A stretch of DNA of 64,000 bases. It comes from an uncultured Rhodospirillaceae bacterium. GTDB lineage: Bacteria > Pseudomonadota > Alphaproteobacteria > Rhodospirillales > UBA2165. The notes beneath the pieces were generated by a model that made no database searches, was not told the DNA's origin, and saw nothing but the letters and a program-made list of their open reading frames with translations. The DNA is taken from assembly GCA_964611435.1 (NCBI GenBank), contig CAZSXT010000003.1, positions 102,100 to 166,099 of the forward strand. Direction: 5' to 3'. A program made the translations under genes and the position numbers. This document shows positions 1 to 64,000 of the stretch, one piece after another; position 1 is the stretch's first letter; the number at the start of each line of letters is the position of its first letter.

Positions 1-2
1 AG

Positions 3-209
3 TGGGACGAACGGCCGCTGTTGGTCTGCGTCCTGGCCGACGGCCAAAGCGTCGAACCGGTGGAGCTATTGAATATTTACGACGGGAAGGTGGCCAAATG
101 GTGGGTGCCGGACGCGGTGGAGTTTGTCGACGAACTGCCCCACACGGCGACCGGCAAGCTGCAGAAAATGACGCTACGGGAGAGGTTTAAGGATTACCGG
201 GTGGCCTGA
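3..209 (+). CDS. C-terminal fragment of an AMP-dependent acyl-CoA synthetase/ligase (ANL superfamily); 5' end outside window
   Basis: Frame is open from the window edge to TGA 207-209. The peptide ...[30 protein letters not shown] matches the conserved C-terminal subdomain (TGK lysine) of acyl-CoA ligases. Recognised by eye. Confidence 0.6.
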
Positions 210-216
210 GGCCGGC

Positions 217-1161
217 CTAATATTCCACCGGCGCGGCTTTATCCTTGCGCACCACCATAAAGATGCCGGCGCAGACCAGCACGCCGCCGGCAATGTGATA
301 ACTGAACAGCTGCTCTCCCAATAGCCAAATACCCAGACCGGCGGAATAGATCGGCATCAGGTTCACGAACACGGCCGCCTTGTTGTGGCCGACCACCCGG
401 TTGCCGGTGTTCCAGAACGCCAGGGACAGGATCGAAATCAGGATCGCCAGCACCAGCGACCAGCCCAACAGCTCCCAGGTAAACGGCGTCGGGCGATAGT
501 AGTAATGCTCGATCAGCCAAGCGGGCGTCAGGAAGATCGTGCCAAATACCAGGATCACGGCCAGCGCCGGAAACACGCCCAGACCCGCCGGCATACGACG
601 CAGGTTCACGGCATAGGACGCGTACATGATCGTCGCCACCACGGTAATCAGGTCACCGATGTTGAAATCCAGGCTCCGGACAACCCCCAGGTCGGCCCGG
701 GAAATCATGATCGACACCCCCGCCAGCGCAGACAACACGCCCATGAGCTGAGTTTTATTGAGTCTATCCCGGAAGAGTATCCAGGCGATGCCGGCGGTCA
801 GCACCGGCTGGGTCGCATTGACCAGTCCTGAATTGGTCGCCGTGGTGAAGTTCACCCCGACAAACAGCAGCACCCCGCCGCCGACCATCAAAAACCCTTC
901 CATCGCAAAGTAACCGAGGTTGGCCTTGACGATATCCATGTTCTTGGAAATCGTCCCCCAGCAGAAGGGTAGCATCACCAACACCGCAATCGACCAGCGC
1001 CCGAAAGACAGACCCAGGGGCGGAATTTCTTGATGCACCGCGCGGGCAATAACCACGCCGGCCGACCAGAAAAACACCGTAATCGCCAGCAGGGCATAGG
1101 CTTGGCCGGGTTTGACCTTCAGGGCGCCGGAGGGTGCGTCGTGGCTGGAACTGTCGGACAT
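217..1161 (-). CDS. DMT superfamily (EamA-like) transporter
   Basis: 314 aa and strongly hydrophobic, with about 10 predicted TM segments in two repeated halves, typical of EamA/RhaT proteins. Confidence 0.8.
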   Translation of the reverse strand: MSDSSSHDAPSGALKVKPGQAYALLAITVFFWSAGVVIARAVHQEIPPLGLSFGRWSIAVLVMLPFCWGTISKNMDIVKANLGYFAMEGFLMVGGGVLLFVGVNFTTATNSGLVNATQPVLTAGIAWILFRDRLNKTQLMGVLSALAGVSIMISRADLGVVRSLDFNIGDLITVVATIMYASYAVNLRRMPAGLGVFPALAVILVFGTIFLTPAWLIEHYYYRPTPFTWELLGWSLVLAILISILSLAFWNTGNRVVGHNKAAVFVNLMPIYSAGLGIWLLGEQLFSYHIAGGVLVCAGIFMVVRKDKAAPVEY

Positions 1162-1255
1162 TGCAGGGGAATTCTTGTTGTTTTGCTTCTGCGTTCGGCG
1201 TGGAATTTACGGCGCGGGACAGGCTTTGTCACGCATTTGGGGGGGGTATTGGACG

Positions 1256-2002
1256 CTAGTCCAATTCCATCGTGCCGCCGTCCATGGGCAGCGCGCCGGT
1301 GAGCCACTGGCGCATCAGCTCATTCACCGTTTCCGGGCGCTCCAACGTGATCAGATGCGCCGCCTCGGCAATCAGGGCGAGCTTGGCCTTGGGCAGGAGT
1401 TTCAACATGTCCCGGGACAACTCGGGCGGGAGAAGTTCGTCCAGGGCGCCGCACAGCACCAATGTGGGGCACATCACTTTGGGCAGGAAATCGGTCAGAT
1501 CGGTCGCCGCCGACAGCGCGCTCACCTGTCGGGTGAAGCGGTCCGGGCCGACCGAGTCCGCCATGTCGTTAACGGTCTTCACCAGACGCTGATTACCCTG
1601 ATTGTCCGGCTGCAGAAACAGTTTCAGCATCTGCGCTTTCACCGCGTCGAACTCGCCGGCGGCGGTCGCGTCCAGCATGGCGCGTCGGCGGGCCTGGCGG
1701 GCTTCACCCTCCACCGCGGCGGTGCTGTCCAAGAGGCCCAAATGGGTTACCCGGTCACCGCCCAGTTTCTTGACCAAAAGCGCCACATAGCCGCCCATGG
1801 AGCTGCCGGCGATGGCAAACTTGGGCGGAGATTCGGTGAGGATCGCCTGGGCCATCTCCTCCACCGTATCGTGGCGGAGATGGGCGCGGGTCACCACCAC
1901 CGTGCCGAGATCGCTCAAACCCTCGACCTGCGGCTGGAACAGCGCCTCGGTGCCGAGCAAACCCGGCACCAGAACGAGATGAATGTGATCGGCCATCCGC
2001 AC
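1256..2002 (-). CDS. alpha/beta-fold hydrolase
   Basis: 248 aa. Has the nucleophile elbow GSSMGG (GxSxG) after an N-terminal LVLVPG strand, and a C-terminal H in an AAHL context. Confidence 0.75.
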   Translation of the reverse strand: MRMADHIHLVLVPGLLGTEALFQPQVEGLSDLGTVVVTRAHLRHDTVEEMAQAILTESPPKFAIAGSSMGGYVALLVKKLGGDRVTHLGLLDSTAAVEGEARQARRRAMLDATAAGEFDAVKAQMLKLFLQPDNQGNQRLVKTVNDMADSVGPDRFTRQVSALSAATDLTDFLPKVMCPTLVLCGALDELLPPELSRDMLKLLPKAKLALIAEAAHLITLERPETVNELMRQWLTGALPMDGGTMELD

Positions 2003-2026
2003 CTCCCTAGACGTCGAGGCGAAATG

Positions 2027-4132
<2,106 letters not shown>

Positions 4133-4226
4133 CTCGATTCCCTTTTATCCGTAAACCTCGCGATATGCCGGGCGGGAACCTAATGGATCGTGTCCGCCGG
4201 TTCAAACGGGGATTCTATTGTGAGAC

Positions 4227-4934
4227 CTACCCCTCGTTGGGCAGGCAGGTCACCGCGTATTCGTGGGTGATTTTGCGGCCCAGGACCGGGTCATCCAGCT
4301 CGATCCGGAAGGCGTCCATGGGACGGACGCCACCGATGACGGCCAGAGTGCCGCAATACATCAACGTGCCGTCGGCGAGATCACCGTCCGCGGCTCCACC
4401 TATATGCTGGCTGTAGCGGCCGATCAGTTCCTCCGGCGCCAGCATGGTGGTGACCGGGCCTTCCTGATACAGGCTGGCGTCACCGCCGGTCACCGCCCAG
4501 GCGCGTAGCATAAGCTGGTCCCAGTGGTCGATGACTTCCTCATAGGCCCAGAGTTGCGGCCCCACCGGCTTGGCGCAGGCTTGCTTGGAGATGCTGACGT
4601 TCTGTGTTTCCACCTTTCGGTCGGTGTGATCGGAACCGACCCCCAGCCACATGGTTCCCTGCTGGGCGATCAGCACGAACTCCACCTCGCCGGAAGAATC
4701 ATCGCCGACCACTTCGATGGCGCCGTCGGTGGTCAGCAATTCCGCCGCGCCGCGATAGAAGATCGGCGTGGTCTTGGGTCGGGCGACGCCGATTTCCTCC
4801 AGCTCCTTGATGTGGGCCTCCATGGCCTCTTTGTTGCGGCCGGTCCAGCCGGCGATCACAAGATTATTGATGGTGATCTCGGCCTGGCGCGCCGCGCCGT
4901 CTTTCGGCAATTGTTCAAAAGTCAGAATAGGCAT
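4227..4934 (-). CDS. DUF2848-like protein (uncharacterised, FAH-fold related)
   Basis: 235 aa. The N-terminus ...LVIAGWTGRNKEAMEAHIKELEEIG... resembles the DUF2848 family as I remember it. No search was run. Confidence 0.55.
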   Translation of the reverse strand: MPILTFEQLPKDGAARQAEITINNLVIAGWTGRNKEAMEAHIKELEEIGVARPKTTPIFYRGAAELLTTDGAIEVVGDDSSGEVEFVLIAQQGTMWLGVGSDHTDRKVETQNVSISKQACAKPVGPQLWAYEEVIDHWDQLMLRAWAVTGGDASLYQEGPVTTMLAPEELIGRYSQHIGGAADGDLADGTLMYCGTLAVIGGVRPMDAFRIELDDPVLGRKITHEYAVTCLPNEG

Positions 4935-5006
4935 GAGGTCCTCTTCAAGTGTGCTCTGCCGAACCCGGTCGGGTTTTCATGGTATTGGCGAGATGGAGTC
5001 TGAAAA

Positions 5007-6500
5007 TCACTGCCAATCGGTATACTCCGCGTCACCGGCGGCCGATTTCTCGGGAATGTCGTATTGACCCATCACGTGGTCGACCACACTCTCGAACATT
5101 TCCCAGGGCGCTTCCCGGAAAGAATGGTTGCGCACGATGAACGACGCGCCGGCGTAGAACTTTTCATATTGTTGCTGGCGGCCGGCAAATTCAGAGCCCA
5201 CCACATCCCAAGCGAGCCGGAACAATTTCATCCGGTCGGCGGCGCCCATTTGCGGTGTCTGGAAGTAAGCCTCGAAATCCTCCCGTAGTTTTTCGTCGTG
5301 CACCACAGAGATGCTCGCCGGCATCTGGAATACACCGCCGCCGCAAAGTTCCCGCAGGACATCGACGATCATGGAATGGTTTTCCGTGCACCAGTTGAGG
5401 GCTGCGTACATCATGCGCCGGTTGTAGGTCGTGTATCCCTCCGGCCAGCTTTCCGCGGCCTCGATTTGGCCATGGATCATGCCGGACAAAGTCGCTTCCA
5501 GCGCCGCCATTCGGCCCAGGGTCTCTCTGACCGCCGGCACCTGATCGGCGCCTGTGGCTTTGGTCACCCTGCTGCAGAGACCGGTGATCAGCTCCATCTT
5601 TGACCAGAAACGGACATTGGCCTGGTGGTTGCCATAGCAATGGCCGGGGGATCGAATATAGATTTCGCGGGCGAGGATGGCGTCATCCATGACGAACACC
5701 TTCTCCCACGGGACCTTGACGTTGTCGCACATGACCAGAACGTCGGTTTCATCCATGTTCCAAGTCAGTGGCGAGTCGAACTGATTTTCCGCATTCAGAG
5801 AGATCGGCTGACGCATCCACATCGTTAGCCCGGGGATATTGCAGGGAATCCCACAGGTGACAGCCTGTTTCACCTGATCCGGCGCCAGGGGCAATAAGTT
5901 GCCGATCCAAATTTCATCACAGAAGACGGCGCTGGTGGCCAGCATCTTCATGCCGGAAATGGTGACCCCTTCTTCATCTTCATCGACCACCATCAGGGTC
6001 GGGATCGGCAGATTATTTTTCTCGTAGAATTCCGGATTGCGGGCGGCCTGGGGCGGCAGCACGGCATAGGTGGCGAACAGATCACCTTTCTTCATGTATT
6101 CGTAATAAGAAACGATGTTCTTACCGAACTGGTATTCATCGGTGTCAAATATTGACGGGCTCGTCGCCATACCGGTGACAAAGCTGGCCACGTGATCCAT
6201 CGACCGGCCCATCATGCCGCAGGTCTGATCGGCGATCAGCTTGTGGGCGGTCGTTCGCTTGCGAAGATCTTCCCGGCTTTTGGCCTGGAGAAACCACATG
6301 GAATACCGCTCGCCATCTTCTTCATAGCTCAGCGCGTCCTGTAGCTCAGGATCGTGCTTCAGATCATAAAGAGCGGCGACGGTCTTTGCCGCCTCCCGGA
6401 ACGCCGGGTGGGTGGTGACATCTTCAACTTTCTCATCACCGATATAAACGACACGGCCGTCCTTGAGGCCTTCGAGATGTTGTTTGCCTGTTTTGATCAA
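5007..6500 (-). CDS. 4-hydroxyphenylacetate 3-hydroxylase family flavin-dependent monooxygenase, oxygenase component (HpaB-like)
   Basis: Family-typical N-terminus (GKQHLEGLKDGRVVYIGDEKVEDVTTHPAF) and length. The start is moved to TTG at 6500, preceded by GGGGAG. The track ORF extension to 6587 would overlap the MarR gene. Confidence 0.85.
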   Translation of the reverse strand: MIKTGKQHLEGLKDGRVVYIGDEKVEDVTTHPAFREAAKTVAALYDLKHDPELQDALSYEEDGERYSMWFLQAKSREDLRKRTTAHKLIADQTCGMMGRSMDHVASFVTGMATSPSIFDTDEYQFGKNIVSYYEYMKKGDLFATYAVLPPQAARNPEFYEKNNLPIPTLMVVDEDEEGVTISGMKMLATSAVFCDEIWIGNLLPLAPDQVKQAVTCGIPCNIPGLTMWMRQPISLNAENQFDSPLTWNMDETDVLVMCDNVKVPWEKVFVMDDAILAREIYIRSPGHCYGNHQANVRFWSKMELITGLCSRVTKATGADQVPAVRETLGRMAALEATLSGMIHGQIEAAESWPEGYTTYNRRMMYAALNWCTENHSMIVDVLRELCGGGVFQMPASISVVHDEKLREDFEAYFQTPQMGAADRMKLFRLAWDVVGSEFAGRQQQYEKFYAGASFIVRNHSFREAPWEMFESVVDHVMGQYDIPEKSAAGDAEYTDWQ

Positions 6501-6519
6501 AGCCGATCTCCCCTTTGAG

Positions 6520-7080
6520 TCAGTCGTCCGTACCGGTACGGCGGCTTTCCATGGAATTCTGATAGTGTGCGGTCGCCAACGTACCATCGGCGTTGGCGGT
6601 GAACTTCTCTAAAAGGTCTCGAAACAAATTGAACTCCTCCCGGCTGAATCCGGCAAAAAGTCCGTCATTGACCTCCGCTGTCACCGGGGTAACGGTTTCG
6701 ATTGCCAGGGTGCCCTGCGCTGTCAAGGCAACCAATACGGAACGCCGGTCCTCCGCATTGGGGATTTTATGGACGTAGCCAATTCTCACCAATTTGCCGA
6801 CCTCGACGGTCACGTGAGACGACGCGACTCGCAATTGAGATGCCACCTCTTTGATGGATACACCCCGTCCGTCATGCCCCCGAGCAATGACCATCAATAT
6901 CTGATACTGCCGCCCAGTTAGGCCGATCTTATCACCCATTATGGCGCGCAGCTCTTCCAGCATTTGCCCGGTAGAGAATAGATTGTGAATCGTCCGACGC
7001 AGCTCGTGGTCGTTACCATCAAGTAATACTGTATCCAGCGACGCGCTAAGCGGTGGCGTGTACGAGGCGTTTGAATTCAT
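6520..7080 (-). CDS. MarR family transcriptional regulator
   Basis: 186 aa. Winged-helix core ...LTGRQYQILMVIARGHDGRGVSIKEVASQLRVASSHVTVEVGKLVRIGYVHKIPNAEDRRSVLVALT... A perfect palindrome lies just upstream. Confidence 0.85.
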   Translation of the reverse strand: MNSNASYTPPLSASLDTVLLDGNDHELRRTIHNLFSTGQMLEELRAIMGDKIGLTGRQYQILMVIARGHDGRGVSIKEVASQLRVASSHVTVEVGKLVRIGYVHKIPNAEDRRSVLVALTAQGTLAIETVTPVTAEVNDGLFAGFSREEFNLFRDLLEKFTANADGTLATAHYQNSMESRRTGTDD

Positions 7081-7101
7081 GAACCAAACTATCTACGTAA
7101 T

Positions 7102-7122
7102 TTATGTATGTAACATACATAA
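7102..7122. promoter_or_regulatory. perfect 21-bp palindrome, candidate MarR autoregulatory operator
   Basis: TTATGTATGT-A-ACATACATAA starts 22 bp upstream of the MarR start (7080) and sits in an AT-rich intergenic region. Confidence 0.5.
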
Positions 7123-7161
7123 TAGACCGGCCGAATTGAGTCAAAGAAAAGTTCTCAACTT

Positions 7162-7551
7162 TTAGGAATCGTCGGCGTCGTAGTAATAATGCAGCTCGAA
7201 CATCACGCAGCCCTTCTCTGACTTGAAGGGCCCGTGGAACACGCCCGGCGGGCGGCACGCATAAGTCGGCGCGTGAAATTGTTCACCCCCTTCGCCGTTT
7301 TCGTCGTTGCCGACGATCAGATCGCCTTCAACCAAGTACACCTCTTCCCAGTGATCATGAACAAAGGGCGCGGTGGAATAGACGCCCGGCAGGATGCGCA
7401 GGAACCGGGACCGGCTGCCGGTCTTGCCGTCTTCATCCAGGTCGCTGGTCAGGACCTTCTGTTGCATGCCGGCGGGATAACCTTCGGGCTCTTCCCAGCC
7501 CTCGTCCATGTTGAGGGGCAGAAATTCCAGATGGGGTTTGCCTTTGCCCAT
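7162..7551 (-). CDS. monocupin protein
   Basis: Beta-rich sequence with ...HDHWEEVYLVEGDL...GVFHGPF. The start is set at ATG 7551, preceded by GGAGGAACACATT. The track ORF start at 7614 lacks an RBS. Confidence 0.7.
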   Translation of the reverse strand: MGKGKPHLEFLPLNMDEGWEEPEGYPAGMQQKVLTSDLDEDGKTGSRSRFLRILPGVYSTAPFVHDHWEEVYLVEGDLIVGNDENGEGGEQFHAPTYACRPPGVFHGPFKSEKGCVMFELHYYYDADDS

Positions 7552-7700
7552 AATGTGTTCCTCCGAACTTGGCGCCTTTTGTGTAGTCCCTGGCACCGGG
7601 TAAAAATAAGTCATTGAAATTGCGTCGTTTTATTTTCGCTGGTGCCAGGCACCTTTTCAAGCGGTGGAATGACTCGCGTCGTGACGTCCTTTCTGTTAAA

Positions 7701-7726
7701 TTAGCTAAGCTACTTAGTTAATTAAG
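7701..7726. promoter_or_regulatory. near-palindromic AT-rich site TTAGCTAAG-CTA-CTTAGTTAA in a divergent promoter region
   Basis: Seen in sequence between the cupin gene (minus) and the UbiD operon (plus). It shares the CTAAG/CTTAG pentamers with the motif family listed below, but the half-site geometry differs. Confidence 0.35.
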
Positions 7727-7767
7727 TCAATAAGCCAATCACCACGTTGTCACCACGGGAGGCGGCT

Positions 7768-9144
7768 ATGGCCACGAAAAACACCCTGGATAAGGACCTT
7801 CGCGGATACCTGGACACCAACAAGGATATCCTGACAGTGATCGACAAGCCGGTGTCCATCGACGATATCGGCGCGCTCTCGGCGCAGAGCGAGGGCCCCA
7901 TCCTGTTTGAAAACATCAAGGAGCATCCAGGTTTCCGCCTCTGCGACATGCTGGTGAAGCGGCGCTGGACCCAATGCCGGACCTTGGGCGTCGCGGAGGA
8001 AGACTATCTGCCGACCCTCGCCCAGCGCCTGCGCAAGCCGCCCCGGGGGCTAGTGGATGTCGACACCGGCCCGGTAAAGGAGGTGATCTGGACCGGGGAC
8101 GACGTGGACTGGCTTAAACTGCCGATTCCCATCCATTCCGAGGACGAGACCGAACCGCTGGTCACCGCCATGAACATCGTCAAGGACCCGGAGACCGGGT
8201 TCTACAATTCCTGCCACGCCGCCACCCAGGCCGTCGGCCCGCGCACCGGTCTCGTCAGCTTTGTCACGCCGCACACCCATGCGGTCATGCAGAAATACAT
8301 CGAGCAGGGTGCGACCGAGATGCCCATCGCCATCGTTTTCGGCATTCCGCCGGCATACGAGATCATGGGCAACTTCTCAGGCCTACACATGGATTTGTGG
8401 GGGGAGATGGAAATGGTCGGCACGATTATGGATATGGATATAGAGATGGCGCCCTGCGAGACCATCGACCTGACCATCCCCGCCCATGCGGAGATCGTCG
8501 TCGAAGGCACCATCAACCTGGTCGACAAGACCGACATCGGCATCGGCGTCGGGCCGTCCATGTATTATTTGCCCAAGCAGGCCTCGCTGCCGGAGATCAA
8601 TATTACCGCGATTACCATGCGGTCCGACCGGCCGATTTACCGTAATCACCAGACCTGCCCGGACACGGATCATCAGCCCCTGCCCCGGCTCTGCCATGAA
8701 GCGGTTCTCTACAACAGGGTCTCTGAAATCGGCATCAAGGTGCACGATGTGCAATTCCCGACCTGGGGCGCGGCGCTCTCCTGCATCATCAAGCTCGAAG
8801 CGCCCCGCGAAGGATTCGTCAATGATGCGCTGATGCAGTGCATGGGCGCGCCGTGGCTCAACACCAAGATGGTGGTCGCGGTCAGCCCGGACACCGACAT
8901 CAACGACCCGGCCCAGGTCTATCACGCCATTGCGACGCGCTGTGATCCGTCGCGGGACATCATCACCGTGGACAATACCCGTGGCTCCCCCTACGACCCG
9001 TCGGCCGCACCTCTGGACGCGTTCTGGCGGACGGTGGGTAAGATCGGCATCGACGCCACCCGCAAGTCCCGCCACAACGCGGGCGACTTCGGCCGGTCCT
9101 GGCCCAAGAACTGGGGCAAGGCCGACCTCAACGACTATCTTTAA
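7768..9144 (+). CDS. UbiD family (prFMN-dependent) non-oxidative decarboxylase
   Basis: About 458 aa with UbiD-like features throughout (LRGYLD...ILFENIKEHPG..., central acidic/metal region, C-terminal ...GIDAT.K). ATG 7768 is preceded by GGGAGG. Confidence 0.85.
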   Translation: MATKNTLDKDLRGYLDTNKDILTVIDKPVSIDDIGALSAQSEGPILFENIKEHPGFRLCDMLVKRRWTQCRTLGVAEEDYLPTLAQRLRKPPRGLVDVDTGPVKEVIWTGDDVDWLKLPIPIHSEDETEPLVTAMNIVKDPETGFYNSCHAATQAVGPRTGLVSFVTPHTHAVMQKYIEQGATEMPIAIVFGIPPAYEIMGNFSGLHMDLWGEMEMVGTIMDMDIEMAPCETIDLTIPAHAEIVVEGTINLVDKTDIGIGVGPSMYYLPKQASLPEINITAITMRSDRPIYRNHQTCPDTDHQPLPRLCHEAVLYNRVSEIGIKVHDVQFPTWGAALSCIIKLEAPREGFVNDALMQCMGAPWLNTKMVVAVSPDTDINDPAQVYHAIATRCDPSRDIITVDNTRGSPYDPSAAPLDAFWRTVGKIGIDATRKSRHNAGDFGRSWPKNWGKADLNDYL

Positions 9145-9157
9145 AGGAGAAACGACG

Positions 9158-9778
9158 ATGGATGCACCCAAGCCCAGGACTACAGAAGAACCGGAACCGT
9201 TTATTCCCTATGTGGAGGAAAAAGACTATCCGGAAAGCCTGCTGCCTTTACTCGGTCCGTATATCGAGCGCATGGGGTTTCTGCCCAACGCGCTTAAGCT
9301 CTATATGCACCGCCCTGAAATCGCCGGCACGTTGTTCGCGCTCAACAGCAATATCATGCGTGATCCGTCCTCGACCCTGGATCAACAGCTCAAACGTAAA
9401 CTGGCCGCCGTCGCCAGTAAGATCAACGGGTGCACCTATTGAACCAGTCATCACTGCGGCGTGCTGCAGAACGATGGAGAAGACGGCGCCGAAGGCTGGG
9501 ATGTGGACAACGCGGAACTGACCGAGTTGCTGACCGACCCCAAGCCCAAGGACGAATTCGAGAAGGCCTGCTTTGATTACGTTGAGGCTGCTTCTTTCGA
9601 CCCTGCCAATGTGCCGGACGAGGTGCTGGACAATCTCAAGACCCACCTGAGTCCGCCGCAAGTTGTGGAACTCGCCTGCGTGGTGGGTTTTTGGAAAATG
9701 TACAACACCATCCACGACAGTCTGAAAATCCCGCTGGAACAGCATCTTCACGGGGTTTCCGGCTTTGTGGATCTCTGA
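9158..9778 (+). CDS. AhpD/carboxymuconolactone-decarboxylase (CMD) family peroxidase-related protein with in-frame TGA (probable selenocysteine) at 9440-9442
   Basis: RBS AGGAGA at 9145-9150. Two same-frame ORFs are split only by the TGA. Read-through gives ...KINGCTY[TGA]TSHHCGVL..., which is the family C-x-Y-C-x-x-H signature. C-terminal ...VVELACVVGFWKMYNTIHDSL is CMD-like. The stop overlaps the next gene start (TGATG). Confidence 0.6.
9449..9477 (+). other. candidate bacterial SECIS hairpin
   Basis: Core stem CUGCGG/CUGCAG (9454-9459 with 9464-9469, including one G-U pair) with apical loop CGUG. It begins 12 nt after the UGA and is extended by CAUC/GAUG (9449-9452, 9473-9476). Folded by eye only. 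Confidence 0.35.
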
Positions 9779-10314
9779 TGGCGGACACGTTCCCGCCCCT
9801 CACCGTCAGCCGGAAGGCCCTGCTGGAAGACAGCGGCGATCAAGCCTTCCGGCAGATGGTCTATGATCTGCTGACCGTCTCCGTCCGCATGCAGCGGGTG
9901 CGGGATGAGGTCGCCGGGTTGTTGGGGGTCACCGGTCCACAGCACAGTATCCTCATGTACATCGCCCACTTCGCCGGCGACCGGGGCGTCAGCGTCAAGG
10001 AAACGGCTGACCATCTGCACGTCTCCGGTGCGTTTGTCACCGTCGAGGTCAAAAAGCTGATGGACTGCGGCTGGCTTCATAAACTGACCGACCCGGACGA
10101 CCGCCGCCGGGTGCGGCTGCTGCTTAGCCCCGAAGGTGAACGGCGGATTACGGATATTGCGCCCGTTCTTTGCCGCATCAACGATATGTTCTTCGGCGGC
10201 CTGTCGTCGGAAGACTTCGACCGGCTCCGCGACATGGCGGCACGGCTGGTGGATGGCTCGGAAGACGCCTTGGGCTTGATGCCGTCGAGCCTTGATGCCA
10301 TAGCATCCGCCTGA
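9778..10314 (+). CDS. MarR family transcriptional regulator
   Basis: 178 aa. ...LLGVTGPQHSILMYIAHFAGDRGVSVKETADHLHVSGAFVTVEVKKLMDCGWLHKLTDPDDRRRVRLLLS... The ATG overlaps the upstream stop, indicating translational coupling. Confidence 0.85.
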   Translation: MADTFPPLTVSRKALLEDSGDQAFRQMVYDLLTVSVRMQRVRDEVAGLLGVTGPQHSILMYIAHFAGDRGVSVKETADHLHVSGAFVTVEVKKLMDCGWLHKLTDPDDRRRVRLLLSPEGERRITDIAPVLCRINDMFFGGLSSEDFDRLRDMAARLVDGSEDALGLMPSSLDAIASA

Positions 10315-10337
10315 TCAAGTATTCCCGGAGACTTACC

Positions 10338-11147
10338 TTGCCCACCAAAACCGTGAACGGCGCGACGCTCAACTTCTTGGAGGCCGGCGTGGGTGAACCT
10401 CTGGTTCTCCTTCATTGTTCGTCCAGCACCGCTCGGCAGTGGCGGGGCTTGTGCGAGCTCTTGGCTGACGGTTTCCGCACCCTCGCCATCGACATGTATG
10501 GCTATGGCGGTACCGGCGATTGGTCTGGCGACACCAAGACCCTTCTCACCGACGAAGGCGACCTGATCCGCGCGGTGACCGAGGATTGCCCCGACGGATT
10601 TCATTTACTGGGCCATTCATACGGCGGGACCATCTGCATGCGCCTGGCGCTGGAATTTCCGGACCGGCTGAAAAGCCTGACCCTGATTGAACCCACCACG
10701 CCGTGGCTGCTGGACCCGGCAGCCGACAAGGCGGCCTATGACGAGATTTGCAAAACTGCGGATGAGTTCCAGTCCGCCTTCGAAGCTGGCGATCCGGAAC
10801 CGGGGATCGAATATTACTTTGATTACTGGAACGGACCCGGCGCGTGGAAGACCGCGCCCGACGAGGTCCGGGCCTATTGCATCAAAACGGCAGAGAAAAC
10901 CTATCGGGAGTTCGATGTCATTCTGGATACGGCGCATCAGGTCGCGCCGTTGAGCGCCCTTGCCATGCCGCTGCTGCTGGTTCGCGGCCAGGAGACCCGC
11001 GCGCCGGCCCGGCGGGTGACAGAAATTATTCACGACGCCCTGCCACATTCCACCTTGGCGGAAATCCCCGGCGGCGGTCACATGTCGCCGATCACCCATG
11101 CGGATCAAGTGAATGAGGTCGTGGCTGGGTTTTTAAGGGGGCTGTAG
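10338..11147 (+). CDS. alpha/beta-fold hydrolase
   Basis: 269 aa. LVLLHCSSS..., nucleophile elbow GHSYGG, C-terminal GGGHMSP. TTG start with GGAG 7 nt upstream. Confidence 0.8.
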   Translation: MPTKTVNGATLNFLEAGVGEPLVLLHCSSSTARQWRGLCELLADGFRTLAIDMYGYGGTGDWSGDTKTLLTDEGDLIRAVTEDCPDGFHLLGHSYGGTICMRLALEFPDRLKSLTLIEPTTPWLLDPAADKAAYDEICKTADEFQSAFEAGDPEPGIEYYFDYWNGPGAWKTAPDEVRAYCIKTAEKTYREFDVILDTAHQVAPLSALAMPLLLVRGQETRAPARRVTEIIHDALPHSTLAEIPGGGHMSPITHADQVNEVVAGFLRGL

Positions 11148-11650
11148 CTAATTATAGTCATCCACGGGCAGGCGAAGCCCAGACCCGTGGATCTATTTTA
11201 AACACAGAGCACACAGAGAGCACAGAGAGGCTATGTTGGTCTCCGTTATCTCCGTGTCCTCTGTGATCTCTGTGGTGAATCATTCACTCCTCTTCTTATA
11301 TGCGTCACCCCCGAGTTGGCGCAGCCAAGTCTCGGGGGACCATGGGTAGCCGTCGCATGGTTCCCCGACAACCGCTTCGCGGGCCTGCCTCCGCCGAAGC
11401 GAAGCTCCGGCTTCGCGCAGGTAGGTTGGGAATGACGCGTCTGGGAAAAGGGACAAAAGCGGGACGTTGGGTGCCAGGCACCAGAAAGTATGGCACCAGA
11501 ATGTATAAACACGAAGGTCACAAAGGACTCGAAGACTATCAAATGTCTCTGCCTCTTCGTGAACTTCGTGCACTTTGTGGTGAATTTATCTGATCACCCT
11601 CCTCCGTGCTGCCGCACGACCCCTCCCATCAAGAGAGGGGTGATCGGTCG
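11148..11650 (+). repeat. mosaic extragenic repeat cluster 1 (modules B-C-D-E, degenerate C copy, G/C-run hairpin)
   Basis: Hairpin modules shared with clusters at 33.8, 35.4, 37.0 and 44.2 kb: B 11151-11190, C 11203-11280, D 11301-11346, E-half 11363-11383, GGTGCCAGGCACC palindrome 11469-11481. Lies between convergent gene ends. Confidence 0.8.
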
Positions 11651-13564
11651 TCACCTCGACCGTCGCCCGGCGAGGTAGCTGGGCGCGAGGCCTATGACCG
11701 CTAGGACAACGCCCATGCCGGTCAGAGTCAGGTTGGGCATGACCATGCCGAACCCGCCAAAGCCGGCCAGCACCCGCTGCCACAGCGCCAACGGCGTCAT
11801 GAAATGGGCCTCAATGGCGGAGGCCAGGGCGATCATACCGATGATGGCGGAGATAGTCGCGGCCAGCACCAGATGCACCGGCCCGTCCATCAGCAATTCC
11901 GGGCCCAGCACAAAGGCGAAGGGCACGATGAACGCCGCCAGGGCGAACTTCACCGCCTGCGCCGCAATGTAGAGCGGATTGTCTTCGGCGATGGAGGCGG
12001 CGGCATACGCCGCCACTGCAACGGGCGGTGTCAGCGCCGACATCACCGCGAAATAGAGAACAAACATATGGGCCGGCAGGACAGGAATCTTAAGCTGGGT
12101 CAATAGCGGCGCCATGAGAGCCGCCGCCAGGATATAGGCGCTGGGCGTCGGCATTCCCATGCCGAGAACAATGGTGATCGCCGCCGCCAAAAGAAGCGTC
12201 GGGATCATCTGCGCATCAGTAATCCCATAGACCACATGGGCAAATTTGCCGGCCAAGCCGGTCATGGTAATGCCACCGATGATCAGCCCCGCTGCCGCAC
12301 AGGCGCCGGCCACCGGCACCATCCGATAACAGGTCTCACTCAGCACCTTCAAGATGGTGATGGGCCCGATGCGGGTTTCCGCTTTCAGGACCGAAACGGC
12401 GAGAATGGCGAGGCAGCCGAATACCGCCACCATGGTTGGCGTGTAGCCCTCCAGCAGCGCAACTGTCAGCACCACCAGCGGCACAAAGAACATGCCGCCA
12501 TCTTTTAGCGTGGATACGAGCCGGGGGATCGCCGACGCGTCCATAGGGCGGAAACCTTGCCGGACCGAACTGAAATGCACCTGAGCAAAGATGGAAACGT
12601 AATAGAGGATCGCCGGGATCAGGGCCGCGATAGCGATATCCCGGTACTCCACCCCGGCGAAGTCCACCATAATGAAGGCGGCGGTGCCTAGAACCGGGGG
12701 CACAATGCTCCCGCCCGTTGACGCTGCGACTTCGATGGCGCCGGCGGTTGCACCGCGATACCCTAACCGTTTCATGATCGGAATGGTGATGGAGCCGGTG
12801 GTTACCACATCAGAGGTCGGGCTGCCCGACACCATGCCGTACATGCCGGAAGAGATGACCGCCACCTTGGCCGGTCCGCCCGGCTGCTTGCCGCTGATGG
12901 CGGCGGCAAAATTAAAGAAAAACTCCCCACCGCCACAGGCATGCAGCAACGTGCCGAACATCACGAACATAAAGGCATAGGTCGCCGCGACGCGGAGCGG
13001 TAGGCCGAAAATGCCATCCGTCGTAAAGACAGTGATCTCGATGAAGTGGGCGTAATCGATCTTTCCGTGTTTGAGCACGCCCGAGAGATTGTCTCCGAAC
13101 AGGTTATACACGACGAAGATGATAACGATGGTGGTCAGACCCAGGCCCGTCGTGCGGCGCGCAATTTCGATGGTCAGCAAAAACACCAACGTGCCGAACA
13201 CCATGTCCCAGGTGGTCAGCTCATCCAGCAGCACAATCCGGTCGACGATTTCCCCGGCATTGATCGCGAAATAGATTCCGACGGCGATGGACAGCGCCGC
13301 GAAGATCAAATCAAGAATGGATGGGTTATCAGGGTCCGAGTCTTCGAACGCGCCGGTGGTCAGGAACGCCAGCGCCATCATGCCGGCAAAGAAAATCACC
13401 GCCAAGGTCCAGGGCGCGATGATCACCACCGTCGCCGCCGAGATGACATAAATGCCGACGGCAATCGCGAAGGGCGTGAATATCCAATAGTACTTGCCGT
13501 CCGGACGGCGGCGCGCCCCCACGGAAAACCAGGTCTTTAAGGAAAGTATTTTGCTGTCCGCCAT
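11651..13564 (-). CDS. TRAP transporter fused permease (TAXI-type, DctQ/DctM-like fusion)
   Basis: 637 aa polytopic membrane protein directly downstream of a TAXI solute receptor gene. Its size and hydrophobicity are typical of fused 4TM/12TM TAXI-TRAP permeases. Confidence 0.9.
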   Translation of the reverse strand: MADSKILSLKTWFSVGARRRPDGKYYWIFTPFAIAVGIYVISAATVVIIAPWTLAVIFFAGMMALAFLTTGAFEDSDPDNPSILDLIFAALSIAVGIYFAINAGEIVDRIVLLDELTTWDMVFGTLVFLLTIEIARRTTGLGLTTIVIIFVVYNLFGDNLSGVLKHGKIDYAHFIEITVFTTDGIFGLPLRVAATYAFMFVMFGTLLHACGGGEFFFNFAAAISGKQPGGPAKVAVISSGMYGMVSGSPTSDVVTTGSITIPIMKRLGYRGATAGAIEVAASTGGSIVPPVLGTAAFIMVDFAGVEYRDIAIAALIPAILYYVSIFAQVHFSSVRQGFRPMDASAIPRLVSTLKDGGMFFVPLVVLTVALLEGYTPTMVAVFGCLAILAVSVLKAETRIGPITILKVLSETCYRMVPVAGACAAAGLIIGGITMTGLAGKFAHVVYGITDAQMIPTLLLAAAITIVLGMGMPTPSAYILAAALMAPLLTQLKIPVLPAHMFVLYFAVMSALTPPVAVAAYAAASIAEDNPLYIAAQAVKFALAAFIVPFAFVLGPELLMDGPVHLVLAATISAIIGMIALASAIEAHFMTPLALWQRVLAGFGGFGMVMPNLTLTGMGVVLAVIGLAPSYLAGRRSR

Positions 13565-13581
13565 CGCCGGCTCTTACGAGG

Positions 13582-13613
13582 CAAAAAGGGAGTGCAGGTT
13601 GCCCCGCACTCCC
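13582..13613 (-). terminator. intercistronic intrinsic terminator/attenuator between the TAXI receptor and permease genes
   Basis: On the minus strand: GGGAGTGC-10 nt loop-GCACTCCC followed by TTTTTG. Perfect 8-bp stem. Confidence 0.6.
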
Positions 13614-13640
13614 AATTTATTCGCTCCGGAAGGTGATCGC

Positions 13641-14639
13641 TTACATGATCCCTTTTTCTTTGAAGTATTTGGCGGCGCCCGGGTGATGCGCAGCAACACC
13701 GGGGGTGGCCAGAACCTTCACCGTCGCCGTTTTCTTGATCAGACGGTGAGATTTGTTCTTGAACTCTTCGATTTGCTCGACCATCGCCTTGGTGATGGTG
13801 TAGGCGAGCTTCTCGTCCATGTTGGCGTTGACGACGATAACCGCGCCGATGCAAACACCGTTAACGGCGGCCGGAGACCATTTGTATTCGCCGGCCTTGA
13901 CGCCGCAGGCCGCGCCGCCGAACTGTTTGGCGACATTGTTCGCGACACCGATCGGAATATCGACCAATACCGGGCTTACCCCCTTGGCAATTTCGCGAAT
14001 TCGCGGGTGGTTGTAGGCGATGCCGAAGTTCACCACGTCAATCCGGCGATCCAGCGCCAGGGAGACCAGTTCCTTGGATGCGGCGTGAACGACTTGGCCG
14101 CCCCAGCTTTCGATGGCCGATTTAGTGGCGCCCATCTGTGACATAACAGCTTCACTGACGTTGCTGTCCATGTTGCCGCGGCGGTTGATACCCACACGCA
14201 TGGGGATCTTCTTGTTCACGATGTCGGCGAAGCTCTTGATACCGTGTTTCTCCGCAAAGGACTTCGCGACGAGGATATGAGTCATTTGGAAGCGGGATTC
14301 CGGCGTGTACACCCGGAACAAGGTACGGACGTTGGTGATGCCCTTCTTGAAGGGCGCGGTGCCATTGACGGCGGCGCTCAGCTCGCCATCGGTGGCCAGA
14401 CCCATCGGCACTTTGCCGCGGGACACCAACGGCACATTGGCCAGACCGCCGGAAGAGGTTTGATAGGTCACCGTGGAGCCGGGATGGGCCTTGGCGATGG
14501 CGGCGTCAATGCCGCCGCCGATGCGGGACCACAGTCCCCCGGGGCTCGCGCCGGACAGGGTCAGATTATATTTCTGGGCGTCGGCCGGCAGCGCCGCAAG
14601 GGTCGCCAGGGCCAGGGTCGCAACAAAGAGCTTTTTCAT
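13641..14639 (-). CDS. TAXI family TRAP transporter solute-binding subunit
   Basis: 332 aa. Signal peptide MKKLFVATLALATLAALPADA, then ...LSGASPGGLWSRIGGGIDAAIAKAHPGSTVTYQTSSGGLANV..., typical of TAXI receptors. Confidence 0.9.
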   Translation of the reverse strand: MKKLFVATLALATLAALPADAQKYNLTLSGASPGGLWSRIGGGIDAAIAKAHPGSTVTYQTSSGGLANVPLVSRGKVPMGLATDGELSAAVNGTAPFKKGITNVRTLFRVYTPESRFQMTHILVAKSFAEKHGIKSFADIVNKKIPMRVGINRRGNMDSNVSEAVMSQMGATKSAIESWGGQVVHAASKELVSLALDRRIDVVNFGIAYNHPRIREIAKGVSPVLVDIPIGVANNVAKQFGGAACGVKAGEYKWSPAAVNGVCIGAVIVVNANMDEKLAYTITKAMVEQIEEFKNKSHRLIKKTATVKVLATPGVAAHHPGAAKYFKEKGIM

Positions 14640-14725
14640 GAATTCCTCTCATTAGCTCAACGCATTATGTTGCCCGGATGTTAGTTGAGCGGGCGTCATA
14701 AAGCAAATAAGTAAGCGCTCTAACG

Positions 14726-15211
14726 CTAAGGTTTATTGCCGTTGCGGCTGTCTTTCAGATTGTTCCGCACCTTGTTGATTAGTGTCTTGAATTGCCGCGC
14801 CTCCACACCTTTTAATCCGCGCCCGGCGATCTCGTTCACCTCCAGCGCATAGGGGATCAGTTTGGCCTCCAAAGCCCGGCCCTTGGGCGTTAGATAGACC
14901 TTGTACGCACGGCGGTCCGTGGTGCTGCGCTTGCGCCGCACAATGCTTTGCTTTTCCATGCGCAGCAACGCGCTTTGGGTGGTGGGTTCCGTGGTATTGA
15001 CCCGGTCGCTGAGCTCCCGCTGGCTCAGACCCTCCTCCTGCCACAAGACCCGTAGCAAAAACCATTGAGCGGTGGAGATGCCGTGTTCCTGCAGGCGTGA
15101 CCGTAGCTCTTTCTGCAGCAGCATCATTGTATCCCGGATCAAAAAACCGATGCTCTGCGACGGCGGCAGCGGCGATTTTTGATCCTTTGAGCCTTTGGCG
15201 GCGCGGGGCAT
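14726..15211 (-). CDS. MarR family transcriptional regulator
   Basis: 161 aa. ...HGISTAQWFLLRVLWQEEGLSQRELSDRVNTTEPTTQSALLRMEKQSIVRRKRSTTDRRAYKVYLTPKG... Confidence 0.85.
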   Translation of the reverse strand: MPRAAKGSKDQKSPLPPSQSIGFLIRDTMMLLQKELRSRLQEHGISTAQWFLLRVLWQEEGLSQRELSDRVNTTEPTTQSALLRMEKQSIVRRKRSTTDRRAYKVYLTPKGRALEAKLIPYALEVNEIAGRGLKGVEARQFKTLINKVRNNLKDSRNGNKP

Positions 15212-15234
15212 CGGTAGCTCCCTTCCCTCCCGAG

Positions 15235-15257
15235 AAACTAAGAAGTCTAACTTATTT
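15235..15257. promoter_or_regulatory. operator-like site AACTAAGAAGTCTAACTTATTT (degenerate TTAGA-N2-TCTAA family)
   Basis: Seen in the divergent region between MarR (14726-15211) and apbC. One half-site matches TCTAA and the other is AAGA. Confidence 0.3.
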
Positions 15258-15393
15258 CAGGGACGTTCCGCTTGCCACCATAAAATATAACAATGGTGCG
15301 CACCGTTCTCCACGCATTCAAGAATCTGCTGGATTAATCGTTGGGCCACACTATTAATGGCCCCCGTTTCATAGACCAGGAAGATGATCAAAA

Positions 15394-16503
15394 ATGGCTG
15401 TCAATGAAGATCAAATCCGCGACGTTCTCTCCACCCTTATCCCCGAAGGCGACGACCAGGACATCGTCTCCGCCGGCCTTGTGTCCGGCATTGCCCAACG
15501 GGACGGCATGATCCAGGTGTCGATCGAGACCACGCCGGACCGGGTGCCGGAAATGGAACAAGTGCGCCAGGCCGCCGAACAGGCGCTCAAAGGTCTGGAA
15601 GGCGTGAAAAACGCGACCGCCGTCCTGACCGCCGAGAAGCCGCAAGCCCAAGCCCAACCTCAGCCCCAGCCGCAACAGCCGCCCCAACAACCTGGCCCGC
15701 AAGGGGTGCCGGGCGTCGGGGCGTTGATCGCCGTGGCCTCCGGCAAGGGCGGCGTCGGCAAATCGACCACCGCTGTCAATCTGGCGCTGGCGCTCTCCGC
15801 CATGGATAAGACCGTCGGCATTCTGGACGCGGACATTTATGGCCCCTCCATCCCGCGGATGATGGGGGTGACCGAACAGCCGGTGCAGACCCAGAACAAC
15901 ACCCTGCTACCGCCCTCCAGCTATGGCATTAAATGCATGTCCATGGGCATGCTGGTGGACGAGGAAGAGCCGGTGATCTGGCGTGGGCCCATGGTTATGG
16001 GCGCCCTACAGCAGATGCTGACCGAAGTGGAATGGGGGCCACTGGATATTCTGGTGATCGACATGCCGCCGGGCACAGGCGATGCGCAGTTGACCCTGGC
16101 GCAGCAGACCAAGCTCACCGGCGCGGTGATCGTCTCCACGCCGCAGGACATCGCGCTCCTGGACGCTCGTAAGGGCCTCAACATGTTCCGCAAGGTGAAC
16201 GTGCCGATCCTGGGCATTGTCGAGAACATGAGCTATTTCGTCTGCCCCAACTGCGGTGAGGAATCACATATCTTTGCCCATGGCGGGGCGCAGGCGACGG
16301 CGGAGAAATACGACGTGCCGTTCCTGGGCGCGGTGCCGCTGGAAATGGAAATCCGGGAAACCTCGGACGAGGGCCGGCCCATCGTCGCCAGCAACCCCGA
16401 AAGCCCCCACGCCCAGGCCTATAAGCCCATCGCCGAGAAGGTCCTGGCCGGCATCGACGCCGCCGCCGGAGCCCAAGCCGGCCCCAATATCAGCTTTGAG
16501 TAG
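15394..16503 (+). CDS. apbC: Mrp/NBP35 family iron-sulfur cluster carrier ATPase (ApbC)
   Basis: N-terminal MIP18-like domain, deviant Walker A SGKGGVGKST, CPNCG (CxxC) cluster-binding motif, and a Q/P-rich linker (AQAQPQPQPQQPPQQPG). Confidence 0.9.
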   Translation: MAVNEDQIRDVLSTLIPEGDDQDIVSAGLVSGIAQRDGMIQVSIETTPDRVPEMEQVRQAAEQALKGLEGVKNATAVLTAEKPQAQAQPQPQPQQPPQQPGPQGVPGVGALIAVASGKGGVGKSTTAVNLALALSAMDKTVGILDADIYGPSIPRMMGVTEQPVQTQNNTLLPPSSYGIKCMSMGMLVDEEEPVIWRGPMVMGALQQMLTEVEWGPLDILVIDMPPGTGDAQLTLAQQTKLTGAVIVSTPQDIALLDARKGLNMFRKVNVPILGIVENMSYFVCPNCGEESHIFAHGGAQATAEKYDVPFLGAVPLEMEIRETSDEGRPIVASNPESPHAQAYKPIAEKVLAGIDAAAGAQAGPNISFE

Positions 16504-16523
16504 GGTTAAACCTTAAACGCCGC

Positions 16524-17519
16524 CTAAACCTTAAACGCCGATAGCGTTTCCTTGGCGAACAGGTCTTCCGGCGTCATTTTGCGCCGGGTCACCCCTTGCT
16601 CGTCGCAGTATTGCAGGAACGTCTCCAGGGTCGGGCGGTTGTTCTCGATCCCGTAGGGCCAATAGTCGCCGTGAGGGAAGAACTCCTGGCTCATCTTCTC
16701 GAACGAGTCCGGCATCCACGGAAACGGGATGCGGGACACGTTAATATCCGACAGGCGCTCCACCATCTTCGCCTTGGCTTCTTCGAAGGCGGTCAGCAGG
16801 TTCATGGCGATCCACGGGTTCTTCTCATACACGTCGCGTTTGATGGCGACCGTGTGCATGATCGGGTAGACCCCGGTGCGGCGGAAATATTCGAGCTCCA
16901 CCTCCGGATAATTGGGCATGAGGCGCTGCATCTTGCCGTCATTGGCCAGGAAGGCATCCGGCGGGCGGGCGGAGATCACCGCGTCCAACTCGCCGGCCAG
17001 CAGAAGATCGGCCAGAGACCGGTCCTGCACCTCTGAATACTTGATTCCATCGGGCAGCTTCGCCTTGCCCATTTCCTTGCGGCCCGGTTCGTTCACGCCG
17101 CCCTGCACCCACTCGACGCTGTCGAGCGGCGCACCGCCTTCATGGTGCAGCCAGCCCCGCGCATAGACGGTGGCGGTCTGGGTCCATTCCGGCACACCGA
17201 TGCGCCCGCCCTTCAGATCGGCCGCGGTTTTGATCTTGCCGTCGGTGCGGATGTAAAAGGCCGAATGCCGGAACATCCGCGATACGAACACCGGGATGCC
17301 GACGATCGGGGAATCTTCCAGAGACCGAAGCGAGCAGAACTTCGCGAAGGAAAGTTCCGACACCTCCCACTCATAGGCGTTGGCGAAGCGAAAGAAGGTC
17401 TCCTCCACCTGGAAATTCAGAAACGTCAGGTCGATGCCCTTGGGCTTCACCCGGCCGAACATCATGTCCCGGACATGGTCGTAATCTTCGATGGCGAGGG
17501 TCAGAGATAGATTGCTCAC
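16524..17519 (-). CDS. 4,5-dihydroxyphthalate decarboxylase-like protein (periplasmic-binding-protein fold, NMT1-like)
   Basis: 331 aa. N-terminus LTLAIEDYDHVRDMMFGRVKPKGIDLTF... and its length resemble Pht5/PhtD-type decarboxylases. A paralog lies at 39135-40124. From memory of the family; no search was run. Confidence 0.6.
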   Translation of the reverse strand: MSNLSLTLAIEDYDHVRDMMFGRVKPKGIDLTFLNFQVEETFFRFANAYEWEVSELSFAKFCSLRSLEDSPIVGIPVFVSRMFRHSAFYIRTDGKIKTAADLKGGRIGVPEWTQTATVYARGWLHHEGGAPLDSVEWVQGGVNEPGRKEMGKAKLPDGIKYSEVQDRSLADLLLAGELDAVISARPPDAFLANDGKMQRLMPNYPEVELEYFRRTGVYPIMHTVAIKRDVYEKNPWIAMNLLTAFEEAKAKMVERLSDINVSRIPFPWMPDSFEKMSQEFFPHGDYWPYGIENNRPTLETFLQYCDEQGVTRRKMTPEDLFAKETLSAFKV

Positions 17520-17540
17520 AATAGGCTCCCTATAGATTTT

Positions 17541-18530
17541 TTAGTTTGCGTGGCCCGTTAGACGTTTGACTGCTTCGATCATGGCGTCCGGCGTGGCCTT
17601 GCCTTGCCCGGCGATATCCAGCGCGCTGCCATGGGCCACGGATGAAAACAGGATCGGCGTGCCGATGGACATGCCCGCCGTCGAATGGCGGGCCAGCAGC
17701 TTTGCCGGAATATGACCCTGGTCATGCAGCATGACGATGAACGCGTCATAGCCCTCCATGTGCAAGATCAAATCCGCCGCGCCCGGCCCCTCCACATCAA
17801 TGCCGTCGGCCTGCTTGGCCTTGATGGCGGGCTCAATGATCTCGGCTTCTTCGGAGCCGAAAAGCCCGCCTTCGCTGGCGTGGGGGTTGAGTCCCGCTAC
17901 CATGATCTTGGGCTTCGCAATGCCGATTCGCACCAGTGTGTCGTGGACCGAGCCGATGACATGCTTCACTCGGTCTTCGGTGATCAGGTCCAAAGATTGC
18001 CGGACGCTGGAATGCAGTGTGCAGTGGGCGATCCGGTATTTGTCGAAGCAGACCATCAGAAACCCGTCTTCCGGGGCCAGACCGGTCTGGCGCGCAACAA
18101 AAGACGGATAGCCGTCGAACTCGATCCCCGCCATATGAACGGCGGTCTCCGTCTGCGGGGCGGAGACCACGGCATCGACATCATGGTCGAGCGCGGCACG
18201 GATCGCGGCGGCGGCGCAGTCCACGGCCGCCTTGCCGTTGTCGCCATTGATCTCGCCGATTTTCAGATCCTTGTTGCCGAACAGATCGAGGGATATCTGC
18301 TTGACGCCGGGCTTGTCCCAGTCAACGTCATCGACTGTGTCATAGGCGTCCAGTTCGATCTCGATCCCGCAGGAGGATGCGTGCGCCGCCAGCACCTTTG
18401 GATCACCGAAGATCAGTGGCCGGCTGATCCCGGTGACCGCGTCGGACAGCGCGGCTTTCATGCAAAGTTCGGGGCCGATGCCGGCGGGATCGCCGCAGGC
18501 CAGCGCCACGATAGGCAGATTGGCGGACAC
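17541..18530 (-). CDS. PdxA family NAD-dependent dehydrogenase (possibly a TphB-like dicarboxylate cis-diol dehydrogenase)
   Basis: 329 aa. IVALACGDPAGIGPEL..., ...GLNPHASEGGLFG..., ...MLHDQGHIP..., ...SVAHGSALDIAGQG... are PdxA family signatures. The context (Rieske oxygenase upstream) argues against a true pdxA. Confidence 0.8.
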   Translation of the reverse strand: MSANLPIVALACGDPAGIGPELCMKAALSDAVTGISRPLIFGDPKVLAAHASSCGIEIELDAYDTVDDVDWDKPGVKQISLDLFGNKDLKIGEINGDNGKAAVDCAAAAIRAALDHDVDAVVSAPQTETAVHMAGIEFDGYPSFVARQTGLAPEDGFLMVCFDKYRIAHCTLHSSVRQSLDLITEDRVKHVIGSVHDTLVRIGIAKPKIMVAGLNPHASEGGLFGSEEAEIIEPAIKAKQADGIDVEGPGAADLILHMEGYDAFIVMLHDQGHIPAKLLARHSTAGMSIGTPILFSSVAHGSALDIAGQGKATPDAMIEAVKRLTGHAN

Positions 18531-18553
18531 GCGCGCTCGTCCCGGACCGGGGC

Positions 18554-19837
18554 CTAGACCGTCGCCGGATCGGTGCCGAGCTCGGCGAACAGGCCGTCCC
18601 GGGCGCCGATGGAGAAGTCCACATCCCGGTCCAATTCGACCGCGGCGGAGCGGACCCGCTGGTGCGCCGGATCAAGACCCATGATCTCGCCGCCTTCTTC
18701 GTTGGCTTTGGCGGCCTTGATCAGATACTGCCGAGTCATGGTGACGCCGTTGTCGGTACCGCAGAGATGCTCCTTGGTGCGGTCCTGGATCGGGCCCATG
18801 CTTTCCTGCAGAGAGGCATCCTGCATGCCGATACCTTCGATGCCGCTGTAGTGGATGCCCATCCGCTGCGCGTTCCGGTCCATAAGGTAATCATTGTCCT
18901 TGTTAGCCAGCGGGCGGAAAGTGCCGGGAATATTTTTCACATGGATCCCCTTGCCATCGATCATCGCTTCTCGCTCTTTGCCGGTCAGCGCACGGTTCGG
19001 ATGGTAGTTGAAGCTCCAGGCCCAGCAATTGTGATCATCAATCGGCACCCAGGCATGACCGCCGATCGGATGGCCGGCGCGTGGTGCGATCAAGGTATGG
19101 AACGGCATGATCCAGGGCGTGATCCGCCAATAGTATTTGTCATTGTCCGCGTTTCGCCGAGCGCCGATCAACAGCCCGCCTTCGAACGGCTTCACGTCGA
19201 ACACCGGCATCAGGTCTTCTTCGTTGTAGCGGTTGGCCTTGCTGCCTTTGAACAAAGGATCAGTATTAAGCTGGCCCCCATGCAGCCAGGTCACGTGGCT
19301 CGAATCGATGCCGCCTTCCAGTGCCTGCAGATAGTTGCATTCCTGCAACCGCTTGGAGACATAGAGCTGATCCGGCGCCACATTGGTCCATTCAAAGTTC
19401 GGGTCGGCGGGTTTCTTTTCCGGCGGTCCCATATAGGCCCAGACCACGCCCCCTTTTTCGATGCACGGATAGGATTTCAGGCTCACCCGTTCCATGGCCT
19501 TCGGGTTGTTGCCTTCTGACGGCAGTTCGATGCACTTGCCGTTGATATCAAATTTCCAGCCATGATAGGGGCAGCGTAGGCCGCATTCTTCGTTGCGGCC
19601 GAACCATAGAGACACGCCCCGGTGGGCGCAGTATTCGTCGATCAGTCCCACCCGCCCTTCAGTATCGCGGAACACAACCAGCTCTTCCCCCAGCAATTTG
19701 ACCCGCACCGGATCGCTGTCCGGCCTTTCGATTTCGCTCGATAGCAAAAAAGGCAGCCAAAAACGCCGCATCATTTCGCCCATGGGCGTACCGGCGTCGG
19801 TCTGACAGAGATAATCGTTTTGTTCCTGCGTGATCAT
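18554..19837 (-). CDS. Rieske [2Fe-2S] aromatic ring-hydroxylating oxygenase, phthalate-dioxygenase family (alpha-only type)
   Basis: 427 aa. Rieske motif CAHRGVSLWFGRNEECGLRCPYHGWKF and an N-terminal NDYLCQTDAGTPMGEMMRRFWLP typical of class IA oxygenases. Confidence 0.85.
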   Translation of the reverse strand: MITQEQNDYLCQTDAGTPMGEMMRRFWLPFLLSSEIERPDSDPVRVKLLGEELVVFRDTEGRVGLIDEYCAHRGVSLWFGRNEECGLRCPYHGWKFDINGKCIELPSEGNNPKAMERVSLKSYPCIEKGGVVWAYMGPPEKKPADPNFEWTNVAPDQLYVSKRLQECNYLQALEGGIDSSHVTWLHGGQLNTDPLFKGSKANRYNEEDLMPVFDVKPFEGGLLIGARRNADNDKYYWRITPWIMPFHTLIAPRAGHPIGGHAWVPIDDHNCWAWSFNYHPNRALTGKEREAMIDGKGIHVKNIPGTFRPLANKDNDYLMDRNAQRMGIHYSGIEGIGMQDASLQESMGPIQDRTKEHLCGTDNGVTMTRQYLIKAAKANEEGGEIMGLDPAHQRVRSAAVELDRDVDFSIGARDGLFAELGTDPATV

Positions 19838-19871
19838 GTCCCTAACTCCAATTCTTGGTTCCTATTAAAAC

Positions 19872-19888
19872 GGCTTAGAGTCTAAGCC
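19872..19888. promoter_or_regulatory. perfect 17-bp palindrome GGCTTAGA-G-TCTAAGCC
   Basis: Seen in sequence. It overlaps the stop codon of the EutA-like gene and lies 35 bp upstream of the Rieske gene start. TTAGA/TCTAA half-sites with a 1-nt spacer. Confidence 0.45.
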
Positions 19889-21366
19889 GCCAGACTATTT
19901 TCCTCCGGGAAGAGCAGCGATTTGATCACCACGGGCACCGCGCCAGTGGACCTCAATACTTCGCCGATATCGATAAAATCGAACTCTCTCAGCTGTATGC
20001 CATCAATGGAGACAATGGGCGTCGCCAGCTTCTCCTCCTCCCGGCAATGAATGCCTAGCAAGCCGCCGATATCTCCGTCTATGACCAGGATCAAGGGATG
20101 TTCGGCATCAAGTTTCACCTGAACCCCGGCGATCAGCCCCTGACACAGCGCCTGCAACCGGGCGAAACTGGCTGTCCCCGCCCAGGGAAAGGCGATAGCA
20201 ACCGGCTGATCTTCGGTGTTGAGATCAAGCCGGATTAGGGCCTGCTTCACACCGTCCTCGATCACGGCTTTGTCGATCTCTTCACCGGACAGGTCCAGCT
20301 CCGGCGCGATGACCGCAATATTGGTCAGCGGCAAAGTCTCCGGCGGATCCATATAGATCGTGCTGCCCGACACCTGCACCGTGTACTGAGACGCGCCGAC
20401 CACTGTCGCCCGGATGCCCTGCAAAGGTTCGGTAATGGCGATGTTCATGGCCTCAATCTTGGATCGCAACGCCGCACCCAGCTCCCGGCCCAGATCGCCG
20501 AAGCCGGCAGCCTCACGCCCGTAGAAATACTCGGACACCCCGCCGGACACGATGACATCGCCCGGGGCTTCAGCGTAGCTGAGGGGCGGCAGTCTGAGGC
20601 GTGCACCCAAATCCTCACCCCGCATAGCCCGGCAGACTTGATCCGCCATAGCGTTGGCCAACTCGTCCCGCTGATCGTCGGTTATCCCGTCACCCACGTT
20701 TAACGTCAGACCGAGTTCGTCGAGATACGCCCGGCCGGTGGGCTCAATCCGTTCTATCCGCCCGCCGCCGTCTACAACGACCAATCGCGCACCGGCCTCG
20801 ACGGCGGTCATTGTGGCCACTTCGCCGTCCACGCAGAGGGCGATCTTGGTCGTCCCGCCGCCGACATCGATGTTCAACACGGGATGGCCGTTGCGGATGG
20901 AGAGCGCCAGCGCGCCGGACCCGTGCGCCGCCATCAAGGTTTCCAACCCATCCCCGGCGCTGACCGCCACGAACTTGCCAGCCTCGGCCGCGAACAGTTC
21001 CCCGATGGCGCGGGCGTTTTCCCGGCGCACCGCCACGCCGGTGAGGATCAGTGCGCCCGTGTCGATTTCGTCGGGACTGATCCCGGCCTTTTCATATTCT
21101 GCCGCAATGAAGTTCCCCAGCCGGTCGGCGTCGATGGTATTTTCCGCCGTATAGGGGGTGATCAGGATGTCCGACTGATGGCGCACAATCCGCTCCGCCA
21201 CCACATAGCGGCTGTCCAGCCGCTCCAGAACGATGGTCGAGAATAATAAATGCGATGTCGAAGAGCCGATGTCGACGCCGACGCTCGACAATTCGATCAC
21301 GTCCTCTTCGATCAGGCTCCGGCCCGTGTTGGAGAAGAATATGCGCCCGCTATCGCCGGTCATCAA
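19882..21366 (-). CDS. EutA-like ASKHA-fold ATPase (homolog of the ethanolamine ammonia-lyase reactivating factor), orphan context
   Basis: 494 aa. VGVDIGSSTSHLLF (phosphate-1), ...IDTGALILTGVAVRRENARAI..., VLNIDVGGGTTKIAL, and C-terminal ...FIDIGEVL...VPVVIKSLLFP are colinear with EutA as I recall it. No eutB/eutC in the window. Confidence 0.75.
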   Translation of the reverse strand: MMTGDSGRIFFSNTGRSLIEEDVIELSSVGVDIGSSTSHLLFSTIVLERLDSRYVVAERIVRHQSDILITPYTAENTIDADRLGNFIAAEYEKAGISPDEIDTGALILTGVAVRRENARAIGELFAAEAGKFVAVSAGDGLETLMAAHGSGALALSIRNGHPVLNIDVGGGTTKIALCVDGEVATMTAVEAGARLVVVDGGGRIERIEPTGRAYLDELGLTLNVGDGITDDQRDELANAMADQVCRAMRGEDLGARLRLPPLSYAEAPGDVIVSGGVSEYFYGREAAGFGDLGRELGAALRSKIEAMNIAITEPLQGIRATVVGASQYTVQVSGSTIYMDPPETLPLTNIAVIAPELDLSGEEIDKAVIEDGVKQALIRLDLNTEDQPVAIAFPWAGTASFARLQALCQGLIAGVQVKLDAEHPLILVIDGDIGGLLGIHCREEEKLATPIVSIDGIQLREFDFIDIGEVLRSTGAVPVVIKSLLFPEENSLAA

Positions 21367-21378
21367 GTGTCTCTATGT

Positions 21379-22617
21379 TCAGGTTTGAACGTACTTCCGG
21401 TCCGGGTTCGGCGACAGATCATTGGGCGTCAAATAAAGCTCATCGCCCATCTGGGACGCACCGCCGGCAGCCGCCAGCTTTTCCTCGAACTCCCGGCGAA
21501 CGTTCGGGTCTTCCATCCAGTAGGGAATGGAGGTCCCGCCTTCGTGCAGGTCCATGCCCGTATAGTCGATCTGCGTGTCGCCAGGGGCCTTGGCCTCCAG
21601 GCTCGGATGGTTGGGGCCGAACCAGGCGGTCAGGCGGAACGGCTCCTTCGACACATTGAAATGCTGATGATACCAGCGCGCGCCGCCGGGCGCCGCCGTG
21701 ATCATCCCAACAGGCTCGTAATCCAGGCGCTGCACCTGGTCACCGTTGCCGTCCTTCCACGGCGTCGGGCCCAGACGTTCCGGCCAAGTATGGGTATAGC
21801 CCTTGCCTTTGACGCAGATCAGCACCGCCGCCGAGGTATGCGCGTGGGCCTTGGAATACTTGCCCGTATCGTGCTGACCGACCCAGAGATAGAACTTGTT
21901 GTTGGTCATGAATGGTTCGACCCGCCGCCAGCCGGGCGACCGACGGTTATCCAACGGCAGCTCGCAGTTAAAAATATCCGGCACCATATTAGTGCGCCGC
22001 ATGGCGAGCCCGCGGATCGGATCCGGCTCGATATCATCAGAGGGTTTGTAGAAATCCTCGTCGTCGGTAAACCGGTCGGTGAACTGATACGGGCAGTTGA
22101 AAACCATATCCACATTGCCCAAGAGGTTCATCAGGTTTGGCGCTGTCGTGCCCGCCAGCAACAGCGCCGGGCTGGAGGTTGCGTTAACGATCCGGTGGTA
22201 GGCGTTCACCGGGATGGAGAACAGCGAGCCGGTCTGCCACTCGAAAACATGCTTCTTGCCGCCCTCTTCCAGCCACACCTCGGTCGTGCCCCGGCCCTCG
22301 ACCACCAGGAATATTTCTTCATAGATATGCCGTTCCACATTCAGCGCGCCGGCAGCGGGGACTTCGACCACATAGCTGCCCCATTTACCCTCTGTGCCGT
22401 AAAGCTGGATGAAATGGCCGCGCCCACCCATCCGCTTCCAGTCATGCAAGGGCAGATTTTGAACCTTTTCGATGCCGAGCCCCCTGAACGTGGGAATGCC
22501 CTCCGCCTTCATGAACCGGTCATAGGTCAGCTCGGGAAACTTGAATTCGCCATAGCCGGCCCGCTGTTCCCCCGTGGGTTCGTGCCAGTGGACCATTCCG
22601 TCGAGTTCATGAGGCAT
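21379..22617 (-). CDS. bicupin metalloprotein (gentisate-dioxygenase-like superfamily; same family as 49894 and 51009)
   Basis: 412 aa. C-terminal cupin with KAHAH...G.G and WYHQHFN motifs; N-terminal cupin ERHIYEEIFLVVEGRG. Shares IEYEDQDP/IPYWMEDP and GGAS(K/Q)MG blocks with the 49.9-52.1 kb paralogs. RBS GGAGA. Confidence 0.7.
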   Translation of the reverse strand: MPHELDGMVHWHEPTGEQRAGYGEFKFPELTYDRFMKAEGIPTFRGLGIEKVQNLPLHDWKRMGGRGHFIQLYGTEGKWGSYVVEVPAAGALNVERHIYEEIFLVVEGRGTTEVWLEEGGKKHVFEWQTGSLFSIPVNAYHRIVNATSSPALLLAGTTAPNLMNLLGNVDMVFNCPYQFTDRFTDDEDFYKPSDDIEPDPIRGLAMRRTNMVPDIFNCELPLDNRRSPGWRRVEPFMTNNKFYLWVGQHDTGKYSKAHAHTSAAVLICVKGKGYTHTWPERLGPTPWKDGNGDQVQRLDYEPVGMITAAPGGARWYHQHFNVSKEPFRLTAWFGPNHPSLEAKAPGDTQIDYTGMDLHEGGTSIPYWMEDPNVRREFEEKLAAAGGASQMGDELYLTPNDLSPNPDRKYVQT

Positions 22618-22638
22618 CCTACTCTCCTGTAATCACAT

Positions 22639-23160
22639 CTATTGGCCGCCGAACAGCAGGCCCGGAAACACTTCATATTGCATCAATTGGCTAAACACGA
22701 TCCAGGTAAAGGCCGTGGCGGCCACCGCCGACCAGGCGCCAACCTTGACGCTTTTCCTTCCTTGGAAGACGACAAACGTTAAGACGTAAATCGGGATCGA
22801 GATCAGGAACCCGACAAAATAGACAAGGACCACAAACGCCACCGGCCAGACCATCGCCACCAGGACTTTGCGCATGGGTTGGGCGGCGACCGCTTCGCCG
22901 CTGGCTTCGCCCACGATGGTGCCGGTGAAGAACGTCTTGATCCCATTGCCGAGCGCCGTCCCCGTCGCGGCAACCAAATCGAGCACGCATAAGACGATCA
23001 GGCTCCAGCCCACCAGGACCGGCACTTGCTGTGCTTTTTGATCGTAAGTGTAGGACCACGTCAGAAAGATCACGGCAAAAGCCGACACGATAAGCGGTGG
23101 CAACAAGTTCAAGATCATCTTGTCCGAATGAGGAGAATTCATGCCCGCTGAGTCAGCCAT
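22639..23160 (-). CDS. tctB: tripartite tricarboxylate transporter small membrane subunit (TctB family)
   Basis: 173 aa, 4 TM segments, located directly after tctA. Confidence 0.75.
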   Translation of the reverse strand: MADSAGMNSPHSDKMILNLLPPLIVSAFAVIFLTWSYTYDQKAQQVPVLVGWSLIVLCVLDLVAATGTALGNGIKTFFTGTIVGEASGEAVAAQPMRKVLVAMVWPVAFVVLVYFVGFLISIPIYVLTFVVFQGRKSVKVGAWSAVAATAFTWIVFSQLMQYEVFPGLLFGGQ

Positions 23161-23163
23161 GGC

Positions 23164-24660
23164 CTACGCCTCCCGTTTCCGGTTTCGCAGCCAGCCCCGT
23201 ATCGAAGGCGACAGAATAATTAACACTGTCGCAATCAACAGAACCGCGGAAATGGGCCGTCCGTAGAAAATGGAATAGCTCCCATCGCCGATCATCATGG
23301 ATTGGTGATAGCTCCGTTCCGCCAGTTCGCCCAAAACCAAGGCAATCACCGCCGTGATGCGGGGATAATCATAGCGGATCATCAAAAACCCAATGATGCC
23401 GAAGATCATGGCGACAGCGACATCGCCCATGCTGTTGTGGAGGGCATAGACCCCGACCAGAGCCACGGCGACCACCGTCGGCGCCAGGATGTGAACATCG
23501 ACCAGGGTGATGAGAGACAGCCAGCGTGCCAAGATCAAGCCGATGATGGAGGCCAGAATCGCCGCCGAGGCGACGGCAACGATCAGGCTGAACACCACGC
23601 CTTCGTGTTCCACCAGCATCATCGGACCGGGCTCCAACCCGTGCAGGATCAGAACGCCCAGGAAAATCGCCATCTCCGCGCTGCCGGGGATGCCGAAAGC
23701 CAGGGTCGGGATCAAAGCGCCGCCGTCCTTGGCATTATTGGCGGATTCCGGCGCGATCACGCCTTGGATGTTGCCGGTGCCGAAACTTTCCGGATTCTTG
23801 GAAGCCTGCACCGTGGACGCATAAGACAGAAACGAGGCCACCGTACCGCCCACGCCCGGAATGGCGCCAATAAACGCGCCGATGGCGGAACCTCGCAGCA
23901 AGATGGGCACATTCCTGAAAACCGAGACAATACCATCGCTGACCCGGGAAATTTTCATGCTTGCGCCGTCGCCCGACACGACCCGACCGCCCTTGAGCGT
24001 CAGGTTGATCATCTCGGCGATGGCGAAGACGCCGGTCAGCGTGGGCACCAGCCGCACCCCGTCCAGCAGATACTCAACGTCTCCCGTAAACCGGTCGCCG
24101 CCATTGACCGCGTCCAGACCCACAAAGGCCAATGCTAAACCGACACCGCCGGCGATCAGCCCCCGCAGGAACTTGCCCCCGGTGGAGAGCGCAATCGCGC
24201 CGAGACCCAGGATGGCGAGGGCGAAGAACTCCGGTGGGCCAAACAGTAGAACTATTTCCTTGGCGATGGGGATCACGGCCATCAGGATCGCCACGCCCAA
24301 AATACCGCCGAGGGACGACGCCGTCGCCGCCGCGCCGATGGCCATGCCCGCTTTGCCCTGTTGGGCCAAGGGGAAACCGTCAAAACAGGTCGCCGCGTTG
24401 GGCGCAATGCCCGGGGTATTTAACAAAATTGCCGAGATCGACCCGCCGAACGCGACCGAACCCATCACCCCGCCGATAAGGGTGATCGCCTCCGCCGGCT
24501 GCATGCCAAATGTAAGCGGGATCAACAGCGCGATCGCCGTTGTGCCGCCCAATCCAGGTATCGCACCGAACACGAGGCCGATGCCCACACCCAGACATAG
24601 GTAGAGCGAGCCTTTCAGGGTGAACAGAAGTGCCAGGGCTTCTGTGGCGGATTCAAACAT
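23164..24660 (-). CDS. tctA: tripartite tricarboxylate transporter large permease (TctA family)
   Basis: 498 aa polytopic protein. ...GAIPGLGGTTAIALLIPLTF... and ...GAIPGVGGTVASFLSY... are duplicated TctA signatures. Confidence 0.9.
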   Translation of the reverse strand: MFESATEALALLFTLKGSLYLCLGVGIGLVFGAIPGLGGTTAIALLIPLTFGMQPAEAITLIGGVMGSVAFGGSISAILLNTPGIAPNAATCFDGFPLAQQGKAGMAIGAAATASSLGGILGVAILMAVIPIAKEIVLLFGPPEFFALAILGLGAIALSTGGKFLRGLIAGGVGLALAFVGLDAVNGGDRFTGDVEYLLDGVRLVPTLTGVFAIAEMINLTLKGGRVVSGDGASMKISRVSDGIVSVFRNVPILLRGSAIGAFIGAIPGVGGTVASFLSYASTVQASKNPESFGTGNIQGVIAPESANNAKDGGALIPTLAFGIPGSAEMAIFLGVLILHGLEPGPMMLVEHEGVVFSLIVAVASAAILASIIGLILARWLSLITLVDVHILAPTVVAVALVGVYALHNSMGDVAVAMIFGIIGFLMIRYDYPRITAVIALVLGELAERSYHQSMMIGDGSYSIFYGRPISAVLLIATVLIILSPSIRGWLRNRKREA

Positions 24661-24691
24661 GGGATGGGCTGATACGGTTGGTCATTATATT

Positions 24692-24720
24692 AAAAATCCG
24701 GCGGGAGACTCCCCGCCGGA
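24692..24720 (-). terminator. intercistronic intrinsic terminator/attenuator between tctC and tctA
   Basis: On the minus strand: TCCGGCGGG-6 nt-CCCGCCGGA followed by TTTTTAA. An A-run on the other side makes it formally bidirectional. Confidence 0.6.
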
Positions 24721-24743
24721 TTATTTCAGTACAATCAAACGGC

Positions 24744-25709
24744 CTAATTGGATTTTGCCAAGGCCGCCGGATACTTCTTGAAGATCGCCAGCGCCTTATC
24801 GACCGCGGCTTGTGTATCAGCACCGCTGAGGTGACCGAATGGCCGGCGAGTCTTCTTCGCCCAAGCTTGGGAATCCGTATCCGCAATCGCCTTGCCGACG
24901 GCATCGGACAGAATCTTGGCAATATTGGCCGGTGTGCCCGGCGCAGCCGCCACCATCCGCTCGACGCCCAGGCCGGTCAGTTCGGGATAGCCAGCTTCGG
25001 CGATTGTCGGCACACCCTTGAAGCTGGACTTCTCTTCGAAGGTGACCACGCCATGGATGTCGCCGGATTTCACGAACTTATTAAAGGTCTGTGTCGGCGC
25101 AATGCCGGCATCGCCGTCACCGCGAACCACGCCGACGATATATTGTTTCGATCCTTTGTAGCCGGTCACAAACTGCACTGGGAAACCGACCACCGTTTTA
25201 AAGATGCTCGCGCCGGTGTAGGCGGTCGAGCCAAACCCGGTGGACAGCACTTTGACGCTCCGCCCCAAGTTCTTGAGATCGGCCACGGTCTTGATGCTGC
25301 TTTTGCCGCTAACGCCGAACAGGTAGGGGCTGGTCGACATGCGCCCGACCCAAACGAATTTGGTCACGTCGAAATTGACCTTCTGGCCGGTGAGCTGCGG
25401 GATGATCGCGCCCGGCATGTTGATCACCGAAATCGTGTAGCCATCGCCGCCCGCCTTGGCGAGAAGACCATAACCTTTGCGGCCGCCGGCGCCCGGCACG
25501 TTCTTCGGCACCACATTGACCTTATTGGGCAGGTATTTGCCCATGTTCTTGGCCACCTGACGGGACGTGCTATCCATGCCGCCGCCGGGGCTGAAGGGAA
25601 TCAGAAAAGTGATGTCTTTTTCCGGAAACGCGGCTTGGGCGTTTCCAACAAATCCGGCCGCCACAAACGCAGCCGCGGTGCTTAGAATGATCTTCGATTT
25701 CATTGCCAT
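24744..25709 (-). CDS. tctC: TTT family (Bug/TctC) periplasmic solute-binding protein
   Basis: Signal peptide MAMKSKIILSTAAAFVAAGFVGNAQA, then ...FLIPFSPGGGMDSTSRQVAK...NVPGAGG... The start is set at ATG 25709 (or 25703), after GGAGGAAA. The longer track ORF overlaps the aldolase gene. Confidence 0.85.
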   Translation of the reverse strand: MAMKSKIILSTAAAFVAAGFVGNAQAAFPEKDITFLIPFSPGGGMDSTSRQVAKNMGKYLPNKVNVVPKNVPGAGGRKGYGLLAKAGGDGYTISVINMPGAIIPQLTGQKVNFDVTKFVWVGRMSTSPYLFGVSGKSSIKTVADLKNLGRSVKVLSTGFGSTAYTGASIFKTVVGFPVQFVTGYKGSKQYIVGVVRGDGDAGIAPTQTFNKFVKSGDIHGVVTFEEKSSFKGVPTIAEAGYPELTGLGVERMVAAAPGTPANIAKILSDAVGKAIADTDSQAWAKKTRRPFGHLSGADTQAAVDKALAIFKKYPAALAKSN

Positions 25710-25767
25710 TTTCCTCCGTGTTTGGCGCTGGACGAACCTCTCGTCCGCCGATTGTTCACTATAATTA

Positions 25768-25796
25768 TTAGCTAAGAATTCTAAGTAAATTTGCGG
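25768..25796. promoter_or_regulatory. operator-like site TTAGCTAAGAATTCTAAGTAAATTTGCGG (TTAGA-N2-TCTAA family)
   Basis: Seen in sequence about 60 bp upstream of tctC (minus). Core TAAGAATTCTAA. The flank TCTAAGTAAATTTG closely matches the sites at 46265 and 49841. Confidence 0.45.
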
Positions 25797-25812
25797 GCCC
25801 TCGCAATCCGAA

Positions 25813-26520
25813 TTAACGTCCGGCGCGGCGGCTGAAATATTCCCACGACCGGGTAAAGCCCGACAGGGATTCATTGCCCGCCAGGCGGCAATCGATCTCG
25901 CCGGGCGATAGGTATTCCACCTCGCCTAGACGCATGGCGTCCATCTGAAGTTTGGCGTTCACTTGCATGTAAATGGCGGTCATCACTGCATCTTCGAGGC
26001 TGGTGCCAACCACGGTCGCGCCATGCCCCCGCATCAGAATCGTCCGATTGGAGCCCAAGGCTTCGGCCAGATCATCCCCTTGCTCCACATTGACCACCAG
26101 AAGGTTGGTGTCGCCGAACTTGTCCTTGATGTCCCAGACCGGCACCTCGTGGCCGATCCGTCCTGACGTATGCGCGATCGCTTTCAAGGGCGTCTTGGTT
26201 ACGCTGAAGGGCACCACGGCGTAGGAATGGTGATGCACCACCGACATAACATCGGGCCGCGCCTTGAACATGGACGCATGGATCGGCGTCTCCAGGTATA
26301 GGTTAAACCCCTTGTTATCGATGCAATTGCTGTCCAGATCGAACTCGACGATATCTTCGGGCTCCACCAACTCCGGGCTGCGGGAGCGGGAGATGAGGAA
26401 TCGGTCCGGATTTTCCGGGTGGCGGATACTCACATGGCCGTAGCCGTCCACCACATCTTCGTGCGCCAGGATGCGGTTGGCAGTGACAAGGTTTTCGATT
26501 GCGTCTTTTAGGCTGGACAT
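25813..26520 (-). CDS. class II aldolase/adducin family protein
   Basis: 235 aa. ...DGYGHVSIRHPENPDRFLISRS..., ...VVHHHSY..., ...ILMRGHGATVVG... are family-typical motifs. Confidence 0.85.
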   Translation of the reverse strand: MSSLKDAIENLVTANRILAHEDVVDGYGHVSIRHPENPDRFLISRSRSPELVEPEDIVEFDLDSNCIDNKGFNLYLETPIHASMFKARPDVMSVVHHHSYAVVPFSVTKTPLKAIAHTSGRIGHEVPVWDIKDKFGDTNLLVVNVEQGDDLAEALGSNRTILMRGHGATVVGTSLEDAVMTAIYMQVNAKLQMDAMRLGEVEYLSPGEIDCRLAGNESLSGFTRSWEYFSRRAGR

Positions 26521-26625
26521 CTGCCCCCCCCCATGGTGATTTTACAAGCTGTGCCGTTCGGCGTGATTGGGCCCAATGGTACTGCAGAATTTCAGGTTCG
26601 GAAATAACGCACGCGAAGCAAGCTT

Positions 26626-28260
26626 ATGAGTTATGACACGAATATTCTGATCGTCGGCGCGGGTCCCGTCGGCCTGACCCTGGCTTATGATCTGGGCCGG
26701 CGCGGCATCGAATGCACGCTGATCGAACAAAAGGACGAACCGGCCTTCCTGCCGAAGATGGAGCGTTGTAACGCGCGCACCATGGAAATCTACCGGCGCA
26801 TGGGCCTGATGGAAAAAATCCGGGCCGCCGGCCTGCCGTCCGACGTGCCCATGGACGTGTTCATCGTGCTGACCCTTGATCGCCCGCCCCTGGTGCACTT
26901 CCCCCACCCCTCCGTGGATCAGGCTTATGCGGAAGTGGCCGCGTGTGAAGACGGCACCCTGGCCTTGGAGCCCTATCAGTTGATCTCCCAGTACACGCTG
27001 GAACCCTTATTGAAGGCCGAGTGCGAAAAGCTGCCCAGCGTCACCGTGCGTTTCGGCTGCGGCTTTGACGAACTGAAACAAGACGCCGACGGCGTTACCG
27101 CCACGGTCAAAACCACCGCCGGCGAGACGGAGCAGATCACCGCGCGTTACATGGTCGGCTGTGACGGCGGGTCCAGCAACGTGCGCAAGCAATTGGGCAT
27201 CAACCTGCGGGGCGTCGGTAATTTCCTGCAACTCTATCAGGCCTTGTTCCACTGCCCTGATCTCTACAAGAACATTCCCATGGGCAACGGGCCGGGCAAG
27301 GGCCGCCACTATCACGTCGCGGACGAACAGGCGACGTTCCTGATCATGCAGGACAGCACCGAACACTACACCCTGCATTCGATCATTGATGCACCGGAAC
27401 AGATGCCGGCTATGTTCGAGCGCACCATCGCCATGGATTTGGACTACGAGATGCTGTCCTGCAATCCGTGGCGGCAGAACCTGTTGCTGGCGGATTATTA
27501 CGGCTCGGGCCGGGTGTTCCTGGCCGGCGACGCGGTGCATTTGGTGCCGCCTACCGGCGGGCTGGGCATGAACACGGGCGTCGGCGACGCAAACGACCTC
27601 GCCTGGAAGCTAGCGGCGGTGATCGAGGGCTGGGCCGGACCGAATATCCTGAAATCCTATGAAGTGGAACGCCGCCAGATCGGCGACCGCAATGTGGGCG
27701 CCGCCCGCTACGCCTCCCTGGGCCGCCGCGCCTGGCGCTCCCAGTCTGGCCCCGACATTTTCGACGACACGCCCGAAGGCGAGGCGCGGCGCAGTCACCT
27801 GGCCGCCGTCGCCGATGTGGAGCAACGAAAAACCAACGAAATGATCGGCGCGGAGCTCGGCTATCGCTATTCCGACTCCCCCATCATCTGGAATGAGCCC
27901 GGAGGCCCGGAGCATCTGTACCGGGACTATGTCCCCAACTCCTGGCCCGGCGCCCGGCTGCCACATATGTGGCTGGACGATCGGTCAGCCGTGCAGGACC
28001 ACATCCCCGATGGCTATGTGCTGGTGCGCATGAACGGCAAGACCGACTGCGGCAACGAACTGACCAAGGCCTTCGGCAAGCGGAATGCGCCGTTCTCGAT
28101 TGTTGATTTGCAGGGCGACAATGCGCGGCAGCTCTATGGCCATGACTATCTGCTACTGCGTCCCGACATGCACATTGTCTGGCGGGGCAACCGGCCGCAC
28201 GAAGATCCGGACCACTTGATCGACGTGGTGACCGGCCATCGGCTGATCTCCGACGATTAA
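26626..28260 (+). CDS. FAD-dependent aromatic-ring monooxygenase (PheA/TfdB-type)
   Basis: 544 aa. ILIVGAGPVGLTLA (GxGxxG), GCDGGSSNVR, FLAGDAVHLVPPTGGLGMNTGVGDANDLAWKL, plus a C-terminal thioredoxin-like dimerisation domain. Confidence 0.85.
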   Translation: MSYDTNILIVGAGPVGLTLAYDLGRRGIECTLIEQKDEPAFLPKMERCNARTMEIYRRMGLMEKIRAAGLPSDVPMDVFIVLTLDRPPLVHFPHPSVDQAYAEVAACEDGTLALEPYQLISQYTLEPLLKAECEKLPSVTVRFGCGFDELKQDADGVTATVKTTAGETEQITARYMVGCDGGSSNVRKQLGINLRGVGNFLQLYQALFHCPDLYKNIPMGNGPGKGRHYHVADEQATFLIMQDSTEHYTLHSIIDAPEQMPAMFERTIAMDLDYEMLSCNPWRQNLLLADYYGSGRVFLAGDAVHLVPPTGGLGMNTGVGDANDLAWKLAAVIEGWAGPNILKSYEVERRQIGDRNVGAARYASLGRRAWRSQSGPDIFDDTPEGEARRSHLAAVADVEQRKTNEMIGAELGYRYSDSPIIWNEPGGPEHLYRDYVPNSWPGARLPHMWLDDRSAVQDHIPDGYVLVRMNGKTDCGNELTKAFGKRNAPFSIVDLQGDNARQLYGHDYLLLRPDMHIVWRGNRPHEDPDHLIDVVTGHRLISDD

Positions 28261-28264
28261 AGTC

Positions 28265-29044
28265 TTAGTGGGTGGATTCACCGCCGTCGATGTTGAGCGT
28301 TTGGCCGGTGATGAAGTCGCTGTCTTCGGACGCCAGGAACATCACCGCCCCCACCAGGTCGTCCGGCATCTGGCCGCGTTTAAACGACCGCTTCTGATAC
28401 ATTTTGGTGCGCGCCTCGATATATTCCGGCGTGCTGCCCGCCATCTGGGTTTCGCTTTCGGTAAAGCCCGGCGTCACGGCATTCACATTGATATTGTCGT
28501 CGCCGACCTCTCGGGACAGCGCCCGTGTCAGGCCGATCACGCCGGCCTTTGACGTGGTGTAATGCAGCCGGTTGGGGATGCCGCTCCACACCCGGCTGGA
28601 CGAAATATTGATGATCTTGCCCCTTTGCTGTTCCCGCATCTGCGGATAGACCGCCCGGCAGCAGAGGAACATGCCCCGCAGGTTTACCGCCATCACCCGG
28701 TCCCATTCCTCGACCTCGATCTGGTGCCAAGGCTGGCGGGGCAGCGCGCTCATCAGGGATGCATTGTTCACCAGCACATCGATACTGCCGAATTTCTCTA
28801 TGGCCGCGCGAGCCATAGCCAGCGTGTCGTCCTCGACAGAGATATCCGTGCGGATGGCTAGGGCCGAGCCGCCGCCGTCATTGATCTCCTTGGCGACTTG
28901 GTCCCCTTCCTCTCCGGCGATATCGGCGATCACCACATTGGCCCCAGCTGCAGAAAAGGCCTGGCTGTAAATCTTGCCGATACCCGTACCGCCGCCGGTG
29001 ATGATCACCGTCTTGCCGGTGAAATCCAATCCTTGCTCCGTCAT
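28265..29044 (-). CDS. SDR family oxidoreductase
   Basis: 259 aa. TGGGTGIG cofactor motif, NNAS, and catalytic YTTSK. The start overlaps the upstream stop (ATGA). Confidence 0.9.
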   Translation of the reverse strand: MTEQGLDFTGKTVIITGGGTGIGKIYSQAFSAAGANVVIADIAGEEGDQVAKEINDGGGSALAIRTDISVEDDTLAMARAAIEKFGSIDVLVNNASLMSALPRQPWHQIEVEEWDRVMAVNLRGMFLCCRAVYPQMREQQRGKIINISSSRVWSGIPNRLHYTTSKAGVIGLTRALSREVGDDNINVNAVTPGFTESETQMAGSTPEYIEARTKMYQKRSFKRGQMPDDLVGAVMFLASEDSDFITGQTLNIDGGESTH

Positions 29045-29886
29045 GCTTGTGCCTCATACGCTTGCGGACGCTCTCCGGCCACGGTGGCCCGGCGAAGCGT
29101 CCTGGTTTCCGCCGGATCGAAATCGGTGCGCGCATGCATGGTCGCCAGATTATCCCACAAGACCAGATCACCCGGCCGCCACACGTGCTCGTAAATAAAA
29201 TCGCCGTTCTCTGCGCGCTCGAACAGCTCAAGCAACAACTCATCGCTCTCTGCCCGATCAAGCCCGACAATGTGATCGGTCATCAGCCGGTTGGCGTAGA
29301 GACAGGGTGCGCCCGTTTCGGGATGCCGTATGACAATGGGATGATCGAACTGCGGCGCATCCGCCGAATGGCCATCCGCCCGAAGGGTTGGGCTGCCGTC
29401 ATAGTCATAGACATTGTGCCCCTTCAGGCCGGCCAGCCGGGCTTTCATTGCCTCCGGCAAAGCCGCGTAGGCTTTGATCGTATCCAGAAACAGCGTGTTC
29501 CCTCCGTTGGACGGAATGGCGATGGCGAACAGCATAGTCATGCGGGAAGGGATTTCGTAGTAACACTGATCGGTGTGGAACATCATCTCTCCGTCCGGCA
29601 GGATGCCGGGCTTGCCGTCCACCGGCCGGTTGGAGACATGCATCACTTCCTGGCTTTCCCCGACCAAATGGGTGGCGGATCGCACCACCTGAATATCGCC
29701 GAAGCGCCGCGCGAAGGCCGTCTGTGTCGGATGATCAATGTCTTGATCCCGGAACAGCAGGACCCGGTGGGCCAGCCAGGCTTGGCGAATTTCCGCAAAC
29801 AAGTTGTCAGAAATATCGCCCGCCAGATCGACGCCCAACACCTCGACGCCAATCGCATCGGACAAAGGCCGGGTCTGCAATGTCAT
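29041..29886 (-). CDS. TauD/TfdA family Fe(II)/2-oxoglutarate-dependent dioxygenase
   Basis: 281 aa. ...LFRDQDIDHPTQ..., HTD facial-triad motif (MFHTDQCY), ...LWDNLATMHARTDF... at the C-terminus. Confidence 0.85.
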   Translation of the reverse strand: MTLQTRPLSDAIGVEVLGVDLAGDISDNLFAEIRQAWLAHRVLLFRDQDIDHPTQTAFARRFGDIQVVRSATHLVGESQEVMHVSNRPVDGKPGILPDGEMMFHTDQCYYEIPSRMTMLFAIAIPSNGGNTLFLDTIKAYAALPEAMKARLAGLKGHNVYDYDGSPTLRADGHSADAPQFDHPIVIRHPETGAPCLYANRLMTDHIVGLDRAESDELLLELFERAENGDFIYEHVWRPGDLVLWDNLATMHARTDFDPAETRTLRRATVAGERPQAYEAQA

Positions 29887-29899
29887 GGGATTAAGAGCT

Positions 29900-30982
29900 T
29901 TATGCGACGTTGGTTTCGAAACCGCTTTCCGCGCCTAGGACCTTCCAGGGTTCCTTCAGGTTTTCCTGCCACAGAAGCGATTCCATATAGATCATCAGCG
30001 GCTGATCTTGCACCGTCAGCTCATAGACCGTGTCGTCATAGGAGGCATGGTTGTGCACCCCCCAGCCCGGCGCAGAGAGCATCAGATCGCCGGCTTTCCA
30101 TTCGTAGCGTTTACCCTCGACCACCGAGAACCCGCTGCCAGCAAAGTAGTAATTGATGGCCGCCGACGTATGCCGATGCGGCCGGTCGACAATGCCGCCG
30201 GGGCGAATGGTGATCGTGGCAAAGAACGCCGGCGTGATGCCGTTATGCCGGCCGGTCGCCGGGTTCCACATCATATATAGCCGGCGGCCGCGATAGTTCT
30301 TGTCCAGCGAGCCCAATCGGTCCAGTTCCGCCTTCAACCCGTCCCAGTCCCAATGCATAGCCTTGGATTCCACCGGCTCCGGATTGATCAGGACTTCATA
30401 GGGCATCAGCATCGCGCCGTCGTCGCCGAGGGGCACAATTCTACCCGCCTCGCCGGTGGCTTTCTTCTCTTCTTTCTTTTCCACGACCTTCAGGGGCGTG
30501 TCCTGCGGATCATCCTCGATCACGTGGATATTGAGTTTCTCCAGCATGGGCGCGTTGGAATAACACAGCCGCGCATGGACCTTGTCAGACTCATTTTTGT
30601 GCCGATAGGTCATCATCGACGGGAAGTTGAACGTATCGTACTGGGTATAATCGAAGCGCTTGCCGCCGATGATTGTCGAACCCGCGCCCTCGATACAGAA
30701 ATTGATCTGGGTGGAATTGTGCCGGATCGGCGTGGTTTCCTCGCCTGGCAACAGCACCTCCAGACCCACTTGCACGCCGGGGTTCAGGCATGGGCCGGGC
30801 CCCAGTTCCTGCCAGCGGGGATGAACGATCAAAGATTGCCGCCTGCCGTTCGCTGGGCGGTCGATGCTCGCCAGCCGTTCGATCTCGGCGTCGATCTCTT
30901 CCTTGGTGATCTTGATCGGCTCCCACAGGTCCAGCTTTTCCGGTGGAGTCCAGCCGCTACGATCCATGAAATAACTACTCAT
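29900..30982 (-). CDS. bicupin, gentisate 1,2-dioxygenase-like
   Basis: 360 aa. C-terminal cupin RPHRHTSAAINYYFAGSG...GWGVHNH; N-terminal cupin degenerate (IRHNSTQINFCIEGAG). Confidence 0.7.
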   Translation of the reverse strand: MSSYFMDRSGWTPPEKLDLWEPIKITKEEIDAEIERLASIDRPANGRRQSLIVHPRWQELGPGPCLNPGVQVGLEVLLPGEETTPIRHNSTQINFCIEGAGSTIIGGKRFDYTQYDTFNFPSMMTYRHKNESDKVHARLCYSNAPMLEKLNIHVIEDDPQDTPLKVVEKKEEKKATGEAGRIVPLGDDGAMLMPYEVLINPEPVESKAMHWDWDGLKAELDRLGSLDKNYRGRRLYMMWNPATGRHNGITPAFFATITIRPGGIVDRPHRHTSAAINYYFAGSGFSVVEGKRYEWKAGDLMLSAPGWGVHNHASYDDTVYELTVQDQPLMIYMESLLWQENLKEPWKVLGAESGFETNVA

Positions 30983-30995
30983 CCCAAACCTCCTA

Positions 30996-31997
30996 TCATT
31001 CGGCTGCCTGAAGCGGCAGCGGTTTCCTGTTTCTTACCGGGAGTTTATGCCCGGCGTCCGATTTTGAACAGATATTCAATACCCGATTGGCGACGGCCAG
31101 ATCGGACAAGCCCATCCCCACCGCCTTGAACAACGTCAGATCGGCGTTGGCGGTGCGCACCGCTTCGTCGCCGATGCGCGCGGACAGGGGCTGCACCCGG
31201 TCCCAATTCCCTGGCCCTTCGCCGAAGTAGTCGATGAATTCCCGGGACATGGCCTGCACGCCGGCAACCGAGTCCACGGCGATATCGGTGCACCGGGGAA
31301 ACAGATCGTCGCCGAACTCCACCCGCTTCGGCACAATCGCGCCGACCGCGTTGATGTGCGCGCCCGGCATAGCGTGACGGGAAAAGAAAAACGGCTCGGT
31401 CGCGTTGGTGCAGAGCGTGATCAGCGCGACGCCATCGACCGCCTCTTCCAGGCTGCCGCAATCCGCGGTCTCAAGTCCGTGTAGCTCCTGCCCGATAAGA
31501 TCACACAGCGCGGCGCGCTTTTCCGGCGTCCGGCTGAACACCCGGACGGTCTTGATCGGGCGCACCGCCGCGCAGGCCGCGACCTGGGGCAGCGCCTGCT
31601 TGCCCGTGCCGATGATCGTCATCTCGGTCACATCCGCCGGGGCCATCCACTTCGTGCCGAGCCCGGTCATGGCCGCCGTCCGCAACTGTCCCAGCGCCGT
31701 CGCTTCGATCACCGCCAAACAGCGCCCGTCCTCCAGGGAATAGACATTCAGCAGCGTCGCCGAATTGCCGTTGATGTTGACCCAATTCTTGACCCCGCAG
31801 ATGCCGGCCGAGTGCCAGGCCCCGCCGATGGCGTGCATGGCATTGTTGTCGCCGACCATCAGATGGGTCTTGGTCATGCTGTCGGCCTGGCCGGCGGCTT
31901 CCGCCCGGAGCGCGTCTTCCAAAGCGGCAATCGCCCCGCCGAGGTCAATCGACGAGGTCACATCCGCTTCGGTGAGCCAGAGGGGCGTATCCTGCAT
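30996..31997 (-). CDS. ornithine cyclodeaminase / mu-crystallin family NAD(P)-dependent enzyme
   Basis: 333 aa. ...LRTAAMTGLGTKWMAP..., IIGTGKQA Rossmann motif, ...INAVGA... are typical OCD-family blocks. Confidence 0.85.
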   Translation of the reverse strand: MQDTPLWLTEADVTSSIDLGGAIAALEDALRAEAAGQADSMTKTHLMVGDNNAMHAIGGAWHSAGICGVKNWVNINGNSATLLNVYSLEDGRCLAVIEATALGQLRTAAMTGLGTKWMAPADVTEMTIIGTGKQALPQVAACAAVRPIKTVRVFSRTPEKRAALCDLIGQELHGLETADCGSLEEAVDGVALITLCTNATEPFFFSRHAMPGAHINAVGAIVPKRVEFGDDLFPRCTDIAVDSVAGVQAMSREFIDYFGEGPGNWDRVQPLSARIGDEAVRTANADLTLFKAVGMGLSDLAVANRVLNICSKSDAGHKLPVRNRKPLPLQAAE

Positions 31998-32033
31998 GAA
32001 ACGTGATCCTGATTGAACTGACGCGCCAAAAAT

Positions 32034-32060
32034 TACTTAGAAATCTTAGCAATCGGGCAA
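32034..32060. promoter_or_regulatory. operator-like site (minus-strand reading GCTAAGATTTCTAAGTAATTTTTGGCG; TTAGA-N2-TCTAA family)
   Basis: Seen in the divergent region between the OCD operon (minus) and the GST gene (plus). On the minus strand it aligns closely with the site at 49841. Confidence 0.45.
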
Positions 32061-32169
32061 ATACGGGTCAACGCGAAGCGCCTCCTGAAACAAGCGTCGA
32101 ACAAAGCGTTGGATCAGCGGGAGCCAATGGTTTTAAATCGGGTCCGAACTTTGCCGGGAGAGCAAGACA

Positions 32170-32811
32170 ATGAAACTCGATTACTATTACGCCCCCCGCA
32201 CCTGCGCCCTGGTCACGTATGTGAACCTGACCGAAGCCGGTGCGGTGTTTACTGTTCATCCCATGAGCTTCGCGGGCCAAGCACGGTTCGAGCCTGAGTA
32301 CCTGAAAATCAACCCCAAGCACAAAGTCCCAGCCCTGGTGATTGATGGCAAGCCACTGACCGAAAACCTGGCCATGAGCGTCTGGATTCATCAAAACTTT
32401 CCGGACGCCAAAATCCTCCCCTCGGACCCGTGGGACTATGCAAAAGCTCTGTCTGTCCATGCATGGTGCGCGTCGGGCATCCACCAACACCTGTCCCGGA
32501 TCAACTCGCCGCAAAAATTCGCCGCCGAGTCCTCGAAGGACGAAGTGATCCGGCTGGCCTCCGACTTTATCCATGAAAACCTGGCCGTCGGCGACGACAT
32601 GCTGGCCGGCCGGGAATATTTCTTTGACCACTATACCGGCGCAGATGCGCACTTTTTCTGGTGCTGCCGGCGCGCCACCCAATTGGGCCCGCAACTGGAC
32701 GACTATCCCAATGTCACCGCGCACTTTAACAGAATGCTGGAACGGGACAGCGTGAAGAAAGTCCTGGCCTTTGAGGCAGAGGTCTTAGAGGAGTTCGCAA
32801 AGGCGTCGTGA
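32170..32811 (+). CDS. glutathione S-transferase family protein
   Basis: 213 aa. N-terminal thioredoxin-like domain (...INPKHKVPALVIDGKPLTENLAM...) and a helical C-terminal domain. Confidence 0.8.
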   Translation: MKLDYYYAPRTCALVTYVNLTEAGAVFTVHPMSFAGQARFEPEYLKINPKHKVPALVIDGKPLTENLAMSVWIHQNFPDAKILPSDPWDYAKALSVHAWCASGIHQHLSRINSPQKFAAESSKDEVIRLASDFIHENLAVGDDMLAGREYFFDHYTGADAHFFWCCRRATQLGPQLDDYPNVTAHFNRMLERDSVKKVLAFEAEVLEEFAKAS

Positions 32812-33842
32812 GCAAACCCCGTAAAAGTATCGGCTTTCTGTCGTTCGGCCATTGGTCGCCGGCGCAGGGCTCCCAAACCCAAAGCGGGGCGGACGCGCTC
32901 TTGCAGTCCATCGATCTCGCCGTGGCGGCGGAGGAATTGGGCGCGGACGGCGCGTTCTACCGGGTGCATCACTTCGCCCGGCAATTGGCGTCGCCCTTCC
33001 CGCTGTTGGCAGCGGCCGGGGCCAAAACCAAGACAATCGAGATCGGTACAGCCGTCATCGACATGCGCTACGAAAACCCCCTGTATATGGCGGAAGATGC
33101 GGGCGCAGCCGACCTGATCGCCGGCGGGCGGCTGCAACTGGGCATCAGCCGAGGCTCTCCGGAACAAGTGCAGGACGGCTGGCGCTACTTCGGTCATCGC
33201 CCGGCGGAGGACGAAACAGACGCCGACATGGCGCGCCGCTACACCGAGGTGTTCCTGGAGATATTAAAAGGCGAAGGCTTTGCCCAACCCGACCCCAATC
33301 CCATGTTCCCCAACCCGCCGGGCCTTCTGCGCCTCGAACCGTATTCCGAAGGCTTGCGGGAGCGCATCTGGTGGGGCTCCGGCTCCACGGCGACGGCCAT
33401 CTGGGCGGCGCAGATGGGGATGAACCTGCAAAGCTCCACCCTCAAGGATGACGAGACAGGGGAGCCGTTCCATATCCAACAGGCTGCGCAAATCCGCGCT
33501 TACAAAGAGGCGTGGAAGGAAGCCGGCCACGAACGCGACCCTCGCACCTCGGTCAGCCGCAGCATCTTTGCCCTGGTCAACGATATGGACCGGATGTATT
33601 TCGGCCAAGACCGGCGGAGCGAAGACCATATCGGCTTTATCGATCCACAGACCCGCTCGATTTTCGGGCGCACCTATGCGGCCGAACCCGATCAATTGGC
33701 CAAGGAGCTGGCGGAAGACGAGGCCATCGCCGAGGCCGACACACTGTTACTCACCGTGCCCAATCAACTCGGCGTGGATTACAACGCGCACGTCCTGGAA
33801 GCGATCCTGACCCACGTCGCCCCGGCGCTTGGGTGGCGGTAG
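32808..33842 (+). CDS. LLM class (luciferase-like) flavin-dependent oxidoreductase
   Basis: 344 aa. ...FLSFGHW..., ...GADGAFYRVHHF..., ...IEIGTAVIDMRYENP..., ...LQLGISRG... The GTG start overlaps the GST stop (GTGA). Confidence 0.85.
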   Translation: MSKPRKSIGFLSFGHWSPAQGSQTQSGADALLQSIDLAVAAEELGADGAFYRVHHFARQLASPFPLLAAAGAKTKTIEIGTAVIDMRYENPLYMAEDAGAADLIAGGRLQLGISRGSPEQVQDGWRYFGHRPAEDETDADMARRYTEVFLEILKGEGFAQPDPNPMFPNPPGLLRLEPYSEGLRERIWWGSGSTATAIWAAQMGMNLQSSTLKDDETGEPFHIQQAAQIRAYKEAWKEAGHERDPRTSVSRSIFALVNDMDRMYFGQDRRSEDHIGFIDPQTRSIFGRTYAAEPDQLAKELAEDEAIAEADTLLLTVPNQLGVDYNAHVLEAILTHVAPALGWR

Positions 33843-34267
33843 TATTTATATCTAGGTGGGTACGCGGATCACGCTCCTTCGGAGCGGTCCGCGCATGACT
33901 AGATTAGGTAATTCAAAAATTATAGTCATCCACGGGCCGGCGCAGCCGTGACCCGTGGCCCCAAGTTTAACCACAGAGCACACAAAGAGCACAGAGAGGC
34001 TTTGTCGGTCTCCCATATCTCTGTGTCCTCTGTGATCTCTGTGGTGAATTATATGTATCCACCCCCACCCGCGCTGCCCGGTTGCCCGGACATCGCACCC
34101 TCCCCCGTAAAGGGGGAGGGCATTTAGCTGTGCCGTTACCGCTAGATTATCTTCCCCCCTTGCGGGGGAAGGTGGCCCGAAGGGCCGGATGGGGGGTAAG
34201 ACCATCCCCCTCGACTCTCCCGAAATAACGCGCGACACTCCGATCAAACATCCATGCGGAGGACCCA
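33843..34267 (+). repeat. mosaic extragenic repeat cluster 2 (modules A-B-C plus an array of G/C-run hairpins)
   Basis: A 33856-33902, B 33919-33958, C 33972-34049 (72/78 identical to 11203-11280 by hand alignment). Hairpins CCCTCCCCC/GGGGGAGGG 34098-34120, CTTCCCCC/GGGGGAAG 34151-34171, GGCCC/GGGCC 34174-34186. Confidence 0.8.
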
Positions 34268-35341
34268 ATGACCAGTAATACCGAACGGGGCAAATACCCC
34301 GAAAATTTCCTGCCCGGCGCCGAGACCCTGGGCGAAGACGAAATGCGGATCACCGCGCTCGGCACCGGCCGGCCGTTCCTGCGCCGCTCTCAGGCCAACG
34401 CTTGCTGGCTGATCGAGCTCGGCAACGGCGACAAATTCATGTTCGATTTCGGCTTCGGCTCCCAAATGAACTTCACGGCGCTGGAAATCCCCTACAACCA
34501 GATCACCGCCTATTTCGCCACCCACCTGCACACCGATCATGTGGGCGACTTTGGTCAAATCTGGGTCGGCAGTTGGGCCGGCGGACGGCTCAAACCATTG
34601 GAGGTCTACGGCCCCTCGGCGGATAAGCCGGAATACGGCTTCGCCCACTTCGCCAAGCACCAGAAAGAATCCTACCGTTGGGATACGGAAAGCCGGGTTC
34701 ACGCCCTGCCCGCCGTCGGCGCAGAGGTAAACTGCCACGAGTTCGACTATTCAAAGGTCGGCACCATCTACGAAGCCAACGGGGTCAAAATTTCGAGCTT
34801 CCCCGCCGTGCATATCATGGACGGGCCGGTGAGCCTGAAACTGGAATGGAATGGACTATCGATGGTCTATTCCGGCGACACCACGCCCAGCGAGTTCATG
34901 ATCGAAAACGCCCAGGGCGTGGACGTGCTGATCCACGAGACGTTCAACACCGTCGAACAGCTCATGACCCGGTCGGGATACGACGAGCGCACCGCCAAGG
35001 CCATCGGCACCATGATCCACTCGGATCCGGCGGAAGCCGCGTTTGTGGTCAACAAATGCGATCCGCGCCTGTTCGTCGCCTTCCACTTTTTCAACGATTT
35101 CGACACGGCGCCGGAAATGTATGCCGCCATCCGGGAGAACTTTAAAGGCCGGGTGGCGCTGGCGACAGACTTCCTGGTCATCAATGTCACCAAGGACGAC
35201 ATTGTCACCCGCAACGCCATCGTCACCGAACACGCCTGGCCCAACAAGTCAGAGCATGATGATTTCGGCAAGGCGGAACGCAAATCCCGGCCCAACATGC
35301 CGGAATGGATTCGCGAAAAGCAGGTATTCCCGAAGTTCTAA
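34268..35341 (+). CDS. MBL-fold metallo-hydrolase
   Basis: 357 aa. HLHTDHVGD (HxHxDH) motif, and later ...YSGDT... and ...LIHETF... metal-ligand blocks. Confidence 0.8.
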   Translation: MTSNTERGKYPENFLPGAETLGEDEMRITALGTGRPFLRRSQANACWLIELGNGDKFMFDFGFGSQMNFTALEIPYNQITAYFATHLHTDHVGDFGQIWVGSWAGGRLKPLEVYGPSADKPEYGFAHFAKHQKESYRWDTESRVHALPAVGAEVNCHEFDYSKVGTIYEANGVKISSFPAVHIMDGPVSLKLEWNGLSMVYSGDTTPSEFMIENAQGVDVLIHETFNTVEQLMTRSGYDERTAKAIGTMIHSDPAEAAFVVNKCDPRLFVAFHFFNDFDTAPEMYAAIRENFKGRVALATDFLVINVTKDDIVTRNAIVTEHAWPNKSEHDDFGKAERKSRPNMPEWIREKQVFPKF

Positions 35342-35347
35342 TTATGT

Positions 35348-35369
35348 CCTCCTCCCTACTGGGAGGAGG
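35348..35369 (+). terminator. perfect 9-bp hairpin after the MBL gene (possible terminator, no U-tract)
   Basis: CCTCCTCCC-tact-GGGAGGAGG begins 7 nt after the stop codon. Confidence 0.4.
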
Positions 35370-35379
35370 CCTGTAAAAC

Positions 35380-35477
35380 GTCATGCGCGGACCTGCGCGG
35401 GAACTCCCCGCGCATGATCCGCGTATCCATGTTCACTTGGCAAAGAGGTCCACGGGTCAAGCCCGTGGATGACGGTC
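35380..35477 (-). repeat. mosaic extragenic repeat cluster 3 (modules A and B in inverted orientation, shortened)
   Basis: 35380-35428 GTCATGCGCGGACC...GATCCGCGTA matches the reverse complement of module A ends. 35448-35477 is the reverse complement of GTCATCCACGGG...CCCGTGG (module B). Confidence 0.65.
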
Positions 35478-35502
35478 ACTTTACTAGACGAGGTGATAGC
35501 GG

Positions 35503-36069
35503 TTAGACGGAAGCCTCGCCCGCGCCCAGGCTGCCGGCCGTCGGCGGGTTCACCTTCACGGACTTTTCATCCATGTTAAAGGCGAGGGTCTCGATCGTCG
35601 CCAGGTCGGTGCCCGTGATGCGAATAAAGCGCGCATTGTCCGGGAAGTGGATCGAGTGGATTTCATGGGCGTCGAACACGCCGGCCATGCCGGGGTCCAG
35701 ACGGTAGGTCTTCACCTTCTCCACATCCGCCTTGCTGGCGTCGGAGCCGTCGTCATTCCGCTTATACTCGGACATATCGGTGAATTCCCGCGCCTGGCCG
35801 TAAATCGCCCAGGACGCGCCGTGATCATGGGGCGGCGAGGTGCGGCCCTTTTCATTGACATGCGCCAGAACCATGAAGCCCCGGTCATCGTCCTGATAGA
35901 GCGTGTGCGCGCCATATTCGACGTGATCACCGCAGGTTTCTTCGATGAATTCCGCGTTGGTCAGCAATTGCTCCAGATGACCCCGGACTTTCTGTAGGTC
36001 CGCATTACCGGTGGCGTCGTCATAGGACGCTTTCACGTCGTCGATCAGATTCTCAAGCGTATAGGCCAT
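35503..36069 (-). CDS. cupin-fold metalloprotein, cysteine-dioxygenase-type-I-like (uncharacterised)
   Basis: 188 aa from ATG 36069 (RBS GAGGAG). ...SPPHDHGASWAIYGQAREFT... and ...HEIHSIH... suggest a His-ligated cupin site. Weak, from memory of the family. Confidence 0.5.
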   Translation of the reverse strand: MAYTLENLIDDVKASYDDATGNADLQKVRGHLEQLLTNAEFIEETCGDHVEYGAHTLYQDDDRGFMVLAHVNEKGRTSPPHDHGASWAIYGQAREFTDMSEYKRNDDGSDASKADVEKVKTYRLDPGMAGVFDAHEIHSIHFPDNARFIRITGTDLATIETLAFNMDEKSVKVNPPTAGSLGAGEASV

Positions 36070-36118
36070 GGTGAAATCTCCTCTCAAAAATGCTGCCCGT
36101 AGCGTACTGCACGGCTGT

Positions 36119-36955
36119 TCAATTGCCAAACTTGAAGATGGGATAGGCTTCGCCGCCCAGCCTGTCCCCGGCCTGGTGCGGGGTCGGCCCATTACCAACA
36201 GCGTCCCGCAACAGCGGCTGGGTTTCGGGACGTGGATCGAAGAACACCTCGCCGCTGATCCAGCGGATGGCGATCCCCCGGCGGCGGACGGTCGCCGTAT
36301 TTTCCGGCGCGCCGTGCACGCCCATCACATGGTGGGCGACGATATCGCCCGGTTCCATATCCCAGTATTTGATGTCGTACTCGTCCCGATGATTGTCGAT
36401 GTCCGGCAGCTTCTCGATATCGTGACCGTCAAACTTGCCGTCGTCGGAGAACGACTCCGGCACATAGGCCTTCCCCCATTTATGAGAGCCGGCGATATAC
36501 TCTACCGCGCCTGAATCGATGCTCACCGGGTCCAACGCAATCCAGGTGGAACAAATGTGATCGGCGGCTTCCCCTGACAGCGGGTAATAGAGCCGGTCCT
36601 GATGCCAGGGGGTCTTGTTGGACCCGCCGGGCTCCTTCGTCAGGATGAAGTCGTAAAAGAGCTGCACCGAGTCCGCGCCCATGAGCTTCGCGACAATTTC
36701 GGCCAGGGGAGAATCAAAGATCAGCTCCCGGAACTCTTCGCGGCGGAGCCACATGTACTGTCCGCCGAAAAACTGCCCTTCCCCCCCGGTGGTCAGGTCC
36801 AGATCATAGGGACCGGGGTTCTGCTGGATCCAATCGGCGGCCGGGCGCAGCTTTTCGACCCAGTCCATGGACAGCGCATTGCGAACGCACACCACGCCGT
36901 CTTTTTCATAGTCGGCGCGGTTTTGGTCAGTAACGGGGAGGTTGTCGGCTGGCAT
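36119..36955 (-). CDS. phytanoyl-CoA dioxygenase (PhyH) family Fe(II)/2OG oxygenase
   Basis: 278 aa. ...YEKDGVVCVRNAL..., WHQD facial-triad motif, ...GDIVAHHVMGVHGAPEN..., ...RRGIAIRW... Confidence 0.85.
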   Translation of the reverse strand: MPADNLPVTDQNRADYEKDGVVCVRNALSMDWVEKLRPAADWIQQNPGPYDLDLTTGGEGQFFGGQYMWLRREEFRELIFDSPLAEIVAKLMGADSVQLFYDFILTKEPGGSNKTPWHQDRLYYPLSGEAADHICSTWIALDPVSIDSGAVEYIAGSHKWGKAYVPESFSDDGKFDGHDIEKLPDIDNHRDEYDIKYWDMEPGDIVAHHVMGVHGAPENTATVRRRGIAIRWISGEVFFDPRPETQPLLRDAVGNGPTPHQAGDRLGGEAYPIFKFGN

Positions 36956-37218
36956 ATTAGGTCCTTCTCTTAGCGGACGTTTTGTTTAGCACAGAGATCA
37001 CGGAGCGCACAGAGGGTGATCTCTCATGCCGTCGTGCGCCTCTGTTTTCGTCATCCCCCATCTCTAATGCGTCGCCCCCACTCCTTTTTCGTCATCCCCG
37101 ACCCGCGAAGCGGTTGTCGGGGATCTATTCAGCACAAACGCGAGATACCCGAGAATTGGTCTCAACTATCGTTGATTCCAACTCGGGCATGACGGAAAGG
37201 GAGCGGAACGAAACACCC
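36956..37218 (+). repeat. mosaic extragenic repeat cluster 4 (degenerate module C, module E hairpin, D-like hairpin)
   Basis: C-like 36988-37057. TTCGTCATCCCC occurs twice (37048, 37088). E hairpin CCCCGAC-CCGC-gaa-GCGG-tt-GTCGGGG 37096-37122. CCCGAG...CTCGGG hairpin 37149-37186. Confidence 0.7.
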
Positions 37219-39000
37219 CTACCTAAACTGGCTTACCGTATCGACCAAAGCGGGGCGGCCGGCTTTGACCTCCTTGATGGCGCGGCGCAGCGCGGCGCCC
37301 ACATCGTCGCCGTTCTCGATCGGGCCTTCCGCCCACCAGCCCATGGACCGGGCGAGACCGGCAAAGTCTACCTCGGGCTTCATGATGTCCATGCCGATAT
37401 AGGCGCGTTCGACCGGGGTGCCGCGATGGCGCGCCATGCGAATTTGGTGTTCCCAGTCATTGTAGTAAGAGCGGTTGTTGTACATCACCACCAGCATGGG
37501 GATTTCGTACTTGGCCGCGACCCAGAGCGCGCCCGGATCAAACATCAGATCGCCATCGGGCTGCATATCCACCACCAAGCGTTTCTTGTCCCGGTGGGCC
37601 AGCGCCACGCCGAGCGCGATGCCGATCTGGGTCGACGTGCCCAGCGCATTGCCGGGGAAGCGGTAAGGCTTATTGAAGTTCCACAGCCGGTTGGTCCAGC
37701 CATTAAGGTTCGACGACGTGGTCACCCAGTCTTCGTCCTTGATCACCTCCCACACTTCGGACGCCAACCGCGCCGTGGTCATCGGCGTCGAGTTCCAGTT
37801 CTGCTTGGCCTTGCGTTCCCAGCTGCGCCGGGCCTTGGCCTGCGCGGCGGCGTATTTCTTGACCCTGGCCGCGCCGCGTTTCTTGGCGGCGGCGGACTTG
37901 TTCAACAGCCGCTTGGCGATTTTAGTCAGTTCAGGAATGGCCACCGCCGTGTCCGCCAGGATGCGGATATCGGCGTCGAGCCGGCGCTGATAATCGGTGG
38001 ACCAGCTGCTGATTTCCAAGTCGGCGAAGCTGATATCGATCCACTTGGCGGATTTGGGCACCAGGCTGGTAACCTGCCGGCTGACGCTGTCGAGCGTGGT
38101 GGACACCTTCTCCCAATCCCGGGCATCCAGGCAGACAACCAGGTCCGCATCCTTCAGCGCCGTCTTGGGGTCCAGAGACATATTAAGATCATGATGGCTG
38201 GGGAAGTTCAGCCGCGCGCCGATGTCGATTACCGGCGCGGACACGGTTTCCGCCAGCTTGACCAGATTGTCATAGCCATGGGGCATGCGGCTCGACCAAT
38301 CGGCCAGCAGCACCGGGTTCTTGGCCTTCACCAGCAGCTCCGCCGCCGCCTGCAATGGCTCGGCATCCGGCGCGATGGGCGTCGGCACCTTGGGCGCGTC
38401 CGGCTTGGGCATCTTCACCTTGTGGGGCAGCGGGTCTTCCAGCAGCGTCGCGTCATAGCACATGTAAATCGGGCCCTGAGGCTCGGTCATCATCACGCTA
38501 TAGGCGCGGGCAAAGGAATCCGGCACATCATCGATGGTCCAGGGCTGATCATCCCACTTGGTGTAATCCCGTAGCACATTGCCCTGCACCTTGGCGGTAT
38601 GAATCCAATCGGTGCGCGGCCGGCGCTTGGCCGTATCCAGAGGGCCCGTCGCGCCGATGATGTAGACTGGCGCCCGGTCGATATAGGCGTAATAGACCGC
38701 CATGCAGGAATGAAGCAGCCCGACCAGATTGTGAACGATGGCGGCCAAGGGCTCTCCGGTCGCCTTGGCGTACCCATGGGCGATCTGAATGGCGATATTC
38801 TCGTGCGGGCACAGCAGCATCTGCGGGTCGTCCTGGCCATAGTTGACCATGGAATCGTGCAGCCCCCGAAAGCTGGAGCCGGGATTGAGCGGCACATACG
38901 GGAAGTCGAAGTCCCGCATGAGATCGACAATGACGTCGGAATTCCACCGGACCTTGGTTGGTTTGACTTTCTTGCGGCGTCGTTTCTGAGGCTGGGCCAC
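37219..39000 (-). CDS. thiamine-diphosphate-dependent enzyme (acetolactate synthase large subunit / benzoylformate decarboxylase-like)
   Basis: 593 aa. N-terminal Pyr domain (...HENIAIQIAHGYAKATGEP...), and a ThDP-binding motif DGD...NN (QPDGDLMFDPGALWVAAKYEIPMLVVMYNN). GTG start with an unusually basic N-terminus. Confidence 0.85.
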   Translation of the reverse strand: MAQPQKRRRKKVKPTKVRWNSDVIVDLMRDFDFPYVPLNPGSSFRGLHDSMVNYGQDDPQMLLCPHENIAIQIAHGYAKATGEPLAAIVHNLVGLLHSCMAVYYAYIDRAPVYIIGATGPLDTAKRRPRTDWIHTAKVQGNVLRDYTKWDDQPWTIDDVPDSFARAYSVMMTEPQGPIYMCYDATLLEDPLPHKVKMPKPDAPKVPTPIAPDAEPLQAAAELLVKAKNPVLLADWSSRMPHGYDNLVKLAETVSAPVIDIGARLNFPSHHDLNMSLDPKTALKDADLVVCLDARDWEKVSTTLDSVSRQVTSLVPKSAKWIDISFADLEISSWSTDYQRRLDADIRILADTAVAIPELTKIAKRLLNKSAAAKKRGAARVKKYAAAQAKARRSWERKAKQNWNSTPMTTARLASEVWEVIKDEDWVTTSSNLNGWTNRLWNFNKPYRFPGNALGTSTQIGIALGVALAHRDKKRLVVDMQPDGDLMFDPGALWVAAKYEIPMLVVMYNNRSYYNDWEHQIRMARHRGTPVERAYIGMDIMKPEVDFAGLARSMGWWAEGPIENGDDVGAALRRAIKEVKAGRPALVDTVSQFR

Positions 39001-39030
39001 CCTGTATCCCCTTTATCATTCCGGAAAATT

Positions 39031-39059
39031 GGTTAGATTTCTTATTAAAATTAGAAACC
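39031..39059. promoter_or_regulatory. operator-like site GGTTAGATTTCTTATTAAAATTAGAAACC (degenerate TTAGA-N2-TCTAA family)
   Basis: Seen in the divergent region between the ThDP enzyme (minus) and the decarboxylase-like gene (plus). The first 12 nt match the site at 49839-49850 in 10 positions. Confidence 0.35.
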
Positions 39060-39134
39060 ATCTGCACAGGCCGGGGCAAGACATTGTTCGCAAACAAATG
39101 TTGCCCCGGCCTGGACCGCCAATTCGGAGGACCC

Positions 39135-40124
39135 ATGACCGATCTGCCCATCAACATCGCCATCAGCGAATACGACCATGTCCGGGACTTCGCCGATGGC
39201 CTGGTCACCGCCGCCGGCATCGACGCCAACTTCCTGACCTTCCAGGTGGAGGAGATCTTCTACCGGTTCGTCAACTTTCGGGAATGGGAAGTCTCGGAAA
39301 TGTCGTTCGCCAAATATGTGTCGCTGAAATCCCAGGGCGACGAAAGCGTGACCTCCATCCCGGTGTTTCCGTCGCGGGTGTTCCGGCTGTCGTCCATCTT
39401 TGTGCGCGAAGACTCCAACCTGTCCAAGCCCGAAGACCTGGCCGGCAAGAAGGTTGGCATCCCGGAATGGGCGCAGACGGCCGCCGTCTATTCGCGCGGT
39501 TATTTACAACATCAGGCCTGCATCCCGCTTACCGATATCGACTGGTATCAGGCCGGCGTCAGCCAGGCCGGGCGCAAGGAAAAAGTAAAACTGAAATTGC
39601 CTGACGGGATCAACCTGACACCCCGGCCCGACAAATCCCTGCAGCAGCTTCTGGTCGACGGCGAGATTGATGCGATGATGTCGGCCCACCCGCCCGAATG
39701 GTTCGAGGCAGGCCGGCCCGAGATCAAACGGATGATTCCCGACTATCAGCCGTTGGAGGCCGAGTATTTCGAACAGACCGGCGTGCTGCCGATCATGCAC
39801 ACGATTGCCGTCCGGGGCGACGTGGCGGAGAAACACCCGTGGGTGATGATGAACCTTTTTAAGGCGTTTGATGAGGCCAAGCGCCACAGTGTGGAACGCG
39901 CCTTCGAGATGACGGCGTCCCGCTTCCCAATTCCCTGGGCGCCCCACTTTGCCCAGCAAACGGCGCACCTGTTCGAGGGGGAATACTGGCCCTACGGCGT
40001 GGAGCCGAACCGCAAAACCCTGGAGGCGTTCCTGCTCTACGCCTTTGAACAAGGGGTCTGCCACAAACATCTGGCGCCGGAAGATTTGTTCCCGACGCAT
40101 CTGTTGGACGGTTTCAAGGTATAG
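39135..40124 (+). CDS. 4,5-dihydroxyphthalate decarboxylase-like protein (paralog of 16524-17519)
   Basis: Start ATG 39135 after GGAGGA. MTDLPINIAISEYDHVRDFADGLV... is colinear with the 16.5 kb paralog through to the C-terminal ...PEDLF...L.(A/G)FKV. Confidence 0.6.
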   Translation: MTDLPINIAISEYDHVRDFADGLVTAAGIDANFLTFQVEEIFYRFVNFREWEVSEMSFAKYVSLKSQGDESVTSIPVFPSRVFRLSSIFVREDSNLSKPEDLAGKKVGIPEWAQTAAVYSRGYLQHQACIPLTDIDWYQAGVSQAGRKEKVKLKLPDGINLTPRPDKSLQQLLVDGEIDAMMSAHPPEWFEAGRPEIKRMIPDYQPLEAEYFEQTGVLPIMHTIAVRGDVAEKHPWVMMNLFKAFDEAKRHSVERAFEMTASRFPIPWAPHFAQQTAHLFEGEYWPYGVEPNRKTLEAFLLYAFEQGVCHKHLAPEDLFPTHLLDGFKV

Positions 40125-40215
40125 CCTCAGTTGGAGGTTTCAAGGTTTTGACTCTGATGATTATTTGGCTAGAGTCTGCCCATTCGCACACCAAATTCAC
40201 GGACGACCATTCATC

Positions 40216-40404
40216 ATGAAAATCAAAACCTTTGCTCTTTCCCTCGCCGCCGTGCTGAGCGCCGCCGCTTCCGCCCAGGCCCATGAAGGCGCGTCTGCCA
40301 CGCACTTTGCGACGCAGCCTGACCATGGCGGTCTCATCGTTTTTGTTCTGCTGGGTGTTCTGGCGGCTGGCGCGTTCGCTATCCGGGAAACCATCCGGAA
40401 GTAA
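40216..40404 (+). CDS. hypothetical small exported protein (signal peptide, His-containing 17-aa segment, C-terminal TM anchor)
   Basis: 62 aa: MKIKTFALSLAAVLSAAASAQA | HEGASATHFATQPDHGG | LIVFVLLGVLAAGAFAI RETIRK. No convincing RBS. Called on protein architecture only. Confidence 0.3.
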   Translation: MKIKTFALSLAAVLSAAASAQAHEGASATHFATQPDHGGLIVFVLLGVLAAGAFAIRETIRK

Positions 40405-40428
40405 TACGCCGCACTTAGCGGCGCGCTC

Positions 40429-41700
40429 CTACCATTTAGCTTTTAATTCGTCGGCGTAGGCCTCCCGCCAATCTGCGTCCTTCGGGATGATATTGTCGTG
40501 GGGCCGGATATTCCTGTGCAGCGCAGGGTCGGTCGCACTTGGCATGCCCCCCTGCTCCACCGTCTTGATCGCCGCCAGCATCAACTTCCGCATGGTGATG
40601 ATCGCCTTGTCCGACGTCCCAAGATATTCCTTGGACCGATCAACAATGGGCCCCATGCCTTCCTGCAGCGCGAAATCCTGGGTGTTGATCCCCTCGATAC
40701 CGGTGAAAGAGCCATTCTTCTGCGCCTCCCGGTCGATCAGATAGTCGTTTGACGGATTGCGTTTCAGCCGGAATGTGCCGGGGATGAGGTCGTCCTTGCC
40801 GCGGCCATAGGCTTTCTCGAAGTCTTGCGAAATTTTCCCCGTAATCGGCACGGATTCGTCATAGCCGCACATCCAGTTATAAACAATGGTCTGCTCGTCA
40901 TCGATGGGCACCCAGATATGGCCGTTGAGCTTCGGCACTTTCGCCGGTCCGCCATTGCGCTCCTGGGTGTTGGCGCGCATCTGCTGGGCCGGCATCACGT
41001 AATGATAGACCCTGATATAATTTCCGGCCTCACCCACATCACGGGTAGAGACGTAGTGATAGCCGTAGTCGGTTTCGTGAACCTGAATATCCGGCGCCCC
41101 GTCCCGGCTACGCAACTGCGTCGGGTCATGCATGTCATTTCGATGGAGGTAAGACGAATGAGATGTATCCAGCCCCCCTTCCATAGCCTGTAGATAGTTG
41201 CAGCCCTCGTAAGTCTTGGAGACAAACCGGTGGGTCTCCGGCGCGCGGGTCCATTCGTAATCCGGAGGGTCGGGCATCTGATCCTTCGGTCCCATATAGG
41301 CCCAAAGCACGCCGCCGGCTTCGTGGACCTTGTAGGCCGGGAGCTTGGCCTTGTTCTTCATCGGACTGTCGGCGGGTTCCGACGGCAGATCGACACAATT
41401 GCCGTCCACATCGAACTTCCAGCCGTGATAGACGCAGCGCAATCCGCACTCTTCATTGCGGCCGAAGAACATTGGGGCTAGCCGATGGGGACAATAGGCG
41501 CCGACCAGTCCGATCCGGCCCTCGGTATCCCGAAAGACCAGCAAATCTTCACCCAACAGGCGCAAACGCACCGGTTCGCCATCGGCCTCGGTTATTTCGG
41601 TTGTCAGGAGCGCCGGCCACCAAAAGCGGCGCAACATATCCCCGCCGGGCGTGCCGGGACCAACCCGTGTGACGCGATCATTATCTTCTCTGCTCAGCAT
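40429..41700 (-). CDS. Rieske [2Fe-2S] oxygenase, phthalate-dioxygenase family (second copy)
   Basis: 423 aa. CPHRLAPMFFGRNEECGLRCVYHGWKF, and an N-terminal ...GTPGGDMLRRFWWPA... Clear paralog of 18554-19837. Confidence 0.85.
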   Translation of the reverse strand: MLSREDNDRVTRVGPGTPGGDMLRRFWWPALLTTEITEADGEPVRLRLLGEDLLVFRDTEGRIGLVGAYCPHRLAPMFFGRNEECGLRCVYHGWKFDVDGNCVDLPSEPADSPMKNKAKLPAYKVHEAGGVLWAYMGPKDQMPDPPDYEWTRAPETHRFVSKTYEGCNYLQAMEGGLDTSHSSYLHRNDMHDPTQLRSRDGAPDIQVHETDYGYHYVSTRDVGEAGNYIRVYHYVMPAQQMRANTQERNGGPAKVPKLNGHIWVPIDDEQTIVYNWMCGYDESVPITGKISQDFEKAYGRGKDDLIPGTFRLKRNPSNDYLIDREAQKNGSFTGIEGINTQDFALQEGMGPIVDRSKEYLGTSDKAIITMRKLMLAAIKTVEQGGMPSATDPALHRNIRPHDNIIPKDADWREAYADELKAKW

Positions 41701-41701
41701 T

Positions 41702-42820
41702 TCACTCTTTCCAAGGCTCCACGGTGATGTGAATGGATGGTTCGTCGGCCTCGCCGCCGACCATGCGCAGCGCGTGATCCAGGTCTTTCAGACCTATCAC
41801 ATGGCTGGACATTTTCTCCAGCGGCAGCCGCCCCGTCGCCATCGCCCCCAAGGCCAGCTCCACGGCGTCATAGGAATGGCCGCGCAGCCCTTTGAAGGTG
41901 ATTTGTTTGTTGATGATCTGGTTCATGTCGAAATCGGCGACCGAGCCCTTGCGCGCGGCGATCTGCATGATGCCTCGTTTGCGCAGCAGTCCGAGATGAT
42001 CATTGATGACTTCGGGGCCCGCGCCGCTGACCTCCAGGACAATGTCCAGCATCCGGCCATTGGTCAGGCGTTCGACCTCTGCCGCCAGATTTTGTTCATC
42101 CACCATCACCACATGATGTGCGCCCAGCTCAAGGGCAACATCCAGCCGGTGCTTATCCTTGGCCAGACCGGAGACAATAATCAGGTCCGCACCGGCCGAG
42201 GCCGCGCCGATGACACTGCCCAGGCCCTGCTGACCGGGGCCTTGAATCAGGATCGATTTACCCGGTCCCGCGCCGCCGTCCATCACCGCCCACTGAAAAC
42301 CATTGCCGATGGGTAGCGCCATGGCGGCAATGTGGTTGGGCACGCCGTCGGGCACCTGATGCAGCACCGTCCGCGGATGCATATACAGATACTGGCTATA
42401 GCCGCCCCAAAGGGACGGATCACGGGAGACAGGCGTCGAGCCGTAGCGGATCGAACCCGGAATACGGGAGTCCGTCGAAAGACACGACCGGTATTCGCCG
42501 GACCGGCAATATTCGCAATAGCCACAGGGCAGATACTCTTCGAGGGCGACAACATCGCCTTCGCTCACCCCCCATTTGTCCCGGGCGATATCGCCGAGCG
42601 CGACAATGGTGCCAACCATTTCGTGGCCGAGGATACGGGGGCCGGGGTCCTTGCGTTGATACATGCCCCAATCGCTGCCGCAGATGCCCGTCGCATCCAC
42701 CTTCAACAAGCCGGCATCCGGCGGAATCTCGGGCAGAGAAAATTCCTGAATTTCGGTTTCCAGCGGACTTACCGCCACAGCCGCCCTGGACGCTTCGAGA
42801 ACAGTCATGGTCTTTTGCAC
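41702..42820 (-). CDS. zinc-dependent alcohol dehydrogenase family (MDR) oxidoreductase
   Basis: 372 aa. GICGSDWGMY, GHEMVG, structural-zinc Cys cluster CGYCEYCRSGEYRSC, and the Rossmann motif IQGPGQQGLG. Its stop is 1 nt from the Rieske start. Confidence 0.85.
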   Translation of the reverse strand: MQKTMTVLEASRAAVAVSPLETEIQEFSLPEIPPDAGLLKVDATGICGSDWGMYQRKDPGPRILGHEMVGTIVALGDIARDKWGVSEGDVVALEEYLPCGYCEYCRSGEYRSCLSTDSRIPGSIRYGSTPVSRDPSLWGGYSQYLYMHPRTVLHQVPDGVPNHIAAMALPIGNGFQWAVMDGGAGPGKSILIQGPGQQGLGSVIGAASAGADLIIVSGLAKDKHRLDVALELGAHHVVMVDEQNLAAEVERLTNGRMLDIVLEVSGAGPEVINDHLGLLRKRGIMQIAARKGSVADFDMNQIINKQITFKGLRGHSYDAVELALGAMATGRLPLEKMSSHVIGLKDLDHALRMVGGEADEPSIHITVEPWKE

Positions 42821-42967
42821 CGTGATCTATGAATTCGGCAGGATATTCCCTTGGCTTCGGTTATACCTTTCAGGCCGGTTTTTTCCATAGGTTTCTCTGT
42901 ATTTTTCTTCCCGGACTTTTGTATTAGTGTTGCAATCTTGTATGACACTGAAAGAAGTCGAACCGCC

Positions 42968-43585
42968 ATGCCGCACGACGATCACGGAGATACCGAGAAT
43001 ACCGGGCACCACAGGGTTTTCTCCCTGATTGGACACAACCAGATCAGCGACGAGGAACATGAAGCCAAGTTCGAACGCTGGTCCAAGAAGCGTACCTTTG
43101 TCCGCGCCTTAGAGGGCACTTACGGCCAGCTGGTCGAAGAGCTGTTCAATCAGCCCCGAGTCTACTCCACCAGCGACATGGAATGGAAGGGCGGACCGCA
43201 ACAATTCGGCAAGAAGGTCATCAACCCACAGCAAAACCGGGTCGCCCAAAGCATCGAATGCCATGTGGACGTTTATTCCCCGGGCGGCACCAGCGCCAAG
43301 CACGGGCACATGAACAGCGCGGTGTTTTATATCCTCAAGGGCAAGGGACACGATATCCACGACGGCAAGCGCCATGACTGGGAAGCCGGCGACGCCATGA
43401 TCGTCGAGAACGCCTGCGTCCATCAGCACTGCAATACGGAGTCCGACGAGGAAGCACGGGTCCTGGTGTTCAAAGCCAAGCCTCTTTTCTTGTTCATGCA
43501 CCTGTTATTTCAGAAAATGGTCAAATATCCACCCAAGGATGCGCCGGTCGGACACGAAGATTATCAACCACCGGAAGAACTTTAG
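42968..43585 (+). CDS. monocupin metalloprotein with a His/Asp-rich N-terminus
   Basis: 205 aa from ATG 42968. MPHDDHGDTENTGHH..., with cupin motifs GGTSAKHGHMNSAVFYILKGKG and ENACVHQHCN. Confidence 0.6.
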   Translation: MPHDDHGDTENTGHHRVFSLIGHNQISDEEHEAKFERWSKKRTFVRALEGTYGQLVEELFNQPRVYSTSDMEWKGGPQQFGKKVINPQQNRVAQSIECHVDVYSPGGTSAKHGHMNSAVFYILKGKGHDIHDGKRHDWEAGDAMIVENACVHQHCNTESDEEARVLVFKAKPLFLFMHLLFQKMVKYPPKDAPVGHEDYQPPEEL

Positions 43586-43599
43586 GGGAGCGCCTGGCC

Positions 43600-44151
43600 T
43601 TGAAAGCTATCGACGATGCCGACCGCGCCCGCTTGATGGGCAAGGAAGTCAACTTCTACGCCGACGCCTTAAAGGCCTCGGAGGAGTTCCGCGCCGATTA
43701 CGCCACCCGGCTACGGGTGATTAAAAGCGAAGAAATGCCGTGGGAGAATTCACCCGACGGGCTGATCAAGCACATCATCAACGAGCGTATGGACACGGCG
43801 GAGCATTGCGTCGACGCCTATATGCAGTTCCTGAAACCCAATGAAGCGTCGGGCAAGCACCGGCATCTAAGCGAAGAGCTGGTCTTTGTCCTGGAAGGCG
43901 AAGGCTATGACCTGCACTGGGACGTGAAGTTCGAGTGCCTGGAGACCTTTGAATGGGAATGGGACGAGGAACCAAAACGCTATGATTGGAAGAGCGGCGA
44001 TTTCGTCTACATACCGCCTTACTGCGCCCACCAGCATTTCGCCAAGGACAGCGAGTGCCGTTTCATCTGTATCACCAGCCGCATCGTCAAAGCCATGGGC
44101 TTTGACTGGCACGACCAGTTGGAAAACGCCGCGAGCTATCTGGCGGATTAA
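43600..44151 (+). CDS. monocupin metalloprotein
   Basis: 183 aa. TTG start 9 nt after GGGGAG. Cupin motifs ASGKHRHLSEELVFVLEGEG and PPYCAHQHF. Confidence 0.65.
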   Translation: MKAIDDADRARLMGKEVNFYADALKASEEFRADYATRLRVIKSEEMPWENSPDGLIKHIINERMDTAEHCVDAYMQFLKPNEASGKHRHLSEELVFVLEGEGYDLHWDVKFECLETFEWEWDEEPKRYDWKSGDFVYIPPYCAHQHFAKDSECRFICITSRIVKAMGFDWHDQLENAASYLAD

Positions 44152-44509
44152 GGCCGGGCATTCTTAGTTCAGCGTGGGTACGCGGATCACGCTCCTCCGG
44201 AGCGGTCCGCGCATGACTAGTTTTGTTGAGCGGGTCAAAATTTATTTAGTCACCCACGGACCGCCCGCGGACTTAATCCGCGTGGCGTGATCCGTGGACC
44301 CATCTTAAAAAAACTACCGAGCGCACGAAAGGCACAGAGGGACTTTCGAGTTCTTCCCCCTCCTCTTTTTGTGCGTCACCCCCGAGTTGGCGCAGCCAAG
44401 TCTCGGGGGACCATGGGCCTTAGCCGAGAAGATTGAAACGTCGGATGGACCCCCGACAGTCGCTTCGCGAGTCGGGGGCGACGCTTGCAGGGGGACGAGG
44501 AGAGGCGCG
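44152..44509 (+). repeat. mosaic extragenic repeat cluster 5 (modules A-B-C(partial)-D-E)
   Basis: A 44174-44220 (46/47 identical to 33856-33902). Degenerate B 44246-44300. C fragment 44316-44360. D 44372-44417 (46/46 identical to 11301-11346). E hairpin CCCCCGAC...GTCGGGGG 44450-44478. Confidence 0.8.
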
Positions 44510-45328
44510 CTAAGACTTCAACAGCTTCGCCACCGCTTCCATCGATAACCCATCCGCCAGGTCGGCCATCAACGCCGACATGGGCATTTCGGTGCCGGTT
44601 TGATCCCGGATCACCATGGCGTTCTTCATGTCCTTCACCGGCCAGGCCGGATTGATCAGCGGCAGCCGCCGCAGCGCCCAGCTATCGCCCGAGCAGTCAT
44701 ACATGGCCTTGCGCATGGTCTCCGCATCCAGGCCCAGATCCTTGGACATGGACAGCACCTCCATTGTAGTCTGCATGTTGCACCAGAGAAGGATGTTATT
44801 GACGGTCTTGGCCACCTGCCCCGCGCCCAAGGGGCCCAAATGATGGATCACTTCACCGAACGTCTCCAGGACCGGCCGCGCTTTGGCCAGCACGCCTGCC
44901 TCCCCGCCAACCAGAAGCGCCAGGGTGCCGGCATCCGCTGCTTCCGGCCCGCGGGTCGACGGACAATCCAGAATATCGACGCCGTCGGGCGCCGCAGCGG
45001 CGATCTCGGTCACCGTTTCCGGCATGAGCGACGAACACAGAACGACAATCGTTCCCGGCGTCGCGCCGGCTAACGCGCCGGCATCGCCGAGACACGCCGC
45101 CCGCACGTCATCGTCCGACGGCACAATGACGATCACCACGTCGCTGGCCGCCGCCACGGCCGCGGCTGAGTCCAACGTCTCTACCCCCGCGTCCGACGCA
45201 GCCGACATCGGCCCTTCAGTGATATCAAAACCCAAGACATTGTAGCCGGCGTTCAGACAGTGCTTCGCCTTGGCGAGGCCCATCCGGCCCAGGCCGGCAA
45301 AGCCGACCGTTTTGATTTCATCCGTCAT
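44510..45328 (-). CDS. NAD(P)-dependent oxidoreductase, 3-hydroxyisobutyrate dehydrogenase (HIBADH) family
   Basis: 272 aa. GFAGLGRMG dinucleotide motif and a ...GAGQVAKTVNN... catalytic block. Confidence 0.85.
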   Translation of the reverse strand: MTDEIKTVGFAGLGRMGLAKAKHCLNAGYNVLGFDITEGPMSAASDAGVETLDSAAAVAAASDVVIVIVPSDDDVRAACLGDAGALAGATPGTIVVLCSSLMPETVTEIAAAAPDGVDILDCPSTRGPEAADAGTLALLVGGEAGVLAKARPVLETFGEVIHHLGPLGAGQVAKTVNNILLWCNMQTTMEVLSMSKDLGLDAETMRKAMYDCSGDSWALRRLPLINPAWPVKDMKNAMVIRDQTGTEMPMSALMADLADGLSMEAVAKLLKS

Positions 45329-45329
45329 G

Positions 45330-46187
45330 TTACTCTCCCACCCGTTTGACGCCGCCGCCGGTCACCGTACGGCCAATATAGGTAGCCTGGGGTCCGTACA
45401 GCAAATCTTGGATATCCTGATGAGTGATCAGCTTGACCAGCTGATCCACCTGCCCGAACAGGGGCATAGTGACACCGCTCTTCTGCGCCACGTCCATAAC
45501 AATATCCATGTCCTTTTCCTGCCAGGTTAGCCAGGTATCGTCCCAGGTCTCTAGCGTGCCGTTAGTGCCGGGACACTGCAGCAACACCTCGCGCAGTTTC
45601 TGGGCGTCCATGCCGTGGCGTTTGGCCAGCAGCAGCGCCTCGAAGTTCGAGACACAATTGGCCCAGTGCAGCATATTATTGACCGCTTTCGCCAATTGGC
45701 CGTGGCCGATCTCGCCAACCCGCAACACGCCCCGGCTGAACGCCATCATGGCCGGCGTAATGAATTCGATATCCGCCTCGTCGCCGCCGCAAAGACACAG
45801 AAGCGTGCCGTCGCGGGCGCCGCCGCTGCCAAACACCACCGGCGAATCCACCAGCCGCACCTTCGTCCCGTCGGCGATCTTGGCGGCCTCGGCGATGGCC
45901 TCCGGATGCACCGTGGAGGAAACGACGACGACGATCTCGTGACCCGCATTCGCCAGTTCGGTCACCACGTTGATCATCTGTTCATCGGTGGCGACGGCAA
46001 CAATCGCCATTTCCGCCTGCTCGGCCATTTCGCCCAAATTTGCAACGGCTTTTGCGCCGCCGCCGGTTGCCTCTTCGACCTTTTCCCAATCCACGTCATA
46101 GACATAGACCTCGTCGTTGCCCCGCTTCAATAGATGCCCCACCATGGCGGCGCCCATGACGCCCAATCCGATCATCCCGACTTTCAT
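45330..46187 (-). CDS. NAD(P)-dependent oxidoreductase, HIBADH family (tandem paralog)
   Basis: 285 aa. GMIGLGVMG and ...GHGQLAKAVNN... Its stop is 1 nt from the next gene start. Confidence 0.85.
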   Translation of the reverse strand: MKVGMIGLGVMGAAMVGHLLKRGNDEVYVYDVDWEKVEEATGGGAKAVANLGEMAEQAEMAIVAVATDEQMINVVTELANAGHEIVVVVSSTVHPEAIAEAAKIADGTKVRLVDSPVVFGSGGARDGTLLCLCGGDEADIEFITPAMMAFSRGVLRVGEIGHGQLAKAVNNMLHWANCVSNFEALLLAKRHGMDAQKLREVLLQCPGTNGTLETWDDTWLTWQEKDMDIVMDVAQKSGVTMPLFGQVDQLVKLITHQDIQDLLYGPQATYIGRTVTGGGVKRVGE

Positions 46188-46264
46188 TACTTCCTCCCTA
46201 CGCTACGTGTCCGGCAAATTTGCCCTCGCAATTGTTTCTCAAATTATGCCATACTTTGAAATAC

Positions 46265-46287
46265 ATAGAATTCTAAGTGGTTTGACG
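46265..46287. promoter_or_regulatory. operator-like site ATAGAATTCTAAGTGGTTTGACG (TTAGA-N2-TCTAA family) overlapping a possible -35 box
   Basis: Perfect 10-bp palindrome TAGAATTCTA. TTGACG is followed 17 nt later by TTAAAC. Lies in the divergent region between the HIBADH pair and the TTT receptor gene. Confidence 0.45.
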
Positions 46288-46354
46288 CCAAAAAAATCAA
46301 GCACTTAAACTTGGTTCTATATGTTGAACGGCATTTCACAGGGAGGAAAATGTC

Positions 46355-47638
46355 ATGAAAGCTCTCACCAAGCTGAGCATCGTCGGCGTTGCCGGTCTCG
46401 CGGCGGGACTTGTCGCCGCCGGTCCCGTGACCGCCCAGTCGGTCGCGGATTTCTACAAAGACAAGACCATCACCATGTGGGTCGGCTACAGCGCCGGCGG
46501 CGGGTATGACACTTATGCCCGTACGGTCGCGCGGCACATGACTAAGCATGTTCCGGGCAATCCCAAGATCGTCGTGAAGAACAAGCCCGGCGCCGGCAGT
46601 ATGCTGGTCGCCAACGAGCTTTATAACACTCTGCCCAAGGACGGCACCGCCATCGGCGTGGTCGGCCGCGGCATGCCCATGGAACCACTGCTCGGAAATA
46701 AGGCCGCCAAGTTTGACGCCAGCAAATATACCTGGCTTGGCAGCGCCAATAACGAGGTCAGCGTCTGCGTCTCCTGGAAAGGCATCGGCATCGATTCCGT
46801 CGATGACATGAAGAAGAAGCAGATGACCGTTGGCGGCACCGGGCCTGGCGCCGACACGGACACGTTCCCGAAAGTTCTGAATAACGTGATTGGCACCAAG
46901 CTTAAACTGGTCACCGGCTATCCCGGCGGCACGGACGTCAACTTCGCCATGGAACGGCGGGAGTTGGGCGGACGTTGCGGTTATTCCTGGACCAGCCTGA
47001 AATCCCGCAAAGCCGACTGGCTGAAGGAAAAGAAAGTCACCGTGCTGTTGCAAATGTCGACCGAGAAACATCCGGACCTGCCGGACGTGCCGTTCATCAT
47101 GGATTTGGCCAGCAACAAGGAGGAACGGGACATCCTGTCCTTCGTCTTTGCCCGTCAGGCCTGGGGCCGGCCGTTCATGGGCCCTCCGGGCATCCCGGCC
47201 GACCGCGCCAAGGCGCTACAAACTGCGTTCATGGCGACCATGAAGGATCCGGCGTTCGTGTCTGATGCGACCAAGCAAAAGCTGGAAGTCACCCCAATCA
47301 GCGGCGCGCAGATCGAGAAGATGATCGCCGATCTCTACGCCACGCCGAAGGCCTTGGTTGAAAAAGCCAAGATCGCCACCGACAGCGATGAAAAGACCGA
47401 AATCGCCAAGGCGGTGATCCCGATCGAAACGGTCAAGGGCAAGATCACCAAACTGCGCAACGGCAACCGCCGGGTGTCCTATGCCGGTGAAGGCAAAAAG
47501 GGCAACCTGTCGGTCAGCGGCAGCAAGACCAAGGTTATGGTCGGCGGTAAGAAGACCAAGCGGAAGGCGCTGAAAGTGGGTATGGCCTGCTCCTTCACCT
47601 TCCAAGGTTCCGCTGCAAAAGAAATCAACTGCAGCTAA
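46355..47638 (+). CDS. TTT family (Bug/TctC-like) solute-binding protein with a C-terminal extension of about 95 aa
   Basis: Signal peptide, then ...WVGYSAGGGYDTYARTVARHM...NKPGAGS... is homologous to the in-window TctC (24744-25709). An extra Lys/Gly-rich beta-type tail spans about 47345-47638. Confidence 0.8.
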   Translation: MKALTKLSIVGVAGLAAGLVAAGPVTAQSVADFYKDKTITMWVGYSAGGGYDTYARTVARHMTKHVPGNPKIVVKNKPGAGSMLVANELYNTLPKDGTAIGVVGRGMPMEPLLGNKAAKFDASKYTWLGSANNEVSVCVSWKGIGIDSVDDMKKKQMTVGGTGPGADTDTFPKVLNNVIGTKLKLVTGYPGGTDVNFAMERRELGGRCGYSWTSLKSRKADWLKEKKVTVLLQMSTEKHPDLPDVPFIMDLASNKEERDILSFVFARQAWGRPFMGPPGIPADRAKALQTAFMATMKDPAFVSDATKQKLEVTPISGAQIEKMIADLYATPKALVEKAKIATDSDEKTEIAKAVIPIETVKGKITKLRNGNRRVSYAGEGKKGNLSVSGSKTKVMVGGKKTKRKALKVGMACSFTFQGSAAKEINCS

Positions 47639-47655
47639 GCCTGTACGTGAATCAA

Positions 47656-47692
47656 GGGGAACGGGTCGCCAGCCGATCCGTCTCCCCTTTTT
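47656..47692 (+). terminator. intercistronic intrinsic terminator/attenuator between the TTT receptor and permease genes
   Basis: GGGGAACGG-13 nt-CCGTCTCCCC followed by TTTTT, 18 nt after the stop codon. Confidence 0.55.
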
Positions 47693-47730
47693 CATTTTGC
47701 TCATCCCCCTGCCCCTAGGTCGGAAGACTC

Positions 47731-49791
47731 ATGGAATTTGAGATGCTCGCAATGGCCGGCAAGGCCATTGTCACCATGGCGGACCCCAGCCGGCTTATGT
47801 TCCTCGCCCTCGGCGTAATCATCGGGCTGGGTCTCGGTGTAATTCCGGGCCTGGGTGGCATCGTCGGCATGGCGTTGCTGTTGCCGTTTACGTTCAACAT
47901 CGACCCCTATTCGGCCTTTGCCCTGTTGCTGGGCATGGGATCGGTGACCACCACATCGGATACCATTCCGGCCGTCCTGTTCGGCGTGCCCGGCACCACC
48001 GGCTCGGCGGCCACCATCCTGGACGGCCACCCGCTGGCCAAGCAGGGTCAGGCGGGCCGCGCGTTCGGCGCCGCCTATACGGCGTCTTTGATCGGTGGGG
48101 TGTTCGGGGCGGCTTTGCTGGCCGTCAGCATTCCGATCCTGCGGCCGGTGCTTCTACAAGTCGGCTCTCCCGAGCTTCTGGCGTTCTCCGTCTTTGGCCT
48201 GTGTATGGTGGCTGCGCTCAGCGTCGGCAGTCCCATGCGTGGCCTGGCCGCCGCCGGCATCGGCGTGTTGTTCGCTATGGTCGGGGCCGATCCGCAGACC
48301 GCGACCCAGCGCTGGTCCTTCGGCTCGCTCTATCTGTGGGATGGGCTGTCCCTGATCCCGCTCACCCTCGGCGTCTTTGCCCTGCCGGAACTCGCCGACA
48401 TGGCGATCGAACGTCGCAGCATCGCTGGCAACTCCAAGGTGGATTCCCGTTCCGGCCAATGGCAAGGAATCAAGGACACATTCAAACACTGGTGGCTGGT
48501 CATTCGCGTGGCCTGGCTGGGCGCCGGCCTGGGTGCGGTGCCCGGCATCGGCGCCGCCGTCATCGACTGGATCGCCTATGGCCACGCCGCCCGCACGGAA
48601 AAAGGCGCAGAGGAAACCTTCGGCAAGGGCGACATCCGGGGCGTGCTGGCGTCCGAAGGCTCCAACAACGCCAAAGAGGGCGGCGCGCTGGTGCCGACCA
48701 TTGCGTTCGGCGTGCCGGGTTCGGCCTCTATGGCGATTCTTCTGGGCGCATTCTTGATCCACGGATTGCAGCCCGGCCCGGACATGCTGTCCAAGAACCT
48801 GGATGTCACTTACGCGATTATCTGGAGCGTGGCGCTGGCCAATATCCTGGGCGCCGGAATTTGCTTCGCCTTTTCCAACCAGTTCGCCAAGGTCGCCCTG
48901 ATCCGCCAGCCCGTGATCATGCCGCTGATCCTGGTGGTGATTATGATCGGCGCGTTCCAGGCGACCCGGAATTGGGGCGATTTGATCGCGGTGTTGCTGT
49001 TCGGGCTGTTGGGCTGGGTGATGAAGCGCCTGGGCTGGCCGCGCCCGCCGCTGATTCTGGGCTTCGTACTGGGCGGCATCGTCGAGCGCTATCTGTTTAT
49101 CTCCTACAATCGCTACGCCTGGGACTGGCTGTCGCACCCGGTGGTGCTGATCCTGTTCGCCCTGGCGGTTCTGGGATTCGTCCGGCCGCTGGTCCGGGAA
49201 TATAAGGAAGCCGGTGGGCTCGGTGGTTTGGCGTCGGGCTATACCATGTGTGCGCGGATCGACTGGAACACCGCGTTCTACGGTATTTTTATTTTCGGCA
49301 TTTATATACTGACGCTCTTGGCCTTGTTCTGGCGGTTCGATGCGCAGCTGGTGCCCATTGTGGTCGGCATCTTCACCATGTCGGTCCTGCTGCTGAGCTT
49401 CCTCAACCACACTTTCCGGCTGCCCGGCGTCGGGGTGAAACACACGGACGCCGGCGGGCGGGTGCGGGCGCGACTCCGCCTGGACCTCAGCGCCGACAAC
49501 AGCTCGACCGAAAAACAGGTGATCGCCAAGCGCGCAACCGGCTTCCTGATCTGGCTCGGCGTGTTCTTGGGCCTGATCGCCGTCATCGGCATGCTGCCGA
49601 CGATCTTCGTCTTCGTGACAGCCTATATGTGGTTCGAGGGACGGGAGCCCTGGAAACTGTCGCTCCCGGTCTCCGCCGCGTTGACGATTTTCTGTTACAT
49701 TCTGTTCGATCAGGTCCTGTCCCTGCCCTGGCCCGACACATTGCTGGGCTGGTGGTTGCCGGAACTCAAAACCATCATTCCGTCGATCTAG
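47731..49791 (+). CDS. TTT transporter permease, TctA fused to a C-terminal TctB-like domain
   Basis: 686 aa. The first 495 aa or so align with in-window TctA (GVIPGLGGIVGMALLLPFTF...). The last 190 aa or so (from about 49216) have 4 TM segments and align with in-window TctB (...FVFVTAYMWFEGREPWKLS... against ...YVLTFVVFQGRKSVKVG...). Confidence 0.85.
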   Translation: MEFEMLAMAGKAIVTMADPSRLMFLALGVIIGLGLGVIPGLGGIVGMALLLPFTFNIDPYSAFALLLGMGSVTTTSDTIPAVLFGVPGTTGSAATILDGHPLAKQGQAGRAFGAAYTASLIGGVFGAALLAVSIPILRPVLLQVGSPELLAFSVFGLCMVAALSVGSPMRGLAAAGIGVLFAMVGADPQTATQRWSFGSLYLWDGLSLIPLTLGVFALPELADMAIERRSIAGNSKVDSRSGQWQGIKDTFKHWWLVIRVAWLGAGLGAVPGIGAAVIDWIAYGHAARTEKGAEETFGKGDIRGVLASEGSNNAKEGGALVPTIAFGVPGSASMAILLGAFLIHGLQPGPDMLSKNLDVTYAIIWSVALANILGAGICFAFSNQFAKVALIRQPVIMPLILVVIMIGAFQATRNWGDLIAVLLFGLLGWVMKRLGWPRPPLILGFVLGGIVERYLFISYNRYAWDWLSHPVVLILFALAVLGFVRPLVREYKEAGGLGGLASGYTMCARIDWNTAFYGIFIFGIYILTLLALFWRFDAQLVPIVVGIFTMSVLLLSFLNHTFRLPGVGVKHTDAGGRVRARLRLDLSADNSSTEKQVIAKRATGFLIWLGVFLGLIAVIGMLPTIFVFVTAYMWFEGREPWKLSLPVSAALTIFCYILFDQVLSLPWPDTLLGWWLPELKTIIPSI

Positions 49792-49840
49792 GGCAGCAGT
49801 TTAGAAGTGGTTTTCAATCAGGGGACAGACTTTATACTGG

Positions 49841-49864
49841 TTAGAAATCTAAGTAATTTTGACG
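49841..49864. promoter_or_regulatory. operator-like site TTAGAAATCTAAGTAATTTTGACG (TTAGA-N2-TCTAA family) overlapping a possible -35 box
   Basis: Seen 30 bp upstream of the first bicupin gene. TTGACG is at the 3' end of the site. It is the closest match to the sites at 25768, 32034 (reverse) and 46265. Confidence 0.45.
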
Positions 49865-49893
49865 TAACACCAGCAGGGGAATAGTGGCGAACC

Positions 49894-50997
49894 ATGTCGA
49901 AAGCTGACGAAGCACGGTTTCTGTATGATCCGTATCAGGAGTGGGTAAAGGGCGAAGGCGTGCCCGTGGTCGAGGACTTCGGCATCGACCTGATCAAGGT
50001 GGAAACCAAGCCCTGGGCCCGGTTCGACACCAACGGCGCCATCGCCCATCTGAAGGGCCGGGGCGACTTTATTTCGATCTTCATCATCGATATTCCGCCG
50101 GGCGGTAAATCGTCGCCCCAGCAGCATGTCTTTGAAGAGGTGATCTACGTCCTGGAAGGACATGGCAGCACCACGGTCGAAACCCATGACGGGCGCAAGC
50201 ACAGCTTCGAATGGGGTCCGCAGAGCCTGTTCGCCCTGCCCTTGAACGCCAAGTATCAGCACTTCAACGGCAGCGGGCGGGAGCCGGCGCGCCTCTCCTC
50301 CACCAACAGCCTCTGCGTCATGCAGAACCTGTTCCACAACGATAAATTCATCTTCGACAATCCGTATCGCTTCCCCGAACGGGAAGGCACGGAAACGGCC
50401 TTCTCCGGCGAGGGTGAGTTCATTCCGAAACGCCCGGGCCGGCATATGTGGGAGACCAACTTCGTTCCCGACCTGTCGAGCTTCAAGCTGCGCAAATGGT
50501 CCAAGCGGGGCGCGGGCGGCTCCAACATGATGTTCGTGCTGGCCGACGGCTCCATGCACGCTCATATGTCGGAAATGCCGGTCGGCACCTACAAGAAAGC
50601 CCACCGCCACGGCGCGGACTTCCATGTGTTCTGCGTCACTGGCACCGGTTATTCGCTTCTGTGGTACGAGGAAGAGGACGATTACGTGCGGGTCGATTGG
50701 CAGCACGGCGTGGTCTTCGCCCCGCCGGATGGCATGTATCACCAGCATTTCAATTCCAGCGCCGATCCGGCCCGCTATTTGGCCATTGCCTTCGGCGGCC
50801 TGCGCTATCCCATGACCGAGGCCAAGCGACGGGTGTTTATGGGCATGGACGTCAATGTCCGCGACGGCGGCGCGCAGATCGAATACGAGGATCAGGACCC
50901 GCGCATCCACAAAATCTACCTGGACGAACTGGCCAAGCATGGCGGCGCGTCCAAGATGGGCGAATTCATCGACGAAGCGCCGTTCGTGAAGGCTTAG
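49894..50997 (+). CDS. bicupin metalloprotein, copy 1 of a tandem pair
   Basis: 367 aa. N-cupin GGKSSPQQHVFEEVIYVLEGHG; C-cupin GTYKKAHRHGADFHVFCVTGTG and PPDGMYHQHFN (canonical PxGxxHxxxN). Confidence 0.75.
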   Translation: MSKADEARFLYDPYQEWVKGEGVPVVEDFGIDLIKVETKPWARFDTNGAIAHLKGRGDFISIFIIDIPPGGKSSPQQHVFEEVIYVLEGHGSTTVETHDGRKHSFEWGPQSLFALPLNAKYQHFNGSGREPARLSSTNSLCVMQNLFHNDKFIFDNPYRFPEREGTETAFSGEGEFIPKRPGRHMWETNFVPDLSSFKLRKWSKRGAGGSNMMFVLADGSMHAHMSEMPVGTYKKAHRHGADFHVFCVTGTGYSLLWYEEEDDYVRVDWQHGVVFAPPDGMYHQHFNSSADPARYLAIAFGGLRYPMTEAKRRVFMGMDVNVRDGGAQIEYEDQDPRIHKIYLDELAKHGGASKMGEFIDEAPFVKA

Positions 50998-51008
50998 GGG
51001 AGACCATC

Positions 51009-52118
51009 ATGGCCGATAAGGAAGAAGCCCGCTTTTTATTCGATCCTTATATGGACTGGGTCGAGCGGCAAGGCATCCCCGTGGTCGAGGATTTCGGCGT
51101 CGATCTGTTGAAAGTCGAAACCAAGCCCTGGGCCTCCATGGGCTGCGACGGCGCGATCGTGCACCTGAAGGGGCGCGGCGATTTTATCTCCATCTTCGTG
51201 GTGGACCTGCCGCCGGGTGGTCAAACCTCGCCGCAACAGCACTTGTTCGAGGAAGTCATCTATGTGCTGGACGGCCATGGCAGTACGACGATTGAGACCG
51301 AGGACGGCCAGAAACACAGTTTCGAATGGGGCCCCAAAAGCCTCTTCGCCCTGCCCCTGAACGCAAAATATCAGCACTTCAACGCCAGCGGACAGGAACG
51401 CGCCCGGCTATCGGCCACCAACGATCTCTGCCTGGTGTTGAACCTGTTCCACAATGAAGATTTCATCTTCAACAACGATTTCCGCTTCCCGGAGCGGGAG
51501 GGCACGTCCAACTATTTCGCCGGCGAAGGGGAACTGATCCCCAAGCGGCCCGGCCGACACATGTGGGAAACCAATTTCGTCCCCGATCTGTCGAAGTTCG
51601 AGTTGCGCACCTGGGACAAGCGCGGCGCCGGCAGCTCCAACATGAAATTCATCCTGGCGGACGGCACCATGCATGCGCATTCGTCGGAAATGCCTGTTGG
51701 CACCTACAAGAAAGCCCACCGCCACGGCGCGGACTTCCATGTCTATAGCGTCACCGGCGGCGGCTATTCACTGCTCTGGTACGAAGAGGACGAGGATTTC
51801 GTCCGCATCGACTGGCAGCACGGCGTGGTCTTCGCCCCACCGGACATGATGTATCACCAGCATTACAACACCAGCACGGTGCCCAGCCGGTATCTGGCCG
51901 TGGCGCTGGGTAGCCTGCGCTATCCGTTCACCCAGGAAAAGATGGACCTGTTCATGGGCGTCGATGTCAGCGTCAAGGACGGCGGCCGCCAGATCGAATA
52001 CGAGGATCAGGACCCGCGCATTCATCAGATCTATCTGGATGAGCTGGAGAAAAACGGCGTCGAGTCCGGCATGGCCGAGATAATCGACGAAGCGCCCTAC
52101 GTCAAGAAAACCGCATAA
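51009..52118 (+). CDS. bicupin metalloprotein, copy 2 of a tandem pair
   Basis: 369 aa from ATG 51009 (RBS GGGGAG). Colinear and highly similar to copy 1 (KAHRHGADFHVYSVTGGG, PPDMMYHQHYN). The longer track ORF from 50448 is an out-of-gene extension. Confidence 0.75.
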   Translation: MADKEEARFLFDPYMDWVERQGIPVVEDFGVDLLKVETKPWASMGCDGAIVHLKGRGDFISIFVVDLPPGGQTSPQQHLFEEVIYVLDGHGSTTIETEDGQKHSFEWGPKSLFALPLNAKYQHFNASGQERARLSATNDLCLVLNLFHNEDFIFNNDFRFPEREGTSNYFAGEGELIPKRPGRHMWETNFVPDLSKFELRTWDKRGAGSSNMKFILADGTMHAHSSEMPVGTYKKAHRHGADFHVYSVTGGGYSLLWYEEDEDFVRIDWQHGVVFAPPDMMYHQHYNTSTVPSRYLAVALGSLRYPFTQEKMDLFMGVDVSVKDGGRQIEYEDQDPRIHQIYLDELEKNGVESGMAEIIDEAPYVKKTA

Positions 52119-52130
52119 CCGGCGCTATCC

Positions 52131-53723
52131 ATGCACGAACTCGGTTTCGATCACGTCCATCCGTCGGAAGAGGAACGGGAACAGCTCAGCGACGCCATCT
52201 GGTCCGTCGATAATGTGGAGTTCACCACCGTCGGCGTGGATGTAGGCTCTTCCACGTCCCACCTCATGTTCGCCAAAGTGCACCTGCAGCGCCTGGCGGA
52301 GGCCTTGTCCAGCCGTTTCGTCGTGGTCGGCCGGGAAATCCTCTGGCGCTCCCCTATTCTGCTGACCCCCTACCGGTCCGACTACACCATTGATGCGGAG
52401 GAGCTGGGCCTGTTCATCGACAACGCCTACACCTCCGCCGGATTGCAGCGGGATGATATCGACTCCGGCGCAGTCATATTGACCGGCGAAGCGCTGAAGC
52501 GCACCAATGCGCGGGCCATCGCCGATCTGTTCGCCGCCGAGAGCGGCAAGTTTGTCTGCGCGTCGGCCGGACATAACCTCGAAGCCTTGATGGCGGCCCA
52601 CGGGTCCGGCGCGGTGGAGCTCTCCCGACAGGAACATAAGACCTTCCTCAACATCGACATCGGTGGCGGCACCACCAAGTTTGCGCTCGTTCACGGCGGC
52701 CGGCTCTTGGAAAGCGCGGCGGTGGCGGTCGGCGGGCGGCTGGTCGCGCTGGACGACGACGGGAGCCTGGTGCGGATCGAGGAACCGGCGGAACGCATGG
52801 CCGACGCTGCCGGCGTTACCCTCGAATTGGGCCAAAAGCTCTCGGTTGGCGACCGGGAAAAGCTCGTCGCCACCATGATCGATGTGCTGATCCGCTCCAT
52901 CGCCCGGGAAGCCCCGGACGCGCTGATCAACGATCTGATCCTCACGCCGGCGCTGCCCACCGACATCAAAATCGATGCGGTGACCTTCTCCGGCGGCGTC
53001 TCCGAATACGTGTTCGGCCGGGAAACCGTGGATCACGGCGATCTCGGCGGGGATATTGCCGCCGGCGTGACCGAGGCCCTGAAAGACGGGCGCATCCCCT
53101 ATCCGGTCTATGATCCGGGCCAGGGCATTCGCGCCACCGTGGTCGGCGCGTCGCAGTTCTCCGTACAGGTCAGCGGCAACACCATCCATATCAGCCGCCC
53201 GGACCTGCTGCCCATCCGCAACGTGCCGGTGATCCGGCTCGGTCTGGCGCTGGACGGCGAGATCGACTCTGATGCTGTCTCCGAAGACATCCAAAAGAGC
53301 TTCAACCGGTTCGATATTGATCCGAAAGAAACCGCCACGGCGCTGGCCTTCACCTGGGACGGCGAACCCGCCTATCAACGCCTGTTCGCCCTGGCCAAGG
53401 GCATCCGCGACGGCTATGCGGACACCATTGCCGCCGGCCACGCGGTGATCCTGGTGATGGAAGGCGATGTGGCGAAGACCATGGGCAATCTGCTGATGAA
53501 AGAACTGGACGTACCCGGCGATATTATCTCGCTGGACGGCGTGCAGTTGCGGGAATTCGACTATATCGATGTGGGCGAACTGGTGCAGCCGGCCAATGTC
53601 GCGCCGCTGATCATCAAGTCGCTGCTGTTCACTGCCGACGACCGGCATGGTGATGACGGCCATCATCAGCACGACCATGATCACTCTCACGAGCATGATC
53701 ATGAGCACCATCATCACGATTGA
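52131..53723 (+). CDS. EutA-like ASKHA-fold ATPase with a His-rich C-terminal tail
   Basis: 530 aa. VGVDVGSSTSHLMF, ...IDSGAVILTGEALKRTNARAI..., FLNIDIGGGTTKFAL, ...YIDVGELV...APLIIKSLLF. The tail is DDRHGDDGHHQHDHDHSHEHDHEHHHHD. Paralog of 19882-21366. Confidence 0.75.
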   Translation: MHELGFDHVHPSEEEREQLSDAIWSVDNVEFTTVGVDVGSSTSHLMFAKVHLQRLAEALSSRFVVVGREILWRSPILLTPYRSDYTIDAEELGLFIDNAYTSAGLQRDDIDSGAVILTGEALKRTNARAIADLFAAESGKFVCASAGHNLEALMAAHGSGAVELSRQEHKTFLNIDIGGGTTKFALVHGGRLLESAAVAVGGRLVALDDDGSLVRIEEPAERMADAAGVTLELGQKLSVGDREKLVATMIDVLIRSIAREAPDALINDLILTPALPTDIKIDAVTFSGGVSEYVFGRETVDHGDLGGDIAAGVTEALKDGRIPYPVYDPGQGIRATVVGASQFSVQVSGNTIHISRPDLLPIRNVPVIRLGLALDGEIDSDAVSEDIQKSFNRFDIDPKETATALAFTWDGEPAYQRLFALAKGIRDGYADTIAAGHAVILVMEGDVAKTMGNLLMKELDVPGDIISLDGVQLREFDYIDVGELVQPANVAPLIIKSLLFTADDRHGDDGHHQHDHDHSHEHDHEHHHHD

Positions 53724-53753
53724 GGCCCGCGCCGAAGCGGGCCATAATCCAGC

Positions 53754-55001
53754 ATGACCACGGCAACCCAAACCCTCGCCCATGATGGACGGGTCCTCGG
53801 CCTGATCGGTGCGGGACACCTGCTCAGCCATTTCTATCAATATACGTTTCCCGCGCTGATCCTGTATTGGAGTGTCGAGATGGGCGTCTCCTACGCCGCG
53901 CTCGGCCTGGTCATGACCCTGTTCGCGCTGTCGACCGGGATCGCGCAGATGCCGGCCGGCATGCTGGTGGACCGCTACGGCGCCCGGCCGGTCCTGGTTA
54001 TCGGCCTGTTGATCACCGCCGGGGCCATGGCCTATATGTCGCGTTCCGACGGGATGGAGATGATCTACGTCCTGGCCGTCATCGCCGGCGTCGGCAACAG
54101 CGTGTTTCACCCGGCGGATTATGTGATCCTCAATTCCTCCATCGATCCGAGCCGCATGGGCAAAGCCTTCAGCCTGCACACCTTCAGCGGCCATTTGGGC
54201 AGCGCCTTCGCCCCGGCGACCATCATTTTCCTCGCCACGCTCCAGGACTGGCGGTTTGCGCTTTTGACCACGGGCCTATTGGGCGTCGCCGTGGCGCTTG
54301 TGGTGTTCCTGCAGGGCGGCATCCTGCAGGATGATCAGGTCGCCAAAAAGGCCGAGGCCGAGGACGGCAGAAAAAGGAACGACGGGACAGGTCTGGGGGC
54401 CAGTTTCAGACTGATGATGTCTAAAAACATGCTGCTGTTTTTCCTGTTCTTTATGTTTGCCTCGCTCTCATCCGGCGGAGTGCAGAGCATGTCCGTGGTG
54501 GCGCTGGTGGACCTGCACGGCATCGACCAGATCAGCGCCGGCACAGCCTTGACCTTCTTCCTGTTCGCCAGCGCGACGGGCATTCTTTTAGGCGGCGTGG
54601 CGGCGGATAAATTCGACCGCCACGACCGGATCGCCGGGGGCTGCTTCGGCGTTTCCGCGCTGATCTTTGCCGGCGTCGCCACCTGGATCTTGCCGGCCGC
54701 CGTGATCATCTTCGTCTTCACCATCGCCGGGCTGGCCCAGGGCATGATCCGCCCGGCCCGGGACATGATGGTCCGCGCTGTCGCGCCCAAAGGCGCCGCC
54801 GGCCGGGCCTTCGCCTTTACCTCAATGGGCATCGCCTTCGGCAGCGGCGTCGCGCCGGTGTTCTTCGGCTATCTGGTGGATCAGGGGGCCAGCAACTGGC
54901 TGTTCTGGCTGCTGGTCGGCTTCAACATCATCGCCATTGGCACGATCCTCGGCCAGGGCGACATCTCGGCGAAGTCTGAGGCGAAGAAGGCTGAGGGTTA
55001 G
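53754..55001 (+). CDS. MFS transporter
   Basis: 415 aa, 12 predicted TM segments, with the loop motif ...GMLVDRYGARPV... between TM2 and TM3. Confidence 0.85.
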   Translation: MTTATQTLAHDGRVLGLIGAGHLLSHFYQYTFPALILYWSVEMGVSYAALGLVMTLFALSTGIAQMPAGMLVDRYGARPVLVIGLLITAGAMAYMSRSDGMEMIYVLAVIAGVGNSVFHPADYVILNSSIDPSRMGKAFSLHTFSGHLGSAFAPATIIFLATLQDWRFALLTTGLLGVAVALVVFLQGGILQDDQVAKKAEAEDGRKRNDGTGLGASFRLMMSKNMLLFFLFFMFASLSSGGVQSMSVVALVDLHGIDQISAGTALTFFLFASATGILLGGVAADKFDRHDRIAGGCFGVSALIFAGVATWILPAAVIIFVFTIAGLAQGMIRPARDMMVRAVAPKGAAGRAFAFTSMGIAFGSGVAPVFFGYLVDQGASNWLFWLLVGFNIIAIGTILGQGDISAKSEAKKAEG

Positions 55002-55025
55002 AGCAGGCCCGCTCCAATCAATTCC

Positions 55026-57200
55026 CTAGTTCTTGGAACCGGTAGGTTTCCCCCGCCGCATCGTCAGCAGGGTCTGGCGCAGTTCCCGCGCGTCGGTTTG
55101 CGGCAGGGAGCAAATCTGCCCCTTACACACATAGGCCGTGGCCTTGCCATCGAGTTGGGTTTTGTTCATCGCCGGATGGGTGTCGGGCAGGTCCTGACCC
55201 GGTTTGATGATCTGGAACACCCGGGTGGGCAGGCTGGTGCGCATGACCGTCCAGGCGAGCCGGCGGGTATCCCGCGCACCGCGGCCGCCGATCACCACGA
55301 TCTGCAGCGCATCCCGGAAATCCTCGTAGGCGTTCAAGAGGCCGGTGCGGCCGAAATTGGGCTCCATCACCCGGCCGCCCAGTTCCTTAATCAGCCGTTC
55401 GCCTTCATCCCGCCAAAGGGTCTTGCCGGTGATGTAATAAAGCCGGGCCAAGACCTGCAGCATCTGCGCATTGCCCGACGGATTAGGCACATCTAGATAG
55501 GGTTTCAGCCGGCCCACCAGCGCCGCGTCGGAGTCTTCGGCCACGGCGAAATAACCGCCAGCGGCCTCGTCCTTAAACAGCGTGATCGCCTGTCTGGCGA
55601 AGTTTGAGGCCTCGTCCAGGTAAAGCTTGTCCCCCGTCGCCTCGTAAAGGGCGAGAGCGGCCAGGGCCAAGGACGCATGGTCGGGCAGGTCCGCCCACGG
55701 CCCCTTGGTGGCGCCGACCGCCGAGTGATGCAGCCGGTCATTGGGCCCGGCCAACGTGGCCCGCGCATTGGCGTAGACCTGTTGGGCAAGCCCCATCAAT
55801 TGCGGCTGGCCGAAGGCGAGCCCGGCCTCGGTAATCGCCTCGATCGCCATACCGTTCCAGGCCGCGATGACCTTGGTGTCCCGGCGCGGACGGAACCGGT
55901 CGCCCCGCAGTTTCCGGAGCTCGTTGCGGATGCCCTCGATCCGGAACGCTGTCTCCCGCAATCCCATGTTCATCTGCTTGGCGATTTGTTGGAGGTCCAG
56001 GTCGGTGCGGTGCAGCACGCCGACATCCGTGTCATCATCAAGGGTTTGGTTCTCCAGCGGACCAAGGGCGTAATAGTGGGCGAACAATCCGTCAGCCGGG
56101 CCCAGGACGTCCCGGATTTGTTTGCGGGAATAGGTGTAGAACGCCCCCTCTTCCTCTTCGCCGTTGGCGGCCTCGCTATCCGCATCAAGCGCGGCGGCAA
56201 GGCCCCGGTTGCGGAGCGCCATCTCCCGCACCAGGAAATCGATGGTCTCGAGCGCGCGCGCCTGAAACAGCCCGTTCCTGGTTTCCCGCCAGACCATCAC
56301 CAACAGGCGCAGCACCCGCGCATTGGTATCCAGCATCTTCTCGAAATGGGGGGTCTTCCATTCCCGATCCACGGCATAGCGGTAGAACCCGCCGTCGATA
56401 TGATCATACATGCCGCCGTTGGACATGGCGGTCAGCGCGCTCACCACGGCGGTCCGGTAATTGGCGCGGCCGGTGCGCAAATACGCCCGCCACAGAAGCT
56501 CCAACTCGGTAATCATGGGGAACTTGGGCGCGCCGTCAAAGCCGCCGTCGAAGGAATCCACCGCCGCCGACAGGAATTTCACCGCCTTGTCCACATGGAC
56601 ATAGCTGAGCTGACCCTTGCCGTTGTCGTCCTCCGCCTTCTTCATGAAATCCACCAGGCGCCCTGCATCCCGGGCGGCGGTCTCGCCATTGGTGTCGAAG
56701 ACGGTTTTTACCCGGGACAAAATGTCGATAATGCCCGGCACATTGCCCCGCGCCTCCCTGGGGAAATAGGCCCCACCCCACACCGGCTTGGCGTCCGGTG
56801 TCAGAAACACGTTGAGAGGCCAGCCCGTGGGCTGATCGATGGCGGACATGGCGCGCTGGAAGAATTCATCCAGGGCCGGCATTTCCTCCCGGTCAATAAG
56901 GATGGGAAAGTAATCCCGGTTGATGACCGCGCCGACGATGGGATCGGCGAAGCTTTCCTTGCGCATCACGTGGCACCAGTGACAGGCCAGGTAGCCGATC
57001 GACAGGAAGATCGGTTTGTCGGCTTTTTTGGCCTCTTCGAGCGTGTTCCGGTTCCACGGCCGCCAGTTCACCGCATCCAGCGCATGCAGTTTCAGATACG
57101 GGCTCGCCTCCGTATCCAACTGGTTCTTGGCGGCTACGCCCGCGGGCGCACCGATGATCAGAACACACAGCGCCAGCAAAGCGGCAAAACGAAAATTCAC
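55026..57200 (-). CDS. thioredoxin-domain protein of the DUF255/YyaL (SSP411-like) family, secreted
   Basis: 724 aa. Signal peptide, then ...KPIFLSIGYLACHWCHVM... (CxxC in a thioredoxin fold), followed by a long alpha/alpha-barrel-like region. Confidence 0.85.
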   Translation of the reverse strand: MNFRFAALLALCVLIIGAPAGVAAKNQLDTEASPYLKLHALDAVNWRPWNRNTLEEAKKADKPIFLSIGYLACHWCHVMRKESFADPIVGAVINRDYFPILIDREEMPALDEFFQRAMSAIDQPTGWPLNVFLTPDAKPVWGGAYFPREARGNVPGIIDILSRVKTVFDTNGETAARDAGRLVDFMKKAEDDNGKGQLSYVHVDKAVKFLSAAVDSFDGGFDGAPKFPMITELELLWRAYLRTGRANYRTAVVSALTAMSNGGMYDHIDGGFYRYAVDREWKTPHFEKMLDTNARVLRLLVMVWRETRNGLFQARALETIDFLVREMALRNRGLAAALDADSEAANGEEEEGAFYTYSRKQIRDVLGPADGLFAHYYALGPLENQTLDDDTDVGVLHRTDLDLQQIAKQMNMGLRETAFRIEGIRNELRKLRGDRFRPRRDTKVIAAWNGMAIEAITEAGLAFGQPQLMGLAQQVYANARATLAGPNDRLHHSAVGATKGPWADLPDHASLALAALALYEATGDKLYLDEASNFARQAITLFKDEAAGGYFAVAEDSDAALVGRLKPYLDVPNPSGNAQMLQVLARLYYITGKTLWRDEGERLIKELGGRVMEPNFGRTGLLNAYEDFRDALQIVVIGGRGARDTRRLAWTVMRTSLPTRVFQIIKPGQDLPDTHPAMNKTQLDGKATAYVCKGQICSLPQTDARELRQTLLTMRRGKPTGSKN

Positions 57201-57215
57201 TGTTGGGGCCTCCGG

Positions 57216-57695
57216 CTATTCCCGATCGGCAAAATCGGACCTTTCGTCCGACGCCGGGGCCGATGGAAACCTGTTTGACCCGAAACGCAAAATCAAAATC
57301 GCGAGAGCCAAAAGAAGAATGGCGCCGGAGATATAGACGATGTTCAGGCTGGTCAGGTGTTCCACATTGACGGATTCGATCATCAGCCGGGTCAGCGCCG
57401 TGATCGCCACGTAAATCAGGAACCGGACTGGCATGTGATTGGTCTTGAAGTAGATGCCGACCATGGCGCCTAGTTCCAAATAGATGAACAGCAGAAGGAT
57501 ATCCTGTATCGTTGCGCGCCCCTGCGCCGCCATATCCAGAAACGCATGAAATCCAGCCCAGACAATCGTCGCGCCTATGGCGAACAGCGCCAGCAGGTGA
57601 AAACCGCGCACCAGCATGTCGCCGAAAATCTCGACATTGGATTCGGTACTGCGCATCACTCTGGAGGCGCGATCACGCATGGTCGTGTCGCTCAT
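57216..57695 (-). CDS. PsiE family (phosphate-starvation-inducible) membrane protein
   Basis: 159 aa, 4 TM segments. ...LLLFIYLELGAMVGIYFKTNHMPVRFLIYVAITALTR... resembles PsiE. Confidence 0.65.
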   Translation of the reverse strand: MSDTTMRDRASRVMRSTESNVEIFGDMLVRGFHLLALFAIGATIVWAGFHAFLDMAAQGRATIQDILLLFIYLELGAMVGIYFKTNHMPVRFLIYVAITALTRLMIESVNVEHLTSLNIVYISGAILLLALAILILRFGSNRFPSAPASDERSDFADRE

Positions 57696-57717
57696 CTGAA
57701 ACCGTTGCGGTTAGGGG

Positions 57718-58230
57718 TTAGAAATCCAGATCGTCCTGGATGGCGGCAATGCCTTTGACGGCGCAGTCCTCATCGGCCTGACCGCCGGGCGCACCGGAGA
57801 CACCGACCGCGCCCACCAGTTCGCCACCGGCGCGGATCATCACGCCACCGCCCAGCATCAACGCGCCGGTCACATGGCGAACGCCCGAGGGCTCTTTCCC
57901 CGCCTGGGTGTTTTCCGCCATCTGCACAGTATTGGTGCGGAACGACAGCGCGGTCCAGGCTTTGCGGCGTGCGGTTTCCGGTGTGTGCGGTCCGGCGAAC
58001 CGGTCCCGCAGCATCACCAGCATGGACCCGCCCCGGTCCACCACGGCGACCGCCGCCTGATAGCCCTCGGCCCGGCAGGCCTTCAATGTTTCTTGCGCTA
58101 CTTTCAGTGCAGCCTCCGGCGTGAGGGATTTCAGGCCATAGAGCAGCGGCGTATCCTGAGCATTCGCCGGAATTACGGATAGGCTAAGAGACAGTGCTCC
58201 GGCCATGACGGCCGTCATGATGGTCTTCAT
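57718..58230 (-). CDS. GlcG/HbpS family (DUF336) heme-binding protein, secreted
   Basis: 170 aa from ATG 58230 (RBS GGGGAGAA). Signal peptide, then ...AAVAVVDRGG...RDRFAGPHTPETARRKAWTA...GGGVMIRAGGELVGAVGVSGAPGG..DE.C. Confidence 0.8.
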   Translation of the reverse strand: MKTIMTAVMAGALSLSLSVIPANAQDTPLLYGLKSLTPEAALKVAQETLKACRAEGYQAAVAVVDRGGSMLVMLRDRFAGPHTPETARRKAWTALSFRTNTVQMAENTQAGKEPSGVRHVTGALMLGGGVMIRAGGELVGAVGVSGAPGGQADEDCAVKGIAAIQDDLDF

Positions 58231-58252
58231 GTCTATTCTCCCCAGAATTTTT

Positions 58253-58678
58253 TTAATTGATCTTCGGTTCAGGCGGCGCCTGATAACCGATCTTGACCAG
58301 GACTTCGTCCAACAGCGGGAAAAAGAAAATATCCCCGACATAGCCGATGACCCGGCCAACTTCCTTGCCATCCTTCATCACCACGAAAGTCGGCGTGAAC
58401 GCCACCGGTTTCATATTTTTCAAATCCGCCGGGATCGGATCGGCTAGCTCCACCCGGCGCAACGGGGCGAACTTGCCTTCCGACGTTTTGGCGTAGACCG
58501 GTCCAATTTGATCATGCCAGGCCTCGCACCATTCGCAGCCTTCCGTTTCAACCATGATAAGCTGCACGCCCGGTTCGGCCTTCACCGGTGCTGCAAACAG
58601 GCACAGCATCGCCAACACCCCGAACATCGTACGCGGGGTCACGGTCAATTGACGAAACTTTGTAAACATCGCTTGCAT
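58253..58678 (-). CDS. periplasmic thioredoxin-fold protein with a CEWC motif (SoxS-like)
   Basis: About 141 aa from ATG 58678 (or 58669). Signal peptide ...MLCLFAAPVKA, then ...MVETEGCEWCEAW...TPTFVVM.DGKEVGR... The longer track ORF has no support. Confidence 0.6.
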   Translation of the reverse strand: MQAMFTKFRQLTVTPRTMFGVLAMLCLFAAPVKAEPGVQLIMVETEGCEWCEAWHDQIGPVYAKTSEGKFAPLRRVELADPIPADLKNMKPVAFTPTFVVMKDGKEVGRVIGYVGDIFFFPLLDEVLVKIGYQAPPEPKIN

Positions 58679-58807
58679 GAGACGCTTGCAGAGGCACCTC
58701 GTAAAATGCCATACAATTTGTGTAAAATAGGCGATCAGGGGTTTGGAGGCAACTCCCGATTGGCGTGAAGCAAAACCAAGACAAAACCAACATAAGAGAT
58801 TGATATC

Positions 58808-59911
58808 ATGGAAGATATTTCCGTAGGGATACTTGTGTCGAGTCTGGGATTCGTTCTGGGGCTTATTTTCGGGGGAGTCGCACAACGCACTAATTTTTGC
58901 ACCATGGGCGCGCTGTCCGACATCGTTTTTATGGGCAATTGGAGCCGGTTCCGCGCCTGGCTGTTGGCCATCGCGGTGGCCGTTCTGGTCAGCCAGATCA
59001 TGCATCTGAACGGCATGGTCGATCTTAACAAAGCGATTTATTTGACCACCAATTTAGGCTGGGCCGGCGCAGTTCTCGGCGGGCTGATGTTCGGGTTCGG
59101 CATGACCCTGGCCGGCGGCTGCGGCAACAAAACGTTGGTCAGGCTCGGCGCGGGCAACATGAAAAGCTTTGTGGTGTTCCTTGTGTTGGGTCTGTTCGCC
59201 TATATGACGCTTCGAGGATTTATCGGGCCGGCGCGGCTCGAACTCGAAGAAGCCACCATGATCGACCTCACGGCAAACGGCCTCAAATCCCAAGGCATTC
59301 CCGAAATGCTGGCCGCCCTATTCGGCATCGGCGAAGAGACGCTCCGTTGGGTGCTGGCGCTTTTAGTCTCTGCCGTCTTGATCATCTTCTGCTTCAAGGA
59401 TGCGGAGTTTCGGTCCGAGCCCACCCAGATCTTGGCCGGCGTCATGATCGGCATTCTGGTGCCGGCCGCCTGGTATCTGACCGGGGTCATCGGCAACGAC
59501 GATTTCGAACCGGTGCCGCTGGCATCCTTTACTTTCGTCGCGCCCGCCGGTGAAAGCATCCAATACATGATGACCTTCACCGGTTCGACCATCAACTTTG
59601 GCATCGCCACCGTCGGCGGCGTCATCGCCGGCGCGTTTCTGATGTCCAAAATGCGGGGCGAATTCCGGATCGAATCCTTCACCACGCCCGACGACTTCAT
59701 GCGCCATGTGATCGGTGCGGCCCTCATGGGCACCGGTGGCGTTTTGGCCCTGGGCTGCACCATTGGCCAGGGCATTACCGGCATGTCGACCTTAGCGCTG
59801 GGCTCCCTGATCGCACTGCTGTCGATTGTCTTCGGTGGCGTTTGGGGACTGAAGTATCAGGAAGAGGGCGAGATCATCGGCGCGCTCAAGGAGATGTTCT
59901 CCCGGGAATAG
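58808..59911 (+). CDS. YeeE/YedE family sulfur-compound (thiosulfate-type) transporter
   Basis: 367 aa polytopic protein with conserved Cys-containing re-entrant motifs (...AQRTNFCTMGA..., ...LAGGCGNK..., ...LALGCTIGQG...). Confidence 0.85.
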   Translation: MEDISVGILVSSLGFVLGLIFGGVAQRTNFCTMGALSDIVFMGNWSRFRAWLLAIAVAVLVSQIMHLNGMVDLNKAIYLTTNLGWAGAVLGGLMFGFGMTLAGGCGNKTLVRLGAGNMKSFVVFLVLGLFAYMTLRGFIGPARLELEEATMIDLTANGLKSQGIPEMLAALFGIGEETLRWVLALLVSAVLIIFCFKDAEFRSEPTQILAGVMIGILVPAAWYLTGVIGNDDFEPVPLASFTFVAPAGESIQYMMTFTGSTINFGIATVGGVIAGAFLMSKMRGEFRIESFTTPDDFMRHVIGAALMGTGGVLALGCTIGQGITGMSTLALGSLIALLSIVFGGVWGLKYQEEGEIIGALKEMFSRE

Positions 59912-59941
59912 CCAATCTCCTGTGACCCTATCCAAACAACG

Positions 59942-59976
59942 AAAAACCCGCAGACCTCAAAGTCCGCGGGTTTTTT
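59942..59976. terminator. bidirectional intrinsic terminator between convergent yeeE-like and lbpA genes
   Basis: AAAAACCCGC-14 nt-GCGGGTTTTTT. The A-run and T-run flank the stem, so it can act on both strands. Confidence 0.6.
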
Positions 59977-60006
59977 CTATTCCTAACTGGAAGAACCGGT
60001 GATCGG

Positions 60007-60447
60007 TCAGGCGCAACCGTCGAACCCGTCCGCCGCCATCTTGGCTTCATACGGGGCAGCCACCTCCGAACCGGGAGTCAAAGAGGCTTTTACCCCATCC
60101 CAGTCTTCCGGGGCCAAAACGACCAGCCAGCCATCGCCGTACGGATCGTCATTGGCCAGCGACGGTGTGGACACCAACGCGTCGTTCACCTCGACGACAT
60201 CACCGCCAGCGGCGGATTTGGCCGGACCGACCCACTTGCCCGATTCAATCGTGGCGCAGGATTTGCCGGCCCGCACGGAGCGGCCGACTTTCTTCGGCGT
60301 AAAGGCAACCAACTGGCCGGCCATGGCCACAGCCACGGCGGTCATGCCAATCCGGACATTGCCGTCGCCGGTTTCCTTGAACCAAATATTGTTTTCCACG
60401 TCGTATAAAAGTTCATCCGGAAGATGGCAGCCGCGTACGTCAGGCAT
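60007..60447 (-). CDS. lbpA: GcvH-like lipoate-binding protein of sHdr sulfur-oxidation loci (LbpA)
   Basis: 146 aa with the glycine-cleavage H-protein fold. Candidate lipoyl-lysine in ...CATIESGKWVGP... Located directly after the hdr genes. Confidence 0.75.
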   Translation of the reverse strand: MPDVRGCHLPDELLYDVENNIWFKETGDGNVRIGMTAVAVAMAGQLVAFTPKKVGRSVRAGKSCATIESGKWVGPAKSAAGGDVVEVNDALVSTPSLANDDPYGDGWLVVLAPEDWDGVKASLTPGSEVAAPYEAKMAADGFDGCA

Positions 60448-60913
60448 GGGTCGTTTCTCCTCTTAATCCGGTCTTGAGCTGCTCCATCACCTGATCCTGT
60501 GTCTCGTTTTGATGAAGCGGTTTAGAAGAACAGCAAAATTCACCGAGTCCCTCAACCTCCATTTTGCCACCAACGAATAAAAGGAGATGACGGGCGACGA
60601 CACCGGCCATGATCAGCCATTGGCCGGCTTTTTCGTCCTCGGGCGATTGCTCGATAAGGTTATGGTGATAAACAAGTTCCCGGCAGGTTTCCCGGCAGGC
60701 ATTGAAACTGGGTTCACCCCGCGCGCCTTGTTTGTGCAGCGCCAGAATGCGGAAACCTTCCGACGTGTCCTGCGTGGGCTCCTGACCCCGGCCGATCACC
60801 CAGCGTTCCAGCACCTCTTCGCCGAGCAACAGCATTTCAGCCACTGCCTCAAGCGGATTGCCGGATTTCTCCAACTCGCCGATCTGGGCTTCTATGTCGT
60901 CGAAGCTCCTCAC
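60440..60913 (-). CDS. conserved hypothetical protein between hdrB and lbpA (Cys-containing)
   Basis: 157 aa. Overlaps both neighbours (8 nt and 4 nt), implying co-translation. Cys residues occur in ...FNACRETCREL... and ...EFCCSSK... No family was recognised. Confidence 0.5.
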   Translation of the reverse strand: MRSFDDIEAQIGELEKSGNPLEAVAEMLLLGEEVLERWVIGRGQEPTQDTSEGFRILALHKQGARGEPSFNACRETCRELVYHHNLIEQSPEDEKAGQWLIMAGVVARHLLLFVGGKMEVEGLGEFCCSSKPLHQNETQDQVMEQLKTGLRGETTHA

Positions 60914-61836
60914 GCGAGGCCTTTCTCTTTCAGCAGACCATAGGAATCGGAAATGTTCTCATGGATGCCCAGCTTGCGGGGCTTGAGGCCCAGGGCCAGG
61001 CCCAGCAACTGGGTGAAGTAGAGAACCTTTACATTGGTTTTCTCACCAAGCACGGTCTCGGCCCGCACCTGGTGCATTTCCAAACCCGAATGGCAGGTCG
61101 GGCATTCCGTCGCGATCACATCGGCGCCGCAGGCTTCCGCACCCTTCAACAGATTCAGCACCAGCTTGGTCGAGGTATCAGAGTCGGACAACGTATGCGC
61201 CCCACCGCAACACGCGGTTTTCAGCGGATAGTCCACATTCTCCGCACCGGCGGCGGCGAGCAGGTCATCCATGAAGTGGGGCTTCGAGGTCGATTCACTA
61301 CCTTCCCCCTGGTCCTTCTCCGGGAAGATGTGCCGGGGCCGGGTATACATGCAGCCGTAATAGTTGGCGATTTTGAGGCCCTTGAGAGAGTTTTTCACCC
61401 GCTCCTTGATGCCTTCCTCGCCGAGGGAATTCTTCAGCCAATCCAGCGCGTGAATGGTCTCGATGGAACCGGCTTCATATGTCTGATGCCCGGCCTTGTA
61501 GGACAACTCGTCGACCACTTCCTTGGAACTGTCGTCATGTTCCAGATCGTACTCGGCTTTCTTTAGATTGTGGTAGCAGCCGTTACAGGGCGCCATCACC
61601 GTGTCGAAGCCCATCTCATTGGCGGCAATGGACATGACCCGGGACGACAGATAGGTCTGCAGTTTCGGATCGATGTTTTTGACTTCCATCGCACCGCAGC
61701 AGTTCCAGTTCTTCACCTCGACCAGATCGAGGCCAAGCTTCTTGCCGATCGCCTTGGTCGATGTGTTGTAGGCGTGGCCCGATCCTTCGAGGGCGCAGCC
61801 CGGATAATAGGCGACTTTCTTGTATTCCTTGTTCAC
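60910..61836 (-). CDS. hdrB: heterodisulfide reductase subunit B-like protein (sHdr HdrB2 position)
   Basis: 308 aa with two CCG domains: ...YYPGCALEG...NWNCCGA...APCNGCYH... and ...YYGCMYTRP...KTACCGG...ECPTCH... Confidence 0.85.
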   Translation of the reverse strand: MNKEYKKVAYYPGCALEGSGHAYNTSTKAIGKKLGLDLVEVKNWNCCGAMEVKNIDPKLQTYLSSRVMSIAANEMGFDTVMAPCNGCYHNLKKAEYDLEHDDSSKEVVDELSYKAGHQTYEAGSIETIHALDWLKNSLGEEGIKERVKNSLKGLKIANYYGCMYTRPRHIFPEKDQGEGSESTSKPHFMDDLLAAAGAENVDYPLKTACCGGAHTLSDSDTSTKLVLNLLKGAEACGADVIATECPTCHSGLEMHQVRAETVLGEKTNVKVLYFTQLLGLALGLKPRKLGIHENISDSYGLLKEKGLA

Positions 61837-61837
61837 G

Positions 61838-62584
61838 TCAGTGTCCCTTCCCTGCCGGCAGGTTCAAGGCTGCGGCATGCTTCTTATTCTGCTCTTCAAC
61901 ATATTCCTTGATGGCGTCCCGCGCCGGACCCCAATTACGGGTGCGCGGCCGGACGAAATTGGCGAGGCCCATGGTGATCAGCAGCTTGACCGGCAAACGC
62001 CAGACCATGCGGCGCACCATTTCCACCAGCCAATCCTGCATCAGGGGCATCCCCATCCGCTTGAAGAAGCCCTTGATGATCCGGCCTTCCTCGATCTTGC
62101 CGGTCTCAAACACTTGTGAGGAAAACTCTTCATCGAAATGCATGGACGGCGATTTGGGCGTATGACCTTTCAGTTCCAGCCAATGGGACAGAGACTTCAT
62201 CACCCCTTCTGGGAACACGTCCCGCGGGCACACATAGGTGCACTTGTTGCACGACACGCACTGCCAGATGATGTCCTTGTCCCGCAGCAGCTCTTCTTCC
62301 ATGCCGAGGCGAACCAAGTAAATCCAGTAGCGCGGATTGAATTCCGGGTTCACCGCATTGACCGTGCAGGAATTGGTGCACGATCCGCATTGCCAGCAGC
62401 GGTGGATATGTTCCCCGCCCGGCAGCGCCGCGATCTCGTCCTGTAAATTGTCGTTATAGTCGGTCACCACCCGCGGGCTGATGAACGTGCTCCAGTGTCC
62501 GGAGACGTCAACACCGTCGATTTCCAACTCCTCTTGGACATGGATATTCTCGGGGCGGATCAGGGATTGTTCATGAATAGGCAT
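61838..62584 (-). CDS. hdrC: heterodisulfide reductase subunit C-like 4Fe-4S dicluster protein (sHdr HdrC2 position)
   Basis: 248 aa. CWQCGSCTNSC and CVSCNKCTYVCP ferredoxin-type motifs. Confidence 0.85.
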   Translation of the reverse strand: MPIHEQSLIRPENIHVQEELEIDGVDVSGHWSTFISPRVVTDYNDNLQDEIAALPGGEHIHRCWQCGSCTNSCTVNAVNPEFNPRYWIYLVRLGMEEELLRDKDIIWQCVSCNKCTYVCPRDVFPEGVMKSLSHWLELKGHTPKSPSMHFDEEFSSQVFETGKIEEGRIIKGFFKRMGMPLMQDWLVEMVRRMVWRLPVKLLITMGLANFVRPRTRNWGPARDAIKEYVEEQNKKHAAALNLPAGKGH

Positions 62585-62593
62585 ATGATCGTC

Positions 62594-63463
62594 CTAAGCC
62601 TCGGAGGCGATTGTTGCGTCGGCCACCCGGTGGGGTGTGCCGTCCGCTTTCTTGAGTTTGGTCCGGCCGGTCCGCGTATCGACGCCGTCGAGCCCCAGCA
62701 TATGCCGACAATATTCCATGGGGTCTTCCGGGGTCGAGAAATCGGTCCGAAGATAGGTCGCGCCCCTGGCGGAGATATAGTCCCCGTAAACCTGGGCGCA
62801 GAGAAGGTCCACATAGAAGGGCACGTCCTTGAAGACCCCATTGTCGGAGAGATACTGGCTCAGCTCCTGGCGCAACATGATGAACGCGTCGTAATTGTCG
62901 TCCACATCGATCACCAGATTGTCCAGATCGTCGGAGAACCAAATCTCCCGCAGCACCCCGGAATTGGTGTTCACGTCCCAAATCCAGCGGGTCATCAACG
63001 GGTATAGTTCCGGGTGGGTAAAGTGCAGGATTTCCGCCGCCAAATCCCGCACCCAGCGAAATTGCTTGTCCTGCGGAAACACGGCGCGAATGGTTGCCAT
63101 TCGCTGATCCGTACTGGCGGTGTCCTCCACCCCGTCCAACAGCGCGCCGAGACCAAGGCGGACATTCGCCATGCCGTTTTCGGCCATTTCCTCGCCCACG
63201 CGCCGGCGCGCAGGGGCGATGAAGGCGCAGGCCAGATTGAACGATTCCTCGCTCACCTGTTTCCAGGCTTCACCACCGAAAGTCTCGACAAACAAGGATG
63301 ATTTGAGTTTCAGCGCGTCGATATAGCGCTCCACCCCGCCTTCATTTTCCGCCGACTTGATCAGCGCATCTAGCGCTTCGGACAGACGCGGCCCGCTCAG
63401 GTCCAGAACCGGCATAACCGGTTCCGGCGCCTCGGGGGCTTTTCTGGCGAACTGTCCAAACAT
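62594..63463 (-). CDS. conserved hypothetical protein in the hyp position of sHdr loci (between hdrA and hdrC2)
   Basis: 289 aa soluble protein with no recognised motif. The call rests on its position in the hdrA-hyp-hdrC-hdrB order. Confidence 0.6.
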   Translation of the reverse strand: MFGQFARKAPEAPEPVMPVLDLSGPRLSEALDALIKSAENEGGVERYIDALKLKSSLFVETFGGEAWKQVSEESFNLACAFIAPARRRVGEEMAENGMANVRLGLGALLDGVEDTASTDQRMATIRAVFPQDKQFRWVRDLAAEILHFTHPELYPLMTRWIWDVNTNSGVLREIWFSDDLDNLVIDVDDNYDAFIMLRQELSQYLSDNGVFKDVPFYVDLLCAQVYGDYISARGATYLRTDFSTPEDPMEYCRHMLGLDGVDTRTGRTKLKKADGTPHRVADATIASEA

Positions 63464-63471
63464 TTGGATGC

Positions 63472-64000
63472 TTACTCCGCCGCGACAGCGGTTCCGTTGG
63501 CGCTGGCGAACGCGGCCATGGCCGCCGCCTGCCCTTGCGCGATTGAATCGTCGATGGTCTCCGGCCCGGTGGCGGCGCCGGCGACGAACACACCCGGACG
63601 CGACGTCCGCCCCATGCCGCCGTAAGTCGCTTCCCGGCCGATATGGCCATGGGATTCCAACTGAACATCGAAGACGGAAGACAGCAGCAGGTTATCCACA
63701 TTCGGGTCCATACCAATGGCATGCACCACCAGATCAAACGGAATGGTGATCGGGCGTTTGACCAGCGTGTCCTCGCCTTTGACGATCAGCTTGTCGCCGT
63801 CGGAGGTCACCTCGGCGATCCGCGCCTTGATGTATTTGACCTTATATTCTTCCTGGCTCTTCCAGTAATAGGTGTCTTCGTAGAGGCCGAAGGTGCGGAT
63901 ATCCATGTAATAGATATAGACGTGGCAGTCCGGCAGTTCCTCGCGGATTTCCATGGCCAGATTGGACGAGACCGTGCAGCAGATTTTAGAGCACCATTCC
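63472..64000 (-). CDS. hdrA: heterodisulfide reductase subunit A-like flavoprotein, C-terminal part (5' end outside window)
   Basis: The frame stays open upstream of the track ORF to the window end (...EWCSKICCTVSSNLAMEIREE...). ...RPGVFVAGAATGPETIDDSIAQGQAAA... is a typical HdrA C-terminus. Confidence 0.8.
   Translation of the reverse strand, partial: EWCSKICCTVSSNLAMEIREELPDCHVYIYYMDIRTFGLYEDTYYWKSQEEYKVKYIKARIAEVTSDGDKLIVKGEDTLVKRPITIPFDLVVHAIGMDPNVDNLLLSSVFDVQLESHGHIGREATYGGMGRTSRPGVFVAGAATGPETIDDSIAQGQAAAMAAFASANGTAVAAE

Follow-up and report, generated by a model that had tools for sequence, protein, structure and literature searches.

AhpD-like selenoproteins, in which selenocysteine (Sec) is part of a CxxU motif, were first reported from the Sargasso Sea in 2005 (PMC1088965) and are among the most abundant selenoprotein families in GOS, where AhpD-like 1 is represented by 299 Sec sequences and AhpD-like 2 by 70 (PMC2398784). 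As described in these two reports, both families (COG2128 for AhpD-like 1 and PF02627 for AhpD-like 2) combine the CMD/AhpD fold with a CxxU motif that has Sec at the position of the second Cys. Both are of marine bacterial origin, have many Cys homologs, and carry a SECIS hairpin directly 3′ of the UGA, within the coding region. The AhpD-like family is also present in current selenoprotein databases.

The SECIS element of E. coli fdhF is a minimal 17-nt upper stem-loop that lies 11 nt past the UGA, with the loop GGUC and a bulged U. For bacteria more widely, a published bSECIS model specifies a loop of 3–9 nt, an upper stem of 4–16 bp, a G in the first two loop positions, a UGA-to-loop distance of 16–37 nt and a minimum free energy of −7.5 kcal/mol or lower (PMC13188914). 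In Alphaproteobacteria, the gene for tRNA-Sec may lie inside selB (PMC13188914). Canonical AhpD proteins operate a proton relay of Glu, Cys, His/Tyr, Cys and His, in which the final His stands at +4 from the second Cys and the Glu lies 12 residues before the first Cys, as Glu118 in M. tuberculosis and Glu36 in PA0269 (PMC3141380). Bmp8, for its part, is described in PMC5577590 as a marine bacterial enzyme with an aromatic substrate, whose Cys are oxidised to a disulfide.

Here, we focus on a gene of the AhpD/CMD family that is interrupted by an in-frame TGA. The gene lies on the forward strand of what we call the window, the whole 64-kb stretch of DNA that was analysed. The initial annotation had proposed that this TGA, at the second Cys of the CxxC motif, is a selenocysteine codon; homologs, conservation of the TGA, selection on the reading frame and a hairpin all support the proposal, and the UGA at 9440–9442 very probably does encode selenocysteine. 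The features of the locus are the following.

7768–9144, forward strand: UbiD-family (prFMN-type) decarboxylase gene in the same operon, with Pfam UbiD and UbiD_C matches
9144–9149, forward strand: Shine–Dalgarno sequence AAGGAG, read from the sequence, 8 nt 5′ of ATG 9158
9158–9778, forward strand: predicted AhpD-like/CMD-family selenoprotein gene, from translation, with an ATG start, a TGA stop at 9776–9778 and 206 codons plus the stop
9431–9433, forward strand: TGC codon of Cys92, which opens the C-x-x-U redox motif and is an invariant alignment column
9440–9442, forward strand: in-frame TGA, predicted Sec95, aligning with the second Cys of CxxC
9448–9477, forward strand: SECIS-like hairpin, with lower stem 9448–9452/9473–9477, upper stem 9454–9459/9464–9469 and loop CGUG at 9460–9463
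9449–9451, forward strand: CAT codon of His98, invariant in the alignment and three residues past Sec, as in Bmp8
9454–9479, forward strand: 26-nt invariant block, with no differences among all the Sec-form orthologs even at synonymous positions
9778–10314, forward strand: MarR-family regulator gene, third of the module, from Pfam MarR_2 and gene calls

Translation of the 207-codon frame at 9158–9778 meets a single internal stop, the TGA at 9440–9442. The open reading frames 9158–9442 and 9461–9778 had been described as sharing one frame with only this TGA between them, and reading through it as giving ...KINGCTY[TGA]TSHHCGVL...; both observations hold. The GTG at 9461 has no Shine–Dalgarno sequence before it. 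Every annotation pipeline nonetheless calls two hypothetical proteins of 94 aa and 105 aa at this locus, and the split form (94 aa plus 105/106 aa) recurs as 9 and 23 sequence variants, respectively, on dozens of contigs that include NCBI Rhodospirillaceae MAGs. Because the pipelines split the gene in this manner, the two hypothetical proteins should be merged into one predicted selenoprotein in several public Rhodospirillaceae MAGs, and the finding is useful for re-annotating these genomes.

Elsewhere in the window TGA is a normal terminator. It ends 16 of the 54 genes; for this reason the genetic code is taken as standard, and a reassignment of TGA was rejected. In a codon log-likelihood scan of the 64-kb window, the triplet at 9440 was the only TGA with coding signal on both sides. 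A GC3-based scan for further in-frame TGAs was dropped as uninformative, because antisense frames have the higher GC3.

A protein search returned more than 1,000 homologs, nearly all of them single chains of about 206 aa. When 23 full-length homologs (62–78% identity) are aligned, every one has Cys at the column of the TGA, which bears out the assignment of this codon to the second redox Cys. Residues N90, G91, C92, Y94, H98 and C100 are invariant among the 23, and the invariant block around the TGA column reads N-G-C-x-Y-C-x-x-H-x-C. The redox motif of the present gene is C92-T-Y94-U95-T-S-H98, with the predicted Sec at the second position of CxxC. Taken with the comparative data below, the placement of a TGA on the putative catalytic Cys column lies far beyond chance.

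Profile searches and structure prediction agree on the family. Pfam PF02627 (CMD) is matched with 25.2 bits against a cut-off of 23, and the cut-offs of three NCBIfam models are not reached: TIGR01926 (63.4 against 81.8), NF041238 (43.9 against 175) and NF053654 (28.6 against 310). By these scores, the predicted protein is in the CMD superfamily and outside the curated NCBIfam subfamilies scored. NF041238, ‘alkylhydroperoxidase-related (seleno)protein’ (AhpD_rel_CFYUT), has a name that implies C-x-Y-U-T, which is CTYUT here, but it is a 357-position model of a different subfamily and only its C-terminal half matches. NF053654, ‘YciW-related (seleno)protein’, has in common with NF041238 and the present protein that it is AhpD-related, with Sec expected by NCBI. 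Homologs are named ‘alkylhydroperoxidase family enzyme’ or ‘uncharacterized peroxidase-related enzyme’ by JGI. The AlphaFold2 model (pLDDT 93) has the all-helical AhpD/CMD fold and forms one compact domain through the junction at the TGA. Its TM-score against AhpD/CMD structures is 0.7–0.8, and its best matches in the PDB are the debrominase Bmp8 (TM-score 0.74–0.82), uncharacterised ‘peroxidase-related’ proteins and AhpDs. The SECIS overlaps residues 101–110, the internal stretch modelled with the least confidence (block mean pLDDT 85) save for the 31–40 block, which alone is marginally lower.

Conservation of the TGA can be followed across assemblies and across orthologs. The exact 94-residue N-terminal fragment is recorded in 43 blocks of the assembly collection, and in all ten contigs that were read the gene is identical to that of the window, TGA included; these contigs are independent metagenome assemblies from different JGI and ENA samples, made with different pipelines. 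Diverged orthologs were retrieved by a degenerate DNA pattern for the Sec form, which returned only four loci over genome and metagenome contigs, and by look-ups of cluster members.

L011: Sec-form ortholog in a Rhodospirillaceae MAG, 90% nucleotide identity
L012 and L013: Sec-form orthologs, 81% nucleotide identity
L014 and L015: Sec-form orthologs, 78% nucleotide identity
L019–L021: Sec-form lineage with HON14 locus tags
GCA_018657025.1, GCA_018672875.1, GCA_018698635.1, JAYQGD01 and CAJWAR01: MAGs with the Sec form

All of the diverged orthologs, both those at 78–90% nucleotide identity and L019–L021, have TGA at the same codon and a frame that stays open to the same stop. For pairs with unsaturated dS, dN/dS is 0.03–0.08 before the TGA (codons 1–94) and about 0.03–0.05 after it (codons 114–206); from the latter value we conclude that the part past the TGA is translated in this frame.

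A hairpin with a CGUG loop had been claimed at 9454–9469. It exists, as the minimum-free-energy fold of 9447–9479 (−11.7 kcal/mol), and is separated from the UGA by 11 nt to the upper stem and 17 nt to the loop. The published bSECIS constraints are satisfied by the 4-nt loop, the 6-bp stem, the G at loop position 2, the 17-nt distance and the free energy, but such a fit is unspecific, since an equally or more stable upper stem at an allowed position follows 12% of the window's 1,911 TGA triplets. By itself, the hairpin is weak evidence. In the longer stretch 9440–9500 (61 nt), the minimum-free-energy fold is a different structure. RNAalifold, run on the Sec forms, returns another long-range structure as the consensus and not the SECIS-like hairpin, and pair counting on the same sequences finds the hairpin invariant in the clade, with 0 compensatory changes. 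The putative RNA element is supported not by fold prediction but by its footprint at synonymous sites and by the contrast between Sec and Cys forms. Outside the 26-nt block most codons vary synonymously among the Sec forms; where the amino acid is conserved, the codon is identical in 9 of 12 cases in codons 96–108, versus 36 of 145 elsewhere (Fisher p = 7e-4). The likeness to fdhF lies in a short upper stem-loop exactly 11 nt after the UGA and in the G-U at loop positions 2–3; the difference is that the hairpin here has no bulged U and that its loop is CGUG and not GGUC.

The contrast with Cys forms can be drawn within one gene neighbourhood. P0002, a Cys-form ortholog from Rhodospirillales, shares with the Sec forms L019–L021 the gene order tRNA-U5 methyltransferase / UbiD / CMD / MarR / YaaA / FAA hydrolase. 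It encodes nearly the same peptide, but CAUG/UUGCUG takes the place of CGUG/CUGCAG, and the hairpin is degraded: the best counterpart reaches no more than −3.1 kcal/mol. In three Cys forms that are more distant there is virtually no hairpin, which means that a comparable structure is absent in all four Cys-form orthologs examined. The passage from the Cys form to a Sec form with its hairpin amounts to a few substitutions: TGC to TGA, AUG to GUG, CUG to CAG and UUG to CUG. In a search with the N-terminal fragment, two clusters (90% identity) end exactly at ...NGCxY and 92 continue with Cys; thus, in an ortholog group that mostly has Cys, the Sec form is a derived state specific to one lineage. 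Judging from the sequences compared, it occurs solely within one narrow clade of the marine Rhodospirillaceae, where it would have arisen from a Cys ancestor. The locus offers a clean natural experiment, with Sec and Cys orthologs in the same neighbourhood of related marine bacteria, and the pair shows a route from a Cys enzyme to a selenoenzyme.

Other explanations of the internal TGA have to be weighed against selenocysteine. The UGA might be read through by near-cognate decoding or by a Cys-charged tRNA(Sec), so that residue 95 would be Cys or Trp and the hairpin would merely stimulate read-through. This would account equally well for the selection downstream and for the conserved RNA block, and it can also point to the sel genes: selA, selB, selC and selD were not found in the 64-kb window, in about 10 kb on either flank or in related loci, although their absence there is uninformative because the genome measures several Mb, far beyond the stretch searched. 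An Rfam gathering scan of the window gave 0 matches, neither to tRNA-Sec nor to a SECIS family, and tRNA prediction by ARAGORN was negative for the window and for 16 related loci. Decoding without Sec is nevertheless improbable. The hairpin has a specific bSECIS geometry with G-U in its apical loop, and the UGA falls exactly at the redox Cys, in a family for which CxxU selenoproteins are documented. Moreover, a lineage that had no Sec system would gain nothing from a leaky stop as compared with TGC, yet the TGA has been kept over ~20% nucleotide divergence.

Even less probable is a truly split or truncated gene, from which either the 94-residue fragment alone would be made or, in addition, a second polypeptide of 105 residues starting at GTG 9461. 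The calls of every pipeline agree with such an arrangement, GTG is a possible start codon, and a C-terminal fragment translated on its own would likewise be expected to show the selection seen there. Against this stand the missing Shine–Dalgarno sequence at 9461 and the loss that a split would entail, both of the nucleophilic residue and of the connection between Cys92 and the family-invariant His98 and Cys100. Codons 96–97, which lie between the TGA and the GTG and hence upstream of the supposed start, carry three substitutions among the Sec forms, all of them synonymous. The single-chain architecture of the more than 1,000 homologs and the continuity of the AlphaFold2 model across the junction speak against a split as well. 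As for a pseudogene or an assembly or sequencing error, one base change from TGC to TGA is all that inactivation or a miscalled base would need. This explanation is effectively refuted: the identical TGA is present in the ten independent assemblies from varied samples and pipelines, orthologs with about 10–22% nucleotide differences still have it, and the downstream frame combines its low dN/dS with a lack of further stops or frameshifts.

Incorporation of selenocysteine, the reading we prefer, would make the product of 9158–9778 a 206-residue AhpD-like (CMD-fold) thiol/selenol oxidoreductase, with Cys92-Thr-Tyr-Sec95 (CxxU) as the redox centre, followed by His98. As the ribosome nears the UGA, the hairpin 11 nt 3′ of it, with its loop C-G-U-G, would recruit SelB in complex with GTP and Sec-tRNA(Sec), and this complex would deliver Sec in place of termination by a release factor. 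Translation would then run on to the stop at 9776–9778, where it would be coupled to the MarR gene. In the protein, Sec95 and Cys92 would cycle between a selenol/thiol pair and a selenenylsulfide, and this cycle may reduce an electrophilic substrate, whether derived from a peroxide or not.

The gene belongs to a UbiD–CMD–MarR module. The UbiD-family gene ends 13 nt upstream of 9158, in keeping with the UbiD operon setting given in the initial annotation. Among solved structures, the closest to the UbiD protein is PDB 6h6x/6h6v (E = 3e-39), which we take to be HmfF (2,5-furandicarboxylate decarboxylase), the deposited PDB name being generic; JGI names the window's protein 2,5-furandicarboxylate decarboxylase 1. 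On the other side, the ATG of the MarR gene at 9778 does overlap the stop at 9776–9778 in a TGATG, but this arrangement alone does not demand read-through, as the initial annotation had argued it does; the Sec-form locus L019 has no such overlap. The position of MarR is conserved in L015, L019, L022, L025 and L026. The module as a whole occurs in all Sec forms and in the Cys form of the Rhodospirillales MAG with locus tag VB913, and also in a Burkholderiales genome (L025) and an Acidobacteriota genome (L026); it is absent at the locus of a Binataceae genome (L027). By tblastn against plasmids, homologs were all at 26% identity or less and no cultured carrier of the module was found. The recurrence of the module points to a possible functional link that would connect a CxxC/CxxU redox protein with a prFMN decarboxylase. 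The oxidative-stress genes OsmC and YaaA border the module in some relatives. The remaining genes of the window concern aromatic-compound catabolism, while the right flank, about 10 kb past the window, holds Sox and sHdr-type sulfur oxidation genes.

Comparison with M. tuberculosis AhpD and the PA0269-type proteins brings out both common ground and departures. The all-helical CMD fold is shared, as is C-x-[H/Y]-C at the start of a helix, followed by a His, and a disulfide/dithiol redox cycle would be shared too if the selenol/thiol chemistry proposed here is right. The present protein differs from canonical AhpD in having an invariant Arg80 at the position of the relay Glu and an invariant His98 at +3 from the second Cys/Sec, as opposed to +4, and no AhpC gene adjoins it. 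Bmp8 (PDB 6ohi/6ohj) comes closer: it is the top PDB match by sequence (E = 4.5e-8) as well as by structure, although the identity is only about 21%. The spacing C-x-Y-C-x-S-H is identical in the two, and the relay Glu is missing from Bmp8 likewise. Bmp8 differs in being a Cys protein encoded within a bromopyrrole biosynthetic cluster; the window contains no halogenase or bmp-like genes, and no sign of halogenated substrates.

Since the relay Glu has given way to an invariant Arg and the motif has Bmp8-like spacing, there is room for a more specialised role, in which the protein would work specifically with the HmfF-like UbiD decarboxylase encoded next to it and would not be a general peroxide-defence AhpD. 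We regard this as unlikely, though worth stating in its two versions. The protein may act as an accessory that maintains, by redox chemistry, the proper state of the decarboxylase or of its prFMN cofactor, or it may be a reductive enzyme that acts, by analogy with Bmp8, on the aromatic substrate or product of the decarboxylase. If the second version were true, the selenium-dependent deiodinases would have a bacterial counterpart in the replacement of Cys by Sec within this one marine clade.

The closest relatives in kind are AhpD-like families 1 and 2, and the locus shares with them the fold, the place of Sec in the CxxU motif, the marine bacterial origin, the many Cys homologs and the intragenic hairpin directly 3′ of the UGA. 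That AhpD-like CxxU selenoproteins are known from marine bacteria and metagenomes had been stated in the initial annotation, and it is documented in PMC1088965 and PMC2398784. The locus differs from both families in that the Sec form is rare in its subfamily, which counts more than 1,000 full-length homologs overall. In the available portions of the two reports, a UbiD–MarR context is not mentioned with AhpD-like selenoproteins; the ortholog group itself may be among the sequences counted there. This gene leaves the current understanding of selenocysteine decoding unchanged. The kind of protein, the position of Sec and the mechanism are already established, and what is new here is a member in this subfamily, together with its gene context.

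In all public annotations the predicted selenoprotein gene at 9158-9778 is divided in two, and is represented by hypothetical proteins of 94 and 105/106 amino acids (9158-9442 and 9461-9778). This mis-annotation is carried by the NCBI, JGI and ENA records of several Rhodospirillaceae metagenome-assembled genomes, for example as HON14_19820/HON14_19815 and HN731_04425.

The gene lies within a three-gene set that encodes a UbiD-like decarboxylase, a CMD-family CxxC(U) protein and MarR (7768-10314). The same set is present at two further loci with the selenocysteine form (L015 and L019), at a related locus (L022) and at loci from Burkholderiales (L025) and Acidobacteriota (L026), but is absent at a Binataceae homolog. 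Its repeated occurrence in Alphaproteobacteria, Burkholderiales and Acidobacteriota suggests that the prFMN decarboxylase and the CMD-family redox protein are functionally linked, a link that is uncharacterised. No UbiX gene was seen within the 64-kb window.

At least three intergenic regions of the window contain members of a repeat family, with units of roughly 70-135 nt that are 83-90% identical; they may be REP or MITE-like elements, or may serve in regulation or as terminators.

Intergenic repeat family
11150-11352
33856-34052
44174-44426

Two paralogous sets (18554-25874 and 46355-53723) each pair a TctABC tripartite transporter with an EutA-like and a cupin protein, and the setting of aromatic catabolism is unusual for the EutA-like genes. 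A bicupin (gentisate-dioxygenase-like) gene is duplicated in tandem at 49906-50991 and 51021-52106, and the copies are 76% identical at the nucleotide level; a simple gene selection recovered only the first of them.

Rieske oxygenase and EutA-like genes
18554-19837 and 40429-41700, LigXa-type Rieske oxygenases
19882-21366 and 52131-53723, EutA-like genes

A sulfur-oxidation region occupies 58808-63954 and extends into the adjoining sequence (L028, 1-10000); the host is apparently a marine member of the Rhodospirillaceae that oxidises sulfur.

Sulfur-oxidation genes
58808-63954, YeeE/Sulf_transp transporter; GcvH-like (lipoate-binding) protein; HdrC/HdrB/HdrA-like genes (sHdr type)
L028 1-10000, past the window end, DsrE; second Hdr-like set; SoxYZ; SoxA; SoxB-like gene; DsbD

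Among proteins of known structure, the debrominase Bmp8 is the top PDB match of the 9158-9778 product, both by sequence and by structure. The CMD subfamily to which this product belongs shares the Bmp8 spacing, in which a histidine (residue 98) lies at +3 from the second cysteine or selenocysteine. In this subfamily the proton-relay glutamate of AhpD is replaced by an invariant Arg80.

Follow-up and report, generated by a model that had tools for sequence, protein, structure and literature searches.

A bicupin family encoded beside EutA-like ATPases in TTT-linked gene clusters: a candidate ATP-driven metallocentre chaperone or reactivase system

Which client is served by a EutA-like ATPase that is encoded directly beside bicupin genes? 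The question is raised by the window, a 64,000-nucleotide stretch of DNA from an uncultured Rhodospirillaceae bacterium, which contains two such arrangements. The first cluster (46355-55001, forward strand) begins with the TctC-type periplasmic solute receptor of TTT system 1 (46355..47638; Pfam TctC, E 9e-11, residues 55-338 of 427), which has approximately 90 additional C-terminal residues past the TctC domain, and a fused TctA-TctB permease (47731..49791; Pfam TctA, E 9e-129, residues 22-443, and TctB, E 2e-11, residues 521-668). These are followed by bicupin A (49894..50997, 367 aa), its tandem paralog bicupin B (51009..52118, 369 aa, 75% identity to bicupin A) and, after a gap of 12 nt, the 530-aa EutA-like ATPase 1 (52131..53723; Pfam EutA, E 5e-118, full length). 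The final gene of this co-directional cluster encodes an MFS transporter (53754..55001; Pfam MFS_1, E 3e-45) with weak NCBIfam matches to the PgtP, GlpT and oxalate/formate types, which by its sequence looks like an organic-anion transporter and not a metal carrier; an MFS gene is also found directly 3' of the EutA-like gene in loci L006, L007, L010, L026 and L028, and one gene farther in L019.

The second cluster (16524-25874) is located on the reverse strand, and consists of a TctC receptor (24744..25874; Pfam TctC, E 3e-22), for which the real start codon is probably inside the listed open reading frame, the TctA permease 2 (23164..24660; Pfam TctA, E 8e-127) and TctB 2 (22639..23160; Pfam TctB, E 6e-8), followed by bicupin C (21379..22617, 412 aa), a member of a diverged subfamily with only ~30% identity to bicupin A, and the 494-aa EutA-like ATPase 2 (19882..21366; Pfam EutA, E 3e-111), which is 44% identical to EutA-like 1. 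The same operon continues with a LigXa-like Rieske oxygenase (18554..19837; Pfam Rieske and LigXa_C) and a PdxA-family dehydrogenase (17541..18530; Pfam PdxA, E 1e-72), and ends with a 4,5-dihydroxyphthalate-decarboxylase-like protein (16524..17519; PDB 9jp7, E 1e-65). Genes for a TTT transporter are thus directly 5' of both bicupin/EutA-like sets (46355-49791 and 22639-25874). Reading of the ORFs and translations, together with the Pfam matches, bore out the preliminary description with regard to the reading frames, motifs and 12-nt spacing of the first cluster, as well as the second bicupin/EutA-like set at 19882-22617 downstream of TTT genes.

Pfam EutA (PF06277) covers both ATPases end to end, with residues 31-500 of EutA-like 1 (A1) aligned to profile positions 3-474 of 475, and A1 is 32% identical to E. 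coli EutA (b2451) in an alignment which begins at residue 26. The motifs DVGSSTSH, NIDIGGGTTK and SGGVSEY were read from the translations, and the phosphate-1, phosphate-2 and adenosine motifs are intact, with D37/G39/T42, D176/G178-G180/T181 and S287-G289/E292 invariant in A1. Matches on the kinase/hydantoinase side (MreB, FtsA, BadF/BcrAD) are weak and partial, and both ATPases are ASKHA proteins, not NTPases of the P-loop G3E or MinD-type fold. The claim that the 530-aa protein is colinear with EutA stands, and the profile-HMM check proposed alongside it assigned the ATPases to EutA and to no other ASKHA family, and the bicupins to the generic Cupin_2 and Cupin_1 families.

Such a match, and the RefSeq name of the Phyllobacterium ortholog ('ethanolamine ammonia-lyase reactivating factor EutA'), are what would be expected of an ordinary EutA serving an ethanolamine ammonia-lyase encoded elsewhere, with the adjacency to cupins a coincidence. 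However, both ATPases score far under the cut-offs of all four NCBIfam EutA equivalog models, the best being NF007992 (342 and 308 bits vs 598) with the three remaining models scoring lower; the clade has its own N-terminal extension; and the window contains two diverged copies, each with its own bicupin. A tblastn search of the 64-kb window with E. coli EutB and EutC gave no match, as the preliminary description had stated, and EutB or EutC was found in 0/84 related loci (flanks up to 10 kb), versus a bicupin in 69/84. The ordinary-EutA reading is close to refuted, and the database label EutA, that of a B12 enzyme repair factor, is wrong for the bicupin-paired ATPase.

The 84-locus survey also gives the positive side of this picture. 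The EutA-like proteins of the survey are 48-75% identical, and 69 loci contain the bicupin family; nearly always, the bicupin gene directly adjoins that of the EutA-like protein, with both on one strand and in either order. The paired loci come from the Alpha-, Beta-, Gamma- and Deltaproteobacteria, Chloroflexota, Acidobacteriota and Actinomycetota, and span at least six phyla. For the bicupin C subfamily, the EutA-like gene is the next gene in 7/7 extra contexts around bicupin C homologs. Gene content around the pair varies: Marinobacter manganoxydans has a minimal operon (tctA-tctB-eutA-like-bicupin-tctC), while in Xanthobacteraceae the pair is found alone amid unrelated genes, and there is no cupin within 10 kb of the EutA-like gene in the SAR202 loci L035 and L037, nor in L029 and L018. 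Of at least 574 genomic matches, the survey took in the 80 best, and remoter members of the clade may hence behave differently. Pairwise distances of the two partners covary over 71 adjacent pairs (r 0.74, Mantel p 0.001), paralogous pairs of the same genome have diverged in step, and a single incomplete record (P0334) contains an in-frame bicupin-EutA-like fusion. Occurrence in 69/84 independent loci is far beyond chance, and comparative genomics, including the seven bicupin C contexts, strongly supports the earlier proposal that bicupin and EutA-like ATPase form a conserved functional couple, unrelated to eutBC; the neighbourhood survey suggested with that proposal showed adjacency conserved across phyla, with eutBC unlinked in every locus examined. 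We found no published account of this unit.

With regard to the bicupins themselves, A, B and C have Pfam matches to the generic Cupin_2 and Cupin_1 models only, and the PDB matches of bicupin A are likewise at the level of generic bicupins. AF2 models contain two cupin barrels (pLDDT 81.5 for bicupin A and 80.8 for bicupin C), and Foldseek retrieves OxdC, MncA and vicilins with them at E ~1e-17. The C-terminal barrel contains the canonical cupin motif 1, G(x)5HxH(x)3-4[EH](x)6G, and motif 2, PxGxxHxxxN (AHRHGADFH...GTG and PPDGMYHQHFN in the translations), and the putative metal site of bicupin A is made up of H237, H239, H244, H283 and H285; of these, H237 and H239 are invariant, H283 and H285 nearly so, and H244 is kept in at least 80% of sequences. 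The N-terminal barrel has an incomplete site, in which Q replaces the first His and the His of motif 2 is not conserved. Gentisate 1,2-dioxygenase, OxdC, MncA and quercetinase are likewise two-barrel cupins with the motif 1 and 2 His ligands in one barrel, but the bicupins described here are only 12-14% identical to known bicupins (TM ~0.48) and have their His cluster in the C-terminal barrel; no described bicupin is known to depend on an ATPase. A family match of the gentisate 1,2-dioxygenase type was not found, matches being partial and at cupin level only (3bu7, E 1.6e-7, over short stretches), and the NCBIfam 5-aminosalicylate dioxygenase model scored 26 bits vs a cut-off of 650. The three proteins belong to a new bicupin family, which at 50% identity comprises more than 500 clusters. 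In locus L095 a hydrolase, an HpcH/HpaI aldolase and an Amidohydro_2 gene are found downstream with no further ring-cleavage gene, and ring-cleavage-type genes are missing from many other loci.

Strict adjacency and co-diversification of the partners would also fit an obligate ATP-dependent enzyme, in which the EutA-like ASKHA protein would be the catalytic or energising subunit acting with the bicupin, and might phosphorylate or activate a carboxylate, or power a ring reaction at the cupin metal that would otherwise be unfavourable. It would resemble ATP-dependent carboxylases in which a metal subunit works with an ATPase of the ASKHA type, and the ASKHA superfamily includes many kinases. The fusion P0334 and the minimal operon of transporter and pair only are consistent with it, as is the frequency of (de)carboxylase neighbours, with UbiD in 19 loci and dihydroxyphthalate-decarboxylase-like homologs in ~24/84. 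We nevertheless consider it rather unlikely: the ATPase shows full-length colinear homology to the protein-remodelling EutA and not to the kinase or hydantoinase branches, the His-rich arms and tails described below have no obvious part in substrate phosphorylation, and up to four bicupin paralogs accompany one ATPase gene. In the window, as in loci L001, L003, L004, L011, L019 and L026, a single EutA-like gene accompanies 2-4 bicupin paralogs in tandem, a ratio typical of an accessory factor.

The EutA-like clade has a His-rich N-terminal extension, a segment which E. coli EutA lacks. In EutA-like 1 this arm reads MHELGFDHVHPSEEE... (52131..52205); its alphaproteobacterial form is MH[DE]..F[DE]H.H, a simple test of the protein start found MH[DE] in 102/120 close homologs, and EutA-like proteins of other phyla have His-rich N-terminal counterparts. 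EutA-like 2 starts with ...GRIFFSN... and is without the arm, while bicupin C has an N-terminal His arm of its own, MPHELDGMVHWHEP (22576-22617, reverse strand), with the motif M(P)H[DE]...HWHEP present in 109/120 homologs; AF2 confidence is low for this arm (residues 1-30). The two placements are complementary: in bicupin A/B-type pairs the ATPase has at least three His at its N-terminus (66/67), whereas the arm of bicupin C-type pairs belongs to the bicupin and the ATPase has none (8/8). The extension and its complementary placement are new observations. EutA-like 1 also ends in a His/Asp-rich tail, RHGDDGHHQHDHDHSHEHDHEHHHHD (53643..53720), and about one in four of the 120 closest homologs has a His-rich C-terminal tail, mostly the nearest ones; such tails can be functionless stretches of low complexity. 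Putative metal-transporter genes neighbour only ~10% of loci: NicO lies directly 3' of the ATPase gene in L015, L016, L017, L020 and L032 (in L016 followed by two monocupins), a putative HupE/UreJ metal transporter is encoded in L089, and a YjbE/TerC-type metal transport protein at the Phyllobacterium plasmid locus. Curated Ni/Co transporter models match this NicO-like protein only weakly.

These occasional neighbours, together with the complementary arms and the His-rich tails, lend circumstantial support to the proposed loading or exchange of metal by the ATPase. Cupins are prone to mis-metalation, and MncA, studied in that connection, is among the fold matches. The EutA-family ATPase could instead be a reactivase that is independent of metal, opening the bicupin to free a dead-end product, an inhibitor or a damaged organic cofactor, or acting in folding or assembly, with the His segments incidental or regulatory. 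Membership of the EutA family is in line with this, as is linkage to several easily inactivated enzyme types, with the UbiD decarboxylase gene directly upstream of the ATPase gene in some loci; but we regard it as improbable, as the complementary His arm and recurrent poly-His tails are hard to explain without metal binding, and the metal site of the cupin is of the classical His-cluster kind.

We favour, at a probability of about 0.5, a reading from sequence in which the ATPase is an ATP-driven metallocentre chaperone or reactivase for the new bicupin family, in TTT-linked carboxylate or aromatic catabolism. The EutA-like protein would then be an accessory ATPase dedicated to its neighbouring bicupins, not a reactivase of ethanolamine ammonia-lyase. 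The flexible N-terminal X-His-Asp/Glu...H.H arm, on the ATPase in A/B-type pairs and on the bicupin in C-type pairs, would capture a divalent metal, aided in many members by the C-terminal poly-His tail; ATP binding and hydrolysis by the ASKHA core would pry open the C-terminal cupin barrel, and the H237/H239/H244/H283/H285 cluster would receive the right metal, or have a wrong or oxidised metal exchanged, much as EutA replaces damaged cobalamin in the enzyme it serves. Catalysis would fall to the bicupins, whose substrate would carry a carboxylate, would probably be aromatic or cyclic, and would enter through the linked TTT transporter; in the second cluster this substrate would also be handled by the Rieske oxygenase, the PdxA-type dehydrogenase and the dihydroxyphthalate-decarboxylase-like enzyme. 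Physical contact between ATPase and bicupin, the handling of metal and the bicupin chemistry are what we infer from this arrangement, with Ni or Co weakly favoured as the metal.

This scheme shares features with several known systems. Like E. coli EutA, the ATPase is a colinear member of the same Pfam family with ASKHA nucleotide motifs and a gene beside its presumed client, although that client is a bicupin and not EutBC, no B12 enzyme is linked, scores are below the NCBIfam cut-offs, and there is a His arm on the ATPase or its partner, often with a poly-His tail. The DdrAB/PduGH diol and glycerol dehydratase reactivases and GlmL/MutL are also ASKHA-type ATPases which remodel a specific neighbouring enzyme and exchange a spent cofactor, but they serve B12 enzymes, belong to other Pfam families and lack His-rich segments. 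HypA/HypB, UreE/UreG, CooC/CooJ and the nitrile hydratase activators have His-rich tails, are NTP-driven and are encoded beside a client metalloenzyme, sometimes with Ni/Co permease genes in the same cluster, and HypA binds Ni via its N-terminal Met-His-Glu motif, an X-His-Glu-type motif similar to the arm described here. The ATPases surveyed are likewise encoded beside their presumed client, in 69/84 loci and 7 bicupin C-type contexts, and the pairs have a conserved His-rich N-terminal segment that may bind metal; there is no sequence homology, however, and the fold is ASKHA (actin/Hsp70-like) instead of a G3E P-loop GTPase or zinc-ribbon. Most known metallochaperones are P-loop NTPases and not ASKHA proteins, which counts against a chaperone. 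XylT-type ferredoxins are likewise dedicated accessories which keep an adjacent ring-cleavage-type metalloenzyme active, but XylT is a small [2Fe-2S] reductant, and the XylT-like re-reduction of the cupin metal raised in the preliminary description is unsupported because the ATPase has no redox cofactor motif.

It is possible, although we hold it only tentatively, that this is the first metallochaperone based on an ASKHA EutA-family ATPase, with an X-His-Asp/Glu...HxH arm on either partner delivering Ni(II), Co(II) or another divalent metal to a previously unrecognised bicupin family. Members of that family occur widely among bacteria of marine and soil habitats, SAR202 and deep-ocean Rhodospirillales among them, and if the proposal is true, the metal specificity of cupins could be enforced by an energy-dependent insertase.

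The bicupin and EutA-like genes are organised in two clusters on opposite strands, and the open reading frames read in the window agree exactly with the layout in the preliminary description, including the cupin and ASKHA motifs, which are present in the translations. Cluster 1 (+ strand) encodes a TctC receptor (46355-47638), a 686 aa TctA-TctB fusion permease (47731-49791), the two-barrel cupin proteins bicupin A (367 aa, 49894-50997) and bicupin B (369 aa, 75% identity to A, 51009-52118), the ASKHA ATPase EutA-like 1 (530 aa, 52131-53723, starting 12 nt past bicupin B) and an MFS transporter (53754-55001), with intergenic gaps of 11-102 nt from TctC through MFS. Cluster 2 (- strand) consists of TctC, TctA and TctB in that order (25874-22639), bicupin C (412 aa, ~30% identity to A, 22617-21379) and EutA-like 2 (494 aa, 44% identity to EutA-like 1, 21366-19882), with a LigXa-type Rieske oxygenase downstream, then a PdxA-family dehydrogenase and a dihydroxyphthalate-decarboxylase-like protein (16524-17519, E 1e-65 against the solved 4,5-dihydroxyphthalate decarboxylase 9jp7). 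In both clusters (51009-53723 on the + strand, 19882-22617 on the - strand) the bicupin and the next EutA-like gene share a reading frame and are divided by only one stop codon and 3-4 codons, which is not general, as the gene pair of the related locus L087 overlaps by 4 nt. The cluster 1 TctC has ~90 Lys/Gly-rich residues past its TctC domain, with the terminus ...ACSFTFQGSAAKEINCS, and the fused TctA-TctB permease was also found in the related loci L001, L003, L016 and L024. A promoter and terminator scan of the cluster gave counts no higher than in shuffles, and a near-identity DNA search of plasmids with 46-56 kb of the window gave zero matches.

Both ATPases match the Pfam EutA family (PF06277) along the full length of its profile (E 5e-118 and 3e-111), with only marginal, partial matches to other ASKHA families, and this profile-HMM check therefore places them in the EutA family and not in a different ASKHA family. 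Their nucleotide motifs are invariant, and the ATPases are 32% identical to E. coli EutA, in an alignment beginning at residue 26 of EutA-like 1; a sequence search of the PDB found no EutA-family structure, only marginal matches to MreB. The best NCBIfam EutA equivalog model scores 342 and 308 bits versus a cut-off of 598, with the other three models lower, and tblastn with E. coli EutB and EutC (NC_000913.3) gave zero matches in the 64 kb, as the preliminary description had already noted for eutB and eutC. By homology the ATPases are members of the Pfam EutA family, but they lack two features that define EutA itself, the equivalog score and the eutBC linkage, and should not be classed as EutA.

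For the proposed survey of genome neighbourhoods, an alignment of the EutA-like clade was compared with one genome per GTDB species, and the best 80 of at least 574 loci (48-75% identity) were combined with four loci added through exact look-ups (n=84). These span the Alpha-, Beta-, Gamma- and Deltaproteobacteria, Chloroflexota (including SAR202), Vicinamibacteria and Actinomycetota, with Marinobacter manganoxydans, M. denitrificans and Terripilifer ovatus among the cultured hosts. A member of the bicupin family is present in 69/84 loci, and EutB or EutC in none (0/84, tblastn), so that both the adjacency and the lack of linked eutBC extend beyond this genome to several phyla; that the ATPases are bona fide EutA proteins serving an ethanolamine ammonia-lyase encoded elsewhere is effectively excluded. 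The bicupin nearly always adjoins the EutA-like gene directly and on the same strand, in one of two gene orders: bicupin-then-ATPase prevails in the closer relatives, and ATPase-then-bicupin is found in many Hyphomicrobiales and Betaproteobacteria. Commonly, two to four tandem bicupin paralogs share one ATPase gene. In M. manganoxydans the operon is pared down to tctA-tctB-eutA-like-bicupin-tctC, and in Xanthobacteraceae the pair stands alone among unrelated genes. A conserved 367 aa protein upstream of the Xanthobacteraceae pair was considered as a third component and rejected, being a secreted protein (signal peptide) without Pfam family that is confined to this one lineage.

Several of the 15/84 bicupin-free loci are contig ends. 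Others belong to a marine Rhodospirillaceae group (L016, L017, L032 and others) with UbiD, EutA-like, NicO and two monocupins (124 and 139 aa) in this order; as these monocupins lie just past NicO, the UbiD loci were ruled out as a sign of a non-cupin client, and the association with cupins persists in this group without a bicupin. In L016 (8441-13063) UbiD is directly upstream of the EutA-like gene, and the genes downstream encode, in turn, a directly adjoining NicO-like membrane protein, the two small monocupins, RidA, an ornithine-cyclodeaminase-like and a dihydroxyphthalate-decarboxylase-like protein; L015, L017, L020, L021, L024, L027 and L032 share parts of this arrangement. The ATPase may have more than one kind of client. 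A nearby cupin is missing from just four of the 84 loci: L035 and L037 of SAR202, L029 and L018. L035 and L037 (SAR202/Dehalococcoidia, ~10001-11480) are an exception to the pairing: their EutA-like protein has a His/Asp-rich N-terminus, its gene neighbours are glutamyl-tRNA synthetase-like and shikimate-dehydrogenase-like genes, and cupins are absent within 10 kb.

The pairing also holds for the bicupin C subfamily (1845 matches, the top 120 at least 66% identical), where an EutA-like gene is immediately downstream of the bicupin C homolog in 7/7 contexts examined (Roseibium marinum, Labrenzia sp. OB1, a Gemmatimonas MAG, the metagenome contigs L089, L094 and L095, and the metagenome locus L090); a metagenome scan with EutA-like 2 returned three loci only. 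Over 71 adjacent pairs, bicupin distances are correlated with those of the partner ATPases (r 0.74, Mantel p 0.001), and where a genome has paralogous pairs, both members have diverged together; shared phylogeny accounts for part of this. In the truncated database protein P0334 (599 aa) a bicupin C-type bicupin is fused in frame to an EutA-like N-terminus, which is weak evidence as it is a single record. The bicupin/EutA-like module is a real, conserved and widespread two-component unit. The tight linkage and the fusion would accord with an obligate ATP-consuming enzyme of which ATPase and bicupin are the two subunits, but this sits less easily with one ATPase gene for several bicupins and with the His-rich segments, and we consider it unlikely.

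These His-rich segments are found on one partner or the other. Members of the EutA-like clade are extended at the N-terminus by ~25 residues that are absent from E. coli EutA, and in the alphaproteobacterial ATPases this arm reads MH[DE]..F[DE]H.H[PM]; by a simple check of the first residues, MH[DE] starts 102/120 close homologs, and most exceptions are mis-called starts. The arm differs in other lineages and is still His/Asp-rich, for instance LHGDHQHGHSHMHEE in Marinobacter, HFHD-type in Betaproteobacteria, HEGHDHDHDD-type in Chloroflexota and HDHHAEADGHDHDH in an actinobacterium. In pairs of the bicupin A/B type the arm of the ATPase contains three or more His (66/67), and the bicupin N-terminus has no His arm, the few seeming cases being translated upstream non-coding sequence. 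In bicupin C-type pairs it is the bicupin which starts with M(P)H[DE]...HWHEP (109/120 homologs), and the ATPase lacks the arm and begins ...GGR[IVL]FF[ST]N... in all 8/8 pairs (the window, L087-L090 and L093-L095). One motif per pair, on either partner, argues for the bicupin and ATPase working as a complex. Following the rules of N-terminal processing, Met would be retained in MH[DE] and removed in MPH[DE], and we infer that both (example arm peptides MHELGFDHVHP and (M)PHELDGMVHWHEP) would expose an NH2-X-His-Asp/Glu end, resembling the Met-His-Glu nickel site of HypA. The AF2 model of bicupin C has low confidence for the N-terminal residues 1-30 containing the arm, and is therefore uninformative on its docking.

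A C-terminal tail is found in EutA-like 1, which ends in RHGDDGHHQHDHDHSHEHDHEHHHHD; similar tails occur in about a quarter of the 120 closest homologs and in most of the 20 closest, and a 596 aa paralog in L089 has an extreme form. This paralog is of a third EutA-like subtype, which reaches 596 aa and has a long His/Asp-rich N-terminus (L089 15517-18558, L010 1-1464, L077 7587-9137, and L091); in L089 its poly-His C-tail is HHGHSHSHDHEHEHGHSHAHHHPHDHDHDHSHDDGHDHSHKHDK, and its gene and that of a 373 aa bicupin from yet another subfamily are divergently transcribed. Putative metal transporters are encoded in a minority of loci: NicO immediately 3' of the ATPase gene in L015, L016, L017, L020 and L032 (Pfam 39 bits, above threshold, with weak likeness to curated Ni/Co transporter models), HupE/UreJ in L089, and a YjbE/TerC-type 'putative metal transport protein' in the Phyllobacterium locus. 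The MFS transporter downstream of EutA-like 1 was rejected as a metal importer, since it looks to be of the organic-anion type.

In the best-supported model, to which we give a probability of roughly 0.5, the EutA-like protein would serve the bicupin as its dedicated accessory ATPase, assembling the metal centre or exchanging or repairing it. Metal handling in the ATPase/bicupin unit would fall to the His arm and tail, and the client bicupin would be opened by ATP-driven remodelling of the EutA type. The analysis establishes homology, linkage, co-diversification and the distribution of motifs; that the proteins form a complex and bind metal, which metal this is, and what the enzyme catalyses are inferred. 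Such a protein would share its working principle and fold with the B12-enzyme reactivases EutA, DdrAB and GlmL, and its principle and His-rich hallmarks with the NTP-dependent Ni/Co metallochaperones HypAB, UreEG, CooC and the nitrile hydratase activators. A reactivase or foldase acting independently of metal seems improbable. We rate the module as a putative enzyme-specific, ATP-dependent maturation or reactivation factor, and it could represent a new class of metallochaperone.

The bicupins themselves form a large family: an exhaustive HMM search returned 555 clusters (50% identity) with E <= 1e-30, rising to 1655 with E <= 1e-10, and some of the 90%-identity clusters have hundreds to thousands of member sequences, named 'hypothetical protein' or generic cupin at source. 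Their Pfam matches are to generic cupin families only, and the family profile has cupin-level matches only in the PDB (auxin-binding protein 1e-7, gentisate 1,2-dioxygenase fragments 1.6e-7). The AlphaFold model of bicupin A is a two-barrel bicupin (pLDDT 81.5, pTM 0.85), with oxalate decarboxylase, MncA and seed vicilins as best Foldseek matches (12-14% identity, TM ~0.48); bicupin A has no close characterised relative, and these searches, showing generic cupin/bicupin likeness, did not reveal the chemistry. Most conserved residues are in the C-terminal barrel (Y233, K235, H237, H239, W257, H283, Q284, H285 and R294, with H244 kept in at least 80% of sequences), and the site in the N-terminal barrel is incomplete.

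The window looks like a catabolic island for carboxylated aromatic compounds, with two TctA/TctB/TctC (TTT) systems, two LigXa-type Rieske oxygenases, a flavin aromatic hydroxylase, several further cupins, a diverged UbiD-family protein (7747-9144, +) and a second dihydroxyphthalate-decarboxylase-like protein (39084-40124, +, 50% identity to the first). Further second copies (40429-41700, -, and 42851-44151, +) include the second Rieske oxygenase and two small cupins. A 360 aa bicupin with two Cupin_2 matches (29900-30982, -) is flanked within 29041-31997 by a TauD/TfdA-family dioxygenase and an ornithine-cyclodeaminase/mu-crystallin protein, has no EutA-like partner, and resembles the 353 aa cupin heading the multi-bicupin clusters of L001 and L003. 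Genes for PF14518 haem-oxygenase-like proteins ('iron-containing redox enzyme'; L001 1452-2207, L003 997-1740, L004 1-1589) head clusters in which a single NMT1-like protein and a single EutA-like gene accompany three or four bicupins in tandem. Genes that recur near the pair in the related loci encode TctC, TctA and TctB, UbiD decarboxylases (in 19 loci) and dihydroxyphthalate-decarboxylase-like proteins (in ~24), as well as SDRs, TPP enzymes, class II aldolases and MFS carriers. Downstream of the pair in L095 come Amidohydro_2, an HpcH/HpaI aldolase and an alpha/beta hydrolase, and a ring-cleavage gene other than the bicupin is absent, as expected if the bicupin were a ring-cleaving oxygenase; since this hint is confined to L095, the bicupin may be either an oxygenase or an OxdC-like decarboxylase/lyase. 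A literature search on how 4,5-dihydroxyphthalate decarboxylase works turned up no useful information.

We found no description of a cupin/EutA-like system among 7.7 million PMC papers and 0.34 million bioRxiv preprints, and the module is undescribed in this literature and at present mis-annotated as ethanolamine-related. In the one ortholog checked in RefSeq, on Phyllobacterium zundukense plasmid NZ_CP104971.1 (469795-472597), the ATPase goes under 'ethanolamine ammonia-lyase reactivating factor EutA', and its bicupin partner under 'hypothetical protein'. Homologs bear similar names in JGI and GenBank, which makes systematic mis-annotation in many genomes likely, and calls of ethanolamine utilisation from this gene are probably wrong in many alpha-, beta- and gammaproteobacteria and Chloroflexota. 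The module can be tested in cultured hosts (Marinobacter manganoxydans, Roseibium marinum, Labrenzia sp. OB1, Phyllobacterium zundukense and Sinorhizobium species). Cupins are promiscuous in the metals they bind, and the way in which cells supply them with the correct one is an open problem, to which an ATP-driven partner of their own, if true, would be a new answer; it would also stretch the reactivase concept past B12 enzymes. The bicupin family is found in TTT-linked catabolic islands alongside UbiD, dihydroxyphthalate-decarboxylase-like and Rieske enzymes, and this setting suggests that carboxylated aromatic or alicyclic organic matter is turned over through a step that has so far gone unrecognised.
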